From: Candidatus Latescibacterota bacterium | GTDB taxonomy: Bacteria > Latescibacterota > UBA2968 | Direction: 5' to 3' | Assembly (NCBI GenBank): GCA_965198115.1 | Contig: OZ240241.1 | Location: 3,392,001-3,456,000, forward strand | DNA: 64,000 nucleotides | Shown: in pieces, positions 1-64,000 of the stretch | Layout of the letters: each line of letters starts with the position of its first letter | Numbering within the stretch: position 1 is the first letter of the stretch | Position numbers and translations under genes: made by a program | Notes under the pieces: model-generated | What the model was told of the DNA's origin: nothing | What the model saw: the letters and a program-made list of their open reading frames with translations, nothing else | The model's database searches: none

Positions 1-30
1 GACGTGCTCGTCTTCGACTATGTGATGTAG
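1..30 (+). CDS. 3' end of a gene running in from the left edge (…DVLVFDYVM*), product unknown
   Basis: Open frame from base 1 to TAG at 28-30; too short to assign. Confidence 0.35.
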   Translation, partial: DVLVFDYVM

Positions 31-152
31 CGGAACTTTCTGCGCCGCGAAGGGTCTGCAGCAATGAAGGCGTCAAATTTTCGTCATACATCGCGCGAGC
101 CGGGCGAGATGGTCCACGGGACTGTCTCGCCCTTCCTGTTTCGAGGACAGAC

Positions 153-1283
153 GTGACACGCAAACCATTCAGACTTTGGGCGTTGCCCTTCGTCATCGCG
201 GTGGCCGTCGGGTCAGCCTGCGCCGAGTCGCCCCCTCGGGGAGCTGCATACGAGTTCGACACCGACTTCGATCACCACAGCATTCCCTACGACGAAATCC
301 TTTCGGGCGGTCCACCCAAGGACGGGATTCCGGCGATCGACGACCCGGCGTTTGTATCGGTCGAAGGTGCGGATGGATGGCTGGGTGAGAAGGAAGGTGT
401 CGTCGTTTACAAGGTGGGCGACGACGTTCGCGCCTACCCGTTGCAGATCCTGATGTGGCACGAGCTCGTCAACGACCAGTTCGGGAATCGGCCCGTCACG
501 ATCAGCTACTGCCCGCTCTGCAACACGGCGATCGCGTATGACGGCCGCGTCGGCGACCACGAGCTCACCTTCGGCACGACCGGGCGTCTCCGCTACAGCA
601 ATATGGTGATGTACGATCGGGAGACCGAATCCTGGTGGCAGCAGGCCGACGGTAAAGCCATCGTCGGCGAATTGCTCGGCCAGAAGCTCTCGATGCTGCC
701 CGCTCCGATCTTGTCCTGGACACGATTCAAGACGCGTTATCCTCTCGGCAGGGTCCTGTCGAAAGACACCGGGCACCGTCGGGATTACGGCCGGAATCCC
801 TACCGACGCTACGACGCCGTCGGGGCAGAGCCCTTCCTCTACCAGGGCCCGGAAACTGACAGGACCCTCCGATCGATGACCCGCATCGTCGCGGTCGAAC
901 AGGGCACCGAGGCCACAGCCTACACCTACGATGACCTGGCCGAACAGAGCGTCATCAATGACACCGTCGACGGGTTGCCCGTCGCCCTGTTTTGGCGCGA
1001 AGGTGCGGCCTCCGCGCTCGACAAGGGACGCGTGGCCGAAGGACGAGATATCGGGATGGTCACGACCTACGTCCGCCGACTCGGCGAGCGAATCCTCGTC
1101 TTCGAGCGATCGGACGACGGTTTCGAAGACGGTGAAACGGAAACCACCTGGAACATTCACGGCGAAGCCGTCGCCGGCCCGCTGAAGGGCCAGCGTCTTG
1201 CACCCGTCGTCCACATCAACCACTTCTGGTTCAGCTATTTTGCGTTCCGACCCGACGTACGGGTTTACGGAAAGACCGAATAG
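153..1283 (+). CDS. DUF3179 family exported protein
   Basis: Signal-peptide-like N-terminus; motifs GGPPKDGIPAID, AYPLQILMWHELVND, YCPLCNT, FGTTGRLRYSNMVMYDRETESWWQQ, HFWFSYFAFRP. Confidence 0.85.
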   Translation: MTRKPFRLWALPFVIAVAVGSACAESPPRGAAYEFDTDFDHHSIPYDEILSGGPPKDGIPAIDDPAFVSVEGADGWLGEKEGVVVYKVGDDVRAYPLQILMWHELVNDQFGNRPVTISYCPLCNTAIAYDGRVGDHELTFGTTGRLRYSNMVMYDRETESWWQQADGKAIVGELLGQKLSMLPAPILSWTRFKTRYPLGRVLSKDTGHRRDYGRNPYRRYDAVGAEPFLYQGPETDRTLRSMTRIVAVEQGTEATAYTYDDLAEQSVINDTVDGLPVALFWREGAASALDKGRVAEGRDIGMVTTYVRRLGERILVFERSDDGFEDGETETTWNIHGEAVAGPLKGQRLAPVVHINHFWFSYFAFRPDVRVYGKTE

Positions 1284-1312
1284 AAAAGGGCCGACCCGCC
1301 CGGATCGGCCCT
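1284..1312 (-). terminator. Intrinsic terminator between convergent genes
   Basis: AGGGCCGA…TCGGCCCT stem with an adjacent A-run (U-tract on the minus strand). Confidence 0.55.
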
Positions 1313-1340
1313 CGAACGCACATCCTGGATCTACCGTTGC

Positions 1341-2060
1341 TCAGCCAGCCAGTTCCACCCTGTCACGACCGTGGTCCTTCGCCTCATACAGTGCCACGTC
1401 CGCCCGATCGATCAGATCATCCAACACTTTCGTCTCCAAGTCCGCCACAGCCACCCCCATACTCAGCGTGATCGACAGATCGCTGAACTTCATCTGCTTG
1501 ACTTCCCACCGGATGCGCTCGGCCAGCCTCGTTGCGTCTTCGACACCGGCGTGGGGCATGAACACGATGAACTCCTCGCCACCATAACGTCCGAACACGT
1601 CGGTTGTGCGGATCATACGCCGAATCGCGGCCGCCAGCTCGACGAGGACGGCATCGCCCCGTGCGTGGCCGTACGTGTCGTTCACGTCTTTGAAGTGATC
1701 CAGGTCCATCATAATGAGGGAAACTGGAAAATCGTGACGCCGACTCAGGCTCAGAATGGTCGATGCCTGCTCCACCATAAAACGCCGGTTGTAGATCCCG
1801 GTCAGGTAATCGTGTGTGCTGATGTCCTCAAGATTGTTCCGCGCCTCTTCCAGTTCTTGGATCAGGCGAAACGTCCGGTAAGTCCAGGCCGGGGCGATCG
1901 CCAATGAAACGATGGCCGCCGCCAGCACGCCCACACCCACGATATCGCTCCGACCGACGAGCGCGAGAATGACCGCCGTCAACACGATGGCCTCGACGGC
2001 GATGATTGCCGTACGCCCGAGGGACCGTACAAGCACCTGTCTGCGAGTATCCTTATCCAT
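1341..2060 (-). CDS. Membrane-anchored GGDEF diguanylate cyclase
   Basis: Two hydrophobic helices, then DYLTGIYNRR, DLDHFKDVNDTYGHARGD, GRYGGEEF, ADVALYEAKDHGRD. Confidence 0.9.
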   Translation of the reverse strand: MDKDTRRQVLVRSLGRTAIIAVEAIVLTAVILALVGRSDIVGVGVLAAAIVSLAIAPAWTYRTFRLIQELEEARNNLEDISTHDYLTGIYNRRFMVEQASTILSLSRRHDFPVSLIMMDLDHFKDVNDTYGHARGDAVLVELAAAIRRMIRTTDVFGRYGGEEFIVFMPHAGVEDATRLAERIRWEVKQMKFSDLSITLSMGVAVADLETKVLDDLIDRADVALYEAKDHGRDRVELAG

Positions 2061-2095
2061 CGTCCTTTAAATCATACCTCAGAGCCAGCTCGCGA

Positions 2096-2716
2096 TCACT
2101 CGCTTTCGTCAGCCTCGTCCACCGACCGGGGGAGGAATTCCGTCTTACCCTGGTGGCACGATGCGCAGTTCACGGCAGAATCGTTTATTCGTTGAAATTG
2201 AGTGAAGTTCTCGAACATAAACCTCGCTATCGTTCGATGAGACGTAGGAATGGTCGGGTCCATACGTCCCTTGTCATTTTTTTCGTGGCAGAACTGACAC
2301 TTCACGTCGAGGGCCTTCGTAAAGCCCTTCATCACCCGCATGATGTCCTTGCGCTCCACCCCTTCCATCAGCCGGCTCGCCGGCTTCTCGGTCCCGCGGG
2401 GGAGAAACCGAGCCGTTCCCGCGTGGCACGTCGCACACTCGACGGCCTCGCCACCGCTCGTGCGGAGGCTGTCCACAAAGTGAATCTTCATATGGATCGC
2501 GGTGTCCTTGAACACGGAGGGCGCTTCGAAGTGCGGCTTTCCGTCGGGCGTCTTCTCGATGTGGCAGTGAGTACACTCGACACCAAGCGACTTCGCGATG
2601 GCCTTCATACTCTCTTCACTCGTGTCCAGCACGTGGTGGTGATCCTCATCCGCCCCGATCGACCACGGCAGCGTGCATACGAGGGCGATGCTCAAACCTG
2701 TTCGGAACACCCGCAT
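2096..2716 (-). CDS. Periplasmic tetraheme c-type cytochrome, reaction-centre cytochrome (PufC)-like
   Basis: Signal peptide from ATG 2716; four CxxCH (CTHCH, CATCH, CQFCH, CASCH); MxxxxxxLGVxCxxCH pattern; two-fold internal repeat. Confidence 0.75.
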   Translation of the reverse strand: MRVFRTGLSIALVCTLPWSIGADEDHHHVLDTSEESMKAIAKSLGVECTHCHIEKTPDGKPHFEAPSVFKDTAIHMKIHFVDSLRTSGGEAVECATCHAGTARFLPRGTEKPASRLMEGVERKDIMRVMKGFTKALDVKCQFCHEKNDKGRMDPTIPTSHRTIARFMFENFTQFQRINDSAVNCASCHQGKTEFLPRSVDEADESE

Positions 2717-2783
2717 AGGTCGGTTCTCCTCTCCCCAATTCACGAAACAGCTGCCAGTAAGACAACGATGGAATACCACTACT

Positions 2784-3878
2784 CTATAAAGAACGGTCGA
2801 TGACCTCCACAATCCGTTCGGAGGCCTTACCATCCCACAGTTCGGGAATGCCGCCCTGCTTGTATCGACCTTCGAGCACCTCAACCGTCTTCTCTTCGAC
2901 CAGATCGGCGTCCAGGTTCACGATCGTGCTCGTTCCCACCTCCACCGTGACGGGTCGCTCGGTGTTCGGACGCATCGTCAGGCAGGGAACATCGAAGACG
3001 GTTGTCTCTTCCTGCAGGCCAGCGGAATCGGTCACGGCAAGCACAGAATCACGCTGAAGTCTGAGCGAGTCCAGATACCCCACGGGCTCGACGACACGCA
3101 CGTTGGACATCGCAGAGAGCGTCTTTTCCATTCCGAAGGTCTGAATTCGTGAGCGCGTGCGTGGGTGCAGCGGCAACACAACGGGCAGATGACGTTGCAC
3201 CCGATCGAGACACGCCAGCACTCGCCCCAGCGGTTCAGGTTCATCCACGTTGGCGGGCCGATGCGATGTCGCGATCGCATACCGATTTGGCTCCAACCCA
3301 AGATCCCCGACGATTCCAGACGAGTCGATCGACGGTTCTGCCCTTCGCAACGAGTCGACCATCACGTTGCCCACGAAGTGGATCCGTGAATCGGGGATCC
3401 CTTCGGCCTTCAAATTGTCATCGGCATCCCGCGACGGTGTGAACAGAAAGTCCGACACGACGTCCGCCACGATTCGGTTGATTTCTTCCGGCATCTTGCG
3501 GTCGCGACTCCGCAGCCCCGCTTCGACGTGCCCCACGGGAATGTGTTGCTTGACAGCGTCTACGGCGCACGACAGGGTCGGGTTGACGTCTCCAAACACC
3601 GCGACGAAATCAGGTTTCTCTTCGATCAGCACGGGGTCGAACGCCATCATCGCTTTTCCCGTCATCTCCCCCTGCGTCCCCGATCCGACACCGAGGTTGT
3701 ACTTCGGTTGGGGTAGTTTCAGATCCGCGAAGAAAACATCGGACATCCGCTCGTCATAGTGCTGTCCGGTATGCACGAGGACTGGCTCGTAGCGGTCGGG
3801 TTGCCGCATAAGCACGTGCAGCAAGGGCGCCGCTTTCATGAAATTCGGCCGTGTGCTGACAACGAGCAAAATTTTCAC
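2784..3878 (-). CDS. wecB: UDP-N-acetylglucosamine 2-epimerase (non-hydrolysing)
   Basis: TRPNFMK, HTGQHYD, HVEAGLRS, MPEEINR, TDSAGLQEE, RPNTERP. Confidence 0.92.
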   Translation of the reverse strand: MKILLVVSTRPNFMKAAPLLHVLMRQPDRYEPVLVHTGQHYDERMSDVFFADLKLPQPKYNLGVGSGTQGEMTGKAMMAFDPVLIEEKPDFVAVFGDVNPTLSCAVDAVKQHIPVGHVEAGLRSRDRKMPEEINRIVADVVSDFLFTPSRDADDNLKAEGIPDSRIHFVGNVMVDSLRRAEPSIDSSGIVGDLGLEPNRYAIATSHRPANVDEPEPLGRVLACLDRVQRHLPVVLPLHPRTRSRIQTFGMEKTLSAMSNVRVVEPVGYLDSLRLQRDSVLAVTDSAGLQEETTVFDVPCLTMRPNTERPVTVEVGTSTIVNLDADLVEEKTVEVLEGRYKQGGIPELWDGKASERIVEVIDRSL

Positions 3879-3947
3879 AGGACGCTCACAAGATCCTCAG
3901 GCTAAGTAACCGCGATCCTGCCTGGAGATTGGCCATTAACGGAAATC

Positions 3948-5297
3948 TCACGCGGCAACCGACCGACCGTCTATGCCTTCTGGCACATCCATCCCCAGCA
4001 GACTGAACAGTGTGGGGAGAACATCGACCACCTGCATCGATTTCTCGGATAGTTCGGACCCGCGCGTGTAGAACATCGCATCATCGTAGGTGTGCGTGCC
4101 GCACACGGGGCTGGGTTCGAACAACACTTCTTTGTCGAATCCACCCTTCAGGTCGTAGCCCCGCGCCGGTCGCGCGATCAGGTCGGGAGACATTTCGAAC
4201 GCACCGCCCGAAAACAGCTCTTCGCGCCGGTAGACCTGCTCGATCACCGGCGCTCCGGTCTCGTCATCCCGGAGCGAGGCGAGCCCCTCGGCAATCTCAT
4301 CCCGCAGCCGTTCGTACTCGGCACCGGGCGCCACCGACCCCTCATACTCCCGCCCCCGCACCTTGAGGTAGATGCGACCCGGCAGCAGTGAGTAGCAACG
4401 CGTCGACGACGCCAAGTCACGCAACCCCTTCGGGTCGGATGACGCCAGTTGCAGGTAGCCGGCCTGTCGGAGCCAGTGGTTCAGGTGAACTTCCTTCTCG
4501 AGCGAGCAGAATCCGTGGTCGGACAGGATAAGCAGCGCGACCTCATCCGTCAGTGCGTCGACCAGACGACCGATCATTTCGTCGACGCGTTCATAAAATC
4601 GCAGGAACCAGGGTGCATAGCGTTCGCTCCCCGCTTCATAGTCCGCCCACAGGAAGTGGTGCAAGCGGTCCGTATCCATAATGTGGGCGACGAACAGATC
4701 CCACGGCTCCTGACCCAAAAACCGGAAAAGTGTCTGGCACCGTCGGTCGAACGCGTTGAAAAGCTCGTCGAGGAAAGCGTCCCGATCCTCGCGTGCCTGC
4801 CAGGCATCGATATCGATCACATAGCCCGCCGCCTCCAGCTCTCGCGCCAAATGAAGCGGATGCGTGGCGTTTTTCAAACTCGGCGCGAGGAATCCGGGAA
4901 TGAGCACCCCGTTGATCGGCTTGGGCGGATACGTTGCAGGCACGCCCATCGAGAACACCCGTTTTCCGGCTCGGTCGAAATGGTCGACCCACGTGGGCGC
5001 CAATATATGACGCGAGGTCGGGATGAACATTTCGTGCGTCAGTGGAACCCGGTCGATGAACCCGAAGATGTTGTGCTTCCCGGGGTTGCACCCGGTCGTT
5101 ATCGACGTCCACGCAACCGACGAGACGGTCGGCAGCACGGATCGCATCGGAACCAGCGTGCCGACATCCAGCAGGGCCGCAAAGTTGGGCATATGGCCGG
5201 CCTCGACCAGCTGGTTCATCAGGCTGAAGGGCGTGCCGTCCAGACCGAGGACCACCGTGCGGGTGAGGGCGCGGGGTGTTCGAGAGAAGAGGCGCAT
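3948..5297 (-). CDS. Alkaline phosphatase superfamily nucleotide pyrophosphatase/phosphodiesterase
   Basis: VVLGLDG, PTVSSVAWTSITTGCNPGKHNIFGF, DTDRLHH, LSDHGF, GTH; start set at ATG 5297 because the longer ORF overlaps tRNA-His. Confidence 0.8.
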   Translation of the reverse strand: MRLFSRTPRALTRTVVLGLDGTPFSLMNQLVEAGHMPNFAALLDVGTLVPMRSVLPTVSSVAWTSITTGCNPGKHNIFGFIDRVPLTHEMFIPTSRHILAPTWVDHFDRAGKRVFSMGVPATYPPKPINGVLIPGFLAPSLKNATHPLHLARELEAAGYVIDIDAWQAREDRDAFLDELFNAFDRRCQTLFRFLGQEPWDLFVAHIMDTDRLHHFLWADYEAGSERYAPWFLRFYERVDEMIGRLVDALTDEVALLILSDHGFCSLEKEVHLNHWLRQAGYLQLASSDPKGLRDLASSTRCYSLLPGRIYLKVRGREYEGSVAPGAEYERLRDEIAEGLASLRDDETGAPVIEQVYRREELFSGGAFEMSPDLIARPARGYDLKGGFDKEVLFEPSPVCGTHTYDDAMFYTRGSELSEKSMQVVDVLPTLFSLLGMDVPEGIDGRSVAA

Positions 5298-5371
5298 CTG
5301 CGCGGAAGGCAATAAAGAACCCTCGACCCGGGTATCCCGACTCGAGCCAAGGGTAGGATTCCTATAAAGAG

Positions 5372-5449
5372 TGGGGTGAGTGAGGGGATTTGAACCCCCG
5401 ACCTCCTGGGCCACAACCAGGCGCTCTAACCAACTGAGCTACACCCACC
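5372..5449 (-). tRNA. tRNA-His (GUG)
   Basis: GGTGGGTGTAGCTCAGTTGGTTAGAGC…TTGTGGC…GGTTCAAATCC…CACCCCA; G-1 present and CCA encoded. Confidence 0.95.
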
Positions 5450-5473
5450 ACAACGTTTCCGACAACGGAGACG

Positions 5474-5547
5474 CACTCCCGGCAGGACTCGAACCTGCGA
5501 CCTACTGCTTAGAAGGCAGTTGCTCTATCCACCTGAGCTACGGGAGC
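5474..5547 (-). tRNA. tRNA-Arg (UCU), CCA not encoded
   Basis: GCTCCCGTAGCTCAGGTGGATAGAGC…CTTCTAA…GGTTCGAGTCC…CGGGAGTG. Confidence 0.93.
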
Positions 5548-5595
5548 TTACAGGGCCGCGAAAGAAGAAAAATGCGGCACTTCAAACAGTGGCTA

Positions 5596-5624
5596 ACAAT
5601 AGAAGTCTCAGTGACTTCTGTCAA
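5596..5624 (-). promoter_or_regulatory. Sigma70-type promoter for the tRNA-Arg/tRNA-His pair
   Basis: TTGACA-17 nt-TATTGT on the minus strand. Confidence 0.6.
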
Positions 5625-5649
5625 GTGAAAAGCCCTTGAACGGACGTGC

Positions 5650-6375
5650 TCAGGCAGCCTGTATAAGCCCTTTCCGGTAAGCGCAGACACGGCGCAATGG
5701 GCACGCTTCACAACCCGGGTTGCGTGCCGTACAGACGTTCTTTCCGAAGTCGATCAGATTCATGTGTAACACCCGTGCCTTCCCCGCGGGAATCAGCGGA
5801 CGGAGCACCTCGTGGGCTTTCTCTCTCCCGCACGTCGGATCGATCAGCGCCAGACGTCGCAGAATCCGGTGCACGTGGGTATCGACCGCACACAAATCCT
5901 TGCCGCAGGCGAATGCGAGGACGATGTAAGCGGTCTTCAACCCGATCCCTTTATGCTGAACGAGGAGAGCGATCCCCTCATCCGTGTCGAGGTCGGCGAG
6001 GAAAGCGAGATCGAGACGACCCCGTTCGGCCTTCAACCACCTGAGAAAGTCGCGAATCGCCGGTGCCTTGGTTTGAACAAGACCGGCCACGCGAATCAGC
6101 CGCTTGAGCGTCCGCAGATCGGATTCGAGCACGGCCTCCCACGACGGTAGGGTTTCGCGCAGGGCGGTGAAGGCTCGGTCTCGGTTTTCGTCAGTCGTAT
6201 TCTGCGACAGGATCGTGCGGACCACGTCGTCCAACGGATTAGGAGGTCGCCGCATCGCATCCCACGCAGAGCCCCCATATTGCCCGTCCAGCACATCGTA
6301 GACGCGACGGATAAGCCGACGCTTCTGCGAGGCTGTCTTAGAACCGGTTGCTTTAGTCGGTTTGGGTGCGGGCAC
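5650..6375 (-). CDS. Endonuclease III-like HhH-GPD DNA glycosylase with 4Fe-4S motif
   Basis: TILSQNTTD, HKGIGLKTA, AVDTHVHR, CTARNPGCEACPLRRVC; start uncertain (GTG 6375 chosen). Confidence 0.85.
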   Translation of the reverse strand: MPAPKPTKATGSKTASQKRRLIRRVYDVLDGQYGGSAWDAMRRPPNPLDDVVRTILSQNTTDENRDRAFTALRETLPSWEAVLESDLRTLKRLIRVAGLVQTKAPAIRDFLRWLKAERGRLDLAFLADLDTDEGIALLVQHKGIGLKTAYIVLAFACGKDLCAVDTHVHRILRRLALIDPTCGREKAHEVLRPLIPAGKARVLHMNLIDFGKNVCTARNPGCEACPLRRVCAYRKGLIQAA

Positions 6376-6419
6376 GGAAAAGTTGCGCGGGCGATCGCCC
6401 GCTGTGGGGCGACGGGGTT

Positions 6420-6770
6420 CTACGGGTGGGACGTCAGGAAGGTGTCCAGCCGATCCTCGGCGTCGTCTTCGAACCGGGCCAGCATCCAACCGGTAGACAG
6501 CTGCCCGTCGTCGGTACGCACAGCCCAGATGGGCTCGCCAAAGACTTTGACCGGCTCTTCCTCGGGTAGCTCGATGATCAGCGGTACTTCGCGGTCTCCA
6601 TCCGTCAGCGCGGCCAGCGAAAGCTGGCGCCCGATCTTCATCCGGATTCCAACGGTGGAGATGTCCTCGGTCCAGTAGTGCTCATCGTGTGTGCTGATCG
6701 TCACACGCAATCTCGCATCGACACGAGGATGACGACGTCGTCGACTGAATATTTTGGAAAGAAAGCTCAT
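6420..6770 (-). CDS. PilZ domain protein
   Basis: RRRHPR and DISTVG match the RxxxR and DxSxxG c-di-GMP-binding motifs. Confidence 0.8.
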   Translation of the reverse strand: MSFLSKIFSRRRRHPRVDARLRVTISTHDEHYWTEDISTVGIRMKIGRQLSLAALTDGDREVPLIIELPEEEPVKVFGEPIWAVRTDDGQLSTGWMLARFEDDAEDRLDTFLTSHP

Positions 6771-6774
6771 CGTC

Positions 6775-7423
6775 AGTCATGACCTCCGGCAAAGCCGGAG
6801 GCTTGAAAACTTGTGAACCGCTCAAAGCGGTTGGAAACCAAGCGCCACCTAAAGGTGGCGATTACCTGAAAATGTTGAGCTGGTCGAGACTCAGGTCCTC
6901 CCGCTCCTGGTTCTGGATATACTCCCGAACCGTCTGTTCATCCTTGCCAACGGTGGAGACCCAGTAGCCTCTTGCCCAGAAATGCTGCCCGGTGAAGTTC
7001 GACCTAACCTACGTCCCAGATAGTTCCGAGCAATGTGAATCGCACTCTTTCCTTTGATGAACCCTACCGTCTGAGCTACTGAGTGCTTCGGCGGGATCGA
7101 AATCAACGTGTGCACATGGTCGGATTGCAGGTGACCCTCTTCCACACGGCATTCCTTCTGTGCGGCCAGATCCCGAATCACCTCGCCCAGATAGCGACGA
7201 ATTTCACCATACAACACTTTTCTACGATACTTCCGAACCCAAACAACGTCATACTTGCACTCCCATACCGTGTGACGTAGACTCCTTACGTTGTTCATTA
7301 GAGAGCCTTCCTTCCGTGTGCTTTGAGCGGTCCACGGCAAGGGAGGCCTCTTACATATTTCTGGAACTGTCAAACTCTGGGAGTCTCCCCGGCAGAGCCG
7401 GGGGCTTACCAAGGTTTAGTTAA
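6775..7423 (-). mobile_element. IS200/IS605 family element (IS200-type, tnpA only); boundaries approximate
   Basis: Subterminal hairpins CCTCCGGC-AAA-GCCGGAGG (6783-6801) and CCCCGGC-AGA-GCCGGGG (7387-7403) flank a Y1 transposase; lower GC than flanks. Confidence 0.85.
6862..7298 (-). pseudogene. tnpA: IS200 TnpA (HUH/Y1 transposase) frameshifted by a 5-bp duplication
   Basis: WECKYDVVW, KYRRK, DHVH, IPPKHSV, KGKSAI; removing one ACCTA at 7002-7011 restores NFTGQHFWARGYWVSTVG…EYIQNQE (143 aa). Confidence 0.85.
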
Positions 7424-7546
7424 AGGTCGGACAAACCACCCGGGGGCTCGTCCCAACGGAAGATACTACACCCGTCCAGTCGCTAAATCCAGCGAAAAAT
7501 CGTCGCAAGCTCCTATGCTACCGGAGATTATAACGGTGACGGTTTC

Positions 7547-7590
7547 TTGACACGCGTGGGCGGGATCGCCATATTTGGGAAGTTAACTTC
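7547..7590 (+). promoter_or_regulatory. Promoter and candidate operator for the TetR operon
   Basis: TTGACA-17-CATATT followed by the perfect palindrome GAAGTTAACTTC (7579-7590). Confidence 0.5.
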
Positions 7591-7615
7591 ATCCCCCCTT
7601 TCGACGAGAGCCACG

Positions 7616-8260
7616 ATGGGCCAAAAGCGGATGTCACACGAGGAGCGACGGCTACAGATCATCTCTGTGGCGACAGAGCTCTTCGCCAGCAAGGGTTTCC
7701 GTGGCGCAACGACTCGTGCCATCGCAGAAACCGCGGGAGTCTCCGAGGCCATCATTTTTCGTCATTTTGCCACAAAAGAGGATCTCTACGACGCCATCAT
7801 CACGTCGTCTCTCGAAAAAAGGCGTGAGCACTGGGACCGCGATGCCCTCATCGCCGACGCCAAAGACGACGATCTCGAAGGAATCCTCGTCAGGTTTGCC
7901 CATTCCGTCATCGTACGGAACAGGAGCGACCCGACCTTCATCCGGCTGATGATGTACAGTTCGCTCGAGGACCATAAATTCCGTCAGCGGTTTTTCGAAT
8001 CCTACCGTTCGCCGTTTTTCAAGCTCATCCGCCAGCGCATTACCGAAGGAATCGAGGCTGGTACGTTCGCTGACGTCGATCCCGCGATGACCACACGGTC
8101 GTTCTTCCGTACCCTCCTCCAGTACTGCATCGCCAGCTTCGTTGCCTCGCAGACACCGCCGGATTCGGCCGACGACGATGTCTTCATCAAAAACCTCGTC
8201 AAGGTTTATACCGGCGGCATCCACGCACGGCAAACAGATCCTGCGACGCTCCCCGCCTGA
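7616..8260 (+). CDS. TetR/AcrR family transcriptional regulator
   Basis: ATELFASKGFRGATTRAIAETAGVSEAIIFRHFATKEDLY HTH. Confidence 0.9.
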   Translation: MGQKRMSHEERRLQIISVATELFASKGFRGATTRAIAETAGVSEAIIFRHFATKEDLYDAIITSSLEKRREHWDRDALIADAKDDDLEGILVRFAHSVIVRNRSDPTFIRLMMYSSLEDHKFRQRFFESYRSPFFKLIRQRITEGIEAGTFADVDPAMTTRSFFRTLLQYCIASFVASQTPPDSADDDVFIKNLVKVYTGGIHARQTDPATLPA

Positions 8261-8281
8261 GCGGTTTCGACCACGTTGCCC

Positions 8282-8779
8282 ATGAAGCTCGACGAAAACA
8301 CCAAGCGCTTCATCGGCATACTCGGCAAGATCCCTATGTTCCAGCGTCTGCTGCCGGTCCAGTCGCTCGAAATCCTCAAAATCTGCCGTCCAAGAACCAT
8401 CGACAACCTCGAGGTTCTGACCGAACACGGGAGCAAGAGCACGGAGATGTATATCCTTCTTTCCGGCCAGCTTTCTGTCCGGGGCCCCGCAGGCACGACG
8501 ATCGCCACCCTGACGCCGCTCACGTCGGTCGGAGAAATGGGCATCATTACGGGTCAGCCGAGGACGGCCACCGTCGTGTCCCTCGGCAAGAGCAACGTTT
8601 TCGAGATCAGCAAAATCAAGTTCGAGGTGATGCTTAAAAAATTTCCAGACATCGGCTTCGTGATTTTCCGCAACATCATCCTCACCCTGTCGAACCGGCT
8701 CGACAGCACGAATCAGCAGCTCACGGAAAAAAGCCGAGAAATCGAGCGACTGACCCCAGAGGGACAGGCCATCGCCTGA
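8282..8779 (+). CDS. Stand-alone cyclic nucleotide-binding domain protein with C-terminal coiled coil (no HTH)
   Basis: MYILLSGQLSV, VGEMGIITGQPRTATV phosphate-binding cassette. Confidence 0.8.
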   Translation: MKLDENTKRFIGILGKIPMFQRLLPVQSLEILKICRPRTIDNLEVLTEHGSKSTEMYILLSGQLSVRGPAGTTIATLTPLTSVGEMGIITGQPRTATVVSLGKSNVFEISKIKFEVMLKKFPDIGFVIFRNIILTLSNRLDSTNQQLTEKSREIERLTPEGQAIA

Positions 8780-8785
8780 TCATCG

Positions 8786-10141
8786 ATGGCCATCGATCTT
8801 TCGTTCCTCGATTCGGGCAAGGCGATCCGCGATCCCATCTGGGGTTACATCCACGTCCCCTGGGACCTGATCGACCTCGTCGATTCCGAAGACTTCCAAC
8901 GTCTCCGCGACATCTCACAGCTCGGCCACGTTCTCCTCGTCTACCCCGGCGCGCGTCATTCGCGATTCGAACACTCCCTCGGCGTCTATCACCTGACCGG
9001 TCAGTTCGTCCGGCAGTTGCTTCGATCCGACCCCGGCCTCGACCTCTCCCTCGACGACGTCCGTGTGCTGCTGGCCGCAAGCCTGCTCCACGACCTCGGT
9101 CACTATCCGTTTTCGCATCTCCTCGAAGAGATGCAGGCGTTCTTCATCGACCACGAAACACGCGGGCGCCAGGTCATCCAGGACTCCGCGACCGAAGTGC
9201 ATACCGCCCTCCGACACGCCGGAATCGACCCAGGACGCGTCGCCAACGTGATCGACTACCGCAACGAGACCGTCGACATACCCCGCGAGGACTTGCGTCT
9301 GGCCCACATCCTGAGCGGCACCCTCGACCCCGACAAAGTCGACTACCTCCTGCGGGATGCCAGGTATTGCGGCGTACCCTTTGGAGAAAGCGTCAACCGC
9401 GATCGTCTGATCGGGTCGATCACCTACGACGCCCAGGCCGACCGTCCTGCAATCAACTACAAGGGGGTGTCGGCCGTCGAGGCTCTGATTTTCACGAGCT
9501 ACCTGATGTATCGAAACGTCTACTGGCACCACGCGGTGCGGTCGGCCAATGCGATGTTCAAGCGGGGCGTGCAGGATCTTCTCGCACACCCCAACTGCGG
9601 GCTGTCGGAGGCCGACTTTGTCCGATCGACCGAGGCCGATCTCGTCCATCGGCTAGAACAGGAGTTGCTGCGTCTGAGGCTCGACGTCCGTGACAGCATG
9701 GTGGGGCGTCTCAAACGACGAAAATTGCACAAGGTGAGCCGTGTGTTCGTTCCTTATGGCCGTCACGAGCCCCTGTTCGACTATTTTGCCAGACTCTACG
9801 AATACCCCGACGAGCGTCGGGCGCTGGAACAAGATCTTTGTCGTCACTTCGCCAAGTTGTCGGGACGTGAGCTGAGAGGAGACGAGATCCTGGTCGACAT
9901 CCCCCGTTTCACCAAAAGCCCCGAAATCGACCTCAAAGTGTTTTTCGGATCGCACGTTCCGGTCGGGAAATCCGACCCCCTATCGTTCGAAGACCCGGAG
10001 GTCTCGCTCCTCAAGGAATATCTGATCGGCAACTTCGAGACGCAGGCCAAGATCGTTCGGGTGTTCGCCGTCGACGATCCAGCGCTCCACGCGGCCCTGC
10101 GCGACGAAATCGGTGCCCGAATTCAGGCCGCAGCTGCCTAA
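8786..10141 (+). CDS. HD-domain phosphohydrolase, SAMHD1/dNTPase-like
   Basis: RDPIWGYI, FQRLRDISQLG, HSRFEHSLG, LHDLGHYPFSH, DPDKVDYLLRD, MYRNVYWH. Confidence 0.85.
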   Translation: MAIDLSFLDSGKAIRDPIWGYIHVPWDLIDLVDSEDFQRLRDISQLGHVLLVYPGARHSRFEHSLGVYHLTGQFVRQLLRSDPGLDLSLDDVRVLLAASLLHDLGHYPFSHLLEEMQAFFIDHETRGRQVIQDSATEVHTALRHAGIDPGRVANVIDYRNETVDIPREDLRLAHILSGTLDPDKVDYLLRDARYCGVPFGESVNRDRLIGSITYDAQADRPAINYKGVSAVEALIFTSYLMYRNVYWHHAVRSANAMFKRGVQDLLAHPNCGLSEADFVRSTEADLVHRLEQELLRLRLDVRDSMVGRLKRRKLHKVSRVFVPYGRHEPLFDYFARLYEYPDERRALEQDLCRHFAKLSGRELRGDEILVDIPRFTKSPEIDLKVFFGSHVPVGKSDPLSFEDPEVSLLKEYLIGNFETQAKIVRVFAVDDPALHAALRDEIGARIQAAAA

Positions 10142-10178
10142 GACAGGCCACAACCCCTTGTTTTCTTGTGCCTTAAAC

Positions 10179-10207
10179 TTGACACAACCCGGGAGTGGTC
10201 GTAAATT
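10179..10207 (+). promoter_or_regulatory. Sigma70-type promoter for the M23 peptidase
   Basis: TTGACA-17-TAAATT. Confidence 0.55.
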
Positions 10208-10260
10208 CGGCTGACTGAATACGTTGTCTTGCAGTAGGCATCCTGATTGTCCGAGGACGT

Positions 10261-11199
10261 ATGGCTCGCAAGTTCATCACCTTTATGGTCATTCCGCACA
10301 ACGAAGACCACGTGCGGGAAGTCAACTGTTCCCGCCCCCTGCTCTACGGGGCTGCTGTGGCAATCGCGCTCTTTCTGGTCTCCTTCAGTCTACTGGCCTA
10401 CGGGTTCCTTACCGGGCTCGGTGCCGAAACCGCCCATCGGGCGCTCGCCATCGAAAACGCCGAGCTCGAGACACACCTCTCGCGGCTGCACGGAGGTCTC
10501 ACCCAACTTCGTGGACAAATCGACGACCTGTCGCAATCGGACCGTCAGATGCGGGCCTACACCAGCCTCACCGAACCGGGCTCCGAAGTGCGACAGATGG
10601 GCGTGGGCGGCGTCGAGGCACCCGAGGCGCCGTGGGACGACAAGGTCTCGTTCGAGAACGCCCTTCGGTTGGAAGAAAACTACACCGACCTCGACCAACT
10701 CGTGCGCGAAGCGCGATTCCTCGAATCCAGCTTCGATTCGATTCTCGCCACACTCGAGCGCGATCAGATGATTCGTCTTCACACACCATCGATCTTTCCA
10801 GTCAAGGGTGAAGGCTGGCCCTCGTCGTCGTTCGGTTACCGGCAGGATCCTTTCACCGGCCAGCGGTCGTTCCACAACGGAATGGACATCGCCGGCCGAA
10901 CGGGTACATCCATCGTCGCCACTGCCGACGGCATCGTCGATCAGGCACGCTACGACCGACGGCTCGGACACTACGTCAGCATCGCACACGCGGGCGGGGT
11001 TCGCACCGTCTACGGCCACCTGATCGGACACAAGGACGTCAAAAAAGGCCAACAGATCGCACGGGGTGACGCCATCGGAAGGATGGGCAAGTCCGGCAGA
11101 ACGACGGCCACGCACGTGCATTATGGCATCAGCATCAACGGACGCGCCGTCGATCCCTCCCGCTACATCCTCGACACACGTCGGTCCCGGTCCTTCTAA
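10261..11199 (+). CDS. M23 family peptidoglycan endopeptidase (TM + coiled coil + LytM domain)
   Basis: FHNGMDIA, TVYGHL, GKSGRTTATHVHY zinc motifs. Confidence 0.9.
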   Translation: MARKFITFMVIPHNEDHVREVNCSRPLLYGAAVAIALFLVSFSLLAYGFLTGLGAETAHRALAIENAELETHLSRLHGGLTQLRGQIDDLSQSDRQMRAYTSLTEPGSEVRQMGVGGVEAPEAPWDDKVSFENALRLEENYTDLDQLVREARFLESSFDSILATLERDQMIRLHTPSIFPVKGEGWPSSSFGYRQDPFTGQRSFHNGMDIAGRTGTSIVATADGIVDQARYDRRLGHYVSIAHAGGVRTVYGHLIGHKDVKKGQQIARGDAIGRMGKSGRTTATHVHYGISINGRAVDPSRYILDTRRSRSF

Positions 11200-11220
11200 C
11201 AGCCAACCGCGCGTACACGC

Positions 11221-11261
11221 ATAGGGGGCCGTGTCGCTTTGACACCGCCCCCTATTTCTTT
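11221..11261 (+). terminator. Intrinsic terminator between convergent M23 and lptG
   Basis: ATAGGGGGC-C-GTGTC…GACAC-C-GCCCCCTAT followed by TTCTTT. Confidence 0.7.
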
Positions 11262-11274
11262 CCGATTCCGGCTC

Positions 11275-12339
11275 TCAGGTATGGGCTCGTCTGAGGAGGA
11301 CAATTCCAACCACCAGAAACACGAGGTCGGGTGCCCACGCCGCTACCAAGGGCCCGACGATCCCGTTCCACCCCATCGCGCGGCTTGCCTGCAGACTCCC
11401 GTAAAACAAAAAGCTCGTGAGCAAACAGATACCGATCTGGAGCGGCCGGCCCGTTCGACCCGTGTAGGAAGACATCGGCAACCCCAGCAGGACCATCACG
11501 AACGCAGCACACGCGAAGGCCGATCGCAGCTCCAGGTCCACGCTTTCGCGCAGTGCCTCCCCCCCGTTTCTCAGCCGACGCTCGATCAGCTGCTTCAAGG
11601 CTTTCGTGCCCAGTTGCTCGACTGGCCGCGCTTCGCGTGAAAGATCGGCGGGCAACAACGTAAGCGCGAGAACACGAAGTGAATCGAACGGCACCACACG
11701 TTCTCGATCGTGTTCGAAAATCCGCGTCTCTCCCCGAACGAAAACCCACGACGAACCCACCCACGCCAACTCCTCCGCCCGAATTTTCTTTCTCAGCACG
11801 CGCCCGACATACTGATCCAGCGTCACGCGACGACCCTTGCGCTGATCGGATCGATACTCCGCGAGCGAAACAACCTGGCCGTCCACATCGCGAACGACGA
11901 CCTGCGCGCGTCTTCCCGGCGCCCTTCGCTGCGCACCCTCATCGAACGCAGCACGACGACGGTTCGCTGTCGGAATCCATTCCTGCGACAGACCGAACGC
12001 AACGCCGCTCACGACCGCCGAAAACACGAGAACCGGCATCACGATGCGGAAGAGCGGAATCCCGGCGGCCTTCATCGCGGCTAGTTCGTTCTGCCGAGCG
12101 AGCCCACCGAGACAAAACAGGCTGGCAAGCAGACTCGCCATCGGTAGAGTCACAAAAGCGAAGTAAGGGACCGACCAGGCGTAGTAGAAAGCGATCGACG
12201 ATGCGGCCACGTCACGGTCGAGAAAAGAGCTGATACGGTTGGCCAGATCCACGACGACAAAGATGGCGACGAAACCACCCGAGCTGAACACGAGCGGTTG
12301 AACGAACCGCCACAGCACGTATCGACTCAAGATCCTCAA
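11275..12339 (-). CDS. lptG: LPS export ABC permease, LptF/LptG family (LptG-like)
   Basis: ILSRYV start, LGGLARQNELAAMKAAGI, PLVAAWAPD; TTG start overlaps the upstream stop. Confidence 0.8.
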   Translation of the reverse strand: MRILSRYVLWRFVQPLVFSSGGFVAIFVVVDLANRISSFLDRDVAASSIAFYYAWSVPYFAFVTLPMASLLASLFCLGGLARQNELAAMKAAGIPLFRIVMPVLVFSAVVSGVAFGLSQEWIPTANRRRAAFDEGAQRRAPGRRAQVVVRDVDGQVVSLAEYRSDQRKGRRVTLDQYVGRVLRKKIRAEELAWVGSSWVFVRGETRIFEHDRERVVPFDSLRVLALTLLPADLSREARPVEQLGTKALKQLIERRLRNGGEALRESVDLELRSAFACAAFVMVLLGLPMSSYTGRTGRPLQIGICLLTSFLFYGSLQASRAMGWNGIVGPLVAAWAPDLVFLVVGIVLLRRAHT

Positions 12340-13628
12340 CCCGGCCTCCGGGCAAGACGCACGAGCATCAGGACACCCACGGCCCCGAGCAGTAGATTGG
12401 GGCTCCACATCGAAAACCAGGGCGCGATAAATCCCCTGTCCGCCAGTTTTTCCCCGCCGATGAGGAACAGCCAGTAGACCAGAAAGAAGGCGATGCTGAT
12501 AGCCGCGGCGACCGTCGGACCCCCTCGTCGCACTCTGAATCCCACGGGCGCCCCGATCAGGACGAACACCAGACACGCCGCAGGGATCGAGAACTTCTTG
12601 TGAACTTCCACGCGGAGACGATCCGCCTGACGACGCTTGTGGGCGGCCAGGGTGGCGTCGGCCTGCGCGCGCGAGGTTACGAACCTGAAGTCCGTGACCC
12701 CACCCGGTGCGCGGGGGCCGCGTGTCGTCACCTCCTCGAACTCCGTTCCCAACAGCGCTCGCCGGACGAACTTCCGCCATCGCCCCAAACCTTCGGTCTC
12801 CAGAGCCGAGGCCTCCTGCTCGTATTCGGCGACACGCGCCCACATCGTACCCACACCCATCTCCCGATCGTTACGATAGCTCGAAACGGTTCGCGACAAC
12901 CGGCGACCTGCCTCTCCCAAACGAAGGGTCAGTGTGCCGAACGAACCCGACACATACAGGTCGGGCGAGGCTTCGTCCACACGATCGATCGATCCAGTGT
13001 GGAGGGTCAGAACGGCCTCGTCCCGGTCCGTGGCGAAAGTCAGGTGACCACGGCTCGCACGAATCGTCGTCGGGTAGCCCCCCGCATCGTACTTGTAGAT
13101 CAGCACATCGCGCAGCGTCGACGTGGCCCCTTCGATCTCGCCGATCAGAATGTGGTAGTTCGAAAAGTCCTGGATGAAAACACCGGCCCGTCCCTTGAGC
13201 GAGACGGTCGGACGTTTTCGATGGATGTCCATGACCAGCAGGCGCGCCTGGTGGTTGAAATCGGGCAGGATGCGGTCGTTGAACCACACGAGGACCACGG
13301 CCACGACGGCGCCGACTCCCAGGGCCGGCCAGACGAGCTGGTGAAACCCCACTCCGAGCGCCCGCATCGCCGTGATTTCGTTGTCGCCGCTCAGACGCCC
13401 GAACGCCATCAGACTTCCGACCAGAATCGACATCGGGGCGGCGAGGGCCACCTGCCAGGCCGTGTGCAGGAAGAACAGCTCCCCTGCCACACCGAGCGAA
13501 ACCCCACGCCCGAGCATCAGATCGGCTGCCTGCAAGATCGTGTCCAGCACCAGCAGGAACATAATGACCGAAAAGGCGAACAGAACCGGAACCAGGTGCT
13601 CCCTCACCACATACCTGGCAAGTACCAT
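12336..13628 (-). CDS. lptF: LPS export ABC permease, LptF/LptG family (LptF-like)
   Basis: FGRLSGDNEITAMRALG, EVHKKFSIPAACLVFVLIGAPVG, GEKLADRG, SMWSPN. Confidence 0.85.
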   Translation of the reverse strand: MVLARYVVREHLVPVLFAFSVIMFLLVLDTILQAADLMLGRGVSLGVAGELFFLHTAWQVALAAPMSILVGSLMAFGRLSGDNEITAMRALGVGFHQLVWPALGVGAVVAVVLVWFNDRILPDFNHQARLLVMDIHRKRPTVSLKGRAGVFIQDFSNYHILIGEIEGATSTLRDVLIYKYDAGGYPTTIRASRGHLTFATDRDEAVLTLHTGSIDRVDEASPDLYVSGSFGTLTLRLGEAGRRLSRTVSSYRNDREMGVGTMWARVAEYEQEASALETEGLGRWRKFVRRALLGTEFEEVTTRGPRAPGGVTDFRFVTSRAQADATLAAHKRRQADRLRVEVHKKFSIPAACLVFVLIGAPVGFRVRRGGPTVAAAISIAFFLVYWLFLIGGEKLADRGFIAPWFSMWSPNLLLGAVGVLMLVRLARRPG

Positions 13629-13845
13629 CAGTGGCCCAACCTGTTGAAATTGATTCAGTTAGAGTAAAGCAACCTAAAATGAATATAGGCTAACCGCCCG
13701 CCTGGGGGGAAGTCGTCGTCACCTGCTTTTCGCTTGCCGGAGCGCCGGGGTTGGGCTATTTTTTTGCCATCCCCGCAGACGCAAGTCCATTTCCTCGCTT
13801 AACTTCCGTCATTCCGGTGGAGACGTCGCCTCAAAGGTCCTGCAC

Positions 13846-16800
13846 TTGAGCTTTAAGCGATTCTGTTGGCGCGCCAACCAGCCGGGAATCCTCCTCGTAG
13901 CCCTCTTTACCCTGTGGGGAAGCCGTACGAGCGCCGAAATCGGCCTCGCAGCTCCCGATCCGCTCCGGATGGATCGGTTCGCGGCCAAACCCCCTCGCAA
14001 CCTCGCTCCCAAGAAGACCTGGCCCCCCCAGCACGACGTCACCCCCTCCCGTTTTCTCGACGTCGGGGCCCGTCTCCTCGAACAGGAATCGATGCGGATC
14101 ATGGTCTTCGAGGAGATGGGGGGCGTACCGCACGGGCTGCCCCTCGTCATGCAGCTGGCCGAATGGAACCGCCTCCGTCACCACCACGACGCCACGCGCT
14201 TCCTCACTGCCCAGCTTGGGCGCGAAATACGTCGTCGAGCGGGCGACCGGGGCGGTCTCGTCGACATTAAGATCCCATTCCGCGTACCCAAGGGGCTGAG
14301 CGCCCTCACCGGCGAGGGTGAAACTCGTCTGAACATTACCGCACGCCAGCGGATGGATCTTTCAGGCATCAGCCAGTTCACGGACGGCGAGGCCCAATCG
14401 GCGGCCACTCGGAATTCCAAGTTTCCGACGATCGCCTTCGAGCAGGAATCGCAAGTGAACGTCAACGGCGAGATCGGCGACAAAATCACCGTCAACCTCG
14501 AGCAGAATAGCAACCGGCAGCTCGACCTGAGCGAATCCCTCCGTCTACGCTACACCGGCGACGAAGACGCCATCATCCACACCGTTGAAGCGGGCAACAC
14601 GAACCTCAACCTCCCCGGCACCCGGCTCATCGGCTTCAACGCCGGCCGCGGCGGCCTATTCGGCATCAAGGGCGAAGGGACACTCGGCGGGTTCGACCTC
14701 ACCGTCGTCACCACGCAGGACAAAGGCTCGAGCAACCGCAAGACCTTCCAGGGCCAGGCCGAAGAGTTCTCCGACGAGATTCGCGATTTCGCCTATATGG
14801 AGAACGTCTACTTCTTCTTCGACCGGGTCCACCGTCGTGCCTTTCCCTACGAACCACCTGCCAGAGACCTGATCGACATCAACAGCGTCGACGTCTACGT
14901 CAACGACTTCAACGACCTGAACGACATCGAGGACCGTGCCTTTCCGGGTCTGGCCCTCAGCGTCTGGTCGAGCAACGGAACACCCGACGAAACGACGTCT
15001 CGCGAACGCCCCGGCGGCATCGAAGAGGGCGCGTTCCACCAGCTCGAACGGACAACCTACCAGATCGACCCGCGTGGGTATCTCGTTCTCACCAACACCC
15101 GCGTGTCGGGTGGCGCGGCCCTCGCGGTCGCCTACCGCACGACCGACGGCCGCAATTTCGGCGACGTCGGCTACATCCAGGGTGCGAACACGCCCCGCGT
15201 TCAGCTCAAGCTCCTCAAGTCGAAGAACCAGACGAGCAGCTCGGAGACGTGGGACCTCGCGTGGAAGAATGTCTACAGCCTGAGTGGTCGCAACATCGAG
15301 CCCGAAGGGTTCGACCTCCGCATCCTCAAGGAGATCCCCGGCCAGGAGGACCTCGACAGCGAGGGGGGCAAACCCTACATCCAGCTCTTCCAACTCGACA
15401 CCCACACGAACAACTCGTCGGCTTCCTCCCCCCCCGACAACCGGGTCGACACAGACAACGGCAACAACATTCCGGGCCTGAACCTGGCTCTCGGCCACCT
15501 CGTCTTCCCGTTCCTCGAACCCTTCGGCGACGCCGGATCGGACAGCGCCCCGATCGCCGAGCCAGTCCCCGAACTCTACACCGAGAACAACCGCACGACA
15601 CGGGCGGAAAAGAGCAAATACTTCATGCGCTTCACCTCTCGCAGCAGGGCCACGCGGTTCAACCTCGCGGCAGGCGTGATCGAGGGGAGCGAAGTCGTCC
15701 GCCTCAACAATCGCCAGCTCGTGCGCGGGACCGACTACACGATCGACTACAATTTTGGGTCCATCTCCTTCATCGGCGCCGCAGCCGACCAGGTGTCGGA
15801 CCCGACCGCCAACCTCAAGATCGACTTCGACTCGAAGGATCCTTTTGGCGGATTCGGTCAGCAGAAGAGTCTGCTCGGCGTACGCCTCGAGCACGCCCTC
15901 GACGACCAGTTCTCCTTCCTCGGCATGACGATGCTCTACAGCAGCCAGTCTACACCCGGGCAGCGCGTGCGGGTGGGGCAAGAGCCCGCTCGCACGTTCA
16001 TCTGGGACGCCAACGCGCGACTGCGCTACCGGCCCGAGATCCTGACCGACATCGTCAACTGGATTCCGTTCGTCAACTCATCACAGCAGTCTCAGATGGA
16101 CATCGATCTCGAGGTCGCCCAGAGCATTCCAAACCCCAACACCAAGGGAATCGCCTACGTCGATGATTTCGAGGGAACTCAGGAGGAGCTGCGATTCCCG
16201 ATCTTCAAAAACTCGTGGACGCAAGCGAGCACACCGGTCAGAAACGGCCGGGCTCTCGATTCCGACATCATCCGGAAGGGTCGTCTCACGTGGTACACGC
16301 CGATCACGCGCGATCGCATATCACAGCTCGAGATCCAGCCCAACCGCACCGACCTGACGACCGAGCAGGCCATCATCGACATCCTCCAACTCCGGTTCGA
16401 AGCCGCACGGACCCTCGGAGACGGCCTCCCCGGATTCCCCGATCGGATTCGGGACAACACACGGGGTCGTCCGGAAAACTCGTGGGCGGGGATTATGTCA
16501 AACCTGGGCGGCTGGGACCTCTCGCGATCCAAATTCCTCGAAGTCTGGATCAGAGGGTCCGGGGGCAAACTGCACATCGACCTGGGAGAAGTGTCGGAGC
16601 GGATCGACCTGCCACTGGGTGGCCTGAGCGACCAGTTCAGAACCGAGGATGAGCCGATCGGCGGGCTCCTCACGGGCGACGGCATCGCGACGGCAGCCGA
16701 GGACCTCGGACTCGACGGGCTCGCCGATCAAGAGGAGGCCGTTCTGTTCTCACAAAAATGGCCGGGCGTGCCCGTCCCCGACGACCCCGCGGGCGACAAC

Positions 16801-19800
16801 TTCGACGACGTGAACACCGACAGGGGTCGGAACGATCCCGACCGCTATCCATCGGGCCTCAACGGCACGCAAGGCAACAGCCCGGAGCGCAACTCCCTGC
16901 CCGACACGGAAGACCTGAACAAAAACGGCTTTCTCGACCAAGAGAATAACTTCGTCCGCTACAGCGTCGACCTCGCCACGGACCGAGGGTTCAACGCCGA
17001 ATCGGGCTCCTACACGGATGGCGTGTCCGTGCTCGTCGAGGGCACGCGATCGGACAGCTCCAACACACCGTGGCGTCTGATCCGCATCCCTCTTCGCGGC
17101 CAGCGGTCTCCCCGAACGATCGAGGGAACACCCGACACGACCTTCTCCTCGCTCATCGACTTCGCCAGGGTCTGGATCGAACACAACGCATCGCGAGAGG
17201 AGATTTCGATCTGGGAATTCAAGGCGGTCGGCAACGACTGGCAGGAGGACGATCAGCCTCCCACGAACATTTCCGGAGATTTCGAAGTCTCCAGCATCGG
17301 AACCGACAACCCGATCTACGTCCCGCCACCCAACCTCGAACTCGAACAGGACCCGACGACCGGCCTGATCCTCACGGAACGGTCGCTGGCCGTCAATTTC
17401 GAAGACCTGGCCGTCGGCGAGACGATCACGGCCTCCCGAACCTTCGTGCAGGGCGAGGACTACACGCGCTACAGCAAGATGCGTCTCTTCGTCCACGGCG
17501 GCGACAACCCCGACACCTTCCCCGCCCCACAGGACAGCGCCGGAGCGGGCCTCACACCGCTCGAGCTGATCCTCAAGTTCAGCCCGAGCAAGGGCGATAC
17601 ACTGAACGTCTACGAATTCCACCGGAGCGTCTACGAGGGCTGGGAGTCCAACACCCTCGAGATCGACCTCGAGCTGATGACCCAGCTCAAGGGTCAGCTG
17701 CTCGATTTTCGTACGGCCCGACTCGAGTCGGATTCGACGACCCTTTCGCTCTCAGCCGGCGAGATCCTCGTCGCCTACAGCAAGGAGCGAAACCAGATTC
17801 GGACACTCGGGCCCGAACCGACCTACATCGTGCGCGGAAACCCCTCGCTCAACCGCATCAAGTCCTTCACGCTCGGCCTCCACAACCGTTCGGACAGCGT
17901 GACGGTCGGGGGCGTCGCCCTCGTCGGTCGGCCGCTTTCGGGTGAGCTCTGGGTCGACGAGCTCACGGTCGACGGCATCCGTAAGAACAAGGCCATTTCG
18001 GCGCTCGCGAGCGTCAGGACCGTCCTGGCCGATCTCGGAAACCTCAACCTCGAACTCGAGCGTCGGAGCGGTGACTTCCAGGACTTGCAGGGGGCCGCCT
18101 CCGGGAACACGACGTCACGCATCGTCCTCAACACCGACATGAATCTGGACAAACTCTTGCCTCAACAGTGGCAGACGTCGATTCCCATACGCTACAGCTA
18201 CAATCGAACCAGTTCCGTACCTCGTATTCGCCGAGGGTCGGACATCGTGCTGACTTCAGATCAGCAAGCGAATGAGAGCGACGTCAACAGCCAAAGCCGG
18301 CTCAACCTGACGTTTCGAAAGCGGGCTGCACGTGAAGATCCGCGGCTCCTCTCCCTCGTGCTCTTCGATCGGGTCGATGCGTCGGTCAATCTCGTGAGCT
18401 CGAGCACCACGAACGGCGCCATCACCCGTCGCAGGGCGAACAAGAACGACCAGCTCACGGGCACGTTTAACTATAACCTGAACCTGCCACAGAAGAAATC
18501 GATCAAACTGTTCAAGTGGGTCCCGGTTTTCAAGTCCGTCAAGGAATCGGAATTCTTCTATCTTCCGTCGACCGTCCGCTACGGCATTCGGTTCAATCGA
18601 AACATTCGCGATCAGCGGGACTTTTCCGCCGTGCCAGGGGACACGCTCAACGCGCCGATTGAGACCCACACTGAGAACTTCAACCTGAACGAGAGCTACG
18701 ACATCAAGCTCCTCCCGTTCCGCAGCCTCACCGCCAACTACAAGCTCGGTATCGACCGCGACCTGCGTGGGGCGCTCAAGGTTTCGGGTCTGCAGTTCGG
18801 CCACGAAACCGGGCGCACACAGACCTTCACGGTCGGCTTCACACCCAAGATCTTTCGGTGGTTGACGACCAACGCGCAATACAACGCCAACTATCGCGAT
18901 AACCTCGAAACCGGCGGTCAGCGAATCGCCATCGGCAACCTTCGTCGCGGTCTGACGGTCAACAACCAGAATCAGGGCAGTCTGCGGCTCGGGTTTAACT
19001 TTGCCACGTTCTTCCGCGGTCTGGCCCGCCCCAAGCGCAATGTCTTCCTCCGCCTCATCGGCCGCGCCGGCGCAACCGTGAACAACGTGAACACCTCCGT
19101 CGCCCGGACAAAACGGCTGGGCCTGTTCGGCTTGAGGAAGAGGCCCTCGGCCGCGTATCAGTTCGGATTTGCGGACACGACGCAGGTGGCCACGTTCGAG
19201 ACGGGGGGCCTGACCCGCACCAACTCCAAGTCGGTTCAGGACCGCGCCGACGTCGGTGCCTCCATTCGCCTTCCTGCCGGGTTCAGCGTTCAGTCGAACG
19301 CCAACTACAACCACAACAGGACGTTCAACAACGCGAGCACCGAAGAGAAGCTGACGACCCTGCCCGACCTGAACTTTAGCTGGAGAGGCGTCGAGCGACT
19401 ACCGATTCTGCGCTGGCTCTGGACGAGTGGCAACGTGAACTCAAGTTTCCAGCAGTCCAAAACGAAACGTGGCGAGCCGGCCGTCCTCGACGGTGTTTTC
19501 CACGCTCTGGACACCCTCACGATCACCAACGATATTCGAGCCACACAGCTCAGCCCGATGGTTTCCCTTTCTACCCGCTGGAAGAACGGCATGTCGACGA
19601 CGGTTCAGACCACACGCACGAAGACGACGGACCTTCGTTTCCAGCGCAACATCCAAAAAAACGACGAGGGTCGCTTCCCCACCCAGGCAGAGCGCACGAT
19701 CGGAACGACGATCACCAGGGCGACGAACCTGCGTGCGCAGATGCGTTATTCCATCAAGCCCAGCATTTTTGGCACGTTGGAGAGCAACATCGATCTCGAC

Positions 19801-20094
19801 CTCACCTTCGACAGGACCGGGAACACGACGCTCGAAATTCCACGACAGATCGACGCCGTCCCCCCACCCGACCCCGATCCCAACACCGACCCGGACCCGA
19901 CAATTGATGAATCGGGCGGCCAGTTCCGGCGGAACGAAGCCAGCTGGCGAGCCCAGATCGGGGCACAGTATCGCTTCAGCAGCCACTTCACGGGAGGGAT
20001 GTCTTTCGGCCACCAGCGAAGACGCGACAAGCTGCGTGAGTTAACGAACCTCTCTTACGAGTTCCGGCTGTTCGGCGAGATCGAATTCAACTGA
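13846..20094 (+). CDS. sprA: SprA/Sov-like giant beta-barrel (type IX secretion translocon homologue), 2082 aa
   Basis: LRYTGDEDAII, GGLFGIKG, LKLLK, WDLAWKNVYSL, AYVDDFEG, SWAGIM, IDLGEVSE, DPAGDNF, LPDTEDLN, WRLIRIPL, GELWVDEL; amphipathic beta-strand C-terminus; start uncertain. Confidence 0.85.
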   Translation: MSFKRFCWRANQPGILLVALFTLWGSRTSAEIGLAAPDPLRMDRFAAKPPRNLAPKKTWPPQHDVTPSRFLDVGARLLEQESMRIMVFEEMGGVPHGLPLVMQLAEWNRLRHHHDATRFLTAQLGREIRRRAGDRGGLVDIKIPFRVPKGLSALTGEGETRLNITARQRMDLSGISQFTDGEAQSAATRNSKFPTIAFEQESQVNVNGEIGDKITVNLEQNSNRQLDLSESLRLRYTGDEDAIIHTVEAGNTNLNLPGTRLIGFNAGRGGLFGIKGEGTLGGFDLTVVTTQDKGSSNRKTFQGQAEEFSDEIRDFAYMENVYFFFDRVHRRAFPYEPPARDLIDINSVDVYVNDFNDLNDIEDRAFPGLALSVWSSNGTPDETTSRERPGGIEEGAFHQLERTTYQIDPRGYLVLTNTRVSGGAALAVAYRTTDGRNFGDVGYIQGANTPRVQLKLLKSKNQTSSSETWDLAWKNVYSLSGRNIEPEGFDLRILKEIPGQEDLDSEGGKPYIQLFQLDTHTNNSSASSPPDNRVDTDNGNNIPGLNLALGHLVFPFLEPFGDAGSDSAPIAEPVPELYTENNRTTRAEKSKYFMRFTSRSRATRFNLAAGVIEGSEVVRLNNRQLVRGTDYTIDYNFGSISFIGAAADQVSDPTANLKIDFDSKDPFGGFGQQKSLLGVRLEHALDDQFSFLGMTMLYSSQSTPGQRVRVGQEPARTFIWDANARLRYRPEILTDIVNWIPFVNSSQQSQMDIDLEVAQSIPNPNTKGIAYVDDFEGTQEELRFPIFKNSWTQASTPVRNGRALDSDIIRKGRLTWYTPITRDRISQLEIQPNRTDLTTEQAIIDILQLRFEAARTLGDGLPGFPDRIRDNTRGRPENSWAGIMSNLGGWDLSRSKFLEVWIRGSGGKLHIDLGEVSERIDLPLGGLSDQFRTEDEPIGGLLTGDGIATAAEDLGLDGLADQEEAVLFSQKWPGVPVPDDPAGDNFDDVNTDRGRNDPDRYPSGLNGTQGNSPERNSLPDTEDLNKNGFLDQENNFVRYSVDLATDRGFNAESGSYTDGVSVLVEGTRSDSSNTPWRLIRIPLRGQRSPRTIEGTPDTTFSSLIDFARVWIEHNASREEISIWEFKAVGNDWQEDDQPPTNISGDFEVSSIGTDNPIYVPPPNLELEQDPTTGLILTERSLAVNFEDLAVGETITASRTFVQGEDYTRYSKMRLFVHGGDNPDTFPAPQDSAGAGLTPLELILKFSPSKGDTLNVYEFHRSVYEGWESNTLEIDLELMTQLKGQLLDFRTARLESDSTTLSLSAGEILVAYSKERNQIRTLGPEPTYIVRGNPSLNRIKSFTLGLHNRSDSVTVGGVALVGRPLSGELWVDELTVDGIRKNKAISALASVRTVLADLGNLNLELERRSGDFQDLQGAASGNTTSRIVLNTDMNLDKLLPQQWQTSIPIRYSYNRTSSVPRIRRGSDIVLTSDQQANESDVNSQSRLNLTFRKRAAREDPRLLSLVLFDRVDASVNLVSSSTTNGAITRRRANKNDQLTGTFNYNLNLPQKKSIKLFKWVPVFKSVKESEFFYLPSTVRYGIRFNRNIRDQRDFSAVPGDTLNAPIETHTENFNLNESYDIKLLPFRSLTANYKLGIDRDLRGALKVSGLQFGHETGRTQTFTVGFTPKIFRWLTTNAQYNANYRDNLETGGQRIAIGNLRRGLTVNNQNQGSLRLGFNFATFFRGLARPKRNVFLRLIGRAGATVNNVNTSVARTKRLGLFGLRKRPSAAYQFGFADTTQVATFETGGLTRTNSKSVQDRADVGASIRLPAGFSVQSNANYNHNRTFNNASTEEKLTTLPDLNFSWRGVERLPILRWLWTSGNVNSSFQQSKTKRGEPAVLDGVFHALDTLTITNDIRATQLSPMVSLSTRWKNGMSTTVQTTRTKTTDLRFQRNIQKNDEGRFPTQAERTIGTTITRATNLRAQMRYSIKPSIFGTLESNIDLDLTFDRTGNTTLEIPRQIDAVPPPDPDPNTDPDPTIDESGGQFRRNEASWRAQIGAQYRFSSHFTGGMSFGHQRRRDKLRELTNLSYEFRLFGEIEFN

Positions 20095-20106
20095 TCTGGA
20101 GCGCCC

Positions 20107-20505
20107 GTGACCTTCAACCGAAACGAGCAGATGGCCCTGATCGTTCTCTGTGGAGCCCTGCTCCTCGGCTCGGCCATCAGCTTGTACGACTACCTCTGGC
20201 CCGACGACATCGAAGACTTCCACGTCCACAAGGCCGCGATCCCGGTTCCCGCAGCCGCCGAGCCCACACTCGACGACACGGACCCGGCAGGTCGCGCCCA
20301 CGCCATCCTCATCGACATCAATACCGCCTCGCTCACGGACCTCCAGACCTTGCCCCGCATCGGGCCCCGGACTGCCGAGCGCATCGTCGACCACCGTACG
20401 GCCAACGGTCCCTTTCTCGCCATCGACGATCTCACAGCCGTCCGTGGGATCGGACCCAAGCGCCTGGCCGAACTCAAACCTCTCATCACCGCCTCTCCCC
20501 CCTGA
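20107..20505 (+). CDS. comEA: ComEA-like helix-hairpin-helix DNA receptor with N-terminal TM
   Basis: IDINTAS…LQTLPRIGPRTAERIVDHR…GPF…DDLTAVRGIGPK. Confidence 0.85.
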   Translation: MTFNRNEQMALIVLCGALLLGSAISLYDYLWPDDIEDFHVHKAAIPVPAAAEPTLDDTDPAGRAHAILIDINTASLTDLQTLPRIGPRTAERIVDHRTANGPFLAIDDLTAVRGIGPKRLAELKPLITASPP

Positions 20506-21341
20506 TGTCCGACTTGGGCCTCCACCTTGGCGAGAGGGACATCGTCTCCGCCACACTCGACGACGACCATATCGACACCCACGACCGCGCCGAATGGCAC
20601 GGACCCGGGCAGGATATGAGGGCATTCGTCGACCGCATCGTGGAAGCCGTCGGCAACCTGGATTCAGGCCACCTCGATGGGGTCTGGATCGTTCTACCAC
20701 CTGGCTACATCCATCTGAGGAGAGTACCGCTCGAAATCGCCGGCGATCGAGACCGTCAGCGGCATCTGGCTTGGGAAGCGGCCCAGACCCTGAGCCATCC
20801 CACCGATGATCTCGTCCTGCGCCACTGGGCGAGCGGTAGTTCGGCAATATGGGAAGCTGTCAGAGCCGACCTCGTCGATCGTCTTGCCCAGCAACTCGAG
20901 GATGCAGGACACCGACTAGGAGGGGTCTGTGCCGAGCCCGTTGCCCTGTATCACGCCCTTCTCGATGGATCGGACACCTGGCGGGCAGGAGTGGCCCTCT
21001 CCAAAGACTGGATATCCGTGGCGGCCGGGACGGACAACGCCCTGGTGTTGGCCGAGTCGATCAGGATCGACGCGCCGAGCAGGCAAAGCCTGGAGGATCT
21101 GGCCGACCTCGTGGCCAGCCGTATCCGGGGGCGTGCCGAACGCTACGCGTCCTTCGCCGTGGCCGGTCAGGACGAGACCCAGCTCGAACCCTTTGCACAG
21201 CACCTCGGAACTGCGGCCGGCATGAAAACCCCTCTGCTCGGGGCAGCCGCCCCGTCCGATTCGGTCGGTGGTGAACCGGTCACGCGGATCGCTCTGGCTG
21301 CTGGGGCAACCCGCTCTTCCCGAACAGGAATCCCATCATGA
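20505..21341 (+). CDS. Hypothetical protein, weakly PilM-like (actin fold)
   Basis: LGLHLG N-terminus, IVLPPGYIHLRRVPL, WEAAQTL, AVRADLVDRLAQQLEDAG…AEPVALY follow the PilM pattern; translationally coupled on both sides. Confidence 0.45.
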   Translation: MSDLGLHLGERDIVSATLDDDHIDTHDRAEWHGPGQDMRAFVDRIVEAVGNLDSGHLDGVWIVLPPGYIHLRRVPLEIAGDRDRQRHLAWEAAQTLSHPTDDLVLRHWASGSSAIWEAVRADLVDRLAQQLEDAGHRLGGVCAEPVALYHALLDGSDTWRAGVALSKDWISVAAGTDNALVLAESIRIDAPSRQSLEDLADLVASRIRGRAERYASFAVAGQDETQLEPFAQHLGTAAGMKTPLLGAAAPSDSVGGEPVTRIALAAGATRSSRTGIPS

Positions 21342-21817
21342 TCACAGCGCTGTATCCTGGTTCGTTCGATCCAGTCACCTATGGCCACGTCGACCTCATC
21401 ACCCGGGCCCTCACCATCTTCGACAGGATCGTCGTCGCCGTGGGTGAGAACCCCGCAAAACGTCCGCTCTTTAAGGCAGCAGAACGGGTCGACCTGATCC
21501 GCCTCGCCACCCGGGAGGACTGCATCGAAGTCGACCACTACACCGGCCTGACGGTTCACTATGCGAGGGAGCGGCAGATCCATACCATCATCCGCTGTCT
21601 CCGAACGACAGGCGAATACGAAACCGAGCTCGGGTGGGCTTCGGCCAACCGACGACTGCTGCCCGAGCTCGAGGCCGTCTACTTTCTTCCCAGCCCCGAA
21701 TACGCTCACCTGAGTTCCACCGTCGTACGCGAAATCGCACAGTTCGGAGGCGATCTGTCCCCGTTCGTGCCGTCGCACGTCGAATCGGCCCTGAAAGCGA
21801 AGTTCCCCTCCGCCTGA
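21338..21817 (+). CDS. coaD: Pantetheine-phosphate adenylyltransferase
   Basis: ALYPGSFDPVTYGHVDLI, NPAKRPLF, LSSTVVREIA. Confidence 0.93.
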   Translation: MITALYPGSFDPVTYGHVDLITRALTIFDRIVVAVGENPAKRPLFKAAERVDLIRLATREDCIEVDHYTGLTVHYARERQIHTIIRCLRTTGEYETELGWASANRRLLPELEAVYFLPSPEYAHLSSTVVREIAQFGGDLSPFVPSHVESALKAKFPSA

Positions 21818-21886
21818 TTTCCGCCTCTTTCGTCCCCTTGGCAGGTCGGAACCGGACTGGCTATACTTGAGTCTGGGAGATCACTC

Positions 21887-22882
21887 GTGTTCGTCGACGA
21901 AACCACAATTCACGCACGCTCGGGGTCGGGCGGGAACGGATGCAGCAGCTTCCGCCGGGAAAAGTTTGTGCCCAGGGGTGGGCCCGACGGCGGCGACGGC
22001 GGCGGCGGCGGCGATGTTGTCTGTCAGGTCGACACCCACCTGTCGACGCTTCTCGACCAGCGCTACCAGCAGCACGCCAGGGCCGAGCGAGGCGGTCACG
22101 GAATGGGCAAGAACCGAACCGGCACCCGTGGCGACGACTACATCATCCGAGTGCCCCCCGGCACCGTCGTCCGCGACGCCGAATCCGGGCAGATTCTCGC
22201 CGACCTGACCGATCCCGACGAGCAGGAGATCATCCTCCAGGGTGGCCGGGGCGGTCGCGGCAACGCCCGATTCGCGAGTCCCACGAACCGGGCTCCCGAG
22301 CGGTCCGACGACGGATCGCCCGGCGAGGAAAGGGTGATCGAACTCGAGCTCAAGCTGATCGCCGACGTCGGACTCGTTGGGCACCCCAACGCGGGCAAGT
22401 CTACTCTCCTGTCGCGTCTGTCGGCCGCCCACCCAAAAATCGCAGACTACCCGTTCACGACCCTTCAGCCCAACCTGGGCATCGTTGCGTGTGGCCACTA
22501 CGACAGCTTCGTACTGGCCGACATCCCCGGGTTGATCGAAGGGGCTCACCAGGGCAAGGGACTCGGATTTCAGTTCCTCCGTCACATCGAGCGCACTCGC
22601 GTGCTTCTCTACGTCGTCGACATTTCCGCAGCCGACCCGCTCCGAGACCTCACCATCCTTCGTAAGGAACTCGAGCACTTCAGCCCGGCCCTGCTGCGAA
22701 AGCGGGCGTTGCTCGCGGCCACGAAGGTCGACACGTGTCCCCCCGACGAACGACAGGGCGTCCTGATCGGCAACGAGCCGGCCCTGCCGATCTCTTCGGT
22801 CACGGGCAAAGGACTGCCCGACCTTCTGGTTGACCTTGGCAATCTCGTGCGTCAATCCCGGCTCGACGAGCAGAACACGTGA
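21887..22882 (+). CDS. obgE: GTPase ObgE/CgtA
   Basis: SFRREKFVPRGGPDGGDGG, GHPNAGKSTL, DYPFTT, DIPGLIEGA. Confidence 0.96.
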   Translation: MFVDETTIHARSGSGGNGCSSFRREKFVPRGGPDGGDGGGGGDVVCQVDTHLSTLLDQRYQQHARAERGGHGMGKNRTGTRGDDYIIRVPPGTVVRDAESGQILADLTDPDEQEIILQGGRGGRGNARFASPTNRAPERSDDGSPGEERVIELELKLIADVGLVGHPNAGKSTLLSRLSAAHPKIADYPFTTLQPNLGIVACGHYDSFVLADIPGLIEGAHQGKGLGFQFLRHIERTRVLLYVVDISAADPLRDLTILRKELEHFSPALLRKRALLAATKVDTCPPDERQGVLIGNEPALPISSVTGKGLPDLLVDLGNLVRQSRLDEQNT

Positions 22883-23967
22883 GCACGGTCGACGACGATC
22901 GCCTGAGCGCCCTCGCGCTGCTCTCGGCGCCCGGTCTCGGGCCAACGGGTTACCGTGCCCTCCTTTCTCACTTCGGCAGCGCCGGACTGGCGCTGTGTGC
23001 ATCCTTCGACGACCTGTGCCGTGTCGGTGGCATCGGACTCGAGGTAGCCCGAGCCATTCGCGAAACCGATCGTGGGCAACCGAGCAGTTGGCAGCGTGCA
23101 ACGACCGCGGCGCCAGCATCCTCTGTTTGAACGACCCCGATTATCCCGACCTTCTCCGTCAAACCTACGCTCCACCCCCCATCCTGTTCCTGCTCGGAAA
23201 TCAGAAGCTGCTGACCTGCCCGGCTGTCGCCGTCGTCGGCTCGAGGACGAACTCGCCCTACGGAAAGGACGCGGCACGACAGCTCGCCGCCTCTCTCGTG
23301 CGCGCCGGCGTCGTCGTCGTTAGTGGCATGGCGCTGGGCATCGACGGCCACGCACATCGGGGGGCTCTCGATGCCGAAGGCGGAACGATCGCCGTTCTGG
23401 ACAGTGGCCTCGATCGACCCACACCGCCGAGTCACCTCCCACTTTTCAAAACGATCTCCAAGCGGGGTGCCGTCGTTTCGGAATTTCCCATCGGGACGCC
23501 CGCCGACCCGGGTCACTTCCCGCGTCGGAATCGCATCATCAGTGGCTTGAGTCTCGGAGTCGTCGTCGTCGAGGCCGGGCGCAAAAGTGGGTCCCTCATT
23601 ACCGCGCGTCTTGCCGTGGAGCAGGACCGCGACGTGTTCGCCGTACCGGGCCCTCTGGGCGCCAGCCAAAGTGAGGGGCCCCACGCGCTCATTCGCGATG
23701 GTGCGACGCTGATTCGTCACGCCGGGGACGTCCTCGAGCAACTCGGACTACAGACGTCGAAGGGACGCGTTCCAAAGACGGAGGGTCGGCCCCTGCAGCC
23801 GGACGAAGTGAAAATCATCGACAACCTGTACCGCCCCCATCCACGTCGACGACCTTGCGAACCAGGCAGGTTTGGCACTCCCGCACCTCTCTGCCCTTTT
23901 GCTCGGCCTCGAACTCGAAAACCAAGTCGCCCAACACCCCGGCCAGCGCTACACTCTCGTCGCATAA
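22879..23967 (+). pseudogene. dprA: DNA-processing protein DprA with two frameshifts (about 23072 and 23829); artefact or true pseudogene
   Basis: N-terminal APGLGP; core AVVGSR, VVSGMALGIDG, FPRRNRIISGLS, EAGRKSGSLITA, VFAVPG; C-terminal PIHVDDLANQAGL…LLGLELEN…PGQRY* lies in a different frame from the core. Confidence 0.85.
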
Positions 23968-23996
23968 AAAAACCGGCGGTCGTTTGACCGCCGGTT
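23966..23996 (-). terminator. Intrinsic terminator (perfect 11-bp stem)
   Basis: A-run then AACCGGCGGTC-GTTT-GACCGCCGGTT between convergent genes. Confidence 0.75.
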
Positions 23997-24018
23997 CAGG
24001 CAGACGCTGTCGATCTCT

Positions 24019-25007
24019 TCAAGCCGTCGGGGGTGTTTCGGTCTCGACTTCGGTCGTCTCCGGCTTTTCCAGCGCGGAATCGATGGCCGCCCGAACATCC
24101 GACAGCCTGAACGGCTTTTCGAGAATCCGGGTCGCTCTGGGATGGTTCAGTGCCGCTGCGAATTCGGGTCGGTCGAGATAGGCCGAGATGACGATCGCGG
24201 GCAGTCCTTCCGGCAGTCGATCCAGGAAAGCAATGCCGTCGATGTGCGGCATGTTGAGGTCCGTCATCACGACGTCGTAGTGTCTTTCCTCTTTCATCAG
24301 CTTGTGCAGAGCATCGAGGCCGTCGGGCGAACCCTCCAGCGCGTAAACTTCGTCCAGCGCTTCCGTCAAAAGTGTGCGTAGCTCGCCATTGTCGTCTACG
24401 ATCAGAACACGCGGTCTCGCGTCATCTTCCGCTCCGGTCTCCTCCACGGTCCCTCCGGCCGGAGCCGACGTAACGGTGCCCGTCGCTGCGGGAGCTCCCG
24501 CTGGCTGGGCAGCCGACACTTCGCCATCGCTGTCGTCGGATTCCGCCGACCCGGCGTCCTCATCTGCCTCCCCAGCCGACTCACCGTCATCCTGATCCAG
24601 ATCCGCTCCAGCCTCCGTGTCCGCTTCCATCGTGCTTCCGTTCTCAGCCTCGGCTTCGGCCGGCGCTGAGGAGGCAAAACCGCCCCCGTCGCCGAACCTG
24701 TGTGCTTTCGGTAGCCGAACACCTCCTCGTCCGTGGGTTCGTCCACGGGCGTGGCCCCGAACTTTTGAACGGCCACGAGCAACCGATCTTTCTCCTCCTC
24801 GATCTGTCGGAGCTGTTCCTCCGCGTCCTTCTTTTCACGCGCGAGCTGTCGCTCCGTCGCCCCGAGGGCCGATAACTTGGAACTCAACTCCCGATCATCG
24901 GTCTTCGCACGCTTCAGGTCCGTCTCCTCCTTGTTCAGGGCCATCGCCGTGAAGGCTTTGACGGCGATGACGATGCCCATGGCCCCGAGGAGAATGGCGT
25001 ATTCCAT
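24019..25007 (-). CDS. TM + coiled coil + acidic linker + receiver (REC) domain protein; probably one gene split by a frameshift near 24700
   Basis: N-part MEYAILLGAMGIVIAV plus heptad-rich coiled coil; C-part VLIVDD, DLNMPHIDG, ISAY, LEKPF; the REC frame stays open upstream of its ATG. Confidence 0.6.
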
Positions 25008-25341
25008 CAGGCTTCTTCCCCCGAGCGTACGGCTTCGATGTGCTGTTCCACCTCACCTTGGGGCTTGCTCGACAGTGACTGCAGACGCTCGTACTGAGCC
25101 TTGAGCCGGTCGATCCATCGTTGTGTTCTGATCGTCTTGCGTTCGATCACGGGACGGGCGTCTTTCAGGGCTTCGACATCGAGCTCCAGATCCTCCAGCC
25201 GTTGCTTCTTCTGGTCGATCGTTTCGGTCAGGGAGGCGACACGGCCCTCAACGGTGAAACACGCTCGTAGTAACCCACGACGCAGTAGACGGAGAACAAC
25301 AAACTTCCCAGGATCACGACACCGAGCAGCGCGAACGTCAA
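25007..25341 (-). CDS. Small TM + coiled-coil protein absent from the ORF track (frameshift near 25256)
   Basis: AGGAGGT RBS, TTG start, MTFALLGVVILGSLLFSVYCVVGYYERV / TVEGRVASLTETIDQKKQRLEDLELDVEALK…EEA*; TGATG overlap with the next gene. Confidence 0.6.
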
Positions 25342-25399
25342 GAAGACCTCCTAAAACGAACGACCTGAATCTGGCTAAACATCGCGTAAGTATGGAATA

Positions 25400-25428
25400 A
25401 TTTTACAGATAGATCCCGGATTCGTCAA
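25400..25428 (-). promoter_or_regulatory. Sigma70-type promoter for the coiled-coil/REC pair
   Basis: TTGACG-17-TAAAAT. Confidence 0.6.
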
Positions 25429-25507
25429 TCGATCGTCGCCGAACAACGAAAAGGCCACGCTCCGACAGTGCCGGGCGTGGCCTCGATTCAACTCTCCTGA
25501 AAGGTCG

Positions 25508-26143
25508 TTAGAATCGACGCATGAGACTAACGACTTTGCCAGCGATGCGGAACGCCTGGAACTGGGGGTCAACAACGATCGGCTCGAAAGCCTCGTTTTC
25601 TGCTTCTAGACGTAGCGTGTCGCCATCTACGAAGTAGCGTTTGACGGTGGCTTCGTCGTCCACCACGGCTACGATAATCTCGCCCTGGTTGGCCGTGGAT
25701 TGGTGGCGCGCGAGAACGTAGTCGCCGTCGAGGATTCCCACATTCTTCATGCTATCGCCGTGGACCTGAAGGGCGAATACGTCCCCAGACGGCACGAAGC
25801 TCGGGTCGATTGCGAGTGTCTCCTCGACGTGCTCGATGGCCAGAATGGGCTCGCCCGCAGCCACGCGGCCGATCAGCGGCACCTCTCGAGCGTTCACGCT
25901 TGGCTGCACAACCGATTGGGGTGCAATCGGTTCTGTAAGCTCGATGCCCCGGGAAAGCATGGGCCGGCGGCGGATATAGCCCTTTTTTTCTAACGCCGCG
26001 AGCGTTGTTCGGACACCATTCGTGGACGCGATCCCGAACGCCTCCATCATTTCTCGAATCGTGGGCGGATACCCGTTTTGCTGAATGCCCCGTACGATGA
26101 ATTCGTAGATTTCGCGCTGTCGGTCGGTCAGTTCGCGCTTCAT
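25508..26143 (-). CDS. lexA: SOS repressor LexA
   Basis: LTDRQREI, GYPPTIREM, GRVAAGEPI cleavage site, GDSM catalytic Ser, ATVKR catalytic Lys. Confidence 0.95.
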   Translation of the reverse strand: MKRELTDRQREIYEFIVRGIQQNGYPPTIREMMEAFGIASTNGVRTTLAALEKKGYIRRRPMLSRGIELTEPIAPQSVVQPSVNAREVPLIGRVAAGEPILAIEHVEETLAIDPSFVPSGDVFALQVHGDSMKNVGILDGDYVLARHQSTANQGEIIVAVVDDEATVKRYFVDGDTLRLEAENEAFEPIVVDPQFQAFRIAGKVVSLMRRF

Positions 26144-26165
26144 GCGTGCCCCTTTGGCGCGGGTT

Positions 26166-26220
26166 TGAACACCTGAATACCTGCACATCCGAATATAGTG
26201 CACATTAGTTCACACGTCAA
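26166..26220 (-). promoter_or_regulatory. lexA promoter with three tandem 14-bp candidate LexA operators
   Basis: TTGACG-17-TATATT; boxes on + strand TGAACACCTGAATA (26166-79), TGCACATCCGAATA (26182-95), TGCACATTAGTTCA (26199-212). Confidence 0.65.
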
Positions 26221-26237
26221 CGGGGAAGTCGGTCTTC

Positions 26238-26266
26238 TTGACAGGAAATGGGCCCGCCGGTATCTT
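26238..26266 (+). promoter_or_regulatory. Divergent sigma70-type promoter
   Basis: TTGACA-17-TATCTT. Confidence 0.6.
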
Positions 26267-26302
26267 CCCAAAACCTTGAAATTCAGTCACTAACGTCCAT
26301 TC

Positions 26303-27268
26303 ATGAAGCGATTGCGCTACAACACGTGGCAGGACCTGGCCTGGTATGGGATCACGCTGAGCGTCCCCGACGAATGGAACCCGGGCCAGCTGGTGGGCGA
26401 TCCCCGGTCGGGGAACGTCCGGCTCGACGACGCCCAGATCGTACGTGTCGAGGTCGAATGGAAAGAGGCCGGAGGAAACCCCGAAGTGGCCAGAATCGTC
26501 GACCGATACGTCGAGGGCCTGGCCAAGAACGCCCAGAAGCAGAAGCAGGCCCTCAGCGTCGAGCGCCGCGTCCCGATCGATGGGCTTGGCCACTCGGCGC
26601 TCTCCGGTGCGGAATGCTTCCGATGGAAGGGCACATTCGAAGTCACCACGCTCGCGGGCTACAGCGAAATCACCGACCGGCTGCTTTTCATCCGCGTGAT
26701 GAACCGCCCCGACGAAGACGCCAACGAGCTCCTCGCCGACCTGTTCAATTCTGTGGGCGACACCGGGCCAGACGACTGGCAGCCCTGGGGGCTTTACGGC
26801 CTGACGTGTCGAACACCACCGGATTACCCCCTCGAGGAATACGATCTCAAGTCGGGTCACATCCGGCTGCTGTTCAAGAAGGACAAAGCACTCCTCCGGA
26901 TCGACCGGCTGAGCCTCGCGCGAACGCTCCTGTCGGGCAGCACCCTCGCTGACTGGTATCGGGACTTCTTCGCCAAGGACCTCCGCTTCATCGACACGGA
27001 CATCCACGATCAGAACGATGGAACGATCACGATCGACGGAGCTCCGAAAGGGCGTGTCCAGAGTCTGCTCCAGCCCCTCCCCTTCTGGAACACACGCCCG
27101 AGGCTCTTCCTCGACGGCCGTGCGTGGGTCTCCGACGAGGAAAACAAGATCTTCGCCCTCCAATCCTTCTACGCCCGCGAGGAAGATGCCCCGAACCTCG
27201 ACCGGATCCAGGCCACGATGTCCGAACCAACCGCGGCCGAGCCCCTAGGATCGAACGAGCGTGCTTAA
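26303..27268 (+). CDS. Hypothetical cytoplasmic protein with a two-fold internal repeat (possibly PsbP/DcrB-like fold)
   Basis: WQDLAWYGITLSVPDEW…SGNVRL versus WQPWGLYGLTCRTPPDY…SGHIRL. Confidence 0.6.
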   Translation: MKRLRYNTWQDLAWYGITLSVPDEWNPGQLVGDPRSGNVRLDDAQIVRVEVEWKEAGGNPEVARIVDRYVEGLAKNAQKQKQALSVERRVPIDGLGHSALSGAECFRWKGTFEVTTLAGYSEITDRLLFIRVMNRPDEDANELLADLFNSVGDTGPDDWQPWGLYGLTCRTPPDYPLEEYDLKSGHIRLLFKKDKALLRIDRLSLARTLLSGSTLADWYRDFFAKDLRFIDTDIHDQNDGTITIDGAPKGRVQSLLQPLPFWNTRPRLFLDGRAWVSDEENKIFALQSFYAREEDAPNLDRIQATMSEPTAAEPLGSNERA

Positions 27269-27391
27269 CACAACTCAGTATACGGCTCCGTGGTTTTGTC
27301 CGACTCACCGGACGTTCCCTTCGGCCCAGGTTCGTTCCGGACACACAGATTCGGCGCCCGCACCCACCCGAGACATCGCGGAAATGACGTC

Positions 27392-27820
27392 GTGAATTTT
27401 CGCCGAACACCGAAAATCGGACGGGACGCCATGCTCAAATCGCGTCCGGCTCGGAACGACGCACTCGATTGGGAACGAACGGACTCCGAAGAGGTGACGA
27501 TCACCCTGACCCGGGGCACCGACTGGAAGGCGCGTATTCTGTCGAAAATCTTCTGGATCCCGGAAAGCCGGACCCTCCTTCTCGATCAGATCGGCGCGCA
27601 GGTGTGGGAAATGTGCGATGGAAAGACGTCGGTCGACGCGATGATCCGGAAGCTGAGCGAAGACCACAAACTGAACCTCAAAGAGGCCGAGGTTTCGCTC
27701 CTGAGCTACCTCCAAAGCTTGGGCAAGAAGCGACTCGTCGGCTTTCTCGTCGATAAAAAGGACCTGCCGAAGACCAAGAAAAAGGGGCCCAACGCGAGTG
27801 GGAAGGCCTGGGGCGCCTGA
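27392..27820 (+). CDS. PqqD/RRE family protein with Lys-rich tail
   Basis: LDQIGAQVWEMCDGKTSVDAMIRKLSEDH…LLSYLQSLGKKRLV; start uncertain. Confidence 0.75.
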   Translation: MNFRRTPKIGRDAMLKSRPARNDALDWERTDSEEVTITLTRGTDWKARILSKIFWIPESRTLLLDQIGAQVWEMCDGKTSVDAMIRKLSEDHKLNLKEAEVSLLSYLQSLGKKRLVGFLVDKKDLPKTKKKGPNASGKAWGA

Positions 27821-27840
27821 CCCTATTGAAATCACTAAGC

Positions 27841-27882
27841 AAAAAAGGCTCTGCCGGTCGTCGGCAGAGCCTGATTTCTTTT
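27841..27882. terminator. Bidirectional intrinsic terminator
   Basis: A-run, AGGCTCTGCCG-GTCGT-CGGCAGAGCCT, then T-rich tail; lies between PqqD and nuoN. Confidence 0.75.
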
Positions 27883-27901
27883 GGGACATGGCGTGTGGAC
27901 G

Positions 27902-29425
27902 CTATCGCAACATCGCCTGGACGGCCTCTTGTGCCGGAGCGTATAGCGTCGTCGATTGCGCGGTCAGGTCCGACAAGGGCCCGAAATAGACGCCGAACAC
28001 GACGGTGCCCGCGAACAGCACGGCCAGGGTCACCGTCGCGAACGCCGGAATGCCCAGAGGCTCTCGAGTGACCGGATCTTCCAGATACATCGTGCGAGCG
28101 ATACGCCAGTAGTAGTAGAGCGATACGGCACTGTTCAACACACCGACTACCGCCAGCCACCAGAGTCCGCCCTTCACGACCGCGCTGAACAGATACACCT
28201 TGCCCGCGAATCCCGCCGTTGGCGGTAGCCCGGTTAACGACGCCAGGAAAAACGTCATGACCGCCGCCACGAAAGGCGATCGCCAGCCCAGGCCGGAAAA
28301 GTCTTTGATATCTTCGCTGCCCGTCTTATCGGCCACGAGCAACACGACGAAGAATGCGCCGAGATTCATAAAGAGGTAAACGCCGGCGTAGAACATCACG
28401 CCCTGGAGTCCAGCCGAGGACAGCATCACCACGCCCATCATCATGTAGCCGGCGTGCGCGATACTCGAGTAGGCGAGGAGCCGCTTGAGGTTGTTCTGCC
28501 AGATCGCCGTCAGATTGCCCAGTGTCATCGTGCAAGCGGAGATGATCGCCAGTAGTTCTGGCCAATTTCCGGCGAGGGATGTCCACTCCGTGCCGTCGTA
28601 GGACGACAGCCCAAGGTAGAAGAACCGCGCCAGCATCGCGAAACCGACGGCCTTGGGTGCCACGGACAGAAACGCAGTGACCGGTGTGGGGGCGCCCTCG
28701 TAGACGTCAGGACACCAGAAGTGGAACGGCACCGACGCCACCTTATATCCGAACCCGGCCATCGCCATCGTCGCGGCGAGGAACAATGTGAGGTCCAGAC
28801 CCCCCTGCGCGGCGATCCGGGCGGACACCTCGAAAACGTCGAGCGATCCCGTCAGGCCGTAGATCAGGCTGAAACCATACAACATCACGCCCGACGACAC
28901 GCCCCCGTAGACCACATACTTGAGAGCCGCTTCGTTCGATCGCTGCACGTGCCGCTGGTAGCCAGCCAGGATGAACGACGGAAGACTCACCAGCTCGAGC
29001 GACAGATACATCATGAGCAGGTTCGTCGAGGATGCCATGAAGAAACCGCCCAGGACGATCGTCAGCAGGACGGCGTAGAACTCCGCCATCTTTTCATCGA
29101 TGTCTTTCGATTGGACGCCGAACAGGACGACGACGATGGTCGTCAGGACCATCAGCAGTTTGAAGAACAAGCCGAAGTCGTCGAGCGCCATCATGCCGGC
29201 AAACAGTGAACGGGGTTCCGATCCGTATAGACCGACGATCGATGAGAGGGCCCAGACCAGACCCGCCAGCGTGAGCGACGTCATCAGCCACCACTTCTCG
29301 CCGTCGTAGATCAGATCGACCGTCACGATCACCAGAATCGAAATCGTGAGGGCGATCTCGGGCCCGGCGAAGTGGAGACTCTCCGTGTTGGAGGCGATCG
29401 CCGTTCGAAGGAATTCCGTCAACAA
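27902..29425 (-). CDS. nuoN: NADH-quinone oxidoreductase subunit N
   Basis: SNEAALKY, FKVASVPFHFWCPDVYEGAPTP-like motif, KRLLAYSSIAHAGY. Confidence 0.93.
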   Translation of the reverse strand: MLTEFLRTAIASNTESLHFAGPEIALTISILVIVTVDLIYDGEKWWLMTSLTLAGLVWALSSIVGLYGSEPRSLFAGMMALDDFGLFFKLLMVLTTIVVVLFGVQSKDIDEKMAEFYAVLLTIVLGGFFMASSTNLLMMYLSLELVSLPSFILAGYQRHVQRSNEAALKYVVYGGVSSGVMLYGFSLIYGLTGSLDVFEVSARIAAQGGLDLTLFLAATMAMAGFGYKVASVPFHFWCPDVYEGAPTPVTAFLSVAPKAVGFAMLARFFYLGLSSYDGTEWTSLAGNWPELLAIISACTMTLGNLTAIWQNNLKRLLAYSSIAHAGYMMMGVVMLSSAGLQGVMFYAGVYLFMNLGAFFVVLLVADKTGSEDIKDFSGLGWRSPFVAAVMTFFLASLTGLPPTAGFAGKVYLFSAVVKGGLWWLAVVGVLNSAVSLYYYWRIARTMYLEDPVTREPLGIPAFATVTLAVLFAGTVVFGVYFGPLSDLTAQSTTLYAPAQEAVQAMLR

Positions 29426-29432
29426 ACGCTCC

Positions 29433-31013
29433 TTAGAAGCCGCTCATCGCCATCCCCGAATGGGCGGACAGCGTGTGGGAAAGATCGCTCAGCGAAGCCG
29501 AGATCAGATCCAGCACGGGCATCGGGTAGACACCCAGGATGATGACGACGACAGCCAACGGCACGAGTGTCGCGATCTCGCGCGTGTTGATCTCGGGCAA
29601 GTCCTTGTTGCGTTCGCTGAAGGACCCCATGAACAACCGTTGAAACGCCCAGAGCATGTAAGCGGCACCGAGTAGCACGCCCAGCGTTCCAACGATCGTC
29701 AGCGTACGATGAACCGGGAACGCACCCAGGAAGCAAAGCGCCTCGCTGATGAAACCCGACAGACCGGGAAGACCGAGCGCGGCGAAGTAGGCGACCATCG
29801 TCAGGCTGCCATAAATCGGCATGTGTGACCAGAGTCCGCCAAACCCGAGTTGGCCGCGCAACTCCGGCTCGTGGTAATCGTTCGGAAACACGATGTATCG
29901 ATGGTGGGCGCGGTCGTAAATCACGCCCACGAGGAGGAAGAGCATCGCCGTGATCGTCCCGTGATTGAACATTTGGAACACGGCCCCGTTGATGCCGTGC
30001 ACCGTGAAAGCGGACATCCCCAGCATCACGTAGCCCATGTGGCTGATACTCGAGTAGGCGACCAGTCGTTTGAGGTCGCTTTGCGCCATGGCGCAGAACG
30101 CTCCGTAGATGATGTTGATGACACCGATCACTGCAAGGAACGTGCTGAAATACTGGGACGCATCGGGCAGCATGGGGTAGTTGAAACGCAGGATGCCGTA
30201 GGTCCCCATCTTCAGCAGCACGCCGGCCAGGATCACGCTGATCGCGGTGGGTGCTTCGACGTGAGCGTCGGGCAACCAGGTGTGGAACGGAAACAGCGGC
30301 ACCTTGATCGCGAACCCGATGAACATGGCCATCCACAGCATCAGCGGAGCAGAGCGTCCAAAGATAGTACCGGCCTTGAGCCACTCACTGTGGTTCGCCT
30401 GATCCATCATCACGAGCATGTTAAAAGTGTTTTCGCCCGTCGCTGGATCGGTCGTGTGGAAATACATCGCCAGCATCGCGAGCAGGAGCAGCACGCTCCC
30501 CGCAAGCGTAAACAGGAAGAACTTGATCGCCGCATACTCCTTGCGCGGCCCTCCCCAGATGCCGATCAGGAAATACATCGGCAGGAGCATGATCTCCCAA
30601 AACACGTAGAACAGAAAGAAGTCGAGGGAGACGAAAACACCCTGCATACCCGTCTGGAGCAACAGAAGCAGCGCGAAGTAGCCCTTCACGCCTTTGTCGA
30701 TCAACCAGGAGGCGGGGACGCAGAGGATCGTGATCAGGGCGGTCAACAACACCATCGACACGCTCAGGCCATCGATCCCGACGTGGTATTCGATGTTGAA
30801 CGACGGAATCCACGCCATCTGCACGACGAACTGCATCGCCGGATCGGCCCGATCGTAGGCATTGAACAACCAGATCGCGAGCAGCATGCAGATGCCGGTG
30901 GTCAGCAGCGCAAGCCACCGGATGGTATTCTTCTGCTCGCCCGGGATGCACAAAATCACCACAGCGCCGATCACCGGGACAAAAGTGAGAAGTGTCAGAA
31001 TCCACTGATCCAT
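29433..31013 (-). CDS. nuoM: NADH-quinone oxidoreductase subunit M
   Basis: FYVFWEIMLLPMYFLIGIWG, FAIKVPLFPFHTWLPDAHVEAPT, LLKMGTYG. Confidence 0.94.
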   Translation of the reverse strand: MDQWILTLLTFVPVIGAVVILCIPGEQKNTIRWLALLTTGICMLLAIWLFNAYDRADPAMQFVVQMAWIPSFNIEYHVGIDGLSVSMVLLTALITILCVPASWLIDKGVKGYFALLLLLQTGMQGVFVSLDFFLFYVFWEIMLLPMYFLIGIWGGPRKEYAAIKFFLFTLAGSVLLLLAMLAMYFHTTDPATGENTFNMLVMMDQANHSEWLKAGTIFGRSAPLMLWMAMFIGFAIKVPLFPFHTWLPDAHVEAPTAISVILAGVLLKMGTYGILRFNYPMLPDASQYFSTFLAVIGVINIIYGAFCAMAQSDLKRLVAYSSISHMGYVMLGMSAFTVHGINGAVFQMFNHGTITAMLFLLVGVIYDRAHHRYIVFPNDYHEPELRGQLGFGGLWSHMPIYGSLTMVAYFAALGLPGLSGFISEALCFLGAFPVHRTLTIVGTLGVLLGAAYMLWAFQRLFMGSFSERNKDLPEINTREIATLVPLAVVVIILGVYPMPVLDLISASLSDLSHTLSAHSGMAMSGF

Positions 31014-31035
31014 CCGTCGAACTCCTCCCGCTCTA

Positions 31036-33111
31036 TTAGACGACCATCCTGGCGACCATCAACACGATGATGCCAGCCAGGAGCAAGATTACATAGGTCT
31101 GAATCCGGCCGGTCTGAACGCGTCGCAGCTGCCCCCCGGCTTCGATAATCGTGTCCGCCAACAGGTTGACGAGCCCGTCGACGACCTTCTCGTCGATCAA
31201 CCCCTTCAACCACGCAATGGCGCGCGTAAAGTAGGCCGTCATGTTCACGAGTCCGTCGATGATCCACGTGTCGAACCACGATAGAACACTGCGAATGACC
31301 AACGTTCCCCGGATGAAACTCGCCCCATACATTTCGTCGAAGTACCACTTGTTGTGGAGCGCGCGGAACAGCCACGAGGTCTCTATCAGCTTGGCCTCGT
31401 GTTCCATCATCGCCTTCTGGTTCCCGTAGTAGCGCCTGTAAGCCAGGAAGATGCCGCTCGACGCCAGCACGATCGACAGGGCCATCGCGGGGTAGTGAGC
31501 CCGGTGCGCCGGGTCGTCGTGACTCCCGGCCGCCATCGCCACGCCATCCGTCCTCGGCACCTCATCGGGCGACGATGCGTGATGCCCATCCATCTGCGCG
31601 ACTTGGGTGGGCTCGTGTACCAGAGCGTGGAACCACCCCTCCCCGATCGGGTTCAGGCTGTAGAAGAACCAGAGACTGAGCGTCGACAGAACCACGAGCG
31701 GAATCGTCATCACGCGGGGCGACTCGTGAGCGTGGGACACGCGCTCATCGGCTGGCTCGCCATAGAACGTGACGAACACCAGACGGAACATGTAGTAGGC
31801 CGTCAAGAAGGCTGCACCGAAACCCATCAACGGCAGCAGGAAGTGCTGTGGATACGCAAACCCACCGAAACCCAACGCTCCTGCGAGGATCGCGTCCTTG
31901 CTCAGAAACCCGGACGTCAGCGGCACACCCGCCAGGGCGACCGTTGCCAACAGGAAAGTCGCGAACGTGATCGGCATCTGCTTCCTCAGGCCACCCATGT
32001 TTCGCATGTCCTGCGGATCGACGTGGTGATCGTCGCCATAGGCGTCGTGCATCGCGTGGATCACGCTTCCACTCCCGAGGAACAAACAGGCCTTGAAGGC
32101 CGCGTGCGTGACAAGGTGGAAAAGTCCCGCCACGTAGGCGCCCACCCCCAACCCCATGATCATGTAGCCCAGCTGGCTGATCGTGGAGTAGGCCAGCACC
32201 CTTTTGATGTCGTATTGAGCCACCGCGATCGTCGAGCCGAGTAGTGCCGTGATCCCGCCGATATAGGCGATGACGATCATGGCGTCGGGCGTGAGGATCG
32301 GGAACATGCGCGTCACCATGTACACGCCCGCGGCCACCATCGTCGCCGCGTGAATCAGCGCGCTGACCGGCGTCGGACCTTCCATCGCGTCGGGCAACCA
32401 CACGTGGAGCGGGAACTGGGCGGACTTGCCGATCGCGCCGCAGAACAAACAGAGCCCGGCGGCCGTCAACAGCCAGCCACTCACTTTCCCCGCCGCGATT
32501 CCGGCAAACACGCTCTCGTAATCGAACGCACCGACCTTCCAGAACAGGATCATGATCCCGACGAAGAAGCCGAGGTCCCCGACGCGGTTCACCAGGAAAG
32601 CCTTCTTGCACGCACTTGCCGGAGCGTCGCGCTCGAACCAGAACCCGATTAACAGATAGGAGCTCAGACCAACGAGTTCCCAAAAAACGTAGAGCAGGAG
32701 GAAGTTGTCGACGATCACCAGACCGAGCATCGAGAAAGAGAAGATGCCCAGGAAGCCGAAGAACCGGCTGTATTTCGGATCGCCGTGCATGTAGCCCACC
32801 GAGTAAAGGTGGACCAGGAAGCTGACGACCGTCACGACCATCAGCATGACTGCGGTGATGTTGTCGACGAGAAGACCGACGCTGATTTGATGAGAGGTGA
32901 GGTCGAGCCAAACAAAGCGCTCGAACGATAGCTCCCAATCTGGCGTATAAGCGCCGAGCGCCATCGCAAAGATGCGTAGAGACAACAGGAAGGCGATTCC
33001 GATGCAGGCGAGCGGGACGAAGTTCCCTCCGCGTGGCAGACGTCGACCGAAGAAGGCCTGGACGGCGTATCCCAGCAGGGGAAGCAACGGAATCAGAATG
33101 ACCGAGACCAT
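31036..33111 (-). CDS. nuoL: NADH-quinone oxidoreductase subunit L
   Basis: KAFLVNRVGD, GKSAQFPLHVWLPDAMEGPTPVSALIHAATMV, KWYFDE, QTGRIQTY. Confidence 0.94.
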   Translation of the reverse strand: MVSVILIPLLPLLGYAVQAFFGRRLPRGGNFVPLACIGIAFLLSLRIFAMALGAYTPDWELSFERFVWLDLTSHQISVGLLVDNITAVMLMVVTVVSFLVHLYSVGYMHGDPKYSRFFGFLGIFSFSMLGLVIVDNFLLLYVFWELVGLSSYLLIGFWFERDAPASACKKAFLVNRVGDLGFFVGIMILFWKVGAFDYESVFAGIAAGKVSGWLLTAAGLCLFCGAIGKSAQFPLHVWLPDAMEGPTPVSALIHAATMVAAGVYMVTRMFPILTPDAMIVIAYIGGITALLGSTIAVAQYDIKRVLAYSTISQLGYMIMGLGVGAYVAGLFHLVTHAAFKACLFLGSGSVIHAMHDAYGDDHHVDPQDMRNMGGLRKQMPITFATFLLATVALAGVPLTSGFLSKDAILAGALGFGGFAYPQHFLLPLMGFGAAFLTAYYMFRLVFVTFYGEPADERVSHAHESPRVMTIPLVVLSTLSLWFFYSLNPIGEGWFHALVHEPTQVAQMDGHHASSPDEVPRTDGVAMAAGSHDDPAHRAHYPAMALSIVLASSGIFLAYRRYYGNQKAMMEHEAKLIETSWLFRALHNKWYFDEMYGASFIRGTLVIRSVLSWFDTWIIDGLVNMTAYFTRAIAWLKGLIDEKVVDGLVNLLADTIIEAGGQLRRVQTGRIQTYVILLLAGIIVLMVARMVV

Positions 33112-33170
33112 ATCTCTCCAGAAAGCGACGACTGCAGGCCTACGACAACCTCATCGGACGCCACGGGTCG

Positions 33171-33476
33171 TTACCCGCTCAGCGAGTGAAGCCTGTCGAC
33201 CGTCACCGTGTGGTGGTTGCGATAGATATTCAGAACGATGGCGAGAGCAACCGCAGCCTCGGCCGCAGCCAGGATGATCACGAACAGAGCGAACAGCTGA
33301 CCGCTGATCCCCACGTCCGAAAACCTGGCGAATGCCACGAGGTTGATATTGCCGGCGTTGAGGATCAACTCGACACCCATCAGGACGCTGATCGCGTTCC
33401 GTCGCGTCGAAACGGCCAGAATCCCGAGCGAGAACAGAACGGCCGCAACCACGAGGTAGTGTTCGAGACCGATCAC
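33171..33476 (-). CDS. nuoK: NADH-quinone oxidoreductase subunit K
   Basis: LMGVELILNA, AAAEAAVALAI. Confidence 0.92.
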   Translation of the reverse strand: MIGLEHYLVVAAVLFSLGILAVSTRRNAISVLMGVELILNAGNINLVAFARFSDVGISGQLFALFVIILAAAEAAVALAIVLNIYRNHHTVTVDRLHSLSG

Positions 33477-33982
33477 AGCTCCCCCTCCTCGCTCTCGTGG
33501 CTGGCCAGCATCGACGCTCCGATAAGCGCTGCGAGCAACAGCATGGCCGCGATCTCGAAGGGCAGCACGTACTCGGTGATCAACAGTCGCCCGAGGGCTG
33601 CCGTCGTGCTCGCGGGCTCGACCACCTCGACCGTCCTCCACGGTGTTCGAAAAATGACCACCGCCAGGAGCGCGAACCCGACCCCCACGACCGCCACGCT
33701 ACGCTTGAAGTGCACGCGCTCGGCCAGAATCTGCAGGTCATAGATACGATTCGTGAGCATCACGCCGAACAGCATCAGCACGAGGATGCCGCCCACGTAG
33801 ACGAGCACCTGTGCACCCGCCACGAAGTCAGCGCCCAGGAATACGTAGAGGCCGGCGGTGCCGAAGAACGTGAACAACAGGGCGAACACCGCGTGGATCA
33901 GGCGATTCGCAAAAACGACCACGGCCCCCGAACCCACCGTAATGAGGGCGAACAGATAAAAGATTACCGTCGAGAGCGCCAT
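33473..33982 (-). CDS. nuoJ: NADH-quinone oxidoreductase subunit J
   Basis: QVLVYVGGILVLMLFGVMLT, YVLPFE. Confidence 0.92.
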   Translation of the reverse strand: MALSTVIFYLFALITVGSGAVVVFANRLIHAVFALLFTFFGTAGLYVFLGADFVAGAQVLVYVGGILVLMLFGVMLTNRIYDLQILAERVHFKRSVAVVGVGFALLAVVIFRTPWRTVEVVEPASTTAALGRLLITEYVLPFEIAAMLLLAALIGASMLASHESEEGEL

Positions 33983-33983
33983 C

Positions 33984-34490
33984 TCAGTCGGCCGTCGCCG
34001 CCTCCGCATCGTCCTTTGCCGCCGCTGCCTTCTCCAGCTCGTCGTACTCCCACGGCTTCGCGTATTCGTAAAGAAGATCGGTGCGATCGTAGACCGACGC
34101 CTCGTAGTTCGGCGTCATGATCAGACACTCGGTCGGGCACGGATACGTGCACAGTCCGCAGTAGCAGCACAGCGCCATGTCGATGTCGAAGCGAAGCACC
34201 TTCAACCGCTTCTTCGTGCCCTTCGACGTCATACCGAGATCGATGTCATCGCCGACCTTCTCGCACTCGATGTAGATACAGTCGACCGGACACGCTCTGG
34301 CACACTGATCACAACCGATGCAATCGTCGATGTCGTTGAAAAGCTGGTTCCGCGATCGCTCCGGCATCTCCCACCGTTCTTCGGGATACTGTAGCGTGAT
34401 CGAAGGCGTAAAGAGATGTTTGAGGGTGATGTTCATCCCCACCCAGATCGTGGACACCGACTGTACGATGTTCGAAAAATAGCGCCTCAT
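33984..34490 (-). CDS. nuoI: NADH-quinone oxidoreductase subunit I
   Basis: TLQYPEE, CIGCDQCARACP, CCYCGLCTYPCP (two 4Fe-4S motifs). Confidence 0.9.
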   Translation of the reverse strand: MRRYFSNIVQSVSTIWVGMNITLKHLFTPSITLQYPEERWEMPERSRNQLFNDIDDCIGCDQCARACPVDCIYIECEKVGDDIDLGMTSKGTKKRLKVLRFDIDMALCCYCGLCTYPCPTECLIMTPNYEASVYDRTDLLYEYAKPWEYDELEKAAAAKDDAEAATAD

Positions 34491-34516
34491 GGGCTTACCT
34501 CGGGTTGGCCCTTCGA

Positions 34517-35689
34517 TCAGGCCGTCTGGGCACGCTGAGAGCGGCCCTCGGAGAGGCCGCGTGCAGCCGACCTCAGGAAGAATGCGAATATGACGATCGT
34601 GACCAGCATGGCGGATCCACTGCCGAGCACGCGCAGCCATTGAGGGGCGGCAAAGTTCCAAACGACCGAACCGAGGATGCAAACGAACGCGGCAGGCGTC
34701 AGGACCTTCCACCCCACAAACATCAGCTGGTCCACTCGCAATCGCGGCACCGTCCAACGCACCCACATCTGCACGAACACGAGCCAAAACATCTTGAGGA
34801 TCATCCAGAACGGCCCACCCGGAAACGTGCCGCCGAAGGGCGAAGACCATCCACCCAGGAAAACCGCGGCCGCAACGAAGCTCACCGCCGCCATCGCCGC
34901 GTACTCGGCGATGAAGAAGAACGAGAATCGCATTCCGCTGTATTCGGTGTGGTAGCCGGCGACGAGTTCCGATTCGGCCTCGGGAATATCGAACGGCGTC
35001 CGATTGACTTCGGCCAGCGTCGAAATGTAAAACAGGAAGAATCCCAAGAAGGTGAACGGATTCCGAAACACGAACCACTCGGCGATCCCACCCTCCTGCG
35101 CTCTAATGATGTCCTGTAGGTTCAACGACCCGACGAGCGGGACGACGGCCAGCAATAGCAACGCCACGGGAATCTCGTATGAGACGACCTGCGCAGCCGA
35201 GCGCATGGCGCCGAGGAGTGCCCATTTGTTGTTCGACGACCACCCCGCCATGAGAATGCCGATCACGCCCATCGACGAGATCGCCATGATATAGAAGAGA
35301 CCGATGTTGAGGTTGCTGACGACAAGCAAATCGCTGAACGGGATAGCGACATAGACCGCGAACGATCCGGCGAACACCAGGAGGGGTGCGAACTTGAACA
35401 GCATCGGGTCGGCCGCGGCCGGAATGATGTCTTCTTTTAACAACAATTTGATGCCATCGGCCAGCGTCTGCGACCACCCGTGCCATCCGCCGACCCGCAT
35501 GGGACCGACCCGATCCTGCATGTGACCCGACACCTTTCGCTCCAACCAGACCAGCACCATACCGAGTACGGCCACGAACGTCAGCAGGATCACACCCGAC
35601 AGGAGTCCGAGGGCCAGGGACACGTAGACGAGTGGAACGTCCGACAGGAAGGGGAGAGAATCGATCAGAGACTGGGCAATCTGCTGCAT
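34517..35689 (-). CDS. nuoH: NADH-quinone oxidoreductase subunit H
   Basis: [48 protein letters not shown]. Confidence 0.94.
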
Positions 35690-35711
35690 AGTGTCGTCGA
35701 TCGGCCCGAGA

Positions 35712-36941
35712 CTACCGGTCGACCTCTCCAAGAACGATGTCGATACTGCCGATCACCGCAATGATGTCGGCCACGTAATGGCCCCTCGTGAGGTAGTTCA
35801 TCGCGCTGATCGCGGTGAAGCAAGGCGATTTGACCTTCACGCGATAGGGCACGTTAGAGCCGTCGCTGATCACGTAGATGCCCATCTCGCCGCGTGGCGT
35901 TTCCGACCGCGTGTAGGCTTCCACATCCTTGGGCGGCCGGACGTTGCGCGGTACCGCTTTATGGACGTCGCCATCTGGCAGCTGATTCAAGGCCTGGCGG
36001 ATGATCTTGACGCTCTCGCCCATCTCTCGGATGCGGACCATGTATCGGTCCCAGCAATCGCCGACCTGGCCCATCTCGCCAGTGCCAACCGGAATGTCGA
36101 ACTCGAAACGATCGTAGATCGAATACGGGTCGTCACGACGCAGGTCCCACTTGACTCCCGACCCACGCAGGTTGGGGCCAGTCAAGTTGTAGGAGTAGGC
36201 CACGTCGACGGGGAGGACGCCGATGTTGGCCGTCCGCTCGATGAAGATCTTGTTGTGCGAGAGAAGGTTGTTGTAATCGACAATCTTGCCTTCGAACTTG
36301 TCGAGGAAGGCCGTGCACTTCTCGATAAAGCCAGGCGGCAGGTCGTGGGAAACGCCGCCCACCCACACGTAGTTGTAGAGCATTCGGGCGCCGCACGTCA
36401 TCTCGAACAGATCGAAGATGTCCTCGCGCTCACGGAACGCGAACAGGAAGGGCGTGAAGGCGCCGATGTCCATTCCGTAGGTACCGAACGACACCAGGTG
36501 ACTCGCCAGCCGGTTGAGCTCGCACACGATGACGCGAATGTATTCGACACGTTCGGGGATTTCGAGCTCGAGCAGACGCTCAACCGCAAGACAGTAGGCC
36601 ATGTTGTTGTTCATGCCGGCCAGATAGTCCATGCGGTCTGTAAACGGAATAACGTGCGGGTAAGGCATGCTTTCAGCGTGCTTCTCGAAGCAGCGATGGA
36701 GATAGCCGATGTGCGGCCGGACGTGCTCGATGATCTCGCCATCGGTCTTGAGCTCGAGCCGGAGCACGCCGTGGGTGCTCGGGTGCTGGGGACCCATATT
36801 GAGGGTCATCAACTCGCTCTCGAGGTTGTCGTCCCCCTCCAGAACCTCGACGTCCGGCAGCCCCGCATGCTCGACGGTCACGTCGGCATCGGGAATCGCG
36901 CCTTCGGGTCGGTCGACGTCTCGAGTCTCGGTATCGGCCAT
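35712..36941 (-). CDS. nuoD: NADH-quinone oxidoreductase subunit D
   Basis: [37 protein letters not shown]; no NiFe CxxC motifs. Confidence 0.95.
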
Positions 36942-36943
36942 GC

Positions 36944-37420
36944 TCAGACCTCGACCCTGATACCCCGGTAATATTCCTGCACCTGGTAGTCTTTCCTCAG
37001 CGGATACCCATCCCAGTCGTCGGGACACAGAATACGTCGGAGATCGCTGTGTCCGTCGAACACGATCCCCAGCATGTCGTAGGCCTCGCGCTCGTGCCAG
37101 TTTGCCACTTTCCAGACGTTCTCGACCGTCGGTACGTGAGGATTGTCGCGGGGCAACTCGACCTTGAGCGTGATTTTGTGTCGGTGGGAGGAAGAACTCA
37201 GGTGGTAGACAGCGCTTATGTGATCTTCGAAGTCCACACCGCTTAGACACATCAGCGATTCGAACTGCAGCGCGTCGTCATCGTGCAGGTGCGCACAAAC
37301 ATCGGCAACCGACTCTGGCTTGACGCGAATCCACGGGTCGAGGTTTTCCGTCAGGTCAATGACGCCATCGCCGAATTTTTCTTTCAGAGTGTCGTAGATC
37401 TCTTGAGCGGTCATGCTCAT
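36944..37420 (-). CDS. nuoC: NADH-quinone oxidoreductase subunit C
   Basis: [27 protein letters not shown]. Confidence 0.93.
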
Positions 37421-37899
37421 CCGACTTTGGCGATCGTCTGGTGGCGGATCTTTTCCTGCAGATTCATCACACCCTCGAGCAGGGATTCGGGGCGAGGAGG
37501 GCAGCCGGGCACGTAGACGTCGACCGGGATGACCCGGTCCACACCCTTGAGGACGTGGTAGCCGTGCTGCCAGTAGGGTCCGCCCGACGTCGCGCAACAC
37601 CCCATGGCAATCACATATCGTGGCTCGGCCATCTGATCGTAGAGCTTCTTCACGCGGGACGACATTTTGAGGGTGACCGTACCAGCCACGATCATGAGAT
37701 CGGATTGACGGGGTGAAGCCCGGGGAATCATTCCGAACCGATCCCAGTCGTAGCGAGAGGCTCCGGTAGCCATCATTTCGATCGCGCAGCACGCCAACCC
37801 GAACGTCATCGGCCAAAGGGCCGAAAGCCTCGCCCAGTTGATGAAGTAATCGAGCGAGGTCACGATCACGTTGTCGTTGAACTGTCCTTCGATTCTCAT
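37417..37899 (-). CDS. nuoB: NADH-quinone oxidoreductase subunit B
   Basis: [33 protein letters not shown]. Confidence 0.94.
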
Positions 37900-37910
37900 A
37901 GGTAGGTGCC

Positions 37911-38327
37911 TCAGGCCGCCTCTTCGACCAGTGAGCGGGTCATCGTCTCGCGGAACCGGTCGACCTTTGGACGCGCCCAATCGAGCGTCCCTTTCTTCCA
38001 GGCGAACGCCAGCCCGAGGAGAAGAATGACGATGAAGACAAACGCCGCGCCGAACCCGTACCATCCGAATTCCTGGGCGACGACCGCCCAAGGGTAAAGG
38101 AGGACGACTTCGACGTCAAAGATGATGAAATCGAGCGCCACCACGTAGAACCGAATGTTGAACTGGATCCAGGACCCGCCCACCGGTTCTTCGCCACACT
38201 CGTAGGTACTCAGTTTTTCTGGATCGGGATTGTCGGGCCGGAACAGACTGCCCAGAAACAGGTTGAAGACGACAAAGAACGCACCCACGGACAGAAAAAG
38301 GAGTACGTTTGCGTAGTCTATGAGCAT
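37911..38327 (-). CDS. nuoA: NADH-quinone oxidoreductase subunit A
   Basis: [28 protein letters not shown]. Confidence 0.93.
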
Positions 38328-38395
38328 TGCATTAAATTCTTTAAAATCAATCGGTTAAGATACACTCAAGAGGAGCCCCGGAGCAGAGCGTGACT

Positions 38396-38424
38396 AAGAT
38401 AGGGAATATGAATTGGGGCGTCAA
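38396..38424 (-). promoter_or_regulatory. nuo operon promoter
   Basis: TTGACG-17-TATCTT within the AT-rich divergent intergenic region. Confidence 0.55.
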
Positions 38425-38552
38425 GTGAAAACCCCTCTCCGTAGAATTGACATAAGTCCAATGTTTTAAGTAAGTAAGACTCGTTTCTGGCATCTCTTTC
38501 ACCGCCCTGCGGCACGGATTTCGCAATCCATACATATTTGTCAAAATTAATC

Positions 38553-38581
38553 TTGACGTTTTTGTCATCAAAGGATATGTT
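38553..38581 (+). promoter_or_regulatory. suf operon promoter with overlapping TGAC-N6-GTCA dyad
   Basis: TTGACG-17-TATGTT; TGACGTTTTTGTCA at 38554-38567. Confidence 0.55.
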
Positions 38582-38637
38582 TTCGCCGGTTAAGGTTCAA
38601 CGTTCCCCCCGTTCAACGACTTAGGGAGACTGCCTCG

Positions 38638-40104
<1,467 letters not shown>

Positions 40105-40130
40105 CACACAACATCGGAGATCAGAACAAC

Positions 40131-40904
40131 GTGGCACTCCTCGAAATCAAGAATCTGCACGCAGGCGTCGAAGATACGGAAATCCTCAAGGGCGTCGACC
40201 TTTCGGTCAACGTCGGAGAGATCCACACCATCATGGGACCCAACGGGTCGGGCAAGAGCACGCTCGCCCAGGTTCTGGCCGGCAACGAAGCCTACGACGT
40301 CACAGATGGATCCGTCATCTACGACGGTAAGGACCTTCTCGACCTCGAGGCCGACGAGCGCGCCAAAGAAGGCGTCTTCATGGCTTTTCAGTATCCCGTC
40401 GAAATCCCCGGTGTCAACAGCGCCTACTTCATGCGCACCGCCCTCAACGAGATCCGCAGACATCGTGGAGAAGAGGAGCTCGATGCCGTCGAGTTTCTCA
40501 CCCTCGCTCGGGAACGTATGGACCTCGTCGAAATGCCCGAGGACTTTCTCAAACGTCAGGTCAACGAGGGGTTCAGTGGCGGGGAGAAGAAGCGCCACGA
40601 GATCTTTCAAATGGCCATGCTCGAGCCAAGGCTGGCCATACTCGATGAAACCGATTCCGGGCTCGACATCGACGCTTTGCGCATCGTCGCCGATGGGGTG
40701 AACCAGCTGCACAGGCCCGACAAGGCCGTCGTCGTCGTGACCCACTATCAACGCCTGCTGGAACACATCATACCCGATTACGTACACGTAATCCTGAACG
40801 GTCGAATCGTCGTATCGGGCGACAAATCCCTCGCCCTACGACTCGAAGAAGAAGGCTACGACAAGATTCGAGCCGAACACGAGGAGCAGGCCGTCCCGGC
40901 CTGA
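40131..40904 (+). CDS. sufC: Fe-S assembly ABC ATPase SufC
   Basis: GPNGSGKST, AFQYPVEIPGV, GFSGGEKKR, LDETDSGLDIDAL, THYQRLL. Confidence 0.96.
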   Translation: MALLEIKNLHAGVEDTEILKGVDLSVNVGEIHTIMGPNGSGKSTLAQVLAGNEAYDVTDGSVIYDGKDLLDLEADERAKEGVFMAFQYPVEIPGVNSAYFMRTALNEIRRHRGEEELDAVEFLTLARERMDLVEMPEDFLKRQVNEGFSGGEKKRHEIFQMAMLEPRLAILDETDSGLDIDALRIVADGVNQLHRPDKAVVVVTHYQRLLEHIIPDYVHVILNGRIVVSGDKSLALRLEEEGYDKIRAEHEEQAVPA

Positions 40905-40910
40905 GGACAG

Positions 40911-42239
40911 ATGGCGGGATCGAACACGGACATCGTCAACCACTACGTAGGCGCCTTCGAGGCGTTCGAGAACGAGCTGAACGGCCAAACGCAATCGCCC
41001 CTACACGGCATACGCAAGAGCGCGATCAGCCGTTTCGCGGAACTCGGCTTTCCCACCTCGCGCGACGAAGCGTGGAAGGCCACGGACCTCAGCCCGATCA
41101 CGGCCACGCCCTTCTCACCGGCCAACAGCACGAGTGTCAACGCCGTGACCGAAGAGGACGTCGCCCCCTACCGGTTCGGTCTCGAGGGCCCGAACCTTGT
41201 CTTCGTGAACGGCCACTTTGCGCCGGCGCTTTCGCGCCCGACCGACCGCGGCGGTGTCTCCGTCGTCTCGCTCCCCGAGGTCGGTGAGGACGCAGCGGTC
41301 GATGCCCACTTGACAAGGATCGCGACCTTCGACGCTCACGCATTGACGGCCCTCAACACCGCCTTTCTGGTCGACGCCGCCTGCATCCACATCGGAAAAG
41401 ACACCACATTCGACGATCCGATTCATGTCCTTCATTTCACGACCCCGGTGGGTGAGCCTCATCTTGCCACCCCACGTGCCCTCATCGTCGTGGAGAAGGG
41501 TAGCCGCGCGACCGTCGTCCAGACGTTCGTCGGTGAAGATGACGGTGCGTATCTCAACAATGCGGTCACCGAAATTCACATCGGCGAAAACGCAGAGCTC
41601 CACTACGTCAACACGACGCTCGAAGGCCCCGAAGCACGGCACACGAGCAACCTCAAGGTTTCTCAATGCCGGTCGAGCCGCTTCACGTCCTACACCATCA
41701 GCGTCGATGGCGCTTTCACGCGGAACGACATCAACTCAGTGCTCGCCGGCGAGGGGTGCGAGTCGACCGTCAACGGCTTCTACGTTCTCGATGGCAACCA
41801 ACATTGTGATAACTACACGCTCCTCGAGCATCAGCAACCACACTGTCCGAGCCACGAGCTGTTCAAGGGCATCCTCGAAGACAGGGCACGCGCCGTCTTC
41901 CGAGGCAAGATTCACGTTCACCAGGCTGCCCAGAAAACCGACGCTTACCAGCAGAATCAGAACATTCTACTTTCCGACGACGCCCGCGTGAACACGAAAC
42001 CCCAGCTCGAGATCTATGCCGACGACGTCAAGTGTTCCCACGGTGCGACAGTGGGCCAGCTCGACGAGGACGCACTTTTTTACATTCAGGCACGAGGTAT
42101 CTCCCGCAAGGCCGCCTACCGAATCCTGCTGCGAGCGTTTGCCGAGGACATCCTTGGCCGAATCGAGGTCGAGTCTCTTCGCGATGAACTGACGAACCGC
42201 GTACTCGCCAAGATCGACCGAAACGGAGCAAGCGCATGA
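40911..42239 (+). CDS. sufD: Fe-S cluster assembly protein SufD
   Basis: AQKTDAYQ, PQLEIYADDVKCSHGATVG. Confidence 0.94.
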   Translation: MAGSNTDIVNHYVGAFEAFENELNGQTQSPLHGIRKSAISRFAELGFPTSRDEAWKATDLSPITATPFSPANSTSVNAVTEEDVAPYRFGLEGPNLVFVNGHFAPALSRPTDRGGVSVVSLPEVGEDAAVDAHLTRIATFDAHALTALNTAFLVDAACIHIGKDTTFDDPIHVLHFTTPVGEPHLATPRALIVVEKGSRATVVQTFVGEDDGAYLNNAVTEIHIGENAELHYVNTTLEGPEARHTSNLKVSQCRSSRFTSYTISVDGAFTRNDINSVLAGEGCESTVNGFYVLDGNQHCDNYTLLEHQQPHCPSHELFKGILEDRARAVFRGKIHVHQAAQKTDAYQQNQNILLSDDARVNTKPQLEIYADDVKCSHGATVGQLDEDALFYIQARGISRKAAYRILLRAFAEDILGRIEVESLRDELTNRVLAKIDRNGASA

Positions 42240-43519
42240 GCATCACCACGGCAACCGACGTCGGCCGCGACGCCGTTGAGTCTATAGCAGAACGGCCCGC
42301 CCCCTTCGACGTGTCGAAGGTTCGGGCAGACTTTCCCATCCTGAATCAGCAGCCGGTGGACAACCCCCTCGTTTACCTGGACAACGCGGCGACTACGCAA
42401 AAGCCTCAAAGGGTGATCGACTACCTCAGCCGCTACTATGCCTTGCAGAATTCGAACATCCACCGAGGCGTCTACAAGCTGAGCGAAGCGGCGACCGAGG
42501 CCTACGAAGGTGCGAGACACAAAATTCAGCGTTTCATCAACGCCAACGACCCACGCGAAATCGTCTTCACTCGAGGTACGACCGAAAGTATCAACCTCGT
42601 CGCCGAAACACTCGGTAAGCTGCGTGTCGGTGAGGGCGACGAAGTCATCGTCACCGAACTCGAGCATCACAGCAACATCGTCCCCTGGTATCTCCTTTGC
42701 CGGGAGAAGGGCGCGGTACTTAGACACGCTCCGATTGACGCAAACGGCGACGTCGATGTCGACGCTCTGGAGTCGCTCATCAGCGACCGCACGAAAATCA
42801 TCGCGATCGCTCACGTCTCCAACAGCCTGGGTACAGTCGTTCCTATTCGGCGCGTTGTTGACATCGCCCGCGCACGTGACATTCCCGTCGTCGTCGACGG
42901 GGCACAGGCCCTCCCCCATCTTCCGGTCGACGTGCAGGAACTCGGGTGCGACTTCTTCGCCTTCTCCGGTCACAAGCTGTTCGGACCGACCGGCATCGGC
43001 ACCCTCTACGGGCGCTACGAACTGCTCCACGAGATGCCACCCTACCAGGGTGGTGGCAGCATGATCCAAAAAGTGACATTCGACGAAATCACGTTCGCGG
43101 ACCCGCCCACGCGATTCGAAGCGGGGACCCCCGACATCGCCGGCGCGATCGGGTTCGGTGTCGCCGTCGACTACCTGAACGCGCTCGATCTCGAGGGCGC
43201 CTTCGCGCACGAACACGACTTGCTCGAACACGCTACGGAGTCTCTCAGCCAGATCGACGGGCTACGCATCATCGGCACGCCGAAGCAGAAGGCGGGCGTG
43301 CTTTCATTCGACCTGGGAGAAATCCACCCCCACGACATCGGTACGATTCTCGACCAGGAAGGGATCGCCATACGGACGGGCCATCACTGTGCGCAGCCCG
43401 TGATGGCACACTTTGACATTCCCGCGACGGCGCGTGCGTCATTCGCTTTCTACAACACCCGCGAAGACGTCGACCGTCTCACAGCGGGCGTTCGAAAAGT
43501 CATCGATTTGTTCGGGTAA
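42236..43519 (+). CDS. sufS: Cysteine desulfurase SufS
   Basis: YLDNAATTQKP, EHHSNIVPW, FSGHK, RTGHHCAQP. Confidence 0.95.
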   Translation: MSITTATDVGRDAVESIAERPAPFDVSKVRADFPILNQQPVDNPLVYLDNAATTQKPQRVIDYLSRYYALQNSNIHRGVYKLSEAATEAYEGARHKIQRFINANDPREIVFTRGTTESINLVAETLGKLRVGEGDEVIVTELEHHSNIVPWYLLCREKGAVLRHAPIDANGDVDVDALESLISDRTKIIAIAHVSNSLGTVVPIRRVVDIARARDIPVVVDGAQALPHLPVDVQELGCDFFAFSGHKLFGPTGIGTLYGRYELLHEMPPYQGGGSMIQKVTFDEITFADPPTRFEAGTPDIAGAIGFGVAVDYLNALDLEGAFAHEHDLLEHATESLSQIDGLRIIGTPKQKAGVLSFDLGEIHPHDIGTILDQEGIAIRTGHHCAQPVMAHFDIPATARASFAFYNTREDVDRLTAGVRKVIDLFG

Positions 43520-43539
43520 ACGTAACGGGTGACTCACAG

Positions 43540-43980
43540 ATGCTCGATCCGCGCGAACTTTACCAGCAGCTGATTCTCGACCACAACCGTCACCCGAAGA
43601 ACTTTCGGACCATCGACGAAGCAACGGGAGAGTGCGAGGGCTACAATCCCCTGTGTGGAGACCGATACCACGTCTATGTGAGCCTCAAAGGCGCCAGAAT
43701 CGAAGACATTGCGTTCCAGGGCGCGGGGTGTGCGATCTCCAAAGCTTCTGCTTCACTTATGACGCATCTCATCCGGGGCAAAACCCGAGGCGAAGCCGAA
43801 GAAATGTGCGCGGAGTTCAATCGGATCGTCACGGGCGATGTCGAGCCACCTGACGACCTCAGCGCGTTCGCCGCGTTCGCCGGGGTGCGGGACTACCCAT
43901 CCCGCGTTAAATGCGCGACACTTGCCTGGCATACGATGAAGGCAGCGATCGAGGGACAAGAAGAAGCGACAACGGAGTAA
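43540..43980 (+). CDS. sufU: SufU (IscU/NifU N-terminal-like) sulfur transfer protein
   Basis: LYQQLILDH, NPLCGD, GCAISKASAS, RVKCATLAWH. Confidence 0.92.
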   Translation: MLDPRELYQQLILDHNRHPKNFRTIDEATGECEGYNPLCGDRYHVYVSLKGARIEDIAFQGAGCAISKASASLMTHLIRGKTRGEAEEMCAEFNRIVTGDVEPPDDLSAFAAFAGVRDYPSRVKCATLAWHTMKAAIEGQEEATTE

Positions 43981-44021
43981 ACACTGCGGCTGGGGTCACA
44001 GCCTGAGCAACGGAGGCACCG

Positions 44022-44525
44022 ATGTTCGAACGGTTTTTCGGGAAGAAGAAAGACAAAGAGCAGCCTGACGCGACGTCGATCGAGCCGGCTACACCCGATC
44101 CCGTCGAGCCCGTGAATACGAACGCCCTTCAGACTTTCGCTGCGGAGAAGGAGAACGAGAAAACCGAACGACGAAACGAGATCGAGGAGGAGGCGGAGGC
44201 CTCGGGCGAGACGGTCGACAAGGACGTGCTGAAAGATCGCATCACAGACATGATGCGGACGATCTTCGACCCGGAGATTCCGGTGAACATTTACGACATC
44301 GGCCTCATTTACGAGATCAACCCACAGGACTCGGGGATCGTGCACGTCAAAATGACACTCACCACGCCCAACTGTCCAGCGGCGGGTATTCTGCCCGGTG
44401 AAGTCGAAAGCAAGACCCGCAGCGTCGAAGGCGTCAAAGATTGCGAACTCGAACTCACTTTCGATCCACCGTGGACCCCGGACATGATGTCCGAAGCGGC
44501 CAGACTCGAACTCGGGATGCTGTGA
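44022..44525 (+). CDS. sufT: DUF59/SufT Fe-S maturation protein
   Basis: DPEIPVNIYDIGLIY, MTLTTPNCP, FDPPWTPDMMSEAARLELG. Confidence 0.88.
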   Translation: MFERFFGKKKDKEQPDATSIEPATPDPVEPVNTNALQTFAAEKENEKTERRNEIEEEAEASGETVDKDVLKDRITDMMRTIFDPEIPVNIYDIGLIYEINPQDSGIVHVKMTLTTPNCPAAGILPGEVESKTRSVEGVKDCELELTFDPPWTPDMMSEAARLELGML

Positions 44526-44530
44526 CGTCG

Positions 44531-44665
44531 ACATTGAACATTGAAGATTGAGTATGGAACATTTCGAATGTTGTGCCGTGCCCGATTCGCTGTTGATGGT
44601 TTCGCGCGAATCTCTTTGGCACGACGGCCACACCTTCATGTTCATCTATCTTAAATCTTAAATGA
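44531..44665. repeat. Nested imperfect inverted repeat with 7-nt periodic outer arms
   Basis: ACATTGA-ACATTGA-AGATTGA-GTATGGA-ACAT on the left versus CATGTTCATCTATCTTAAATCTTAAATG on the right; inner pairs CGTGCC/GGCACG and GATTCGC/GCGAATC. Confidence 0.5.
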
Positions 44666-44669
44666 CGCT

Positions 44670-45176
44670 ATGAAACTATCGACTCAGGAAGAATACGGTC
44701 TTCGATGCCTTCTCCAGATCGCGCGCCAGGAATCGGGCAGCGGCGAAAGCGTCACCATCAACGAAATCGGTCAGGCCGAGGGCCTGTCGATGGCGAACGT
44801 CGGCAAGTTTCTGCGTGCCCTGCGACTAAGCGGGTTCGTCGACAGCGAACGGGGTCACGCCGGCGGTTACCGTCTGGCCAGACCTGCCAGCGAGATCTCC
44901 GTAAAGGATGTTCTCGACGCCCTGGGCGGCAAGCTGTTCGATGCCGAATTCTGCGAAGAGCACAGCGGCGCGGTCGAATCTTGCACCCATTCGGTCGAGT
45001 GTTCAGTCCGCTCGCTCTGGAACTCGATGCAGTTTCTCGTCGACCGACTCTTGGATCAAGTTTCGCTTCAGGACATGATGGGAACAGAGCACGAACTCGC
45101 CGCTTGCTTGAGCGAACGCTCCGAAATGCTTCTTCAGGTCGCAGATGTGGGCTTGTCGCAGCCGGTGGACAGGTAG
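44670..45176 (+). CDS. Rrf2 family regulator (IscR-like, three Cys ligands)
   Basis: [29 protein letters not shown]-x9-C-x5-C. Confidence 0.9.
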
Positions 45177-45180
45177 AACT

Positions 45181-45693
45181 GTGGGAATCGAAACCGGATT
45201 GGGCGACAACATCCTGACGACTTCTCTGGACAGGATGATCAACTGGGCCCGCAAGAGTTCGCTCTGGCCCATGCCCTTCGGAACAGCCTGCTGCGCCATC
45301 GAAATGATGGCCACGCTGTCCGGTCGTTTCGACTTGGCGAGATTCGGCGCGGAGGCCGTACGTTTCTCGCCTCGGCAATCCGATCTGTTGATCGTCTCAG
45401 GACGCATTTCGATCAAGATGATGCCGGTGCTCAAGAAGATCTACGACCAGATGCCAGACCCGAAGTGGGTCATCTCGATGGGCGCGTGTGCGTCATCGGG
45501 TGGTGTGTTCAACACCTACACACTCGTCCAGGGTGTCGACCAGTTCTTGCCCGTCGACGTTTACGTGCCCGGGTGCCCGCCTCGCCCGGAAGATTTAATT
45601 TACGGGTTGATGAAGGTCCAAGAAAAAATCGAACGGGAGCATCCGACTCAGGATGCGGGGTACGCAGCCGACGCGTCGATCGTCAGTCGCTGA
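45181..45693 (+). CDS. nuoB: Second, stand-alone NuoB-family 4Fe-4S protein
   Basis: [40 protein letters not shown]. Confidence 0.9.
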
Positions 45694-45736
45694 TCGCCGG
45701 TCAGAGACTGACCGCGCTCACCCATCGGAGGGTTGA

Positions 45737-46321
45737 ATGATCACTGTAACAGATCCAGCGCGAGAAGAGATTGTGAATTTGATGCAAAAGCAGGAACAGG
45801 AGGTTAGGGGCGTCCGGATCAAGGCAGAAGCCGTATCACCGCTTCAGGCGAACTACCGACTTCGGTTCGTCACTGACGAGCAGGTCGAAGACGGCGACAA
45901 CGTCATCGAATTCGAAGGGTTTAACATCTACGTCGACCCCGACTCGATGAGCTACGTCGAAGAGGTCTCTGTCGATTTCGTCGAGAGTCTCGCCGGACGT
46001 GGCTTCAAGATTGACAATCCCAACCGCGTGCCACCACACCTCAAGGGAACTGTCGCGGAAAAGGTACAGACGATCATCGACGAAAAGATCAATCCACAGA
46101 TCGCTTCCCACGGTGGCACGCTCACCCTCCTAGACGTCAAGGATAACCGTGCGTTCGTCAAGTTCGGAGGAGGCTGCCAGGGCTGCGGTATGGTCGACGT
46201 CACGCTCAAGCAGGGTGTCGAGGTTCTGATTAAAGAGACGTGCCCCGAAATCGAAGAAATCCTCGACGTCACCGATCACGCCGAGGGCACCAACCCTTAC
46301 TACCAGGGCGCCGCGCACTGA
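45737..46321 (+). CDS. nfuA: NfuA-type Fe-S carrier (Cys-less A-type domain + NifU C-terminal domain)
   Basis: MITVTDPA…GFKIDNPN, INPQIASHGG, GGGCQGC, DVTDHAEGTNPYY. Confidence 0.88.
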   Translation: MITVTDPAREEIVNLMQKQEQEVRGVRIKAEAVSPLQANYRLRFVTDEQVEDGDNVIEFEGFNIYVDPDSMSYVEEVSVDFVESLAGRGFKIDNPNRVPPHLKGTVAEKVQTIIDEKINPQIASHGGTLTLLDVKDNRAFVKFGGGCQGCGMVDVTLKQGVEVLIKETCPEIEEILDVTDHAEGTNPYYQGAAH

Positions 46322-46346
46322 ACACACCAAGACGCGCAAGACAGGA

Positions 46347-46387
46347 GGCCTGATTCGCACGAAAACGGAATCAGGCCCCTTTCTTTC
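46347..46387 (+). terminator. Intrinsic terminator after nfuA
   Basis: GGCCTGATTC…GAATCAGGCC followed by CCTTTCTTTC. Confidence 0.65.
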
Positions 46388-46448
46388 AGGCTCTCACAGT
46401 TACGACCTCGCAATTCACGGAGCCATTCTGAATTTTACATTTTGACTT

Positions 46449-46847
46449 TTAACTTCCCTCCCCCTCTTCATCCTCGGACTCACCGTCTCCACCATCCTTG
46501 GCCTTCTCTCGCTTCTCTCGAAACTCTTTCACTTTTTTTATGATGTCAGGCGCCAACCCAATCAGCTTTTCGATCGACATCCCCGAGTCCTCGAGCGGCA
46601 TGATCTGAGCCTTGCCCTTGTGGATCACGATGAAGGCGACCGGTTCGACAGAACCACCGCCCCCTGTTCCGGCTCCCCCATCCTCTTTTTTCCCCTTGCC
46701 ACCTCCTGCGCCAAAACCGAACGAAATCTTTGACACGGGGACAATCACAGTCTCTTCGAACGCGATCGGCTTCCCGACGATCGTTTCGGTCTTGGCAATC
46801 TCCTTGAACTCCTGGAGAACAGTTTTGATGATGTCTTCGAGTGACAT
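46449..46847 (-). CDS. YtfJ/GerW family protein
   Basis: TETIVGKPI, IVPVSKISFGFGAGGG, GGGGSVEPVAFIVI. Confidence 0.85.
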   Translation of the reverse strand: MSLEDIIKTVLQEFKEIAKTETIVGKPIAFEETVIVPVSKISFGFGAGGGKGKKEDGGAGTGGGGSVEPVAFIVIHKGKAQIMPLEDSGMSIEKLIGLAPDIIKKVKEFREKREKAKDGGDGESEDEEGEGS

Positions 46848-46858
46848 ACGTCTCTCCT

Positions 46859-47545
46859 TCAGGCAGCCTGGGCGCGGGACCGACGCCACTCACTCGTGCG
46901 ACGCGTCAGAACCATCGCCAGATAACCCCAACCGAGCACCACGGCTGCGCGAACCACTGCTACGATGAGTCGAGCCAGGTGAAACGTCAAATCGACACGC
47001 AGGGACCCACGAAACCCTGAGAGCTGGAAGTCCGGCACGACATCGAGCTGCAGCCGATCGGAGGTGACGTCATCGATGGCGCGCAGGTAGCCGAAAAGGC
47101 TGCCCGTCGTTTCTGCCCTGTTCCCTCCGTATCGTCCACGGACCTGAAGCCTGCGAAAGCGGATCACTCCCCGAAGCCGCCGCAGAAACCGAAGCGCCGG
47201 ATCCCGAAATCGCCGATCGTATTCGAGCACCTCGTCGATACGTTGGCGCCACCCCTTCTCGGTCTCGGGCTCCTTTTCCGGTTTAGCCGGTTTGGCCGGT
47301 CTGGGTTTCTTGACCTTTGGTTTCTCACCGGGCCGAATCGTCCAGACGGGAAACCCCACAACAACAGGACGAATCTCCAACACCTCGTCGGCCCACGTGA
47401 CCCGCGCCGACAAAGCCCCGAGGGCCAGGACCACGCGTCCGGCGGCCACGACGCCTTCCTCCGACAAGACCCCCGAAACTCGAATTCGAACCGGAATCAG
47501 GACAATCGAAGCGGCCAGCGCCAGAATCAGGTATACGATGAGCAT
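46859..47545 (-). CDS. DUF2953/YtfI-like membrane protein
   Basis: N-terminal TM, AETTGSLFG, VVPDF; sits in the usual position upstream of ytfJ. Confidence 0.65.
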   Translation of the reverse strand: MLIVYLILALAASIVLIPVRIRVSGVLSEEGVVAAGRVVLALGALSARVTWADEVLEIRPVVVGFPVWTIRPGEKPKVKKPRPAKPAKPEKEPETEKGWRQRIDEVLEYDRRFRDPALRFLRRLRGVIRFRRLQVRGRYGGNRAETTGSLFGYLRAIDDVTSDRLQLDVVPDFQLSGFRGSLRVDLTFHLARLIVAVVRAAVVLGWGYLAMVLTRRTSEWRRSRAQAA

Positions 47546-47697
47546 ACGCGAATGCGCAACAATACGGAAGACCGGGTCCGAGTGTCAAGCCCTGATCGCT
47601 GCAAGTTCCTGTAAAGCCTTGACATGTGGATGCGATTATCGTATTTGACGCATGAATGTGGCTGGGTGATTCGCCCAATACAGAACCGAGGAAGCCG

Positions 47698-49554
47698 GTG
47701 AGCGTGATCGAACAATGGCAGGACGAGGGACGTCTCTCCAAATTGGCCGCAGAAGGCCTCCACCAGTGGCTGACCACTCCCGCCTATGCCGATCATCGTG
47801 AAGAGATCGCGGCCCTCATCCAGGCGGGTGACACGGACGAACTGGAAGACGCGTTTCGAACACACATCGCCTTCGGTACGGGTGGCATTCGTGGAAAGAT
47901 GGGACCCGGACCCAATCGGATCAATCTTCGAACGATCGGCGAAGCGGCACAAGGCCTTGCCCAGTATGTGCTCAAGGAGACGGGCAGAGAAGGTGCGCGG
48001 CGGGGTGTCGCCATCGCCTACGACACACGCAACAACTCGGCCCGGTTCGCGCACGAGGCGGCCGCGATCATCGCGGCAAATGACATCACGGCTCACCTGT
48101 TCGACGCGCCCCGTTCGACACCCGAACTGTCGTTCGCCGTTCGGAAGATCGACGCCGTCGCCGGAATCGTCATCAGCGCAAGCCACAACCCCCCGCGGGA
48201 CAACGGGTTCAAGGCATATTGGAGCGACGGCGGCCAGGTCGTCCCGCCCCACGACGCTGCCATCATCGCCGAAGCCGGGGCTGTGGCGAACATCGAGCGC
48301 ATCGACTTCGACACCGCCGCCGAACAGGGGCTGATCAGGAGCCTCGGCTCCGACACGGATACAGCCTACATCGAGGAAACCCGCCTGACGGTGACCGGAA
48401 ACCGTGGTGGCCGCATCGTCTTCACGCCGCTGCACGGGGTTGGCGCCACCTCCATCGTCCCCGCGCTTCGAACGCTGGGCTTCTCCGATCTCCACGTCGT
48501 GGACGTTCAGAATGATGGCAACGGTGACTTCCCCACGGTAACAGGGGGCATCGCAAACCCCGAATCACCCGAGGCTATGGCGCTCGCCATTCAGAAGGCC
48601 GCCGAGATCGACGCGGACCTCGTCATCGCCAGCGACCCCGATGCCGACCGACTCGGGTGCGCTCTACCCCTGGATGATCGGGGATGGGATGCGGCACCGT
48701 CCGACCTCGCGTTGAACGGCAACCAGATCGGCGCGCTCCTCTGCCACTATCTGCTCTCGAGCCTGGAAGCGCGAGGCGACCTTCCTCCCGAACCGGTCGT
48801 GTGCCAAACTATCGTGACGACCGACCTGACGGGTCGCATCGCGCGTGCCTTCGGGGCTCGCGTCGTCGACAACTTGCTCGTGGGATTCAAATACATCGCC
48901 GCAGTGATCGCCGACCTCGAAGCCAACGAGACCTTTCTGTTCGGAACGGAGGAAAGTCACGGCTACCTCGCGACCGACGTCGTTCGGGACAAGGACGCCG
49001 CGTCGGCCGCGATGCTCCTGGCGCAGTGCGCGGCCGACGCATTGTCGCGAGGCGAAACCGTCAGGGACGTACTCGACGACATTTATCGCGAACACGGCTA
49101 TTTCAGAGAGCTTCAGAAGTCCGTCACTCGCGAGGGGGTCTCCGGCAGCGGGGACATCCAGACGATCATGTCCGCGCTCCGCCAGAATCCTCCCGACGCC
49201 CTCGGACCCTACCCCGTCGTGCGTGTCGTCGACCGACAGGCAGGGAAGTTCCGCGACCTCGAGACGGGGGCGTCGGGCATCGTCGAAGGAGACACGGGCA
49301 ACGTCCTCGCCTACACGTTGAGTGAAGCCGGCCACACGCGTGTCACCGCTCGCCCCTCTGGGACCGAGCCCAAAATCAAATACTACGTGTCTGCATCTTC
49401 GCTCGACATCGACTGCGAGCAGGAGAACCTCGAGGCCACCAAAATCGCCGTCGACGGAGCCGCCGAGGAAATCCTCGATGCGATTGCCGAACTCGCAGAG
49501 AGCGCACTACGCGAATCGGGATCGCCCACGGCATCGACAGGACGGGCGTCGTGA
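47698..49554 (+). CDS. Phosphoglucomutase/phosphomannomutase
   Basis: FGTGGIRG, SASHNP, DPDADR, EESHG, RPSGTEPKIKYY. Confidence 0.92.
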   Translation: MSVIEQWQDEGRLSKLAAEGLHQWLTTPAYADHREEIAALIQAGDTDELEDAFRTHIAFGTGGIRGKMGPGPNRINLRTIGEAAQGLAQYVLKETGREGARRGVAIAYDTRNNSARFAHEAAAIIAANDITAHLFDAPRSTPELSFAVRKIDAVAGIVISASHNPPRDNGFKAYWSDGGQVVPPHDAAIIAEAGAVANIERIDFDTAAEQGLIRSLGSDTDTAYIEETRLTVTGNRGGRIVFTPLHGVGATSIVPALRTLGFSDLHVVDVQNDGNGDFPTVTGGIANPESPEAMALAIQKAAEIDADLVIASDPDADRLGCALPLDDRGWDAAPSDLALNGNQIGALLCHYLLSSLEARGDLPPEPVVCQTIVTTDLTGRIARAFGARVVDNLLVGFKYIAAVIADLEANETFLFGTEESHGYLATDVVRDKDAASAAMLLAQCAADALSRGETVRDVLDDIYREHGYFRELQKSVTREGVSGSGDIQTIMSALRQNPPDALGPYPVVRVVDRQAGKFRDLETGASGIVEGDTGNVLAYTLSEAGHTRVTARPSGTEPKIKYYVSASSLDIDCEQENLEATKIAVDGAAEEILDAIAELAESALRESGSPTASTGRAS

Positions 49555-51245
49555 AGGAAACATCCGGCATCTACAACAACCTGGCTGACTACGGAGACCC
49601 GGAGTTCAGCCGCTTCATCCGTCGAGCTTTCATGTCGGCGACCGGCTACGACGGCGAGGACCTCGACCGTCCGATCGTCGGCATCGCCGACACGTCGAGC
49701 GACTACAACACGTGCCACGCCCGAATGCCCGAGCTCGTCGACGGGGTCAAACGTGGTGTGCTCGAAGCGGGCGGGCTGCCGCTCGTCTTTCCCACCCTGT
49801 CTTTGAACGAGATCCTCTTCCACCCGACGACGATGTATTACCGCAACCTGCTCGCGATGGAAACCGAGGAGATGATCCGGGCACAACCCATGGATGCCGT
49901 CGTTTTGCTCGGTGGGTGTGACAAGACCGTGCCGGCTCAGCTGATGGCGGCCGTTTCCGCCAACGTGCCTGCCGTCATTGTCGTCACCGGGGCAATGAGA
50001 ACCGGGGAATGGCGCGGCAACCGGGTTGGCGCCTGTACGGACTGCCGGAGTTATTACGGACGTCATCGCGCGGGCGAGATCGACGCGACCGAGCTCGAGG
50101 AAGTTCAGAGCGTTCTCTGCTCGACCCCGGGAACGTGCATGGTCATGGGCTCGGCGTCGACGATCGCCTGCGTGGCCGAAGCGCTCGGCATGATGCTGCC
50201 AGGCGGGGCTTCGCCTCCGTCGGGTACGGGTGACCGGATGCGGAACGCCGTTGCCTCGGGCCGCCGCGCCGTGGCGCTCGCACGGGAGCCGATACGTCCT
50301 CGCGACCTTCTGACGCGCGCCAACTTCGACAACGCGTTGAAGGTCCTGATCGCCCTGGGCGGCTCGACCAACACGGTCGTTCACCTGATCGCCATCGCCA
50401 AGCGCGCCGGGATCGATCTGTCGCTCGACGACCTGCAAAGCGTATCGAACCGAATCCCGTTGTTGGTAGACTGCAAACCATCGGGCACCGTTTACATGGA
50501 GGACTTCCATCAAGCCGGTGGCCTCCCCACCCTCCTTAAGGCCCTCGAGTCCGAGCTCGACAGTAGCCCCATCAACATCGAGGGACGCAATCTGGGCGAG
50601 CGTCTGGCGAACGTGAACGAGCCCGGTCACTGGCAGACCGTCATCCGCACGCTCGACAACCCGCTGGGTCCGCCCGGGTCGCTCACGACGCTGGTCGGAT
50701 CGCTGGCGCCTGACGGTGCGATCATCAAAACGTCCGCGGCCACCCCCGACCTATTCGAGCACACCGGTCCGGCGGTCGTCTTCGATGGGCCGGCCGACGC
50801 CGCCGCCCGTATCGACGACCCGACGCTCGGAATCACACCCGATCACGTCCTTGTCCTGAGGGACGCTGGCCCCATCGCAGCAGGCATGCCCGAGGCGGGG
50901 TCACTGCCGATCCCGAAGCATCTGGCCGAACAAGGCATCAAGGATGTCGTGCGAATTTCGGATGCTCGAATGAGTGGTACCGCGTTTGGGACCGTCGTCC
51001 TCCATTGCGCTCCCGAGTCCGCCGCAGGGGGCCCTCTGGCACTCGTCAGGGACGGGGATCGGATTCAGCTGTCGGTAGAAAGTCGCCGGGTCGATCTTCT
51101 GGTAGACGCCGATGAACTCGAGCGAAGACGATCCGGGTTCGTCCCTCCCCCGTTACCCGCTCGAGGGTGGGCCCGTCTATTCTGCGAGCACGTGCTCCAG
51201 GCCAACGACGGGGTCGACTTCGATTTTCTGACGGGAACCGATTGA
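49551..51245 (+). CDS. IlvD/Edd family dehydratase (sugar-acid dehydratase-like)
   Basis: YNTCH, GGCDKT, GTCMVMG, GGSTN, ISDARMSGT, PESAAGGPL. Confidence 0.9.
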   Translation: MKETSGIYNNLADYGDPEFSRFIRRAFMSATGYDGEDLDRPIVGIADTSSDYNTCHARMPELVDGVKRGVLEAGGLPLVFPTLSLNEILFHPTTMYYRNLLAMETEEMIRAQPMDAVVLLGGCDKTVPAQLMAAVSANVPAVIVVTGAMRTGEWRGNRVGACTDCRSYYGRHRAGEIDATELEEVQSVLCSTPGTCMVMGSASTIACVAEALGMMLPGGASPPSGTGDRMRNAVASGRRAVALAREPIRPRDLLTRANFDNALKVLIALGGSTNTVVHLIAIAKRAGIDLSLDDLQSVSNRIPLLVDCKPSGTVYMEDFHQAGGLPTLLKALESELDSSPINIEGRNLGERLANVNEPGHWQTVIRTLDNPLGPPGSLTTLVGSLAPDGAIIKTSAATPDLFEHTGPAVVFDGPADAAARIDDPTLGITPDHVLVLRDAGPIAAGMPEAGSLPIPKHLAEQGIKDVVRISDARMSGTAFGTVVLHCAPESAAGGPLALVRDGDRIQLSVESRRVDLLVDADELERRRSGFVPPPLPARGWARLFCEHVLQANDGVDFDFLTGTD

Positions 51246-51259
51246 TCCCCGAGGCCCCC

Positions 51260-51730
51260 ATGACCCTGACCACGTCCGATATTATGAGCAGCCCCGTCAT
51301 CACTGTAAAAGCCGTCACTCCCGTACGCGAACTCATGGACATTCTTCAGACCCACGAGATCACGGGTGTGCCGGTCGTCGACGAGAACGGAGACCTCGCG
51401 GGCGTCATTTCGATCACCGACATCCTCTCGGTCAACGAAGGGGAAGAAGAAATCGGCGATCGGATTCCAGATTTCTACACGTCCCCGGCGATGGATGGAC
51501 TCGCGCAGATCACATCCCTGATCGAACCCGATGAGACCATCCTCGACGCACCGGTTGGATCGTTGATGTGCAAAAACATCGTGACCGCAGACAAGGACGC
51601 CTCGATTGGCGAAATCTCGGGCGCCCTCGTCGCTCGACGCATTCACCGACTCCTGATCGTGGAAGAGACTCGCGTAACGGGTATTGTTAGTGTAGGAGAC
51701 GTGCTTAGAGCGATCCACGAAGCCTCCTGA
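51260..51730 (+). CDS. CBS-pair protein
   Basis: ITGVPVVDENGDLAGVISITDIL, IHRLLIV…GIVSVGDVL. Confidence 0.85.
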   Translation: MTLTTSDIMSSPVITVKAVTPVRELMDILQTHEITGVPVVDENGDLAGVISITDILSVNEGEEEIGDRIPDFYTSPAMDGLAQITSLIEPDETILDAPVGSLMCKNIVTADKDASIGEISGALVARRIHRLLIVEETRVTGIVSVGDVLRAIHEAS

Positions 51731-51738
51731 GGTGGCCT

Positions 51739-53983
51739 ATGGCCAGGCGACTATCCAAAGCCGACTCGCTGAATCTGGGTGAAATTGACCGGTTCCTCGA
51801 ATCCGAGAACGCCCTACCGGACGACGAGCAGGAACCGGCTCAGCCCACCGCGCCAAGCGCGGCCCCCGATCCCGAACCCCCACTCGAATCGGAAGCGGAT
51901 GCTCCCGCGACCGAGGAACCAGTGCCCGAACCCAAGGCCCTCAGTGTGGCGGTTTCCGACGACGGTCTCGAAGCGGCTATCCATTCCATCAATCCCGATA
52001 CGACACTCGAATTCGCGCTGGATTCCCTGAAAAACAACGGTGTGACATTTGGGATAGACGAAGATGCGATTCGTCACGCGATCGATCAGGCGAAGGATTC
52101 GAGCCAACCCGTGCGTCGCCAAAGGCACCGAACCAAAGCTCCCTGCGGCACCCAGAATCGAACACCGCCCTCCCGAAGGACTCGATAGCCTTCCGAGTCT
52201 GGCACCGCTGGTCAAAGCGCTCGACCTGGAAGCCCAGGAAGAACTGCTCGAGGGCGTCAAAGACATCACCGTCGTGCCCGTCACGCGAGACGATACGTTG
52301 GCCGAGCTCATCGAGGAGGCCGGCGAGGCCGGCCAAAGTGTGACCGGGGAGCCCATCGATCCACCGCCGCACGAAACGGAAATGGAGTCCGAGGGGCTGC
52401 AACCCGGGGAGGGGGTCGAGCGTGACGCAGACGGACGCTACAAGGCGACACGCTGGGGATACGCCGGCGTTCTGGATGGCAAGGTGACCACCCTCGCCCC
52501 GATCTGGATCTCCCCCGACGCGATGTCTGCATTCCTGATTCACCGACCCCATGAAGGGAGCAACGGGGCAAGCCCCACGGTCGATGACCTCAATGCTGCA
52601 CTGGCCGCACGCAATGTCTCCGTCGGGATCGATGCCGAATGGCTTCAGAAAGTGGCCAGCCGGCTCGCTGAAGGCACGGTGGCCCGCACGCTCGTGCCGC
52701 TTGCTCACGGAGTCGACCCCGAGCCGACGGAGGATGGCCGAATCGATTTCTCGTTCCCGCCGGACACGCAGGCTGGCACGGTCAACACCGACGGATCGAT
52801 CGACCTGAAAGAGCGTAACCTCTTTCCCGGCGTCGAGAAGGACGAACTCCTCGCGGAAACCTTCCCCCCGGTGGAGGGGACGGCTGGAAAAACAGTGACG
52901 GGAGACGACGTCGAAGTGGAACCACCGTTGGCTGTCGAACTCGTGGCCGGAGAAAACACCCGCCTCGTCGAGGAAGGCGCCAAACAAAAAGTCCTCTCCG
53001 AAATCACTGGTGGAGCCTCCGTCAAGACGGTCGAAGTCAGTGGAGGCGACGGAAAGAAGCAGCAATCCACCGTATCCGTGAAGGAGATCGCCCAGGTGTC
53101 GGGCGACGTCAACTACGAAACGGGGAACCTCGATCACAAAGGGAACATCGATGTCAAAGGGAACGTCCTGGGTGGATTCAGCGTTCGGGCGTCGGGGGAC
53201 ATTGTGATTGCTGGAGCGATCGAAGACGGAGCGACCGTCGACTGCGACGGCAGCCTGACCGTGAAGATGGGCGTCTTCGGCGAGAAGACGACTGTAAGGG
53301 CGGGAGAAGAGATCACGGTCAAGTTCATCCAGGATGCGACGGTCCACGCAGGAAGCCACATCAACGTGGGCAGTTACATCCACACCGCATCCGTCCACTC
53401 CGGTGGGCGCGTGATCGTCGAAGGGGGCGGCGGATCGGGAGGTGGCATCATCGGGGGTGAAACCTGGGCGGTGGAGGGCATCACGACCAAGAACTGCGGG
53501 TCGGATCGGAGCGCGACCACCTTCGTGGCGGTCGGCGTGGATCGTGACCTCTACATCGAGTACGACAAAGCAAGGCGAACGGCCGCCAAGGGGAAGACGC
53601 TCCTTCGCAACCTGCTGCGCGCCATCGGCATCGAATCGCTGGAGCCGGAGGTCATCAAAGCCCTCGTCGCACGACAGCGACGCAAGGCGAACGAGATTCT
53701 ACACTACGTGAAGAAGGCCAACGAACTGGCGAGAATCGCGAAAGAAAACGAGGAGGCAGAGAAGACGATTAGGGAGCAGATCGAGCAAGCGAGCAAGGAC
53801 GCTACGCTCGACGTCGGCGACGTCGCCCACGAACGGGTGCGACTCCGGATCGGCAATCGCGAGGTCCGTTTGGACGAAGATCGCAAGGGAGTTCGCTACT
53901 TCTCGGATCAGAAGGAAGACGGCCCCGAAATTACTTACGCGGCACTGTCACCGGAAGGGTCGGAAGAGAAGGAGAGCGGCTGA
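51739..53983 (+). CDS. FapA (DUF342) family protein, frameshift near 52114
   Basis: DGSIDLKE, GDVNYETGNLDHKGNIDVKGNV, GGIIGG beta-helix region; N-part …DSSQPV joins VAKGTEP in another frame. Confidence 0.8.
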
Positions 53984-54079
53984 AAAACTGTGGACGGTGG
54001 ACGGGACAGACGGCTTCGCCTATGCGGTCCTTGATGTCACGGTTGTGTCAATGTTCTATCTTGAATCGTCAATTCTCGA

Positions 54080-55144
54080 TTAAAAGATATCCACCCACGC
54101 GTAAAACAGCGGTGCACACTCTCCCATCCGGTCCCACCACGTCGTCTCCCGATCGTCTGGTAACGGGCGTCCCATCAGAACCCGCCAAAACGCATCCGCT
54201 TCGGCACGATCCGTCGGCGGCTCCGTTCCCACGTCGATCCCGGCTGTGGCGAGTTTTTCCCGCAGACGTTCCCAGTCCGCAATCTTGACCATCATCTCGT
54301 CGTGTCTGGACCACGTCGCCTTCCCGCCGGTCTCGCGCTCAAGGTAACCGACGATCGGATGCCCCGACCTCAGACTACCCTCGATTGGTTTTCCATCCGA
54401 GTCTGAAACGACCGCAGAGGCCAGGGCTTCGTAGGCATTCTCCTCTTCGTCGAATGCGCACGCCTCTTGGACCCAAAGCTCGTCCTCTCCGACATCCCAG
54501 TTCGCATAGGCCACGAGTCGTCCGTCGCGTCGAACACCCGCCCGTGGGAAGACGCCTCTCAGACGAGCGGGACCGTCGTCCCAGTAGTCGGCGTTTCGTT
54601 CGCACGCGCCCGTCGATTGCGTGCGCTCGACCTCGTAGAGGGCACGCACGTCAGTCAGATCTCCGGCCACCGAAAGCCTCTCCGGCTGGGGGGCAATGAT
54701 TGACCCTTCGACCCCGGCCAGCTCGAACGTCGGCAGCGCCAGAGGGGTCCATCCACGCGCATCGTAGTACGGGGTCCCGATAATGCTGAAGAGCAACCCG
54801 AGTTCGTAGCCTTCAGCGAAATACTGCTCGGCGTCCGCCAACAATCCGCTGCCGATGCCCTGGCCACGATGCTCCGGAAGCGTCAGAAGGCTCCCGACGC
54901 CGCCCGCCAGAAGCCCCACGCCCCGCACGTTCAGAATACGGTCCCAGACCCGAAGATGCCCGACGATCTGGTCGCCGTGAACAGCCACGCGAGTTTGCTC
55001 GAGTCGATAGCCCGGATCCTCTGTCACATAGCATCGATAACGCGCCGGGGCATCGGGCTCCGTCGGTCTGAACACCCTGTGTTGCAACCCGACGCAGGTC
55101 TCGAGCTCCTCCTCACGTGCCGCCCTGTATTGGATATCCGGCAT
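54080..55144 (-). CDS. GNAT acetyltransferase (Eis-like)
   Basis: GGVGSLLTLPEHRGQGIGSGLL, YYDARGW. Confidence 0.8.
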   Translation of the reverse strand: MPDIQYRAAREEELETCVGLQHRVFRPTEPDAPARYRCYVTEDPGYRLEQTRVAVHGDQIVGHLRVWDRILNVRGVGLLAGGVGSLLTLPEHRGQGIGSGLLADAEQYFAEGYELGLLFSIIGTPYYDARGWTPLALPTFELAGVEGSIIAPQPERLSVAGDLTDVRALYEVERTQSTGACERNADYWDDGPARLRGVFPRAGVRRDGRLVAYANWDVGEDELWVQEACAFDEEENAYEALASAVVSDSDGKPIEGSLRSGHPIVGYLERETGGKATWSRHDEMMVKIADWERLREKLATAGIDVGTEPPTDRAEADAFWRVLMGRPLPDDRETTWWDRMGECAPLFYAWVDIF

Positions 55145-55153
55145 CGTGCCCTC

Positions 55154-55930
55154 TCACATGATCGGCGCGAGCCACCCACCATCGACGGGCAAGGCCGTCC
55201 CGGTCACCCACTCTGCATCGTCCGACGCGAAGAAGACGCACGCCAGACCGATGTCGCTGGGCAATCCCAGTCTCGGAAGCGGCGTCTGGTCCTTGCAATC
55301 CTGTATCTGTTCTTCGGTCAGGTAGTCCTGAATCGGTGTCTCGATGTAACCCGGGCAGATCGCGTTGACGGTCACGCCGTCGGCGGCCACTTCCACAGCA
55401 GTATCACGAGTCAGGTTCACGACGGCCGCTTTGGCGGGTGCGTAGGCGGGTCCGCCGCCTCCACGAAAGGCGTGGACAGACGCGATGTTGACGATTCTGC
55501 CCGCAGGCGACTGCTTGAGGTGCGGAAGCGAGAACTTCGTGAGCAGAAACAAGCCCCGCAGGTTCACACCGACCACACGATCCCAGTCGGCCACGGAGAG
55601 TGTCTGGCTGTCTCCCGGAATGTGGATGCCCGCGTTGTTCACGATGATATCCAAACGCCCGAAGGTATCGAAGGTTCGTGAAACCAGGGCTTCGACGGCC
55701 TGTTCATCGGCCATATCCGTCTCTACGAACAGACCACGTGGGCCCAATCGCTCCACCTCCTCCGCCGTCGGGGTCGTCACGTCCTGATCGTGATACTTAC
55801 CCTGTTTGGGAGCTTCCTGAACATCCGCCACCGCGACGTGGGCGCCTTCGCGGGCAAACTCGATGGCCACACCGCGTCCGATCCCCGAGCTTCCGCCCGT
55901 CACGATCGCCACTCGGTCTTCAAGTCTCAT
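55154..55930 (-). CDS. Short-chain dehydrogenase/reductase
   Basis: TGGSSGIG, NNAG, NIASV, YAPAK, NAICPG, VDGG. Confidence 0.92.
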   Translation of the reverse strand: MRLEDRVAIVTGGSSGIGRGVAIEFAREGAHVAVADVQEAPKQGKYHDQDVTTPTAEEVERLGPRGLFVETDMADEQAVEALVSRTFDTFGRLDIIVNNAGIHIPGDSQTLSVADWDRVVGVNLRGLFLLTKFSLPHLKQSPAGRIVNIASVHAFRGGGGPAYAPAKAAVVNLTRDTAVEVAADGVTVNAICPGYIETPIQDYLTEEQIQDCKDQTPLPRLGLPSDIGLACVFFASDDAEWVTGTALPVDGGWLAPIM

Positions 55931-56005
55931 CTCACCTCTCCTGTCTCGCTTTTTCCACAGGACACGCGGATTCCGCGTTGCACACGCGGGCTCAAGAAAA
56001 AGGGC

Positions 56006-57379
56006 GAGTTCAGGTCAATAGGTGTGTAAAAGAAATCAGGCGGCCATCTTCCCGGCTTCGACCTGCGGTTCGGTTGAGTGTTTCTGATCGTAGACTTGTT
56101 GTAGCAAGTGTGGCGCGGTGAGTTTCCTGAATCGGCTCTCTGCGACCTTGAGCGTACGCCAGATGAGAGTCGTGGCGTTCCTGACTTTCTTGAATCGCCT
56201 GGCGGCGTTTGTGCGAAGCCGAACGGAAGCAAAGGGGCTCTCGACGACGTTCGTGGTTCTCAGGTGTTTCCAGTGTTCCTTCGGGAAGTCGTAGAACGTG
56301 ACCATCCGATCCCAGTCTCTTTCGAGCGTCTCCACGGCGGCAGGGAACTGTGAGCGATACCGTGCGGCAAAGCGTTTCCGGAGCTTCTCGGCCTCCTTTT
56401 TCGTGCCGGCATAGGGGATCTGGACGAGCAGTGCGCGGGCTTCAGCCTGTGCACGCTTGGCGACCTTGTCGAGCACGTTGAGGATCTTGTGGTTCCAGCA
56501 CCGTTGTTGCCGGCTCTCTGGCCAGACCTGATCAACGGCCGCCCAGATGCCCATATTCCCGTCCGCGGCGATCAGGACAGGATGTTCGAGCCCGCGATCC
56601 CGGAGATCCCGGAGCACCGTGAGCCAGGATTCTGTAGACTCTCGATAACCGGGTTCTATCGCCAGGATCTCCTTGCTGCCGTCGCTCATCGCGCCGATCA
56701 CGACCAGCAGACACGCCTTCTCGCGCTCGAGCCCGGCTTTGACGTAGATGCCATCAGCCCAGGCGTAGACCAGTTCGCGATTATCCAGACGCCTTTCTTT
56801 CCAGTCCTGGAAGTCGACCTCCCACTTCCCTCGAAGACGAGCGATCGAGGTCGGCGAAAGCGGCGCGCCATCACCGAGCAGCGCACGCAAAGACAACTCG
56901 AAGTCGCCCTGGGAGAGACCGTGGAGATAAAGGTCGGGAAGCAGATCTCCAATGGCCCTGGTTCTCCGGGCGAACAGGGGGAGGATGCGGCTTTCAAACC
57001 GCTCTTCCAGACCACGAACCCGGGGACGCCGGACCTTGATCGTTCCGCAGCTCGTCGAGAGACGCCGGGGCTTGCCGTAGCCGTTCCTGTAGCCCCTGGA
57101 GCTATCGACCTCGGCTCGGCGCTCATACCACGACCGGCCCAAGAACGCGGTCGCCTCCTCCTCCAGAATGGACTGGAACCGGCCCTGGATCTCTTCACGG
57201 ATCCAATCGTCAACCGTCTCCCACGTCGGCATGGACTTCAATGGGGCTCTATGCGTATGTTCCTTCACGGCGATCCTCCTTCCCAACCGGGCCTCTCACC
57301 CGGTTTTGTGTGAATCAACTATCTCACGGGAAGGGTAGGGTCGCCCTTTCTCTTTTTCCACACCTTTTGATTATAGCTC
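56006..57379 (-). mobile_element. IS256 family insertion sequence, apparently intact
   Basis: Imperfect terminal inverted repeats GAGTTCAGGTCAATAGGTGTGTAAAA / GAGCTATAATCAAAAGGTGTGGAAAA; 8-bp target duplication AAAAGGGC at 55998-56005 and 57380-57387. Confidence 0.92.
56036..57268 (-). CDS. IS256 (Mutator-type DDE) transposase
   Basis: YRNGY, WADGIY, ESTESW, ADG, QRCWNHK, LRTTNVVES; GGAGG RBS before GTG 57268. Confidence 0.92.
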   Translation of the reverse strand: MKEHTHRAPLKSMPTWETVDDWIREEIQGRFQSILEEEATAFLGRSWYERRAEVDSSRGYRNGYGKPRRLSTSCGTIKVRRPRVRGLEERFESRILPLFARRTRAIGDLLPDLYLHGLSQGDFELSLRALLGDGAPLSPTSIARLRGKWEVDFQDWKERRLDNRELVYAWADGIYVKAGLEREKACLLVVIGAMSDGSKEILAIEPGYRESTESWLTVLRDLRDRGLEHPVLIAADGNMGIWAAVDQVWPESRQQRCWNHKILNVLDKVAKRAQAEARALLVQIPYAGTKKEAEKLRKRFAARYRSQFPAAVETLERDWDRMVTFYDFPKEHWKHLRTTNVVESPFASVRLRTNAARRFKKVRNATTLIWRTLKVAESRFRKLTAPHLLQQVYDQKHSTEPQVEAGKMAA

Positions 57380-57406
57380 AAAAGGGCTCGGGAAGACCCA
57401 AGCCCT
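57380..57406 (-). terminator. aspC terminator, which is also the IS256 target site
   Basis: AAAAGGGCTCGGG-AAGA-CCCAAGCCCT hairpin with U-tract on the minus strand. Confidence 0.6.
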
Positions 57407-57431
57407 GTGTGCGTCAGTCTGGACGGCGACC

Positions 57432-58628
57432 TCAGTCGATCACATCCGCGATACTTCCGCAAAGATATTCGACATTCTCTTCTGTGACACCGGCGACGTT
57501 GATCCGACCGCCCGTCTTGACGACGTAAATCGCGTGCTTCTCACGCAGGGCGTCTACCTGGGCGGGCGACAGCCCTGAATAAGAAAACATCCCCTTCTGC
57601 CGGGCGATGTAAGAAAAGTCTCGCCTCACACCCGTCCGTTCGAGCGTGTCGACCAGCAACTTGCGGACACCGTTGATTCGATCGCGCATGGCCGTCACCT
57701 CGCTCTCCCATTCCTGCCGAAGCTCGGGGTCGTTCAGCACAGCCGTCACGATCGACGATCCGTGTGCGGGAGGATTGGAATAGTTCGTACGAATGGTGAT
57801 CAGCAGGTGGCTCAGCGCCCGTGCCGCGTCGATTGGAGATTGGGTCACGAGCGTGAGGGCGCCGATTCGCTCACGGTAGAGCCCGAAATTTTTACTGAAC
57901 GAACTGGCGATGAACATCTCGTCGACGTTCGCCACGAGCGTCCTCAGTCCAAGGCCGTCCTGTTCGAAACCTTCCCCCAAACCCTGATAAGCGAAGTCCA
58001 GCAAAGGGATCAGACCACGCGAACGAACGATGTCCGCAACCGTCTCCCACTGAGCCGCCGACGGGTCCATACCCGTAGGGTTGTGACAACAACCGTGCAG
58101 AAGGACGACGTCCTCCACCGGGATCTCGTTCAATGCACCGGCAAAGGTATCGAAGTCGAGCGCGTTGGCGTCGACATCGTAGTAGGGATAGGTTTTCGTC
58201 GCGAGGTGGGCGGCGTCGAACACTTTTGGGTGATTGGCCCACGTCGGATCGCTCAGCCAGAGTGTGGCGTCCGGATAGAGCTTCTGAATGAAGTCACCGG
58301 CAACCCGAAGCGCCCCCGTACCCCCCGGTGTCTGGACCGTACACACCCTTTCGTCAGAAATGACAGGATGTCCTTCGCCGAAGAGAAGGGCCTGGACGGC
58401 GGCCCCGTAGACCGGATCGCCCGAAATCGGGAGGTAGCTTTTGGTCTCTTCGGCCGCCAGAGCTCGTGTTTCGGACTTCTTGACCGATTGGAAAACCGGC
58501 GTCTGTCCGTTGGCATCTTTGTAGACACCGACGGTCAGGTTGATCTTGTTGGGATTGGGATCGTCGTTGAAAGCCGCCGTCAGACCCAGGATCGGATCAG
58601 GCGGCGCCTGTTCGAGTTGGTCAAACAT
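57432..58628 (-). CDS. aspC: Aspartate/aromatic aminotransferase (AspC/TyrB type)
   Basis: APPDPILGL, KINLTVGVY, TPGGTGALR, CCHNPTG, DFAYQG, SFSKNFGLYRER. Confidence 0.9.
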   Translation of the reverse strand: MFDQLEQAPPDPILGLTAAFNDDPNPNKINLTVGVYKDANGQTPVFQSVKKSETRALAAEETKSYLPISGDPVYGAAVQALLFGEGHPVISDERVCTVQTPGGTGALRVAGDFIQKLYPDATLWLSDPTWANHPKVFDAAHLATKTYPYYDVDANALDFDTFAGALNEIPVEDVVLLHGCCHNPTGMDPSAAQWETVADIVRSRGLIPLLDFAYQGLGEGFEQDGLGLRTLVANVDEMFIASSFSKNFGLYRERIGALTLVTQSPIDAARALSHLLITIRTNYSNPPAHGSSIVTAVLNDPELRQEWESEVTAMRDRINGVRKLLVDTLERTGVRRDFSYIARQKGMFSYSGLSPAQVDALREKHAIYVVKTGGRINVAGVTEENVEYLCGSIADVID

Positions 58629-58718
58629 CCTCTGCATCCTCTGGCAAAGGGTTCCCTGCGTGCGCCGAAAGATACTGAGCCCGCAACAACCGGACAAGCT
58701 CCGGGACCCAGAACCTTC

Positions 58719-61176
58719 TCAGGCGATACACCCTTCGAGCAGCCTGATGACTAACCGTTTGTGCTCGACCCGCATCAGGTTGTCCAACAGTTCGAGGGCG
58801 TTCGACTGGCGATCCTTCTCGGCACTGATCAATCCCACGTAGGCACGCGTCACGTCTTCGCGGGGGTAGATCAGTCCCAATAGCCCGACCACAATCCGCA
58901 GTCTGTGGTCCTTCCCTTCGGCCGTGGTCGGAACACCGGCGTCCGTTTCCTTTCGAATCGCTCGGGTCACCTTCTCCTCGTCAATCTCCAGATTTTCGAC
59001 GCGGGCGTTGATCTCTCCGAGCGCCTCGAGGATCGAAAGACCCAACTCATCCTGGTGCTTTTCCAGAATATCGAGCAGCGTGTCGGCCGCGGCCTGAGTA
59101 CCGATGGCTGCGTAGCACTCAGAAACGGCGCGCCGAATCGCGATCGATTCTTGTGGGTCATCCACATAGTCACGGAGGGCGTGGACGACCCGATCCCCGT
59201 AGCCACGAATCGCGCGCTGAGCATAAATCACGAGGCCCTCGTCGGCCAGGTGCGGAACGACCAGCGGCAGAAAAACGCGACGGCCCGTACGCGACGTGCC
59301 CTCGAGCGCGGATCGAACGACAACGGGGGAATTGTGGCGTAGCAGTTGCATCATCAGATCGTCGTATTCGGGATCGTCAATGGTCCCCAGAATCAGTGCC
59401 ACTTCGGCGGCTGCATCCTCGTCGCCGTAGTCGGGTCCGCACGCCTCCCCGAGCGAATCACGCACCTTCTGCTTTTCCATCGATTCGTTCAGGGCCAGCG
59501 ACCCGATTGCTGCAATACGAACGCGCGAATCCTCATCCTCCAGCAGACTGTTGAGTTTGGCCCCCAGGTATGGGCGCCCGTAGAGACACAGGTAGCGCAC
59601 GGCGATCACCCGTACATCGGCGTTCCCCGAATCGAGCATCGCCTCGGCTTCTTTGACGCACTGGGCCTGAGATTCCTGCCCGAGGACACTCAGGGCTTCG
59701 GCCCTGACCGTTTCTGAAGGATGAGATCGGGCCGCTCGTTCCAGGCCCTCGAGAACCGAAGACTTGTCGTGCATCAAGTCTAGCATCGCCAACGCGCTCA
59801 GTGCCGCGGTTTCATCGGGGTCGTCGAGCTGTTCTGAAAGCAGATCGACCGTGCCGGTGTCCAACACCTCCGCCGCCCGATCCTGAGACTCGCCCGAAAC
59901 ATCAGCGAAGAAGCTTCGCACCGTACTCAGGTATTCCCGTCGGATCACGAAAACAGCAATGAACCAACCTCCAATAATGACCAGCGAGATGATGCTGAGC
60001 ATGCGTATCTGCAGACCCATCACAGCGGTGAAGAACAGGATCATCAATCCGCCCAGACCGTCGAACAATCGAGTACCGAACATATCGATCAAGGGCCGTA
60101 CACGGGCGCGCACTTTCGACGGAAGCGGGAGATACAGGACCTCGAACGTGGCTTCCTGAAGCGAATAGCGAATGCCGCCCTCGGCGAATTTGGAGGCGCT
60201 CGCCACGAGCAACGTGGGATAGATGAGGAATCCGACAGCACCCGTTGACAGAGCGAGGGGCAGCAACACGAGCGAGAAACCGACGCCGAATCGCAGGAGC
60301 AGGTAGCGCGTCCCGATCAGCTGGATGAACAAGGCAATCACGTTCTGGGCGGCAAAGAACTTCGCGAAGAATGACGTCTTTTCGTTCGCAGACGCGAAAG
60401 CTTCGCTCGTCACCGTCTGGAACTGAACATCGAGGATAGCCGACGCGATCATGCTGGCACCGAGGATGGCACCGATCAGCTTGATGTGACGATGCTCCTT
60501 GAGCAGGTCGAGTGCGGACCCTTCGACCGGCTCTTCCGGCCTTTCCGCGCGGCGCTTCGCATCGGCTCTCTCCAGCTTGATCACAAGGGGCAGCATCAGA
60601 ATCATCGCAGCCACCGATACGTAGAGCAGGTTCTCGGTACCGACTCGATCGACCACACGGAACACGATCGTCGGCCCCAGGATGCCACCGATCGTCCCGC
60701 CGGCTCCGACGACGCCGAACAGACGCTTGGCCTCGCGCGGCGTGAACTGGTTTCCGGCCACCAGCCTGAATTGCGTCAGTAGAATCACCGAAAAGAGCTG
60801 TACGAAGACGTAGAACGGCAACGTCACCCAGTCCCCGGCTGTCTCGAACAGCTGGCGGAACAGGAGGAGGAAAGGCCATGAGCGTGAGGGTCGTCGTCAG
60901 GACGGGGGTTCGACTGTCGTAGAGATCTCCTACGTAATCGACCGCCCAGACGAGGAGCCCCGTGACGACCGCCGTAAGCACCATCGCGACGGGGAGCCAG
61001 TCCGGCCCAAGACGGTCGAGCAGCAGTGAGTTTCGCGTCGGCTTCAGCGTCGTGAACGCCGTGAGCGCGAGCATGTAGTAGACCGAGAGCAAGAGGGCCA
61101 CTCGGTTCTCGGGACGGGACAGATCGAACACACTCGCAAGACGGGAAGCACCCTGTTGTTCTCCTGCCAAAAGCAT
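58719..61176 (-). CDS. NTT/Npt (ATP/ADP translocase-like) transporter fused to HEAT repeats; one extra base near 60872
   Basis: LKPTRNSLLL, REAKRLFG…GGTIGG, FQTV, RYSLQEATFEVLYLPLP…RARVRPLID; C-terminal VRAEAL/VRIAAI/VVRSAL HEAT units; removing one T from TTT gives …AFLLLFRQLF… in frame. Confidence 0.78.
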
Positions 61177-61203
61177 TCCTCCTGTGACCTACAAACGTGA
61201 AAG

Positions 61204-61546
61204 TTAGGATGCTTTCACTGGCAAGCGCACCGTCGATCGACTCGGCCGTCTGGAAGACGGCAGCCAGACGTGTCACACGCATGATGCTCTGCACCTTTGG
61301 GGTCATTCCCGACAAGCGAAACTGGCCTTCCGCCTTCTGTACCGACATCAAACTCGCGGACAGAACTCCGAGCATCGAACTCCCGAACCACTGAACCTCA
61401 CTCAGGTCCACGACGACGTTGGCCACGCCCTCGGCGACCAGAGTCTTGACCTCGTCGAGGAGGGGCGCCACTTCGGGTCCGCTCATCATGCTACCCGATA
61501 ACGCCAGCACCGCGGCATCCTCGTGCATCTCTCGTCGAATATCCAC
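61204..61546 (-). CDS. STAS domain anti-sigma-factor antagonist (stop displaced by a probable indel near 61217)
   Basis: VVVDLSEVQWFGSSMLGVL with the conserved phospho-Ser position; KVQSIMRVTRL; TAA at 61204-61206 lies out of frame. Confidence 0.8.
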
Positions 61547-61561
61547 GCCAGCCCCTTTCGG

Positions 61562-63790
61562 TTAGTTTTGCGTGCCTGCCAGCCACCGGCGCCAGGCATC
61601 GGCATCATCGCCGAGTCGTTCGTCCGTCGTCGTCCGGAGCGCCCGAAGCGCGAACATCCGGACCCCCCGATCTTTGTCTTCGAGCGCCTGAATCAGTCCC
61701 TCGACCCCGGCACGCGCCTTCAGCCGGCCGAGGCCGATGGCAGCTGCCCGCCGGATGGGTACCGCCTCGTGGCGCAACACCGAGACGAGCGCCGGTGCGA
61801 TGGACGTGTCGCCGGACAGACCAAGAGCTTCGACCGCCTCTACAAGGAGCTTCCCGTCGAGCTCAGGCAACACACCGGCGATCGATTCCGCAGCCCCGGC
61901 AAACAGCTTTCGCTCGATGGCTCCTCGAATCGCTGCTCCGCGAACCTCCGCATTTTCGTCCAGGATTGCCCCAAAGAGGGCAACGTTCGAACCGTCGTGA
62001 GAAACGAGAGCCCGAACGACCGCCAGCCTGACACTCGGGTCGGGATCCGCAACCGCCTTGGCCAGGGCCGAAACGGACGACGGGTCCGGCGAAAGCTGAA
62101 GTCCCTTGGCCGCAAGTCGCCGGACCTCGACATCCTCGTCGGACAGACGTGCGCGAAGACCGCGCGAAGATCCGGCGATCCCCATTCCCCAGACCGCCCA
62201 CCGTCTGACCGCGGGCTCCGCATCTGCCAGGAGATCGTGAAGCACCTCCGCACTCTCGCTCGTGCCCGCCCGCGCCACGGCTTGGGCAACCGCTGCTCGC
62301 GTCGCCCCATCGGCATCGCCCGTATACGGGCGCACGTGCGAAACAACGCGAGGCAACCCGGTGCGGCCGAGCTCCTCGATCGCCATCTTGCGCTCCGCCG
62401 TCGATCCCTCGAGATGGCCGGCCAGCGTCTCGACGTAGGTGTCGTCGTCGTGAAGCGTCAGCGCATCGATCGAACGACCCTCGACATCGTAGACATCCAG
62501 GTCCAGCCGTCCACCCCGGATGGTGATCGTGCAGTAGTGCGGCACACTCTCGGACACCGCAGTCCAACTGCTTCGTCCAACCTTATAAAGTGGAGCCCCT
62601 CCTCCGCCTGACACGACCTGTACCACCCCCCGATCGACGCGCTTGTCGCCGCGTAGCGGCCACGTTCTTTCGTAACAATGCTCGTGCCCCGTCAGAACTA
62701 CATCCACGTCGAGTCGCTCGCACAGAGGAACGAGATTCCGCCGGATCGTGAGATTGCTCTTGTGGTAACCGCTGCTGTAGGCCGGGTGGTGCACGACGAC
62801 GAACTTCCATCGGGCCCGACTCGACGCCAGATCCGTCTCGAGCCACACGCGTTGCTCGGTCCCGGCCTCGAGCTCGCCCGATTCGTCGTTTGTGTCGAGC
62901 ACCGCGAAGTGCGCGGGGCCGTAGTCGAACGCATACCACGCCTCGGGCCGCTTCGTAGAACCGTTCGGGGACACTTCGAAGTAGCTGTAGTAAAGCGCGC
63001 TGTCCTTTTCGTGGTTTCCGATGGCCGGATAGATCGGAGCCCGTAAACCGAGCGGGCGAGTGGGCTCGAAATACATGGGCCCCCACTCGGCTTCGACGCG
63101 TCCATCGTTCACAAAGTCTCCCGAATGAATCACGAAATCGAAGGAATGGGTCAGAATCCGCTCGACCACTCGAGTGTGCGTCTTCGGATTCGAACGGCTG
63201 TCCCCATAGAGCGCGAACGTCACTGTCGAATCAGCCGACGCGTTCGTCCTGAATCGTCCCTGAGCGCTGCTGACGCCGTGTGCCGTCACCCGGTAATGGT
63301 AGGGCGTGCCGGGAGTCAGGCCTTCGAACCGAACGCGCCCCTCTCCCCGCTGTTCAACGGCATCTTGACCGTCGGCCTCCAGAAACACGGACGCCTCCGC
63401 CGACGGCGCGACGCCCCACAGGATCGACGTCTCCGTTTCTGTGACGTGCTGCGCATACGGCCCCCTATCGAACCAGACCCCCGCAATGAAGGACGCTTCC
63501 GCTTCGCTCCCCGCCGATGCGACACGGTAGTGATACGTGCGTCCCGGCCTCAGACCGTCCAGAACGACCCGGTGCTCGGTCACGAGGTTCTGGTCGGCCA
63601 CCTCCGCGCCAAAGCTCGGCGTGATCCCGTACGCCACTCGTGAGTCACCGGGTTTTTCCGTCGCCCACGAAATGGCCGCCGCATCCCGTCCGACCGTCTC
63701 TACGTGGGGACCTCGAACAATCCGTACGTCTTCGGCGCACGCTGCAAGAGCAACGAAGCAGAAGGCCGTGCGGATCAGGTGTCTCGTCAT
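61562..63790 (-). CDS. Lipoprotein: two FN3-like domains + purple-acid-phosphatase-type metallophosphoesterase + HEAT repeats
   Basis: Lipobox LAAC; GLRPGRTYHYRV and GLTPGTPYHYRV; GDSR, GDFV, GNHE, HH, GHEH; several VRRxAxxxL HEAT units. Confidence 0.82.
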   Translation of the reverse strand: MTRHLIRTAFCFVALAACAEDVRIVRGPHVETVGRDAAAISWATEKPGDSRVAYGITPSFGAEVADQNLVTEHRVVLDGLRPGRTYHYRVASAGSEAEASFIAGVWFDRGPYAQHVTETETSILWGVAPSAEASVFLEADGQDAVEQRGEGRVRFEGLTPGTPYHYRVTAHGVSSAQGRFRTNASADSTVTFALYGDSRSNPKTHTRVVERILTHSFDFVIHSGDFVNDGRVEAEWGPMYFEPTRPLGLRAPIYPAIGNHEKDSALYYSYFEVSPNGSTKRPEAWYAFDYGPAHFAVLDTNDESGELEAGTEQRVWLETDLASSRARWKFVVVHHPAYSSGYHKSNLTIRRNLVPLCERLDVDVVLTGHEHCYERTWPLRGDKRVDRGVVQVVSGGGGAPLYKVGRSSWTAVSESVPHYCTITIRGGRLDLDVYDVEGRSIDALTLHDDDTYVETLAGHLEGSTAERKMAIEELGRTGLPRVVSHVRPYTGDADGATRAAVAQAVARAGTSESAEVLHDLLADAEPAVRRWAVWGMGIAGSSRGLRARLSDEDVEVRRLAAKGLQLSPDPSSVSALAKAVADPDPSVRLAVVRALVSHDGSNVALFGAILDENAEVRGAAIRGAIERKLFAGAAESIAGVLPELDGKLLVEAVEALGLSGDTSIAPALVSVLRHEAVPIRRAAAIGLGRLKARAGVEGLIQALEDKDRGVRMFALRALRTTTDERLGDDADAWRRWLAGTQN

Positions 63791-63804
63791 TCGCACCCTC
63801 GACT

Positions 63805-63999
63805 CTACCCAGAGCTCATGAGTGGAAGCGGGAACATCACTTCGTCCTCGCCGTAAGTCGCGATACGCTCATCGACCATTTTCAAAAGGTTCTGCACACG
63901 GGCCCAGAGCGCGTCGGTTTGATAGCTCTTCAGATACTTCCGCAAGGCCCTGTGGAGCTTCTTCTTTTCCAGCGTCCGAAGCGCTGCGATGGGCTCGCG
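63805..63999 (-). CDS. C-terminal 64 aa of a gene truncated by the window edge; resembles the tail of secreted atypical (Fam20/PI3-4K-fold) kinase-like proteins
   Basis: REPIAALRTLEKKKLHRALRKYLKSYQTDALWARVQNLLKMVDERIATYGEDEVMF…*; the family assignment is pattern recall only. Confidence 0.4.
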   Translation of the reverse strand, partial: REPIAALRTLEKKKLHRALRKYLKSYQTDALWARVQNLLKMVDERIATYGEDEVMFPLPLMSSG

Positions 64000-64000
64000 G

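Follow-up and report, generated by a model that had tools for sequence, protein, structure and literature searches.

A complex I nuoB gene at the tail of a sufBCDSUT operon in a Latescibacterota genome

Results

A nuoB gene lies between rrf2 and nfuA downstream of sufBCDSUT

The window, by which we mean the whole 64,000-nucleotide stretch of Candidatus Latescibacterota DNA that was analysed, contains the gene run sufBCDSUT-rrf2-nuoB2-nfuA on the + strand, with 4 nt separating rrf2 from nuoB2 and 43 nt separating nuoB2 from nfuA (Table 1). This arrangement and both gaps agree with the original prediction, which was made from the sequence alone and proposed a stand-alone NuoB paralogue, NuoB2, wired into an iron-sulfur (Fe-S) biogenesis operon. 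An ATG at 45145 was considered as the start of nuoB2 and ruled out because homologues begin at the GTG. The suf operon shares a divergent promoter region with nuo operon 1, which encodes 11 subunits, both here and at the 8 loci of families f1 and f2 that were examined.

Table 1 Features at the suf-rrf2-nuoB2-nfuA locus and the adjoining nuo operon (positions in the window)
Feature	Position	Strand	Description
nuo operon 1	27902-38327	-	A-B1-C-D-H-I-J-K-L-M-N, without nuoEFG; divergent from suf
nuoB1	37417-37899	-	within nuo operon 1
Imperfect palindrome	38525-38548	-	AAWYTTGAC-N6-GTAYRGWTT, conserved; candidate Rrf2 operator
Promoter before sufB	38553-38581	+	sigma-70-like, TTGACG-N17-TATGTT
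sufB-C-D-S-U-T	38638-44525	+	upstream of rrf2
sufB	38638-40104	+	named from sequence and order, without profile scan
sufC	40131-40904	+	named from sequence and order, without profile scan
sufD	40911-42239	+	named from sequence and order, without profile scan
sufS	42236-43519	+	named from sequence and order, without profile scan
sufU	43540-43980	+	named from sequence and order, without profile scan
sufT	44022-44525	+	named from profile matches
rrf2	44670-45176	+	168 aa; Rrf2-family regulator
nuoB2	45181-45693	+	170 aa, GTG start; complex I NuoB (N2 cluster subunit), operon-2 type
nfuA-type carrier	45737-46321	+	A-type domain PF01521 and Nfu domain PF01106
Hairpin after nfuA	46343-46380	+	terminator-like; followed by CCTTTCTTTC

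The Rrf2 protein has the three cysteines that were originally reported (C95, C105, and C111), and these, along with C13, H98, and H107, are invariant in 32 of 32 relatives. In profile searches only the superfamily model TIGR00738 passes its cut-off, with scores against the IscR, SufR (Xantho), CymR, and NsrR equivalog models all below theirs. The NfuA-type carrier has an invariant C147-x2-C150 in its Nfu domain. It resembles E. coli NfuA in joining a degenerate A-type domain to an Nfu domain with a CxxC motif, the E. coli protein being presented in the available part of PMC8593673 as a carrier needed under oxidative stress. In contrast to E. coli NfuA, the carrier falls short of the equivalog cut-offs set for NfuA by NCBIfam (157 bits against 269) and is encoded beside a putative client gene.

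An extra nuoB copy could arise as an assembly chimera or from contaminant DNA, and the genome has a contamination estimate of 5.1% and a congener, G001, that is without the copy. However, independent unitigs from X1 (possibly the source sample), at 40232-45487 and 45459-47600, cross both junctions with 0 differences. Further, the GC3 of nuoB2 (0.75) matches that of nuoB1 (0.76) and of a third copy, nuoB3 (0.73), nuoB2 groups with the nuoB genes of its own family (support 92/86), and 20 other genomes share the layout, as do 3 of 70 metagenome loci. A chimeric or contaminant origin is refuted at the contig level, and we assign it a negligible probability.

The spacer between sufT and rrf2 (44526-44669) is 144 nt long here and 24 nt long in the congener G001. 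It has no unusual structure (z -1.11; 27 of 200 shuffles). A 34-nt part of it matches C1:6236050 at 88% and may be a small repeat.

NuoB2 matches the NuoB of a second complex I

NuoB2 passes the NuoB models NF005012 (241 bits against an NCBIfam cut-off of 116) and TIGR01957 (235 bits against 143), and PF01058 is the sole domain profile that matches it, with no carrier domain. Its N2 ligands, C37, C38, C103, and C132 (followed by P133), align to those of Nqo6 and are invariant in 23 of 23 sequences, which bears out the claim of a complete NuoB. According to the available part of PMC4758237, a tandem Cys pair is the criterion separating NuoB from hydrogenase small subunits. The best PDB match is Thermus thermophilus Nqo6 (2fug_6, E 2.6e-64), ungapped over residues 9-152, and NuoB/Nqo6/PSST proteins of known structure (2fug_6, M. 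smegmatis 8e9g_B, E. coli 7awt_B) are like NuoB2 in their full-length ungapped match, their tandem Cys, and the two other N2 ligands. Hallmarks of A-type, Nfu, and U-type Fe-S carriers or scaffolds were sought in NuoB2 and none was found, the ligand set being unchanged. Judged by its residues, NuoB2 is not a novel protein but an ordinary NuoB, the N2-cluster subunit of complex I; the unusual part is the genetic wiring.

By tblastn the 8.4-Mb genome holds three nuoB, two nuoA, two nuoD, and two nuoI genes and one nuoE. The third nuoB (C1:4433648-4434142) is inside a second nuo operon, operon 2 (C1:4413889-4434498), with the order nuoA-B3-CD-E-F-G-H-J-K-L-M, an mrp cluster, nuoN, and then atp genes. 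NuoB2 is 58% identical to NuoB1 in the neighbouring operon, from which it differs clearly, as had been noted from the sequence motifs of the two proteins, and 89% identical to NuoB3, encoded 1 Mb away. The original comparison had set NuoB2 against the wrong operon. "Stand-alone" is true of the position of nuoB2 only, since the genome encodes this close relative within a nuo operon. The 16 changes between NuoB2 and NuoB3 are mostly conservative (dN 0.06, dS about 2.1, dN/dS about 0.03), and the two are under equal constraint when compared with G010 (pN 0.033 for B2 and 0.031 for B3). The mrp antiporter cluster is inserted whole between nuoM and nuoN, nuo-mrp-nuoN-atp forming a single-strand run in this genome (G000:C1:4408172-4434498; L001, L002), and antiporter-like extra genes also follow nuoM in many relatives.

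It had been proposed that NuoB2 is a swap-in subunit for the complex without NuoEFG that is encoded next door by operon 1. The divergent promoter region that suf shares with operon 1, here and at the 8 f1/f2 loci, would suit such a role, but the identities place NuoB2 with the other complex I. In addition, operon 1 keeps nuoB1, both in the window and in the f1/f2 loci, and it is operon 2 that loses its nuoB in relatives. From these comparisons operon 1 is not a likely partner of NuoB2, and we consider the swap-in role improbable.

We instead consider it quite likely that NuoB2 is the functional NuoB of the second, NADH-oxidising complex I encoded by operon 2, and that it does not act alone. 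In this process, NuoB2 would receive its [4Fe-4S] N2 cluster via the SUF/NfuA route and would dock on the NuoCD, NuoI, and NuoH subunits of operon 2. The cognate nuo set exists in this genome with its own NuoB3, so NuoB2 is not needed on paper; here it may serve as an additional source of the same subunit under separate regulation.

Operon 2 also lacks nuoI in every copy where the examined stretch reached far enough. In this genome the operon-2 nuoI is at C1:1656205-1656705, within sod-prx-erpA-rny-nuoI-iscU-like-queG-miaB-lipA-Rieske (C1:1652002-1660070), a run of genes for Fe-S metabolism and the oxidative stress response. The rny-nuoI-iscU-like arrangement is kept in 18 of 18 loci, with queG near in 17 of them. 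The IscU-like protein after nuoI has one Cys here (L003:7821-8198) and three in family f3 (L244:6689-7057), and its sequence suggests a degenerate scaffold. A YgfZ-type gene lies 3.5 kb upstream of the nuoI run (L003:4002-12070).

The suf-linked gene is the only operon-2-type nuoB in many relatives

Among 125 genomes of the class with a completeness of 80% or more, 30 encode a NuoB of the NuoB2 type. In the remaining 95 no NuoB of this type was found at E 1e-70, and those that were inspected encode either another complex I or no protein matching NuoB. The rrf2-nuoB-nfuA arrangement is present in 21 of the 30, so the linkage to rrf2, nfuA, and suf is conserved. Both copies are kept in this genome, G035, and G036 (in G036 the operon nuoB is cut by the contig end), and the operon copy alone is found in six genomes (G001, G005, G007, G010, G023, and G043). 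In five of these six rrf2 adjoins nfuA, the suf tail of G005 having not been found.

The suf copy alone is found in 18 genomes (G019-22, G024-30, G034, and G037-42), 15 of which belong to one genus, so these relatives are not independent. All 18 have a completeness of 90% or more and 7 are single-contig, with contamination estimates of 5-12% in many relatives. In each of the 18, nuoA directly precedes nuoCD in operon 2, and there are exactly two PF01058 matches, the operon-1 NuoB and the suf copy. Therefore, the suf copy is the only NuoB for the NuoEFG-containing complex in these genomes, barring the 58%-distant NuoB1, which has its own operon. In contrast to the genes for the NuoB, Nqo6, and PSST proteins of known structure, nuoB2 is in a suf operon and not beside nuoA or nuoC, and is the sole copy for its complex in 18 relatives. 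The original prediction had named, as evidence against itself, a second nuo set simply lacking nuoB combined with a linkage not conserved in relatives; such a nuoB-less set is found in the 18 relatives, not in this genome, and the linkage is conserved.

In family f3 (three genomes) both nuo operons lack nuoB and, where the examined stretch extends far enough, nuoI as well. These genomes have a cluster nuoB2-cysE-nuoB1-nuoI1, directly after sufT in one of the three (G031). The f3 cluster, at L206:7088-9637 in G031 and also in L207 and L208, supplies two nuoB-less nuo operons. In metagenome contigs, 70 rrf2 loci comprised 3 with rrf2-nuoB-nfuA, 9 with rrf2-nfuA, and 58 that were different or too short. 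Of the named records that share the layout, L079 (Ca. Latescibacterota) is the closest.

The operon position of nuoB is probably ancestral, because five genomes of other classes (G129, G144, G146, G147, and G148) have nuoB directly before nuoCD in an operon-2-like cluster. In two others, G130 and G131 (L285-L286, f9), nuoB is directly before nuoG, and in G060-G062 (L297-L299, f4) a lone nuoB has no nuo match in the examined stretch, both being further cases of nuoB detachment within the phylum. Further afield, nuoC/D is missing from the examined stretch in 47 of 80 related nuoB loci of other lineages, many of them Acidobacteria, some of these contigs being short. A general rule that a detached nuoB lands beside Fe-S genes was not found in the 47 loci, where 79 flanking ORFs were scanned (of 132 predicted) and none was a suf, isc, or nfu gene. 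Among the same 79 ORFs, 3 have GcvT/YgfZ-type domains, and an iscU-like match is 3-6 kb off in 3 of the 47 loci. Detached nuoB and nuoI genes in Acidobacteria may have been described by Chadwick et al. in 2018.

The nuoB phylogeny follows species and not locus

In a nuoB tree (477 columns, with synonymous sites largely saturated and L081-L083 left out), sequences track species, not locus. The suf copy of this genome groups with the operon copies of family f1, as noted above, that of G034 with the operon copies of G023 and G043 (support 99/99), and the copies of G035 and G036 with one another (90/95). A clade of suf copies, which the original prediction had offered as a check, is rejected by the AU test (p 0.0019, or 0.0047 when codon positions 1+2 alone are used), as is a clade of operon copies (AU p 0.0011). 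No fixed residue separates 21 suf copies from 8 operon copies, in a count that left out the f3, Poribacteria, and L079 rows. In a species tree of eight operon-2 proteins, from which G033, G036, and G037-G042 were left out because the retrieved sequence did not cover all of operon 2, the suf-bearing genomes are on five separate branches (g1, g7, g8, g10, and g11).

These results also bear on the proposal that NuoB2 serves the SUF pathway as a free Fe-S carrier, scaffold, or sensor, or that it is a dedicated intermediate. The position between genes for an Fe-S regulator and an Fe-S carrier is suggestive, as is the retention of the gene in three genomes that also have the operon copy. However, the suf copies have no diagnostic residue and form no clade, and in 18 genomes the suf copy is the sole NuoB for a complex I. 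The two copies in G035 also differ by a pN of only 0.011 despite a pS of 0.84, a pattern to be expected of copies that share a partner. We rate the carrier or sensor role as very improbable, slightly more so than the swap-in role.

For NuoB2 as a subunit of the operon-2 complex, the lack of a suf clade and of a fixed residue indicates duplication, repeated re-copying, and reciprocal loss. The simplest account of the sequences is that nuoB was duplicated long ago from its ancestral operon position into the suf tail and that the loci were occasionally re-copied onto one another, after which most lineages would have lost one copy and G000, G035, and G036 would have retained both. Re-copying would have occurred more than once, through gene conversion or through nuoB moving repeatedly to one suf site; such repeated moves also fit the sequences, and the data do not separate them from conversion. 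The suf nuoB of G034 and the operon nuoB of G023 have a pS of 0.46, compared with 0.30-0.45 for orthologues of the two genomes and saturation at about 0.7, which dates the split of the pair to about the speciation rather than to the base of the order. Long identical tracts between paralogues within a genome were sought and not found (longest 21-23 nt), and therefore no conversion is very recent. In G034, NuoCD starts MGLEAG at an ATG overlapping the nuoA stop, and the nuoB start in relatives is MGLETG; this start is likely a deletion scar, though the nuoA overlap forces the first three codons. A search for a nuoB remnant in the rrf2-nfuA spacer gave nothing convincing in G001, G002, L306, L313, and L319, and a weak, post-hoc signal in L305 (score reached by 75 of 2000 shuffles; tail, 20 of 2000).

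nuoB2 is predicted to be expressed with the suf operon

The natural reading of the locus is that nuoB2 would be transcribed from the suf promoter together with rrf2 and nfuA, as suggested by the conserved sufB promoter, the short gaps, the hairpin after nfuA, and an RNA-library contig. The boxes of the sufB promoter recur in 9 relatives. The hairpin is strong (z -4.65), with 0 of 200 shuffles folding as well, and was not called in a consensus terminator scan. The RNA-library contig, from another study, is 212 nt long with a depth of 3.7, spans rrf2-nuoB2 (45128-45339) with 0 differences, and may be DNA. The only other RNA-library pieces longer than 18 nt on a 19.9-kb stretch are three, all on an IS element; RNA run X4 shares only 0.06 of the words, and missing cover elsewhere is uninformative. 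Against a single suf transcript, the 144-nt gap between sufT and rrf2 could hold a separate promoter or a break.

Rrf2 probably controls the transcription of nuoB2, given the candidate operator at the sufB promoter. A matrix built from the promoters of eight relatives, without G000 or G001, ranks the site at 38525-38548 first in the 8.4-Mb genome, and in leave-one-out analysis 10 of 11 promoters have an operator-like site, G031 being the exception, although the motif is partly the -35 box itself. Upstream of operon 2 and of rny/nuoI the motif is absent (ranks above 4000), and a search for one operator common to these two loci and suf found none.

Myxococcus xanthus has a similar system in risR-sufBCDSUT, with the same suf gene order, a three-Cys Rrf2 protein, and a palindromic TGAC..GT at the suf promoter. 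In the available part of PMC9973013, the holo form of RisR represses suf via a GAC-N7-GTC palindrome over the promoter. In contrast to M. xanthus, rrf2 here is at the operon tail, followed by nuoB and nfuA, and the spacer is N6, not N7; that part of PMC9973013 has no mention of nfuA or nuo. By its context, three cysteines, and motif, the Rrf2 protein here resembles RisR. If a RisR-like repression by the holo form applies, a shortage of clusters, or damage to them, would raise the NuoB supply, which would fit replacement of N2 alongside NfuA. Coupling of nuoB2 expression to Fe-S status is plausible.

Discussion

Complex I gene sets that are split over several loci are known. The available parts of two surveys indicate that 86% of genomes have their nuo genes together (Spero et al. 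2015, PMC4453560) and that split and single-cluster complex I sets are mixed in most clades (PMC12361115). The set described here is like these in distributing a complete complement of subunits over several loci. It differs in that nuoB and nuoI specifically are detached, among Fe-S biogenesis and client genes, and in that two nuoB loci have alternated across the order, a case not found in those parts of PMC4453560 and PMC12361115. In a search of titles and abstracts, with most subscription journals and supplements outside its scope, a nuoB in a suf/nfuA operon was not described. What is new is a split complex I with the gene for its N2 subunit inside an Fe-S assembly operon.

The suf copy is the only one left in many relatives, so the building of complex I is likely tied to Fe-S cluster genes: in 18 genomes the NADH-oxidising complex I depends on a gene of the Fe-S assembly operon, its own operon being insufficient. 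The arrangement predicts a carrier-client pair, in which NfuA would serve cluster N2 of NuoB, and a control point at a single subunit that would join respiration to Fe-S status. It also provides a natural series of operon remodelling, with the operon-only, both, and suf-only states all present, plus the putative deletion scar. Where annotation relies on gene clusters, such complexes would look incomplete and the nuoB beside suf would be taken for an orphan.

The placement of nuoB may have been selected as an Fe-S gate or repair circuit, in which NuoB and NuoI, the small [4Fe-4S] subunits of the quinone module, would be made together with their cluster-loading machinery and complex I assembly or N2 replacement would follow Fe-S status via Rrf2; this possibility, which we hold as tentative, adds to the assignment of NuoB2 to operon 2 and does not exclude it. 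In its favour, the suf-tail site is occupied in five separate branches, the operon-2 nuoI has independently come to lie among Fe-S genes (18 of 18 loci with iscU-like, 17 of 18 with queG), family f3 took nuoB out for both complexes, together with cysE, and the RisR palindrome of M. xanthus (available part of PMC9973013) resembles the motif here. However, nuoB detaches easily elsewhere without Fe-S neighbours (the 47 of 80 loci), at least 5 relatives with rrf2-nfuA keep nuoB in the operon only, the larger Fe-S subunits NuoE, NuoF, and NuoG remain in the operon, and neither operon 2 nor rny/nuoI is preceded by the candidate operator. If the placement is neutral, the locus is still a tidy case of gene relocation.

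A wider form of this proposal, which we put forward with equal caution, is that the lineage sorted its complex I genes by cofactor supply. NuoB and NuoI would be wired to genes for Fe-S assembly and delivery (suf-rrf2-nfuA, erpA/iscU-like) and for sulfur supply (cysE), an Fe-S-sensing Rrf2 would gate assembly or repair of the complex via one subunit, NfuA would be the dedicated N2 donor, and two nuoB loci that gene conversion keeps interchangeable would offer lineages a route for switching between a constitutive and an Fe-S-gated complex I.

Other genes in the window include a Mutator-family (IS256-type) transposase gene at 56036-57286, which accounts for most of the RNA-library cover of 43500-63400. 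A gene at 58719-61176 resembles TLC-type ATP/ADP transporters with HEAT repeats; its N-terminal part is apparently encoded in another frame that overlaps it upstream (59902-61176), which could reflect a frameshift or a wrongly called start. The window also encodes a SprA-family protein of 2,000 aa (13846-20094) and a FapA-domain protein (52064-53983).

Follow-up and report, generated by a model that had tools for sequence, protein, structure and literature searches.

At the end of the 64,000-nucleotide stretch of Latescibacterota DNA that we analysed (the window) lies a minus-strand operon in which a putative kinase gene is followed by co-oriented genes for a metallophosphoesterase, a STAS-domain protein and an NTT-type carrier, with a TPR gene ahead of the kinase. 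The features are given below in window positions or, for those reaching or lying beyond its edge, also in genome coordinates.

57432..58697, minus strand: aminotransferase class I/II gene (aspC-like), directly downstream of the carrier (Pfam)
58719..61176, minus strand: carrier of the NTT/TLC family ending in a C-terminal HEAT tail; a frameshift near 60875 divides the gene (Pfam TLC and HEAT)
61204..61546, minus strand: STAS-domain protein that has lost its stop, with homology over about 112 aa (Pfam STAS, TIGR00377)
61562..63796, minus strand: predicted lipoprotein metallophosphoesterase with HEAT repeats, intact (Pfam; full-length alignment to three orthologues)
63805..64000, minus strand: 3' end of the putative kinase gene, the remainder past the window edge
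G000:C1:3455805-3456614: the whole putative kinase gene, 269 aa, intact, running past the window edge
G000:C1:3456611-3457675: fifth gene, for a TPR protein predicted to be exported, with an in-frame TGA, directly upstream of the kinase and outside the window

A reading of the window made from its letters alone (the sequence-only reading) had described four tightly packed genes with gaps under 30 nt, and the gaps are indeed 8 nt (kinase/phosphoesterase), 15 nt (phosphoesterase/STAS) and about 27 nt between the NTT start and an out-of-frame TAA (61206-61204). Pfam confirmed the domains it had assigned: an NTT-like protein with HEAT repeats (TLC, E 4.8e-11), a STAS protein (STAS, E 3e-10) and a lipoprotein metallophosphoesterase with HEAT repeats (Metallophos, E 1.6e-19). 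A promoter and terminator scan gave nothing above shuffled sequences (1 promoter versus 2.0 expected). The aspC-like aminotransferase is probably not part of the mechanism considered below. Intact orthologous operons with the same parts are present in relatives (L089 and L096/L097); in one of these, L089, an aspC-like aminotransferase gene also lies 3' of the carrier. Insertion sequences lie on both sides of the operon here.

Three of the five operon genes (carrier, STAS and TPR) are damaged in this genome, and the kinase and phosphoesterase genes are intact. The N-terminal ~99 codons of the carrier, at 61176-60880, lie in another frame, and the two frames align to residues 14-80 and 99-804 of an intact 811-aa orthologue; the gene also carries a W-to-R change in its QFW motif, where W is found in 30 of the 31 covering sequences. 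Lacking a stop at the point where the orthologues terminate, the STAS frame reads on to 60824. The TPR gene is a single frame with one nonsense codon. An assembly error behind the NTT and STAS lesions is unsupported, and such slips are unlikely, because contigs from two runs matched 58500-64000 with 0 differences and 0 gaps. Both runs come from a single sample, which may be the source itself; a third run had coverage at neither lesion, and the region compared does not reach the TPR stop. With these three genes damaged, this copy is probably no longer functional as a unit. The sequence-only reading had alluded to a 'repaired NTT' and was otherwise silent on this decay. We regard the operon as a decaying copy of a probable extracytoplasmic phosphorylation module, mainly useful as a pointer; the L089 and L096 operons are better experimental material.

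The gene cut off by the window edge is complete in the genome and encodes a protein with a hydrophobic N-terminus and with DRxxxN and IDN motifs. From its tail, the sequence-only reading had suggested a Fam20/PI3-4K-fold kinase, and profile searches, an AF2 model, Foldseek and VIA-align all agree with that suggestion. Pfam PI3_PI4_kinase matched just under its cut-off (E 1.3e-5), and a single-sequence PDB search gave only matches at E 0.27-1.4; a profile was needed, and that of the kinase family matched Fam20A, Fam20C and the Fam20 xylosylkinase at E 3e-11 to 7e-6. The AF2 model (pLDDT 90) had Fam20C and Hydra Fam20 as its best Foldseek matches (TM 0.63-0.65). VIA-align placed it closest to Hydra Fam20 (5xom; Z 19.4, rmsd 3.4, 238 residues aligned), followed by Fam20C (Z 18.7), PI4KII-alpha (17.0), CtkA (14.6), CotH (11.3) and HipA (10.7). 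The match to TIGR03843 (E 2e-8) reached 33.9 bits, far below the 172.4-bit cut-off, and Pfam Fam20C (PF06702) did not match this kinase at E<=0.1; one homologue, P0121, passes the PF06702 cut-off. The catalytic residues are intact (K55, K70, D92, E97, D168, R169, N173 and D186), and of 268 homologues 266 retain D168, 264 N173 and 267 D186; the equivalent of K70 is K in only 110 of the 268 and Q in 104. Together these comparisons predict a Fam20/PI4K-II-type atypical kinase fold for the 269-aa protein, which would presumably act as a kinase.

The export signal that the earlier proposal needed is present as a signal-peptide-like start, called by a hydropathy heuristic, not SignalP. An N-terminal hydrophobic stretch was found in 216 of 232 single-domain homologues versus 2-3 of ~232 control stretches of equal length inside the core, which suggests that the kinase is likely exported from the cytoplasm. 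With 1,109 clusters at 50% identity (E<=1e-30), the family is a large one; it resides mostly in uncultured Acidobacteriota and is largely unnamed; acidobacterial look-alike clusters in the ESM Atlas carry the automatic names 'PI3K/PI4K'. Within Latescibacterota the full-length kinase is patchily distributed (3 of 151 genomes).

The phosphoesterase consists of two FN3/PAP-N domains, the Metallophos domain and C-terminal HEAT repeats (Pfam), and with its lipobox-like LAAC it is likely an exported lipoprotein. Its closest solved relatives are the diphosphonucleotide phosphatase 3zk4 (E 1.5e-10) and plant purple acid phosphatases, which have the same FN3-like N-domain (Pur_ac_phosph_N) and a calcineurin-like domain with metal-binding motifs; the motifs GNHE, HHP and GHEH/GHDH are present in the alignment with three orthologues. 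The Tyr ligand of purple acid phosphatases sits in GDxxY, whereas the sequence is GDFVN here and GDFVD, GDFVY and GDFVN in the three orthologues. That 3zk4, the nearest of these, acts on nucleotides rather than proteins counts against the phosphorylation module proposed below. Metallophosphoesterase and kinase are fused in 17 of the 26 longer kinase-family matches scanned. Among 80 GTDB kinase loci, a Shewanella-type phosphatase occurs in 15 and the PAP type in 2; BLAST found no similarity between the two types, and different enzymes therefore occupy the same slot.

The TPR gene lies beyond the window edge and hence was invisible to the sequence-only reading. Pfam recognised TPR_12 in both pieces of the broken gene. 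For the orthologue pair from L004, the predicted TPR-kinase complex scored 0.82 and the best of three controls 0.00; the mark used for this score is reached by 116 of 157 solved complexes and by 2 of 215 mismatched pairs. The runs agreed in at least 90% of contacts, and the pLDDT of the partner was at least 84. In these models the interface covers the catalytic-loop face of the kinase (residues 167-177), and the TPR protein is predicted to cap the active-site face.

The sequence-only reading had proposed that carrier, kinase and phosphatase belong together, and NTT genes do recur with the kinase and with exported phosphoesterases far above random placement. An NTT lay within the fetched flank in 17 of the 80 GTDB kinase loci, and these loci are scattered through the kinase tree (a quick tree gives 12 changes, at least 9 of them forced). 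In a sample of 121 Acidobacteriota genomes, 20 of 87 kinase genes were at most 10 kb from an NTT (1.4 expected), about 14-fold over random placement, and 14 of 30 kinase-positive genomes held such a pair (1.3 expected). NTTs were present in all 30 kinase-positive and in 23 of 91 kinase-negative genomes, a co-occurrence inflated by shared ancestry. The remaining 67 of the 87 kinase genes had no NTT within 10 kb, and 16 of 53 NTT-positive genomes had neither this kinase family nor the second one described next; NTTs therefore have other jobs as well. The second exported family has weaker similarity to Fam20 (Foldseek E 7e-6; TM-scores low, 0.2-0.3 over 555 aa). NTTs were found in 21 of its 24 genomes, with 8 of 38 genes at most 10 kb from one (0.6 expected), and elsewhere in this genome the family lies beside phosphoesterase and NTT genes. 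The two families did not match significantly in a profile-to-sequence comparison (probability 0.2%), and their kinship would rest on aligned DR...N and ID motifs together with separate fold searches.

In our view the operon points to a system of periplasmic phosphorylation that has not been described. ATP would leave the cytoplasm through the NTT-type carrier, and the exported Fam20-fold kinase, bound to its exported TPR partner, would use that ATP to phosphorylate a periplasmic or surface substrate, which could be protein or glycan. The lipoprotein metallophosphoesterase would take the phosphate off again. The HEAT tail of the carrier, presumably cytoplasmic, and STAS would have a regulatory role here, gating the carrier; in acidobacterial versions a cyclic-nucleotide-binding domain and HEAT would do so instead of STAS. 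We infer both the cargo, ATP, and the direction of its transport, and we give a periplasmic phosphorylation module fuelled in this way an even chance of being correct.

The sequence-only reading had also assigned STAS a role in partner switching. The protein, 46-53% identical to its orthologues, matches the TIGR00377 anti-anti-sigma model at 53.6 bits versus a cut-off of 53.45. No anti-sigma kinase, PP2C phosphatase or sigma factor was found in the operon or its scanned orthologues, only 8 of 80 loci have STAS close to the kinase, and partner switching gained no support. We reject STAS as the substrate of the kinase for reasons of compartment: it has no signal and so would be cytoplasmic, out of reach of an exported kinase.

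The reading that competes best with ATP export keeps the kinase-phosphoesterase pair extracytoplasmic and takes the NTT homologue to be an inward carrier of another solute (ADP/AMP, a cyclic nucleotide, the phosphorylated product of the kinase or another phosphorylated or nucleotide-like molecule) or a sensor signalling through HEAT to STAS or a cNMP-binding domain; we think this unlikely, yet worth serious weight. The carrier is a TLC protein (PF03219, above cut-off) fused to HEAT repeats (58719-60827). By counting on the profile alignment, in which a single offset brings K, E, E and K to AtNTT1 positions 155, 245, 385 and 527 (E385 being another key residue), the positions of K155, E245 and K527 are M, Q and D in this gene. 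Across the carrier family, the Lys of K155 is found in 1 of 32 sequences, the Glu of E245 in 1 of 30 and the Lys of K527 in 9 of 30; the orthologues have E at the last of these positions. The available text of earlier studies reports that K527E in AtNTT1 abolishes ATP binding (PMC3306366), that the equivalent K446E in PamNTT1 blocks phosphate co-transport (PMC2606016) and that Simkania NTT4, an NTT homologue, showed no nucleotide transport in assays (PMC5381601). The loss of these residues weakens the case for ATP supply by the carrier and favours the rival; an R/K three residues before the K527 position, present in 30 of 30 sequences, may compensate. Also on the rival's side, regulatory-type HEAT, cNMP-binding or STAS domains are attached to or beside the carrier in most loci scanned, and Hanks-type kinases neighbouring in 17 of the 80 loci, together with a sensor histidine kinase encoded in L096, suggest signalling islands. 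Against it, solved ATP/ADP carriers (9j3n and 9j3j, E 2e-46 and 2e-43) match the carrier profile across the whole membrane domain and are by far its closest solved relatives, glucose-6-phosphate exchangers reaching only E 3e-4; the basic residues in TM1 and TM11 are kept; single-domain NTTs without HEAT occur inside kinase operons (L047, L063 and L081); and a link common to two exported kinase families is most simply explained by ATP demand. Counting against ATP export in turn, the text available to us reports ATP in the periplasm of E. coli, which has no carrier of this kind (PMC7432876), and a dedicated carrier is therefore not strictly needed.

Kinase, phosphoesterase and carrier might share no pathway and be co-located only through common mobile signalling islands, as the many kinase genes away from any NTT, the variable gene order and the insertion sequences around this copy would allow; the excess of close linkage, its recurrence across the kinase tree and in the second family, the true phosphoesterase-kinase fusions and the NTTs in every kinase-positive genome make this improbable. 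We give least credence to the kinase being an exported effector or toxin against other cells, with the TPR protein as an inhibitor or immunity protein blocking the active site and the carrier link secondary: the predicted interface, the fold relative CtkA (which we take to be such an effector) and the patchy distribution fit it, but the TPR gene was found only beside the Latescibacterota-type kinase clade, interface residues differ in distant homologues, one-chain phosphoesterase fusions suit a reversible cycle better, and no variable-tip, secretion-system or immunity-array pattern was conspicuous among the recurrent neighbours.

Returning to the ATP-fuelled module, its general form falls just short of even odds in our judgement: Acidobacteriota and Latescibacterota would share a dedicated periplasmic cycle, a bacterial counterpart of Golgi Fam20 signalling, in which ATP-exporting NTTs under HEAT, STAS or cyclic-nucleotide control serve at least two exported Fam20-fold kinase families opposed by exported phosphoesterases, one clade being steered by TPR proteins. 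Two questions meet here, the role of NTT(-HEAT) proteins in free-living bacteria and the route of ATP to the periplasm, which is called unclear in the accessible text of PMC7432876. Because the genes are linked, both can be addressed with a handful of small proteins that lend themselves to expression. If true, free-living NTT(-HEAT) proteins would gain a function, the kinase-free view of the periplasm would be overturned and the origin of Fam20 kinases would acquire bacterial relatives; a bacterial minimal Fam20 domain bears on the source of animal secretory-pathway kinases.

A literature search, mostly without subscription papers, found no description of this kinase-NTT-phosphoesterase system. 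Type II phosphatidylinositol 4-kinases, CtkA, HipA, CotH and SCO1664/TIGR03843 have the same fold as the kinase here, and none of them is known to us to be paired with an NTT carrier or with a cognate phosphoesterase that is exported. The carrier has the domain architecture of the NTT-HEAT(-cNBD) fusions (Major, Embley and Williams 2017), described in the available text as widespread, monophyletic and uncharacterised, with an open function in free-living bacteria and proposals of thylakoid, heterocyst or host ATP exchange; the main text makes no mention of exported kinases or phosphatases encoded nearby (PMC5381601). It is homologous over the whole membrane domain to canonical ATP/ADP translocases (AtNTT1, PamNTT1 and chlamydial NTT1) but differs in the loss of K155, E245 and K527, in its HEAT tail and in the proposed export instead of import. 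In the accessible text of a Fam20 review, 'bacteria' occurs only in a reference title (PMC7948968), and that of a survey in Legionella describes the FAM20 cluster as specific to eukaryotes or metazoans (PMC9758233). The Fam20 kinases (the casein kinase Fam20C, the xylosylkinases Fam20B and Hydra Fam20, and the pseudokinase Fam20A) are the best structural and profile matches to the kinase described here; their AEIAA..LD..L, DR and LDN/IDN motifs align with it, and an export signal, predicted in the bacterial protein, is common to both. Known Fam20 targets are S-x-E proteins and proteoglycan xylose. The bacterial protein differs in being a minimal domain of ~245 aa, at most 23% identical, in having Asn (N173) in place of Glu in DRxxx[E/N], and in being encoded together with a phosphoesterase, a TPR partner and a carrier.

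At the end of the window the sequence-only reading had placed four closely spaced minus-strand genes, encoding an NTT-family nucleotide carrier with a HEAT tail, a STAS protein, an exported phosphoesterase with HEAT repeats and a kinase-like protein cut by the window edge; we found them as described, with gaps of 8, 15 and ~27 nt. The source genome (G000) is one contig of 8.4 Mb, on which the window spans C1:3392001-3456000, and the close homologues that bear names belong to Candidatus Latescibacterota. When we examined the sequence beyond 64000, which that reading had singled out, the cut-off gene was complete at 269 aa and overlapped by an upstream TPR gene. The operon is therefore TPR-kinase-phosphoesterase/HEAT-STAS-NTT/HEAT, directly followed by an aminotransferase gene, and is flanked by transposases:

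window 56036-57286 and 8767-9943 of locus L001: IS256-type and IS630-type elements flanking the operon

Of the five genes, only those for the kinase and the phosphoesterase are free of damage: an in-frame TGA interrupts the TPR gene, STAS has lost its stop, and the carrier is frameshifted near 60875, with a W-to-R change within its QFW motif. Contigs from two runs (one sample) reproduced 58500-64000 exactly. G000 carries ~148 near-identical IS256-type and ~73 IS630-type copies, suggesting a recent IS expansion; these numbers fit general decay. A full-length NTT-HEAT remains at the second NTT/kinase locus of G000. Elsewhere in the window we noted a 2,082-aa protein with an SprA_N (T9SS translocon-related) domain (13846-20094), a 321-aa ORF near NADH dehydrogenase genes that has no Pfam match (26303-27268), and a YtfJ (GerW-like) sporulation-family protein with an adjoining unknown membrane protein (46449-47545); we know of no spore formers among the relatives of G000.

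The 269-aa protein matched Pfam PI3_PI4_kinase slightly under the cut-off (E 1.3e-5). A profile of 117 sequences (116 of 119 further homologues among the matches listed, plus the query) hit Fam20A, Fam20C and Fam20 xylosylkinase best (E 3e-11 to 7e-6), with PI4K type II next. Foldseek searches with the AF2 model (pLDDT 90) gave Fam20C and Hydra Fam20 as best matches, and VIA-align scored Fam20s at Z 19.4, 18.7 and 17.7, PI4KII-alpha at 17.0, CtkA at 14.6 and CotH at 11.3. Among 268 sequences the catalytic residues D168 (266), N173 (264) and D186 (267) are conserved, and the K70 position is K in 110, Q in 104 and R in 37. The proposal that the upstream gene encodes a kinase-like protein holds up: its predicted fold is of the Fam20/PI4K-II type. 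Export is likewise indicated by a hydropathy heuristic (not SignalP): a hydrophobic N-terminal stretch occurs in 216 of 232 single-domain homologues, a set leaving out 14 N-truncated sequences and those >450 aa, and control stretches of equal length were hydrophobic in 2-3 of ~232. At E<=1e-30 the family forms 1,109 clusters. It is rare in the phylum of the window, where 3 of 151 genomes have a full-length match and 2 more a partial one; in Acidobacteriota, where 30 of 121 genomes carry it, it is common. Relatives also encode more distant PI3/4K-fold proteins whose genes do not adjoin an NTT gene (L090:3626-4468, L091:7856-8443), one with a lipoprotein-like start.

We then counted neighbours. 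Flanks of the best 80 of 264 GTDB kinase loci held NTT (17), a Shewanella-type exported phosphatase (15), a purple acid phosphatase (PAP) type (2), STAS (8) and a Hanks kinase (17); the neighbour profiles were seeded from the same loci, Pfam confirmed representative members, and many contigs are short. Eighty metagenome kinase loci, only 22 of which reach at least 6 kb, gave NTT 6, phosphatase 6, STAS 4 and PAP 2. Metallophosphoesterase-kinase fusions made up 17 of the 26 longer matches scanned, and BLAST found no similarity between this kinase-fused type and the window's phosphoesterase, a predicted lipoprotein of the PAP type that occupies the phosphatase slot in this operon. As a sample independent of neighbourhood, 121 Acidobacteriota genomes were searched with both kinase and carrier profiles. 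NTT was present in all 30 kinase-positive genomes versus 23 of 91 kinase-negative ones, counts inflated by shared ancestry. The proposed recurrence of NTT with the kinase held up: 20 of 87 kinase genes had an NTT no more than 10 kb away, where random placement predicts 1.4, and 14 of 30 genomes had such a pair, where it predicts 1.3 (13 of 29 without the seed genome). When 94 kinases were placed on a quick tree, proximity to an NTT had to change state 12 times, with at least nine of these changes forced, so the link is not an accident of a single clade.

Other arrangements were also seen. In Aminicenantes-type loci (L047, L053, L063, L072, L081) two or three kinase paralogues occur together with a phosphatase and, in many cases, a single-domain NTT, while STAS and frequently more NTT genes lie nearby on the opposite strand; genome G091 has five consecutive kinase matches. 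One kinase clade lies directly 3' of a Hanks-type Ser/Thr kinase gene with no NTT there (L007, L008, L011, L014, L016, L018, L019, L070), and database proteins P0212 and P0253 join both domains in a single frame.

Related operons are intact in L089 (TPR-kinase-STAS-NTT/HEAT-aminotransferase, the carrier being 811 aa long) and in L096/L097, near-duplicates of the same locus (TPR-kinase-sensor histidine kinase-phosphoesterase/HEAT-NTT/HEAT-STAS). L003 reads STAS-small gene-TPR-kinase-NTT/HEAT, its carrier interrupted by a transposase-like ORF (judged by eye); L004 reads STAS-TPR-kinase-phosphoesterase/HEAT, with NTT no nearer than 26 kb; the short contig L002 holds TPR-kinase-phosphoesterase/HEAT. 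In all eight close-clade loci examined upstream (our own, L002, L003, L004, L089, L096, L098, L100) the TPR gene is immediately 5' of the kinase. Complex prediction for the intact L004 pair scored 0.82 (top control 0.00), against a mark that 116 of 157 solved complexes reached, as did 2 of 215 mismatched pairs; this calibration is rough here as our own alignments were used; at least 90% of contacts agreed between runs, with partner pLDDT of at least 84. The predicted interface sets the catalytic-loop face of the kinase against mainly the C-terminal half of the TPR protein. On the kinase side of the interface, several residues (PRYG loop, W158, R199) are kept within the clade and different in distant homologues. 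These models support a predicted binding of the kinase by the TPR protein, either as adaptor or as inhibitor. A close STAS paralogue (49%; L095:9423-9791) lies in another gene context, ahead of formate-dehydrogenase-like genes (judged by eye). A PAP-HEAT paralogue (34% identical; L094:9288-11126; G000:C1:2437300-2439100) seems to lack a signal peptide and has no kinase or NTT within its 20-kb locus.

G000 also contains a second module, broken up by transposase-like ORFs:

G000:C1:6083500-6094200 (locus L092): Omp85 - metallophosphoesterase - 555-aa exported protein - NTT (in pieces) - NTT/HEAT - cNMP-binding protein

The 555-aa protein has DR...N and ID motifs and no Pfam match. The top Foldseek matches of its model (pLDDT 93) were Fam20 structures (E 7e-6) with low TM-scores, hinting at a weakly Fam20-like fold. 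Its family, without a Pfam name, has >1,000 homologues, and 102 of 120 have a hydrophobic N-terminus. It occurs in 14 of 41 relatives' genomes (own counted), all 14 with NTT, and within 10 kb of NTT in G000, G005, G011, G012, G014 and G036; in the Acidobacteriota sample, 21 of 24 genomes with the family have NTT, and for 8 of 38 genes the distance to it is no more than 10 kb, versus 0.6 expected. A third carrier (L093; G000:C1:4549700-4552700), NTT-HEAT-cNMP of 1,004 aa, is followed after 1.6 kb by a SpoIIE/PP2C-domain gene; we saw no kinase near the carrier.

The observation of the operon genes is confirmed, and the module is conserved; we found no description of a kinase-carrier-phosphoesterase module in the searchable literature. 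The main text of Major et al. 2017 (PMC5381601) calls NTT-HEAT fusions uncharacterised and leaves a kinase link unmentioned. A Fam20 review covers animals and describes one fold handling protein and xylose substrates (PMC7948968), and in a Legionella survey certain bacterial kinases fall close to the FAM20/CotH group, yet the FAM20 cluster is labelled eukaryotic (PMC9758233).

The best single explanation, with about an even chance of being right, is that the NTT-type carrier would export ATP for the likely exported Fam20-fold kinase; the nearest solved relatives of the carrier family are ATP/ADP carriers. The main rival is that the carrier moves a different cargo or acts as a sensor. Against the ATP step count the substitutions at key carrier residues, the absence of either kinase family from 16 of 53 NTT-positive Acidobacteriota genomes, and the reported occurrence of periplasmic ATP in E. 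coli without such a carrier (PMC7432876). By our own residue mapping, K155 and E245 of the plastid exchanger AtNTT1 are not conserved in the carrier family, and the K527 position is D in the window's carrier, E in orthologues and K in only 9 of 30 sequences; K527E is reported to abolish ATP binding in AtNTT1 (PMC3306366), and K446E to block phosphate uptake in PamNTT1 (PMC2606016). Three residues ahead of the K527 position, however, Arg/Lys is invariant (30/30) and a basic pair is retained in TM1, so a rebuilt site is possible.
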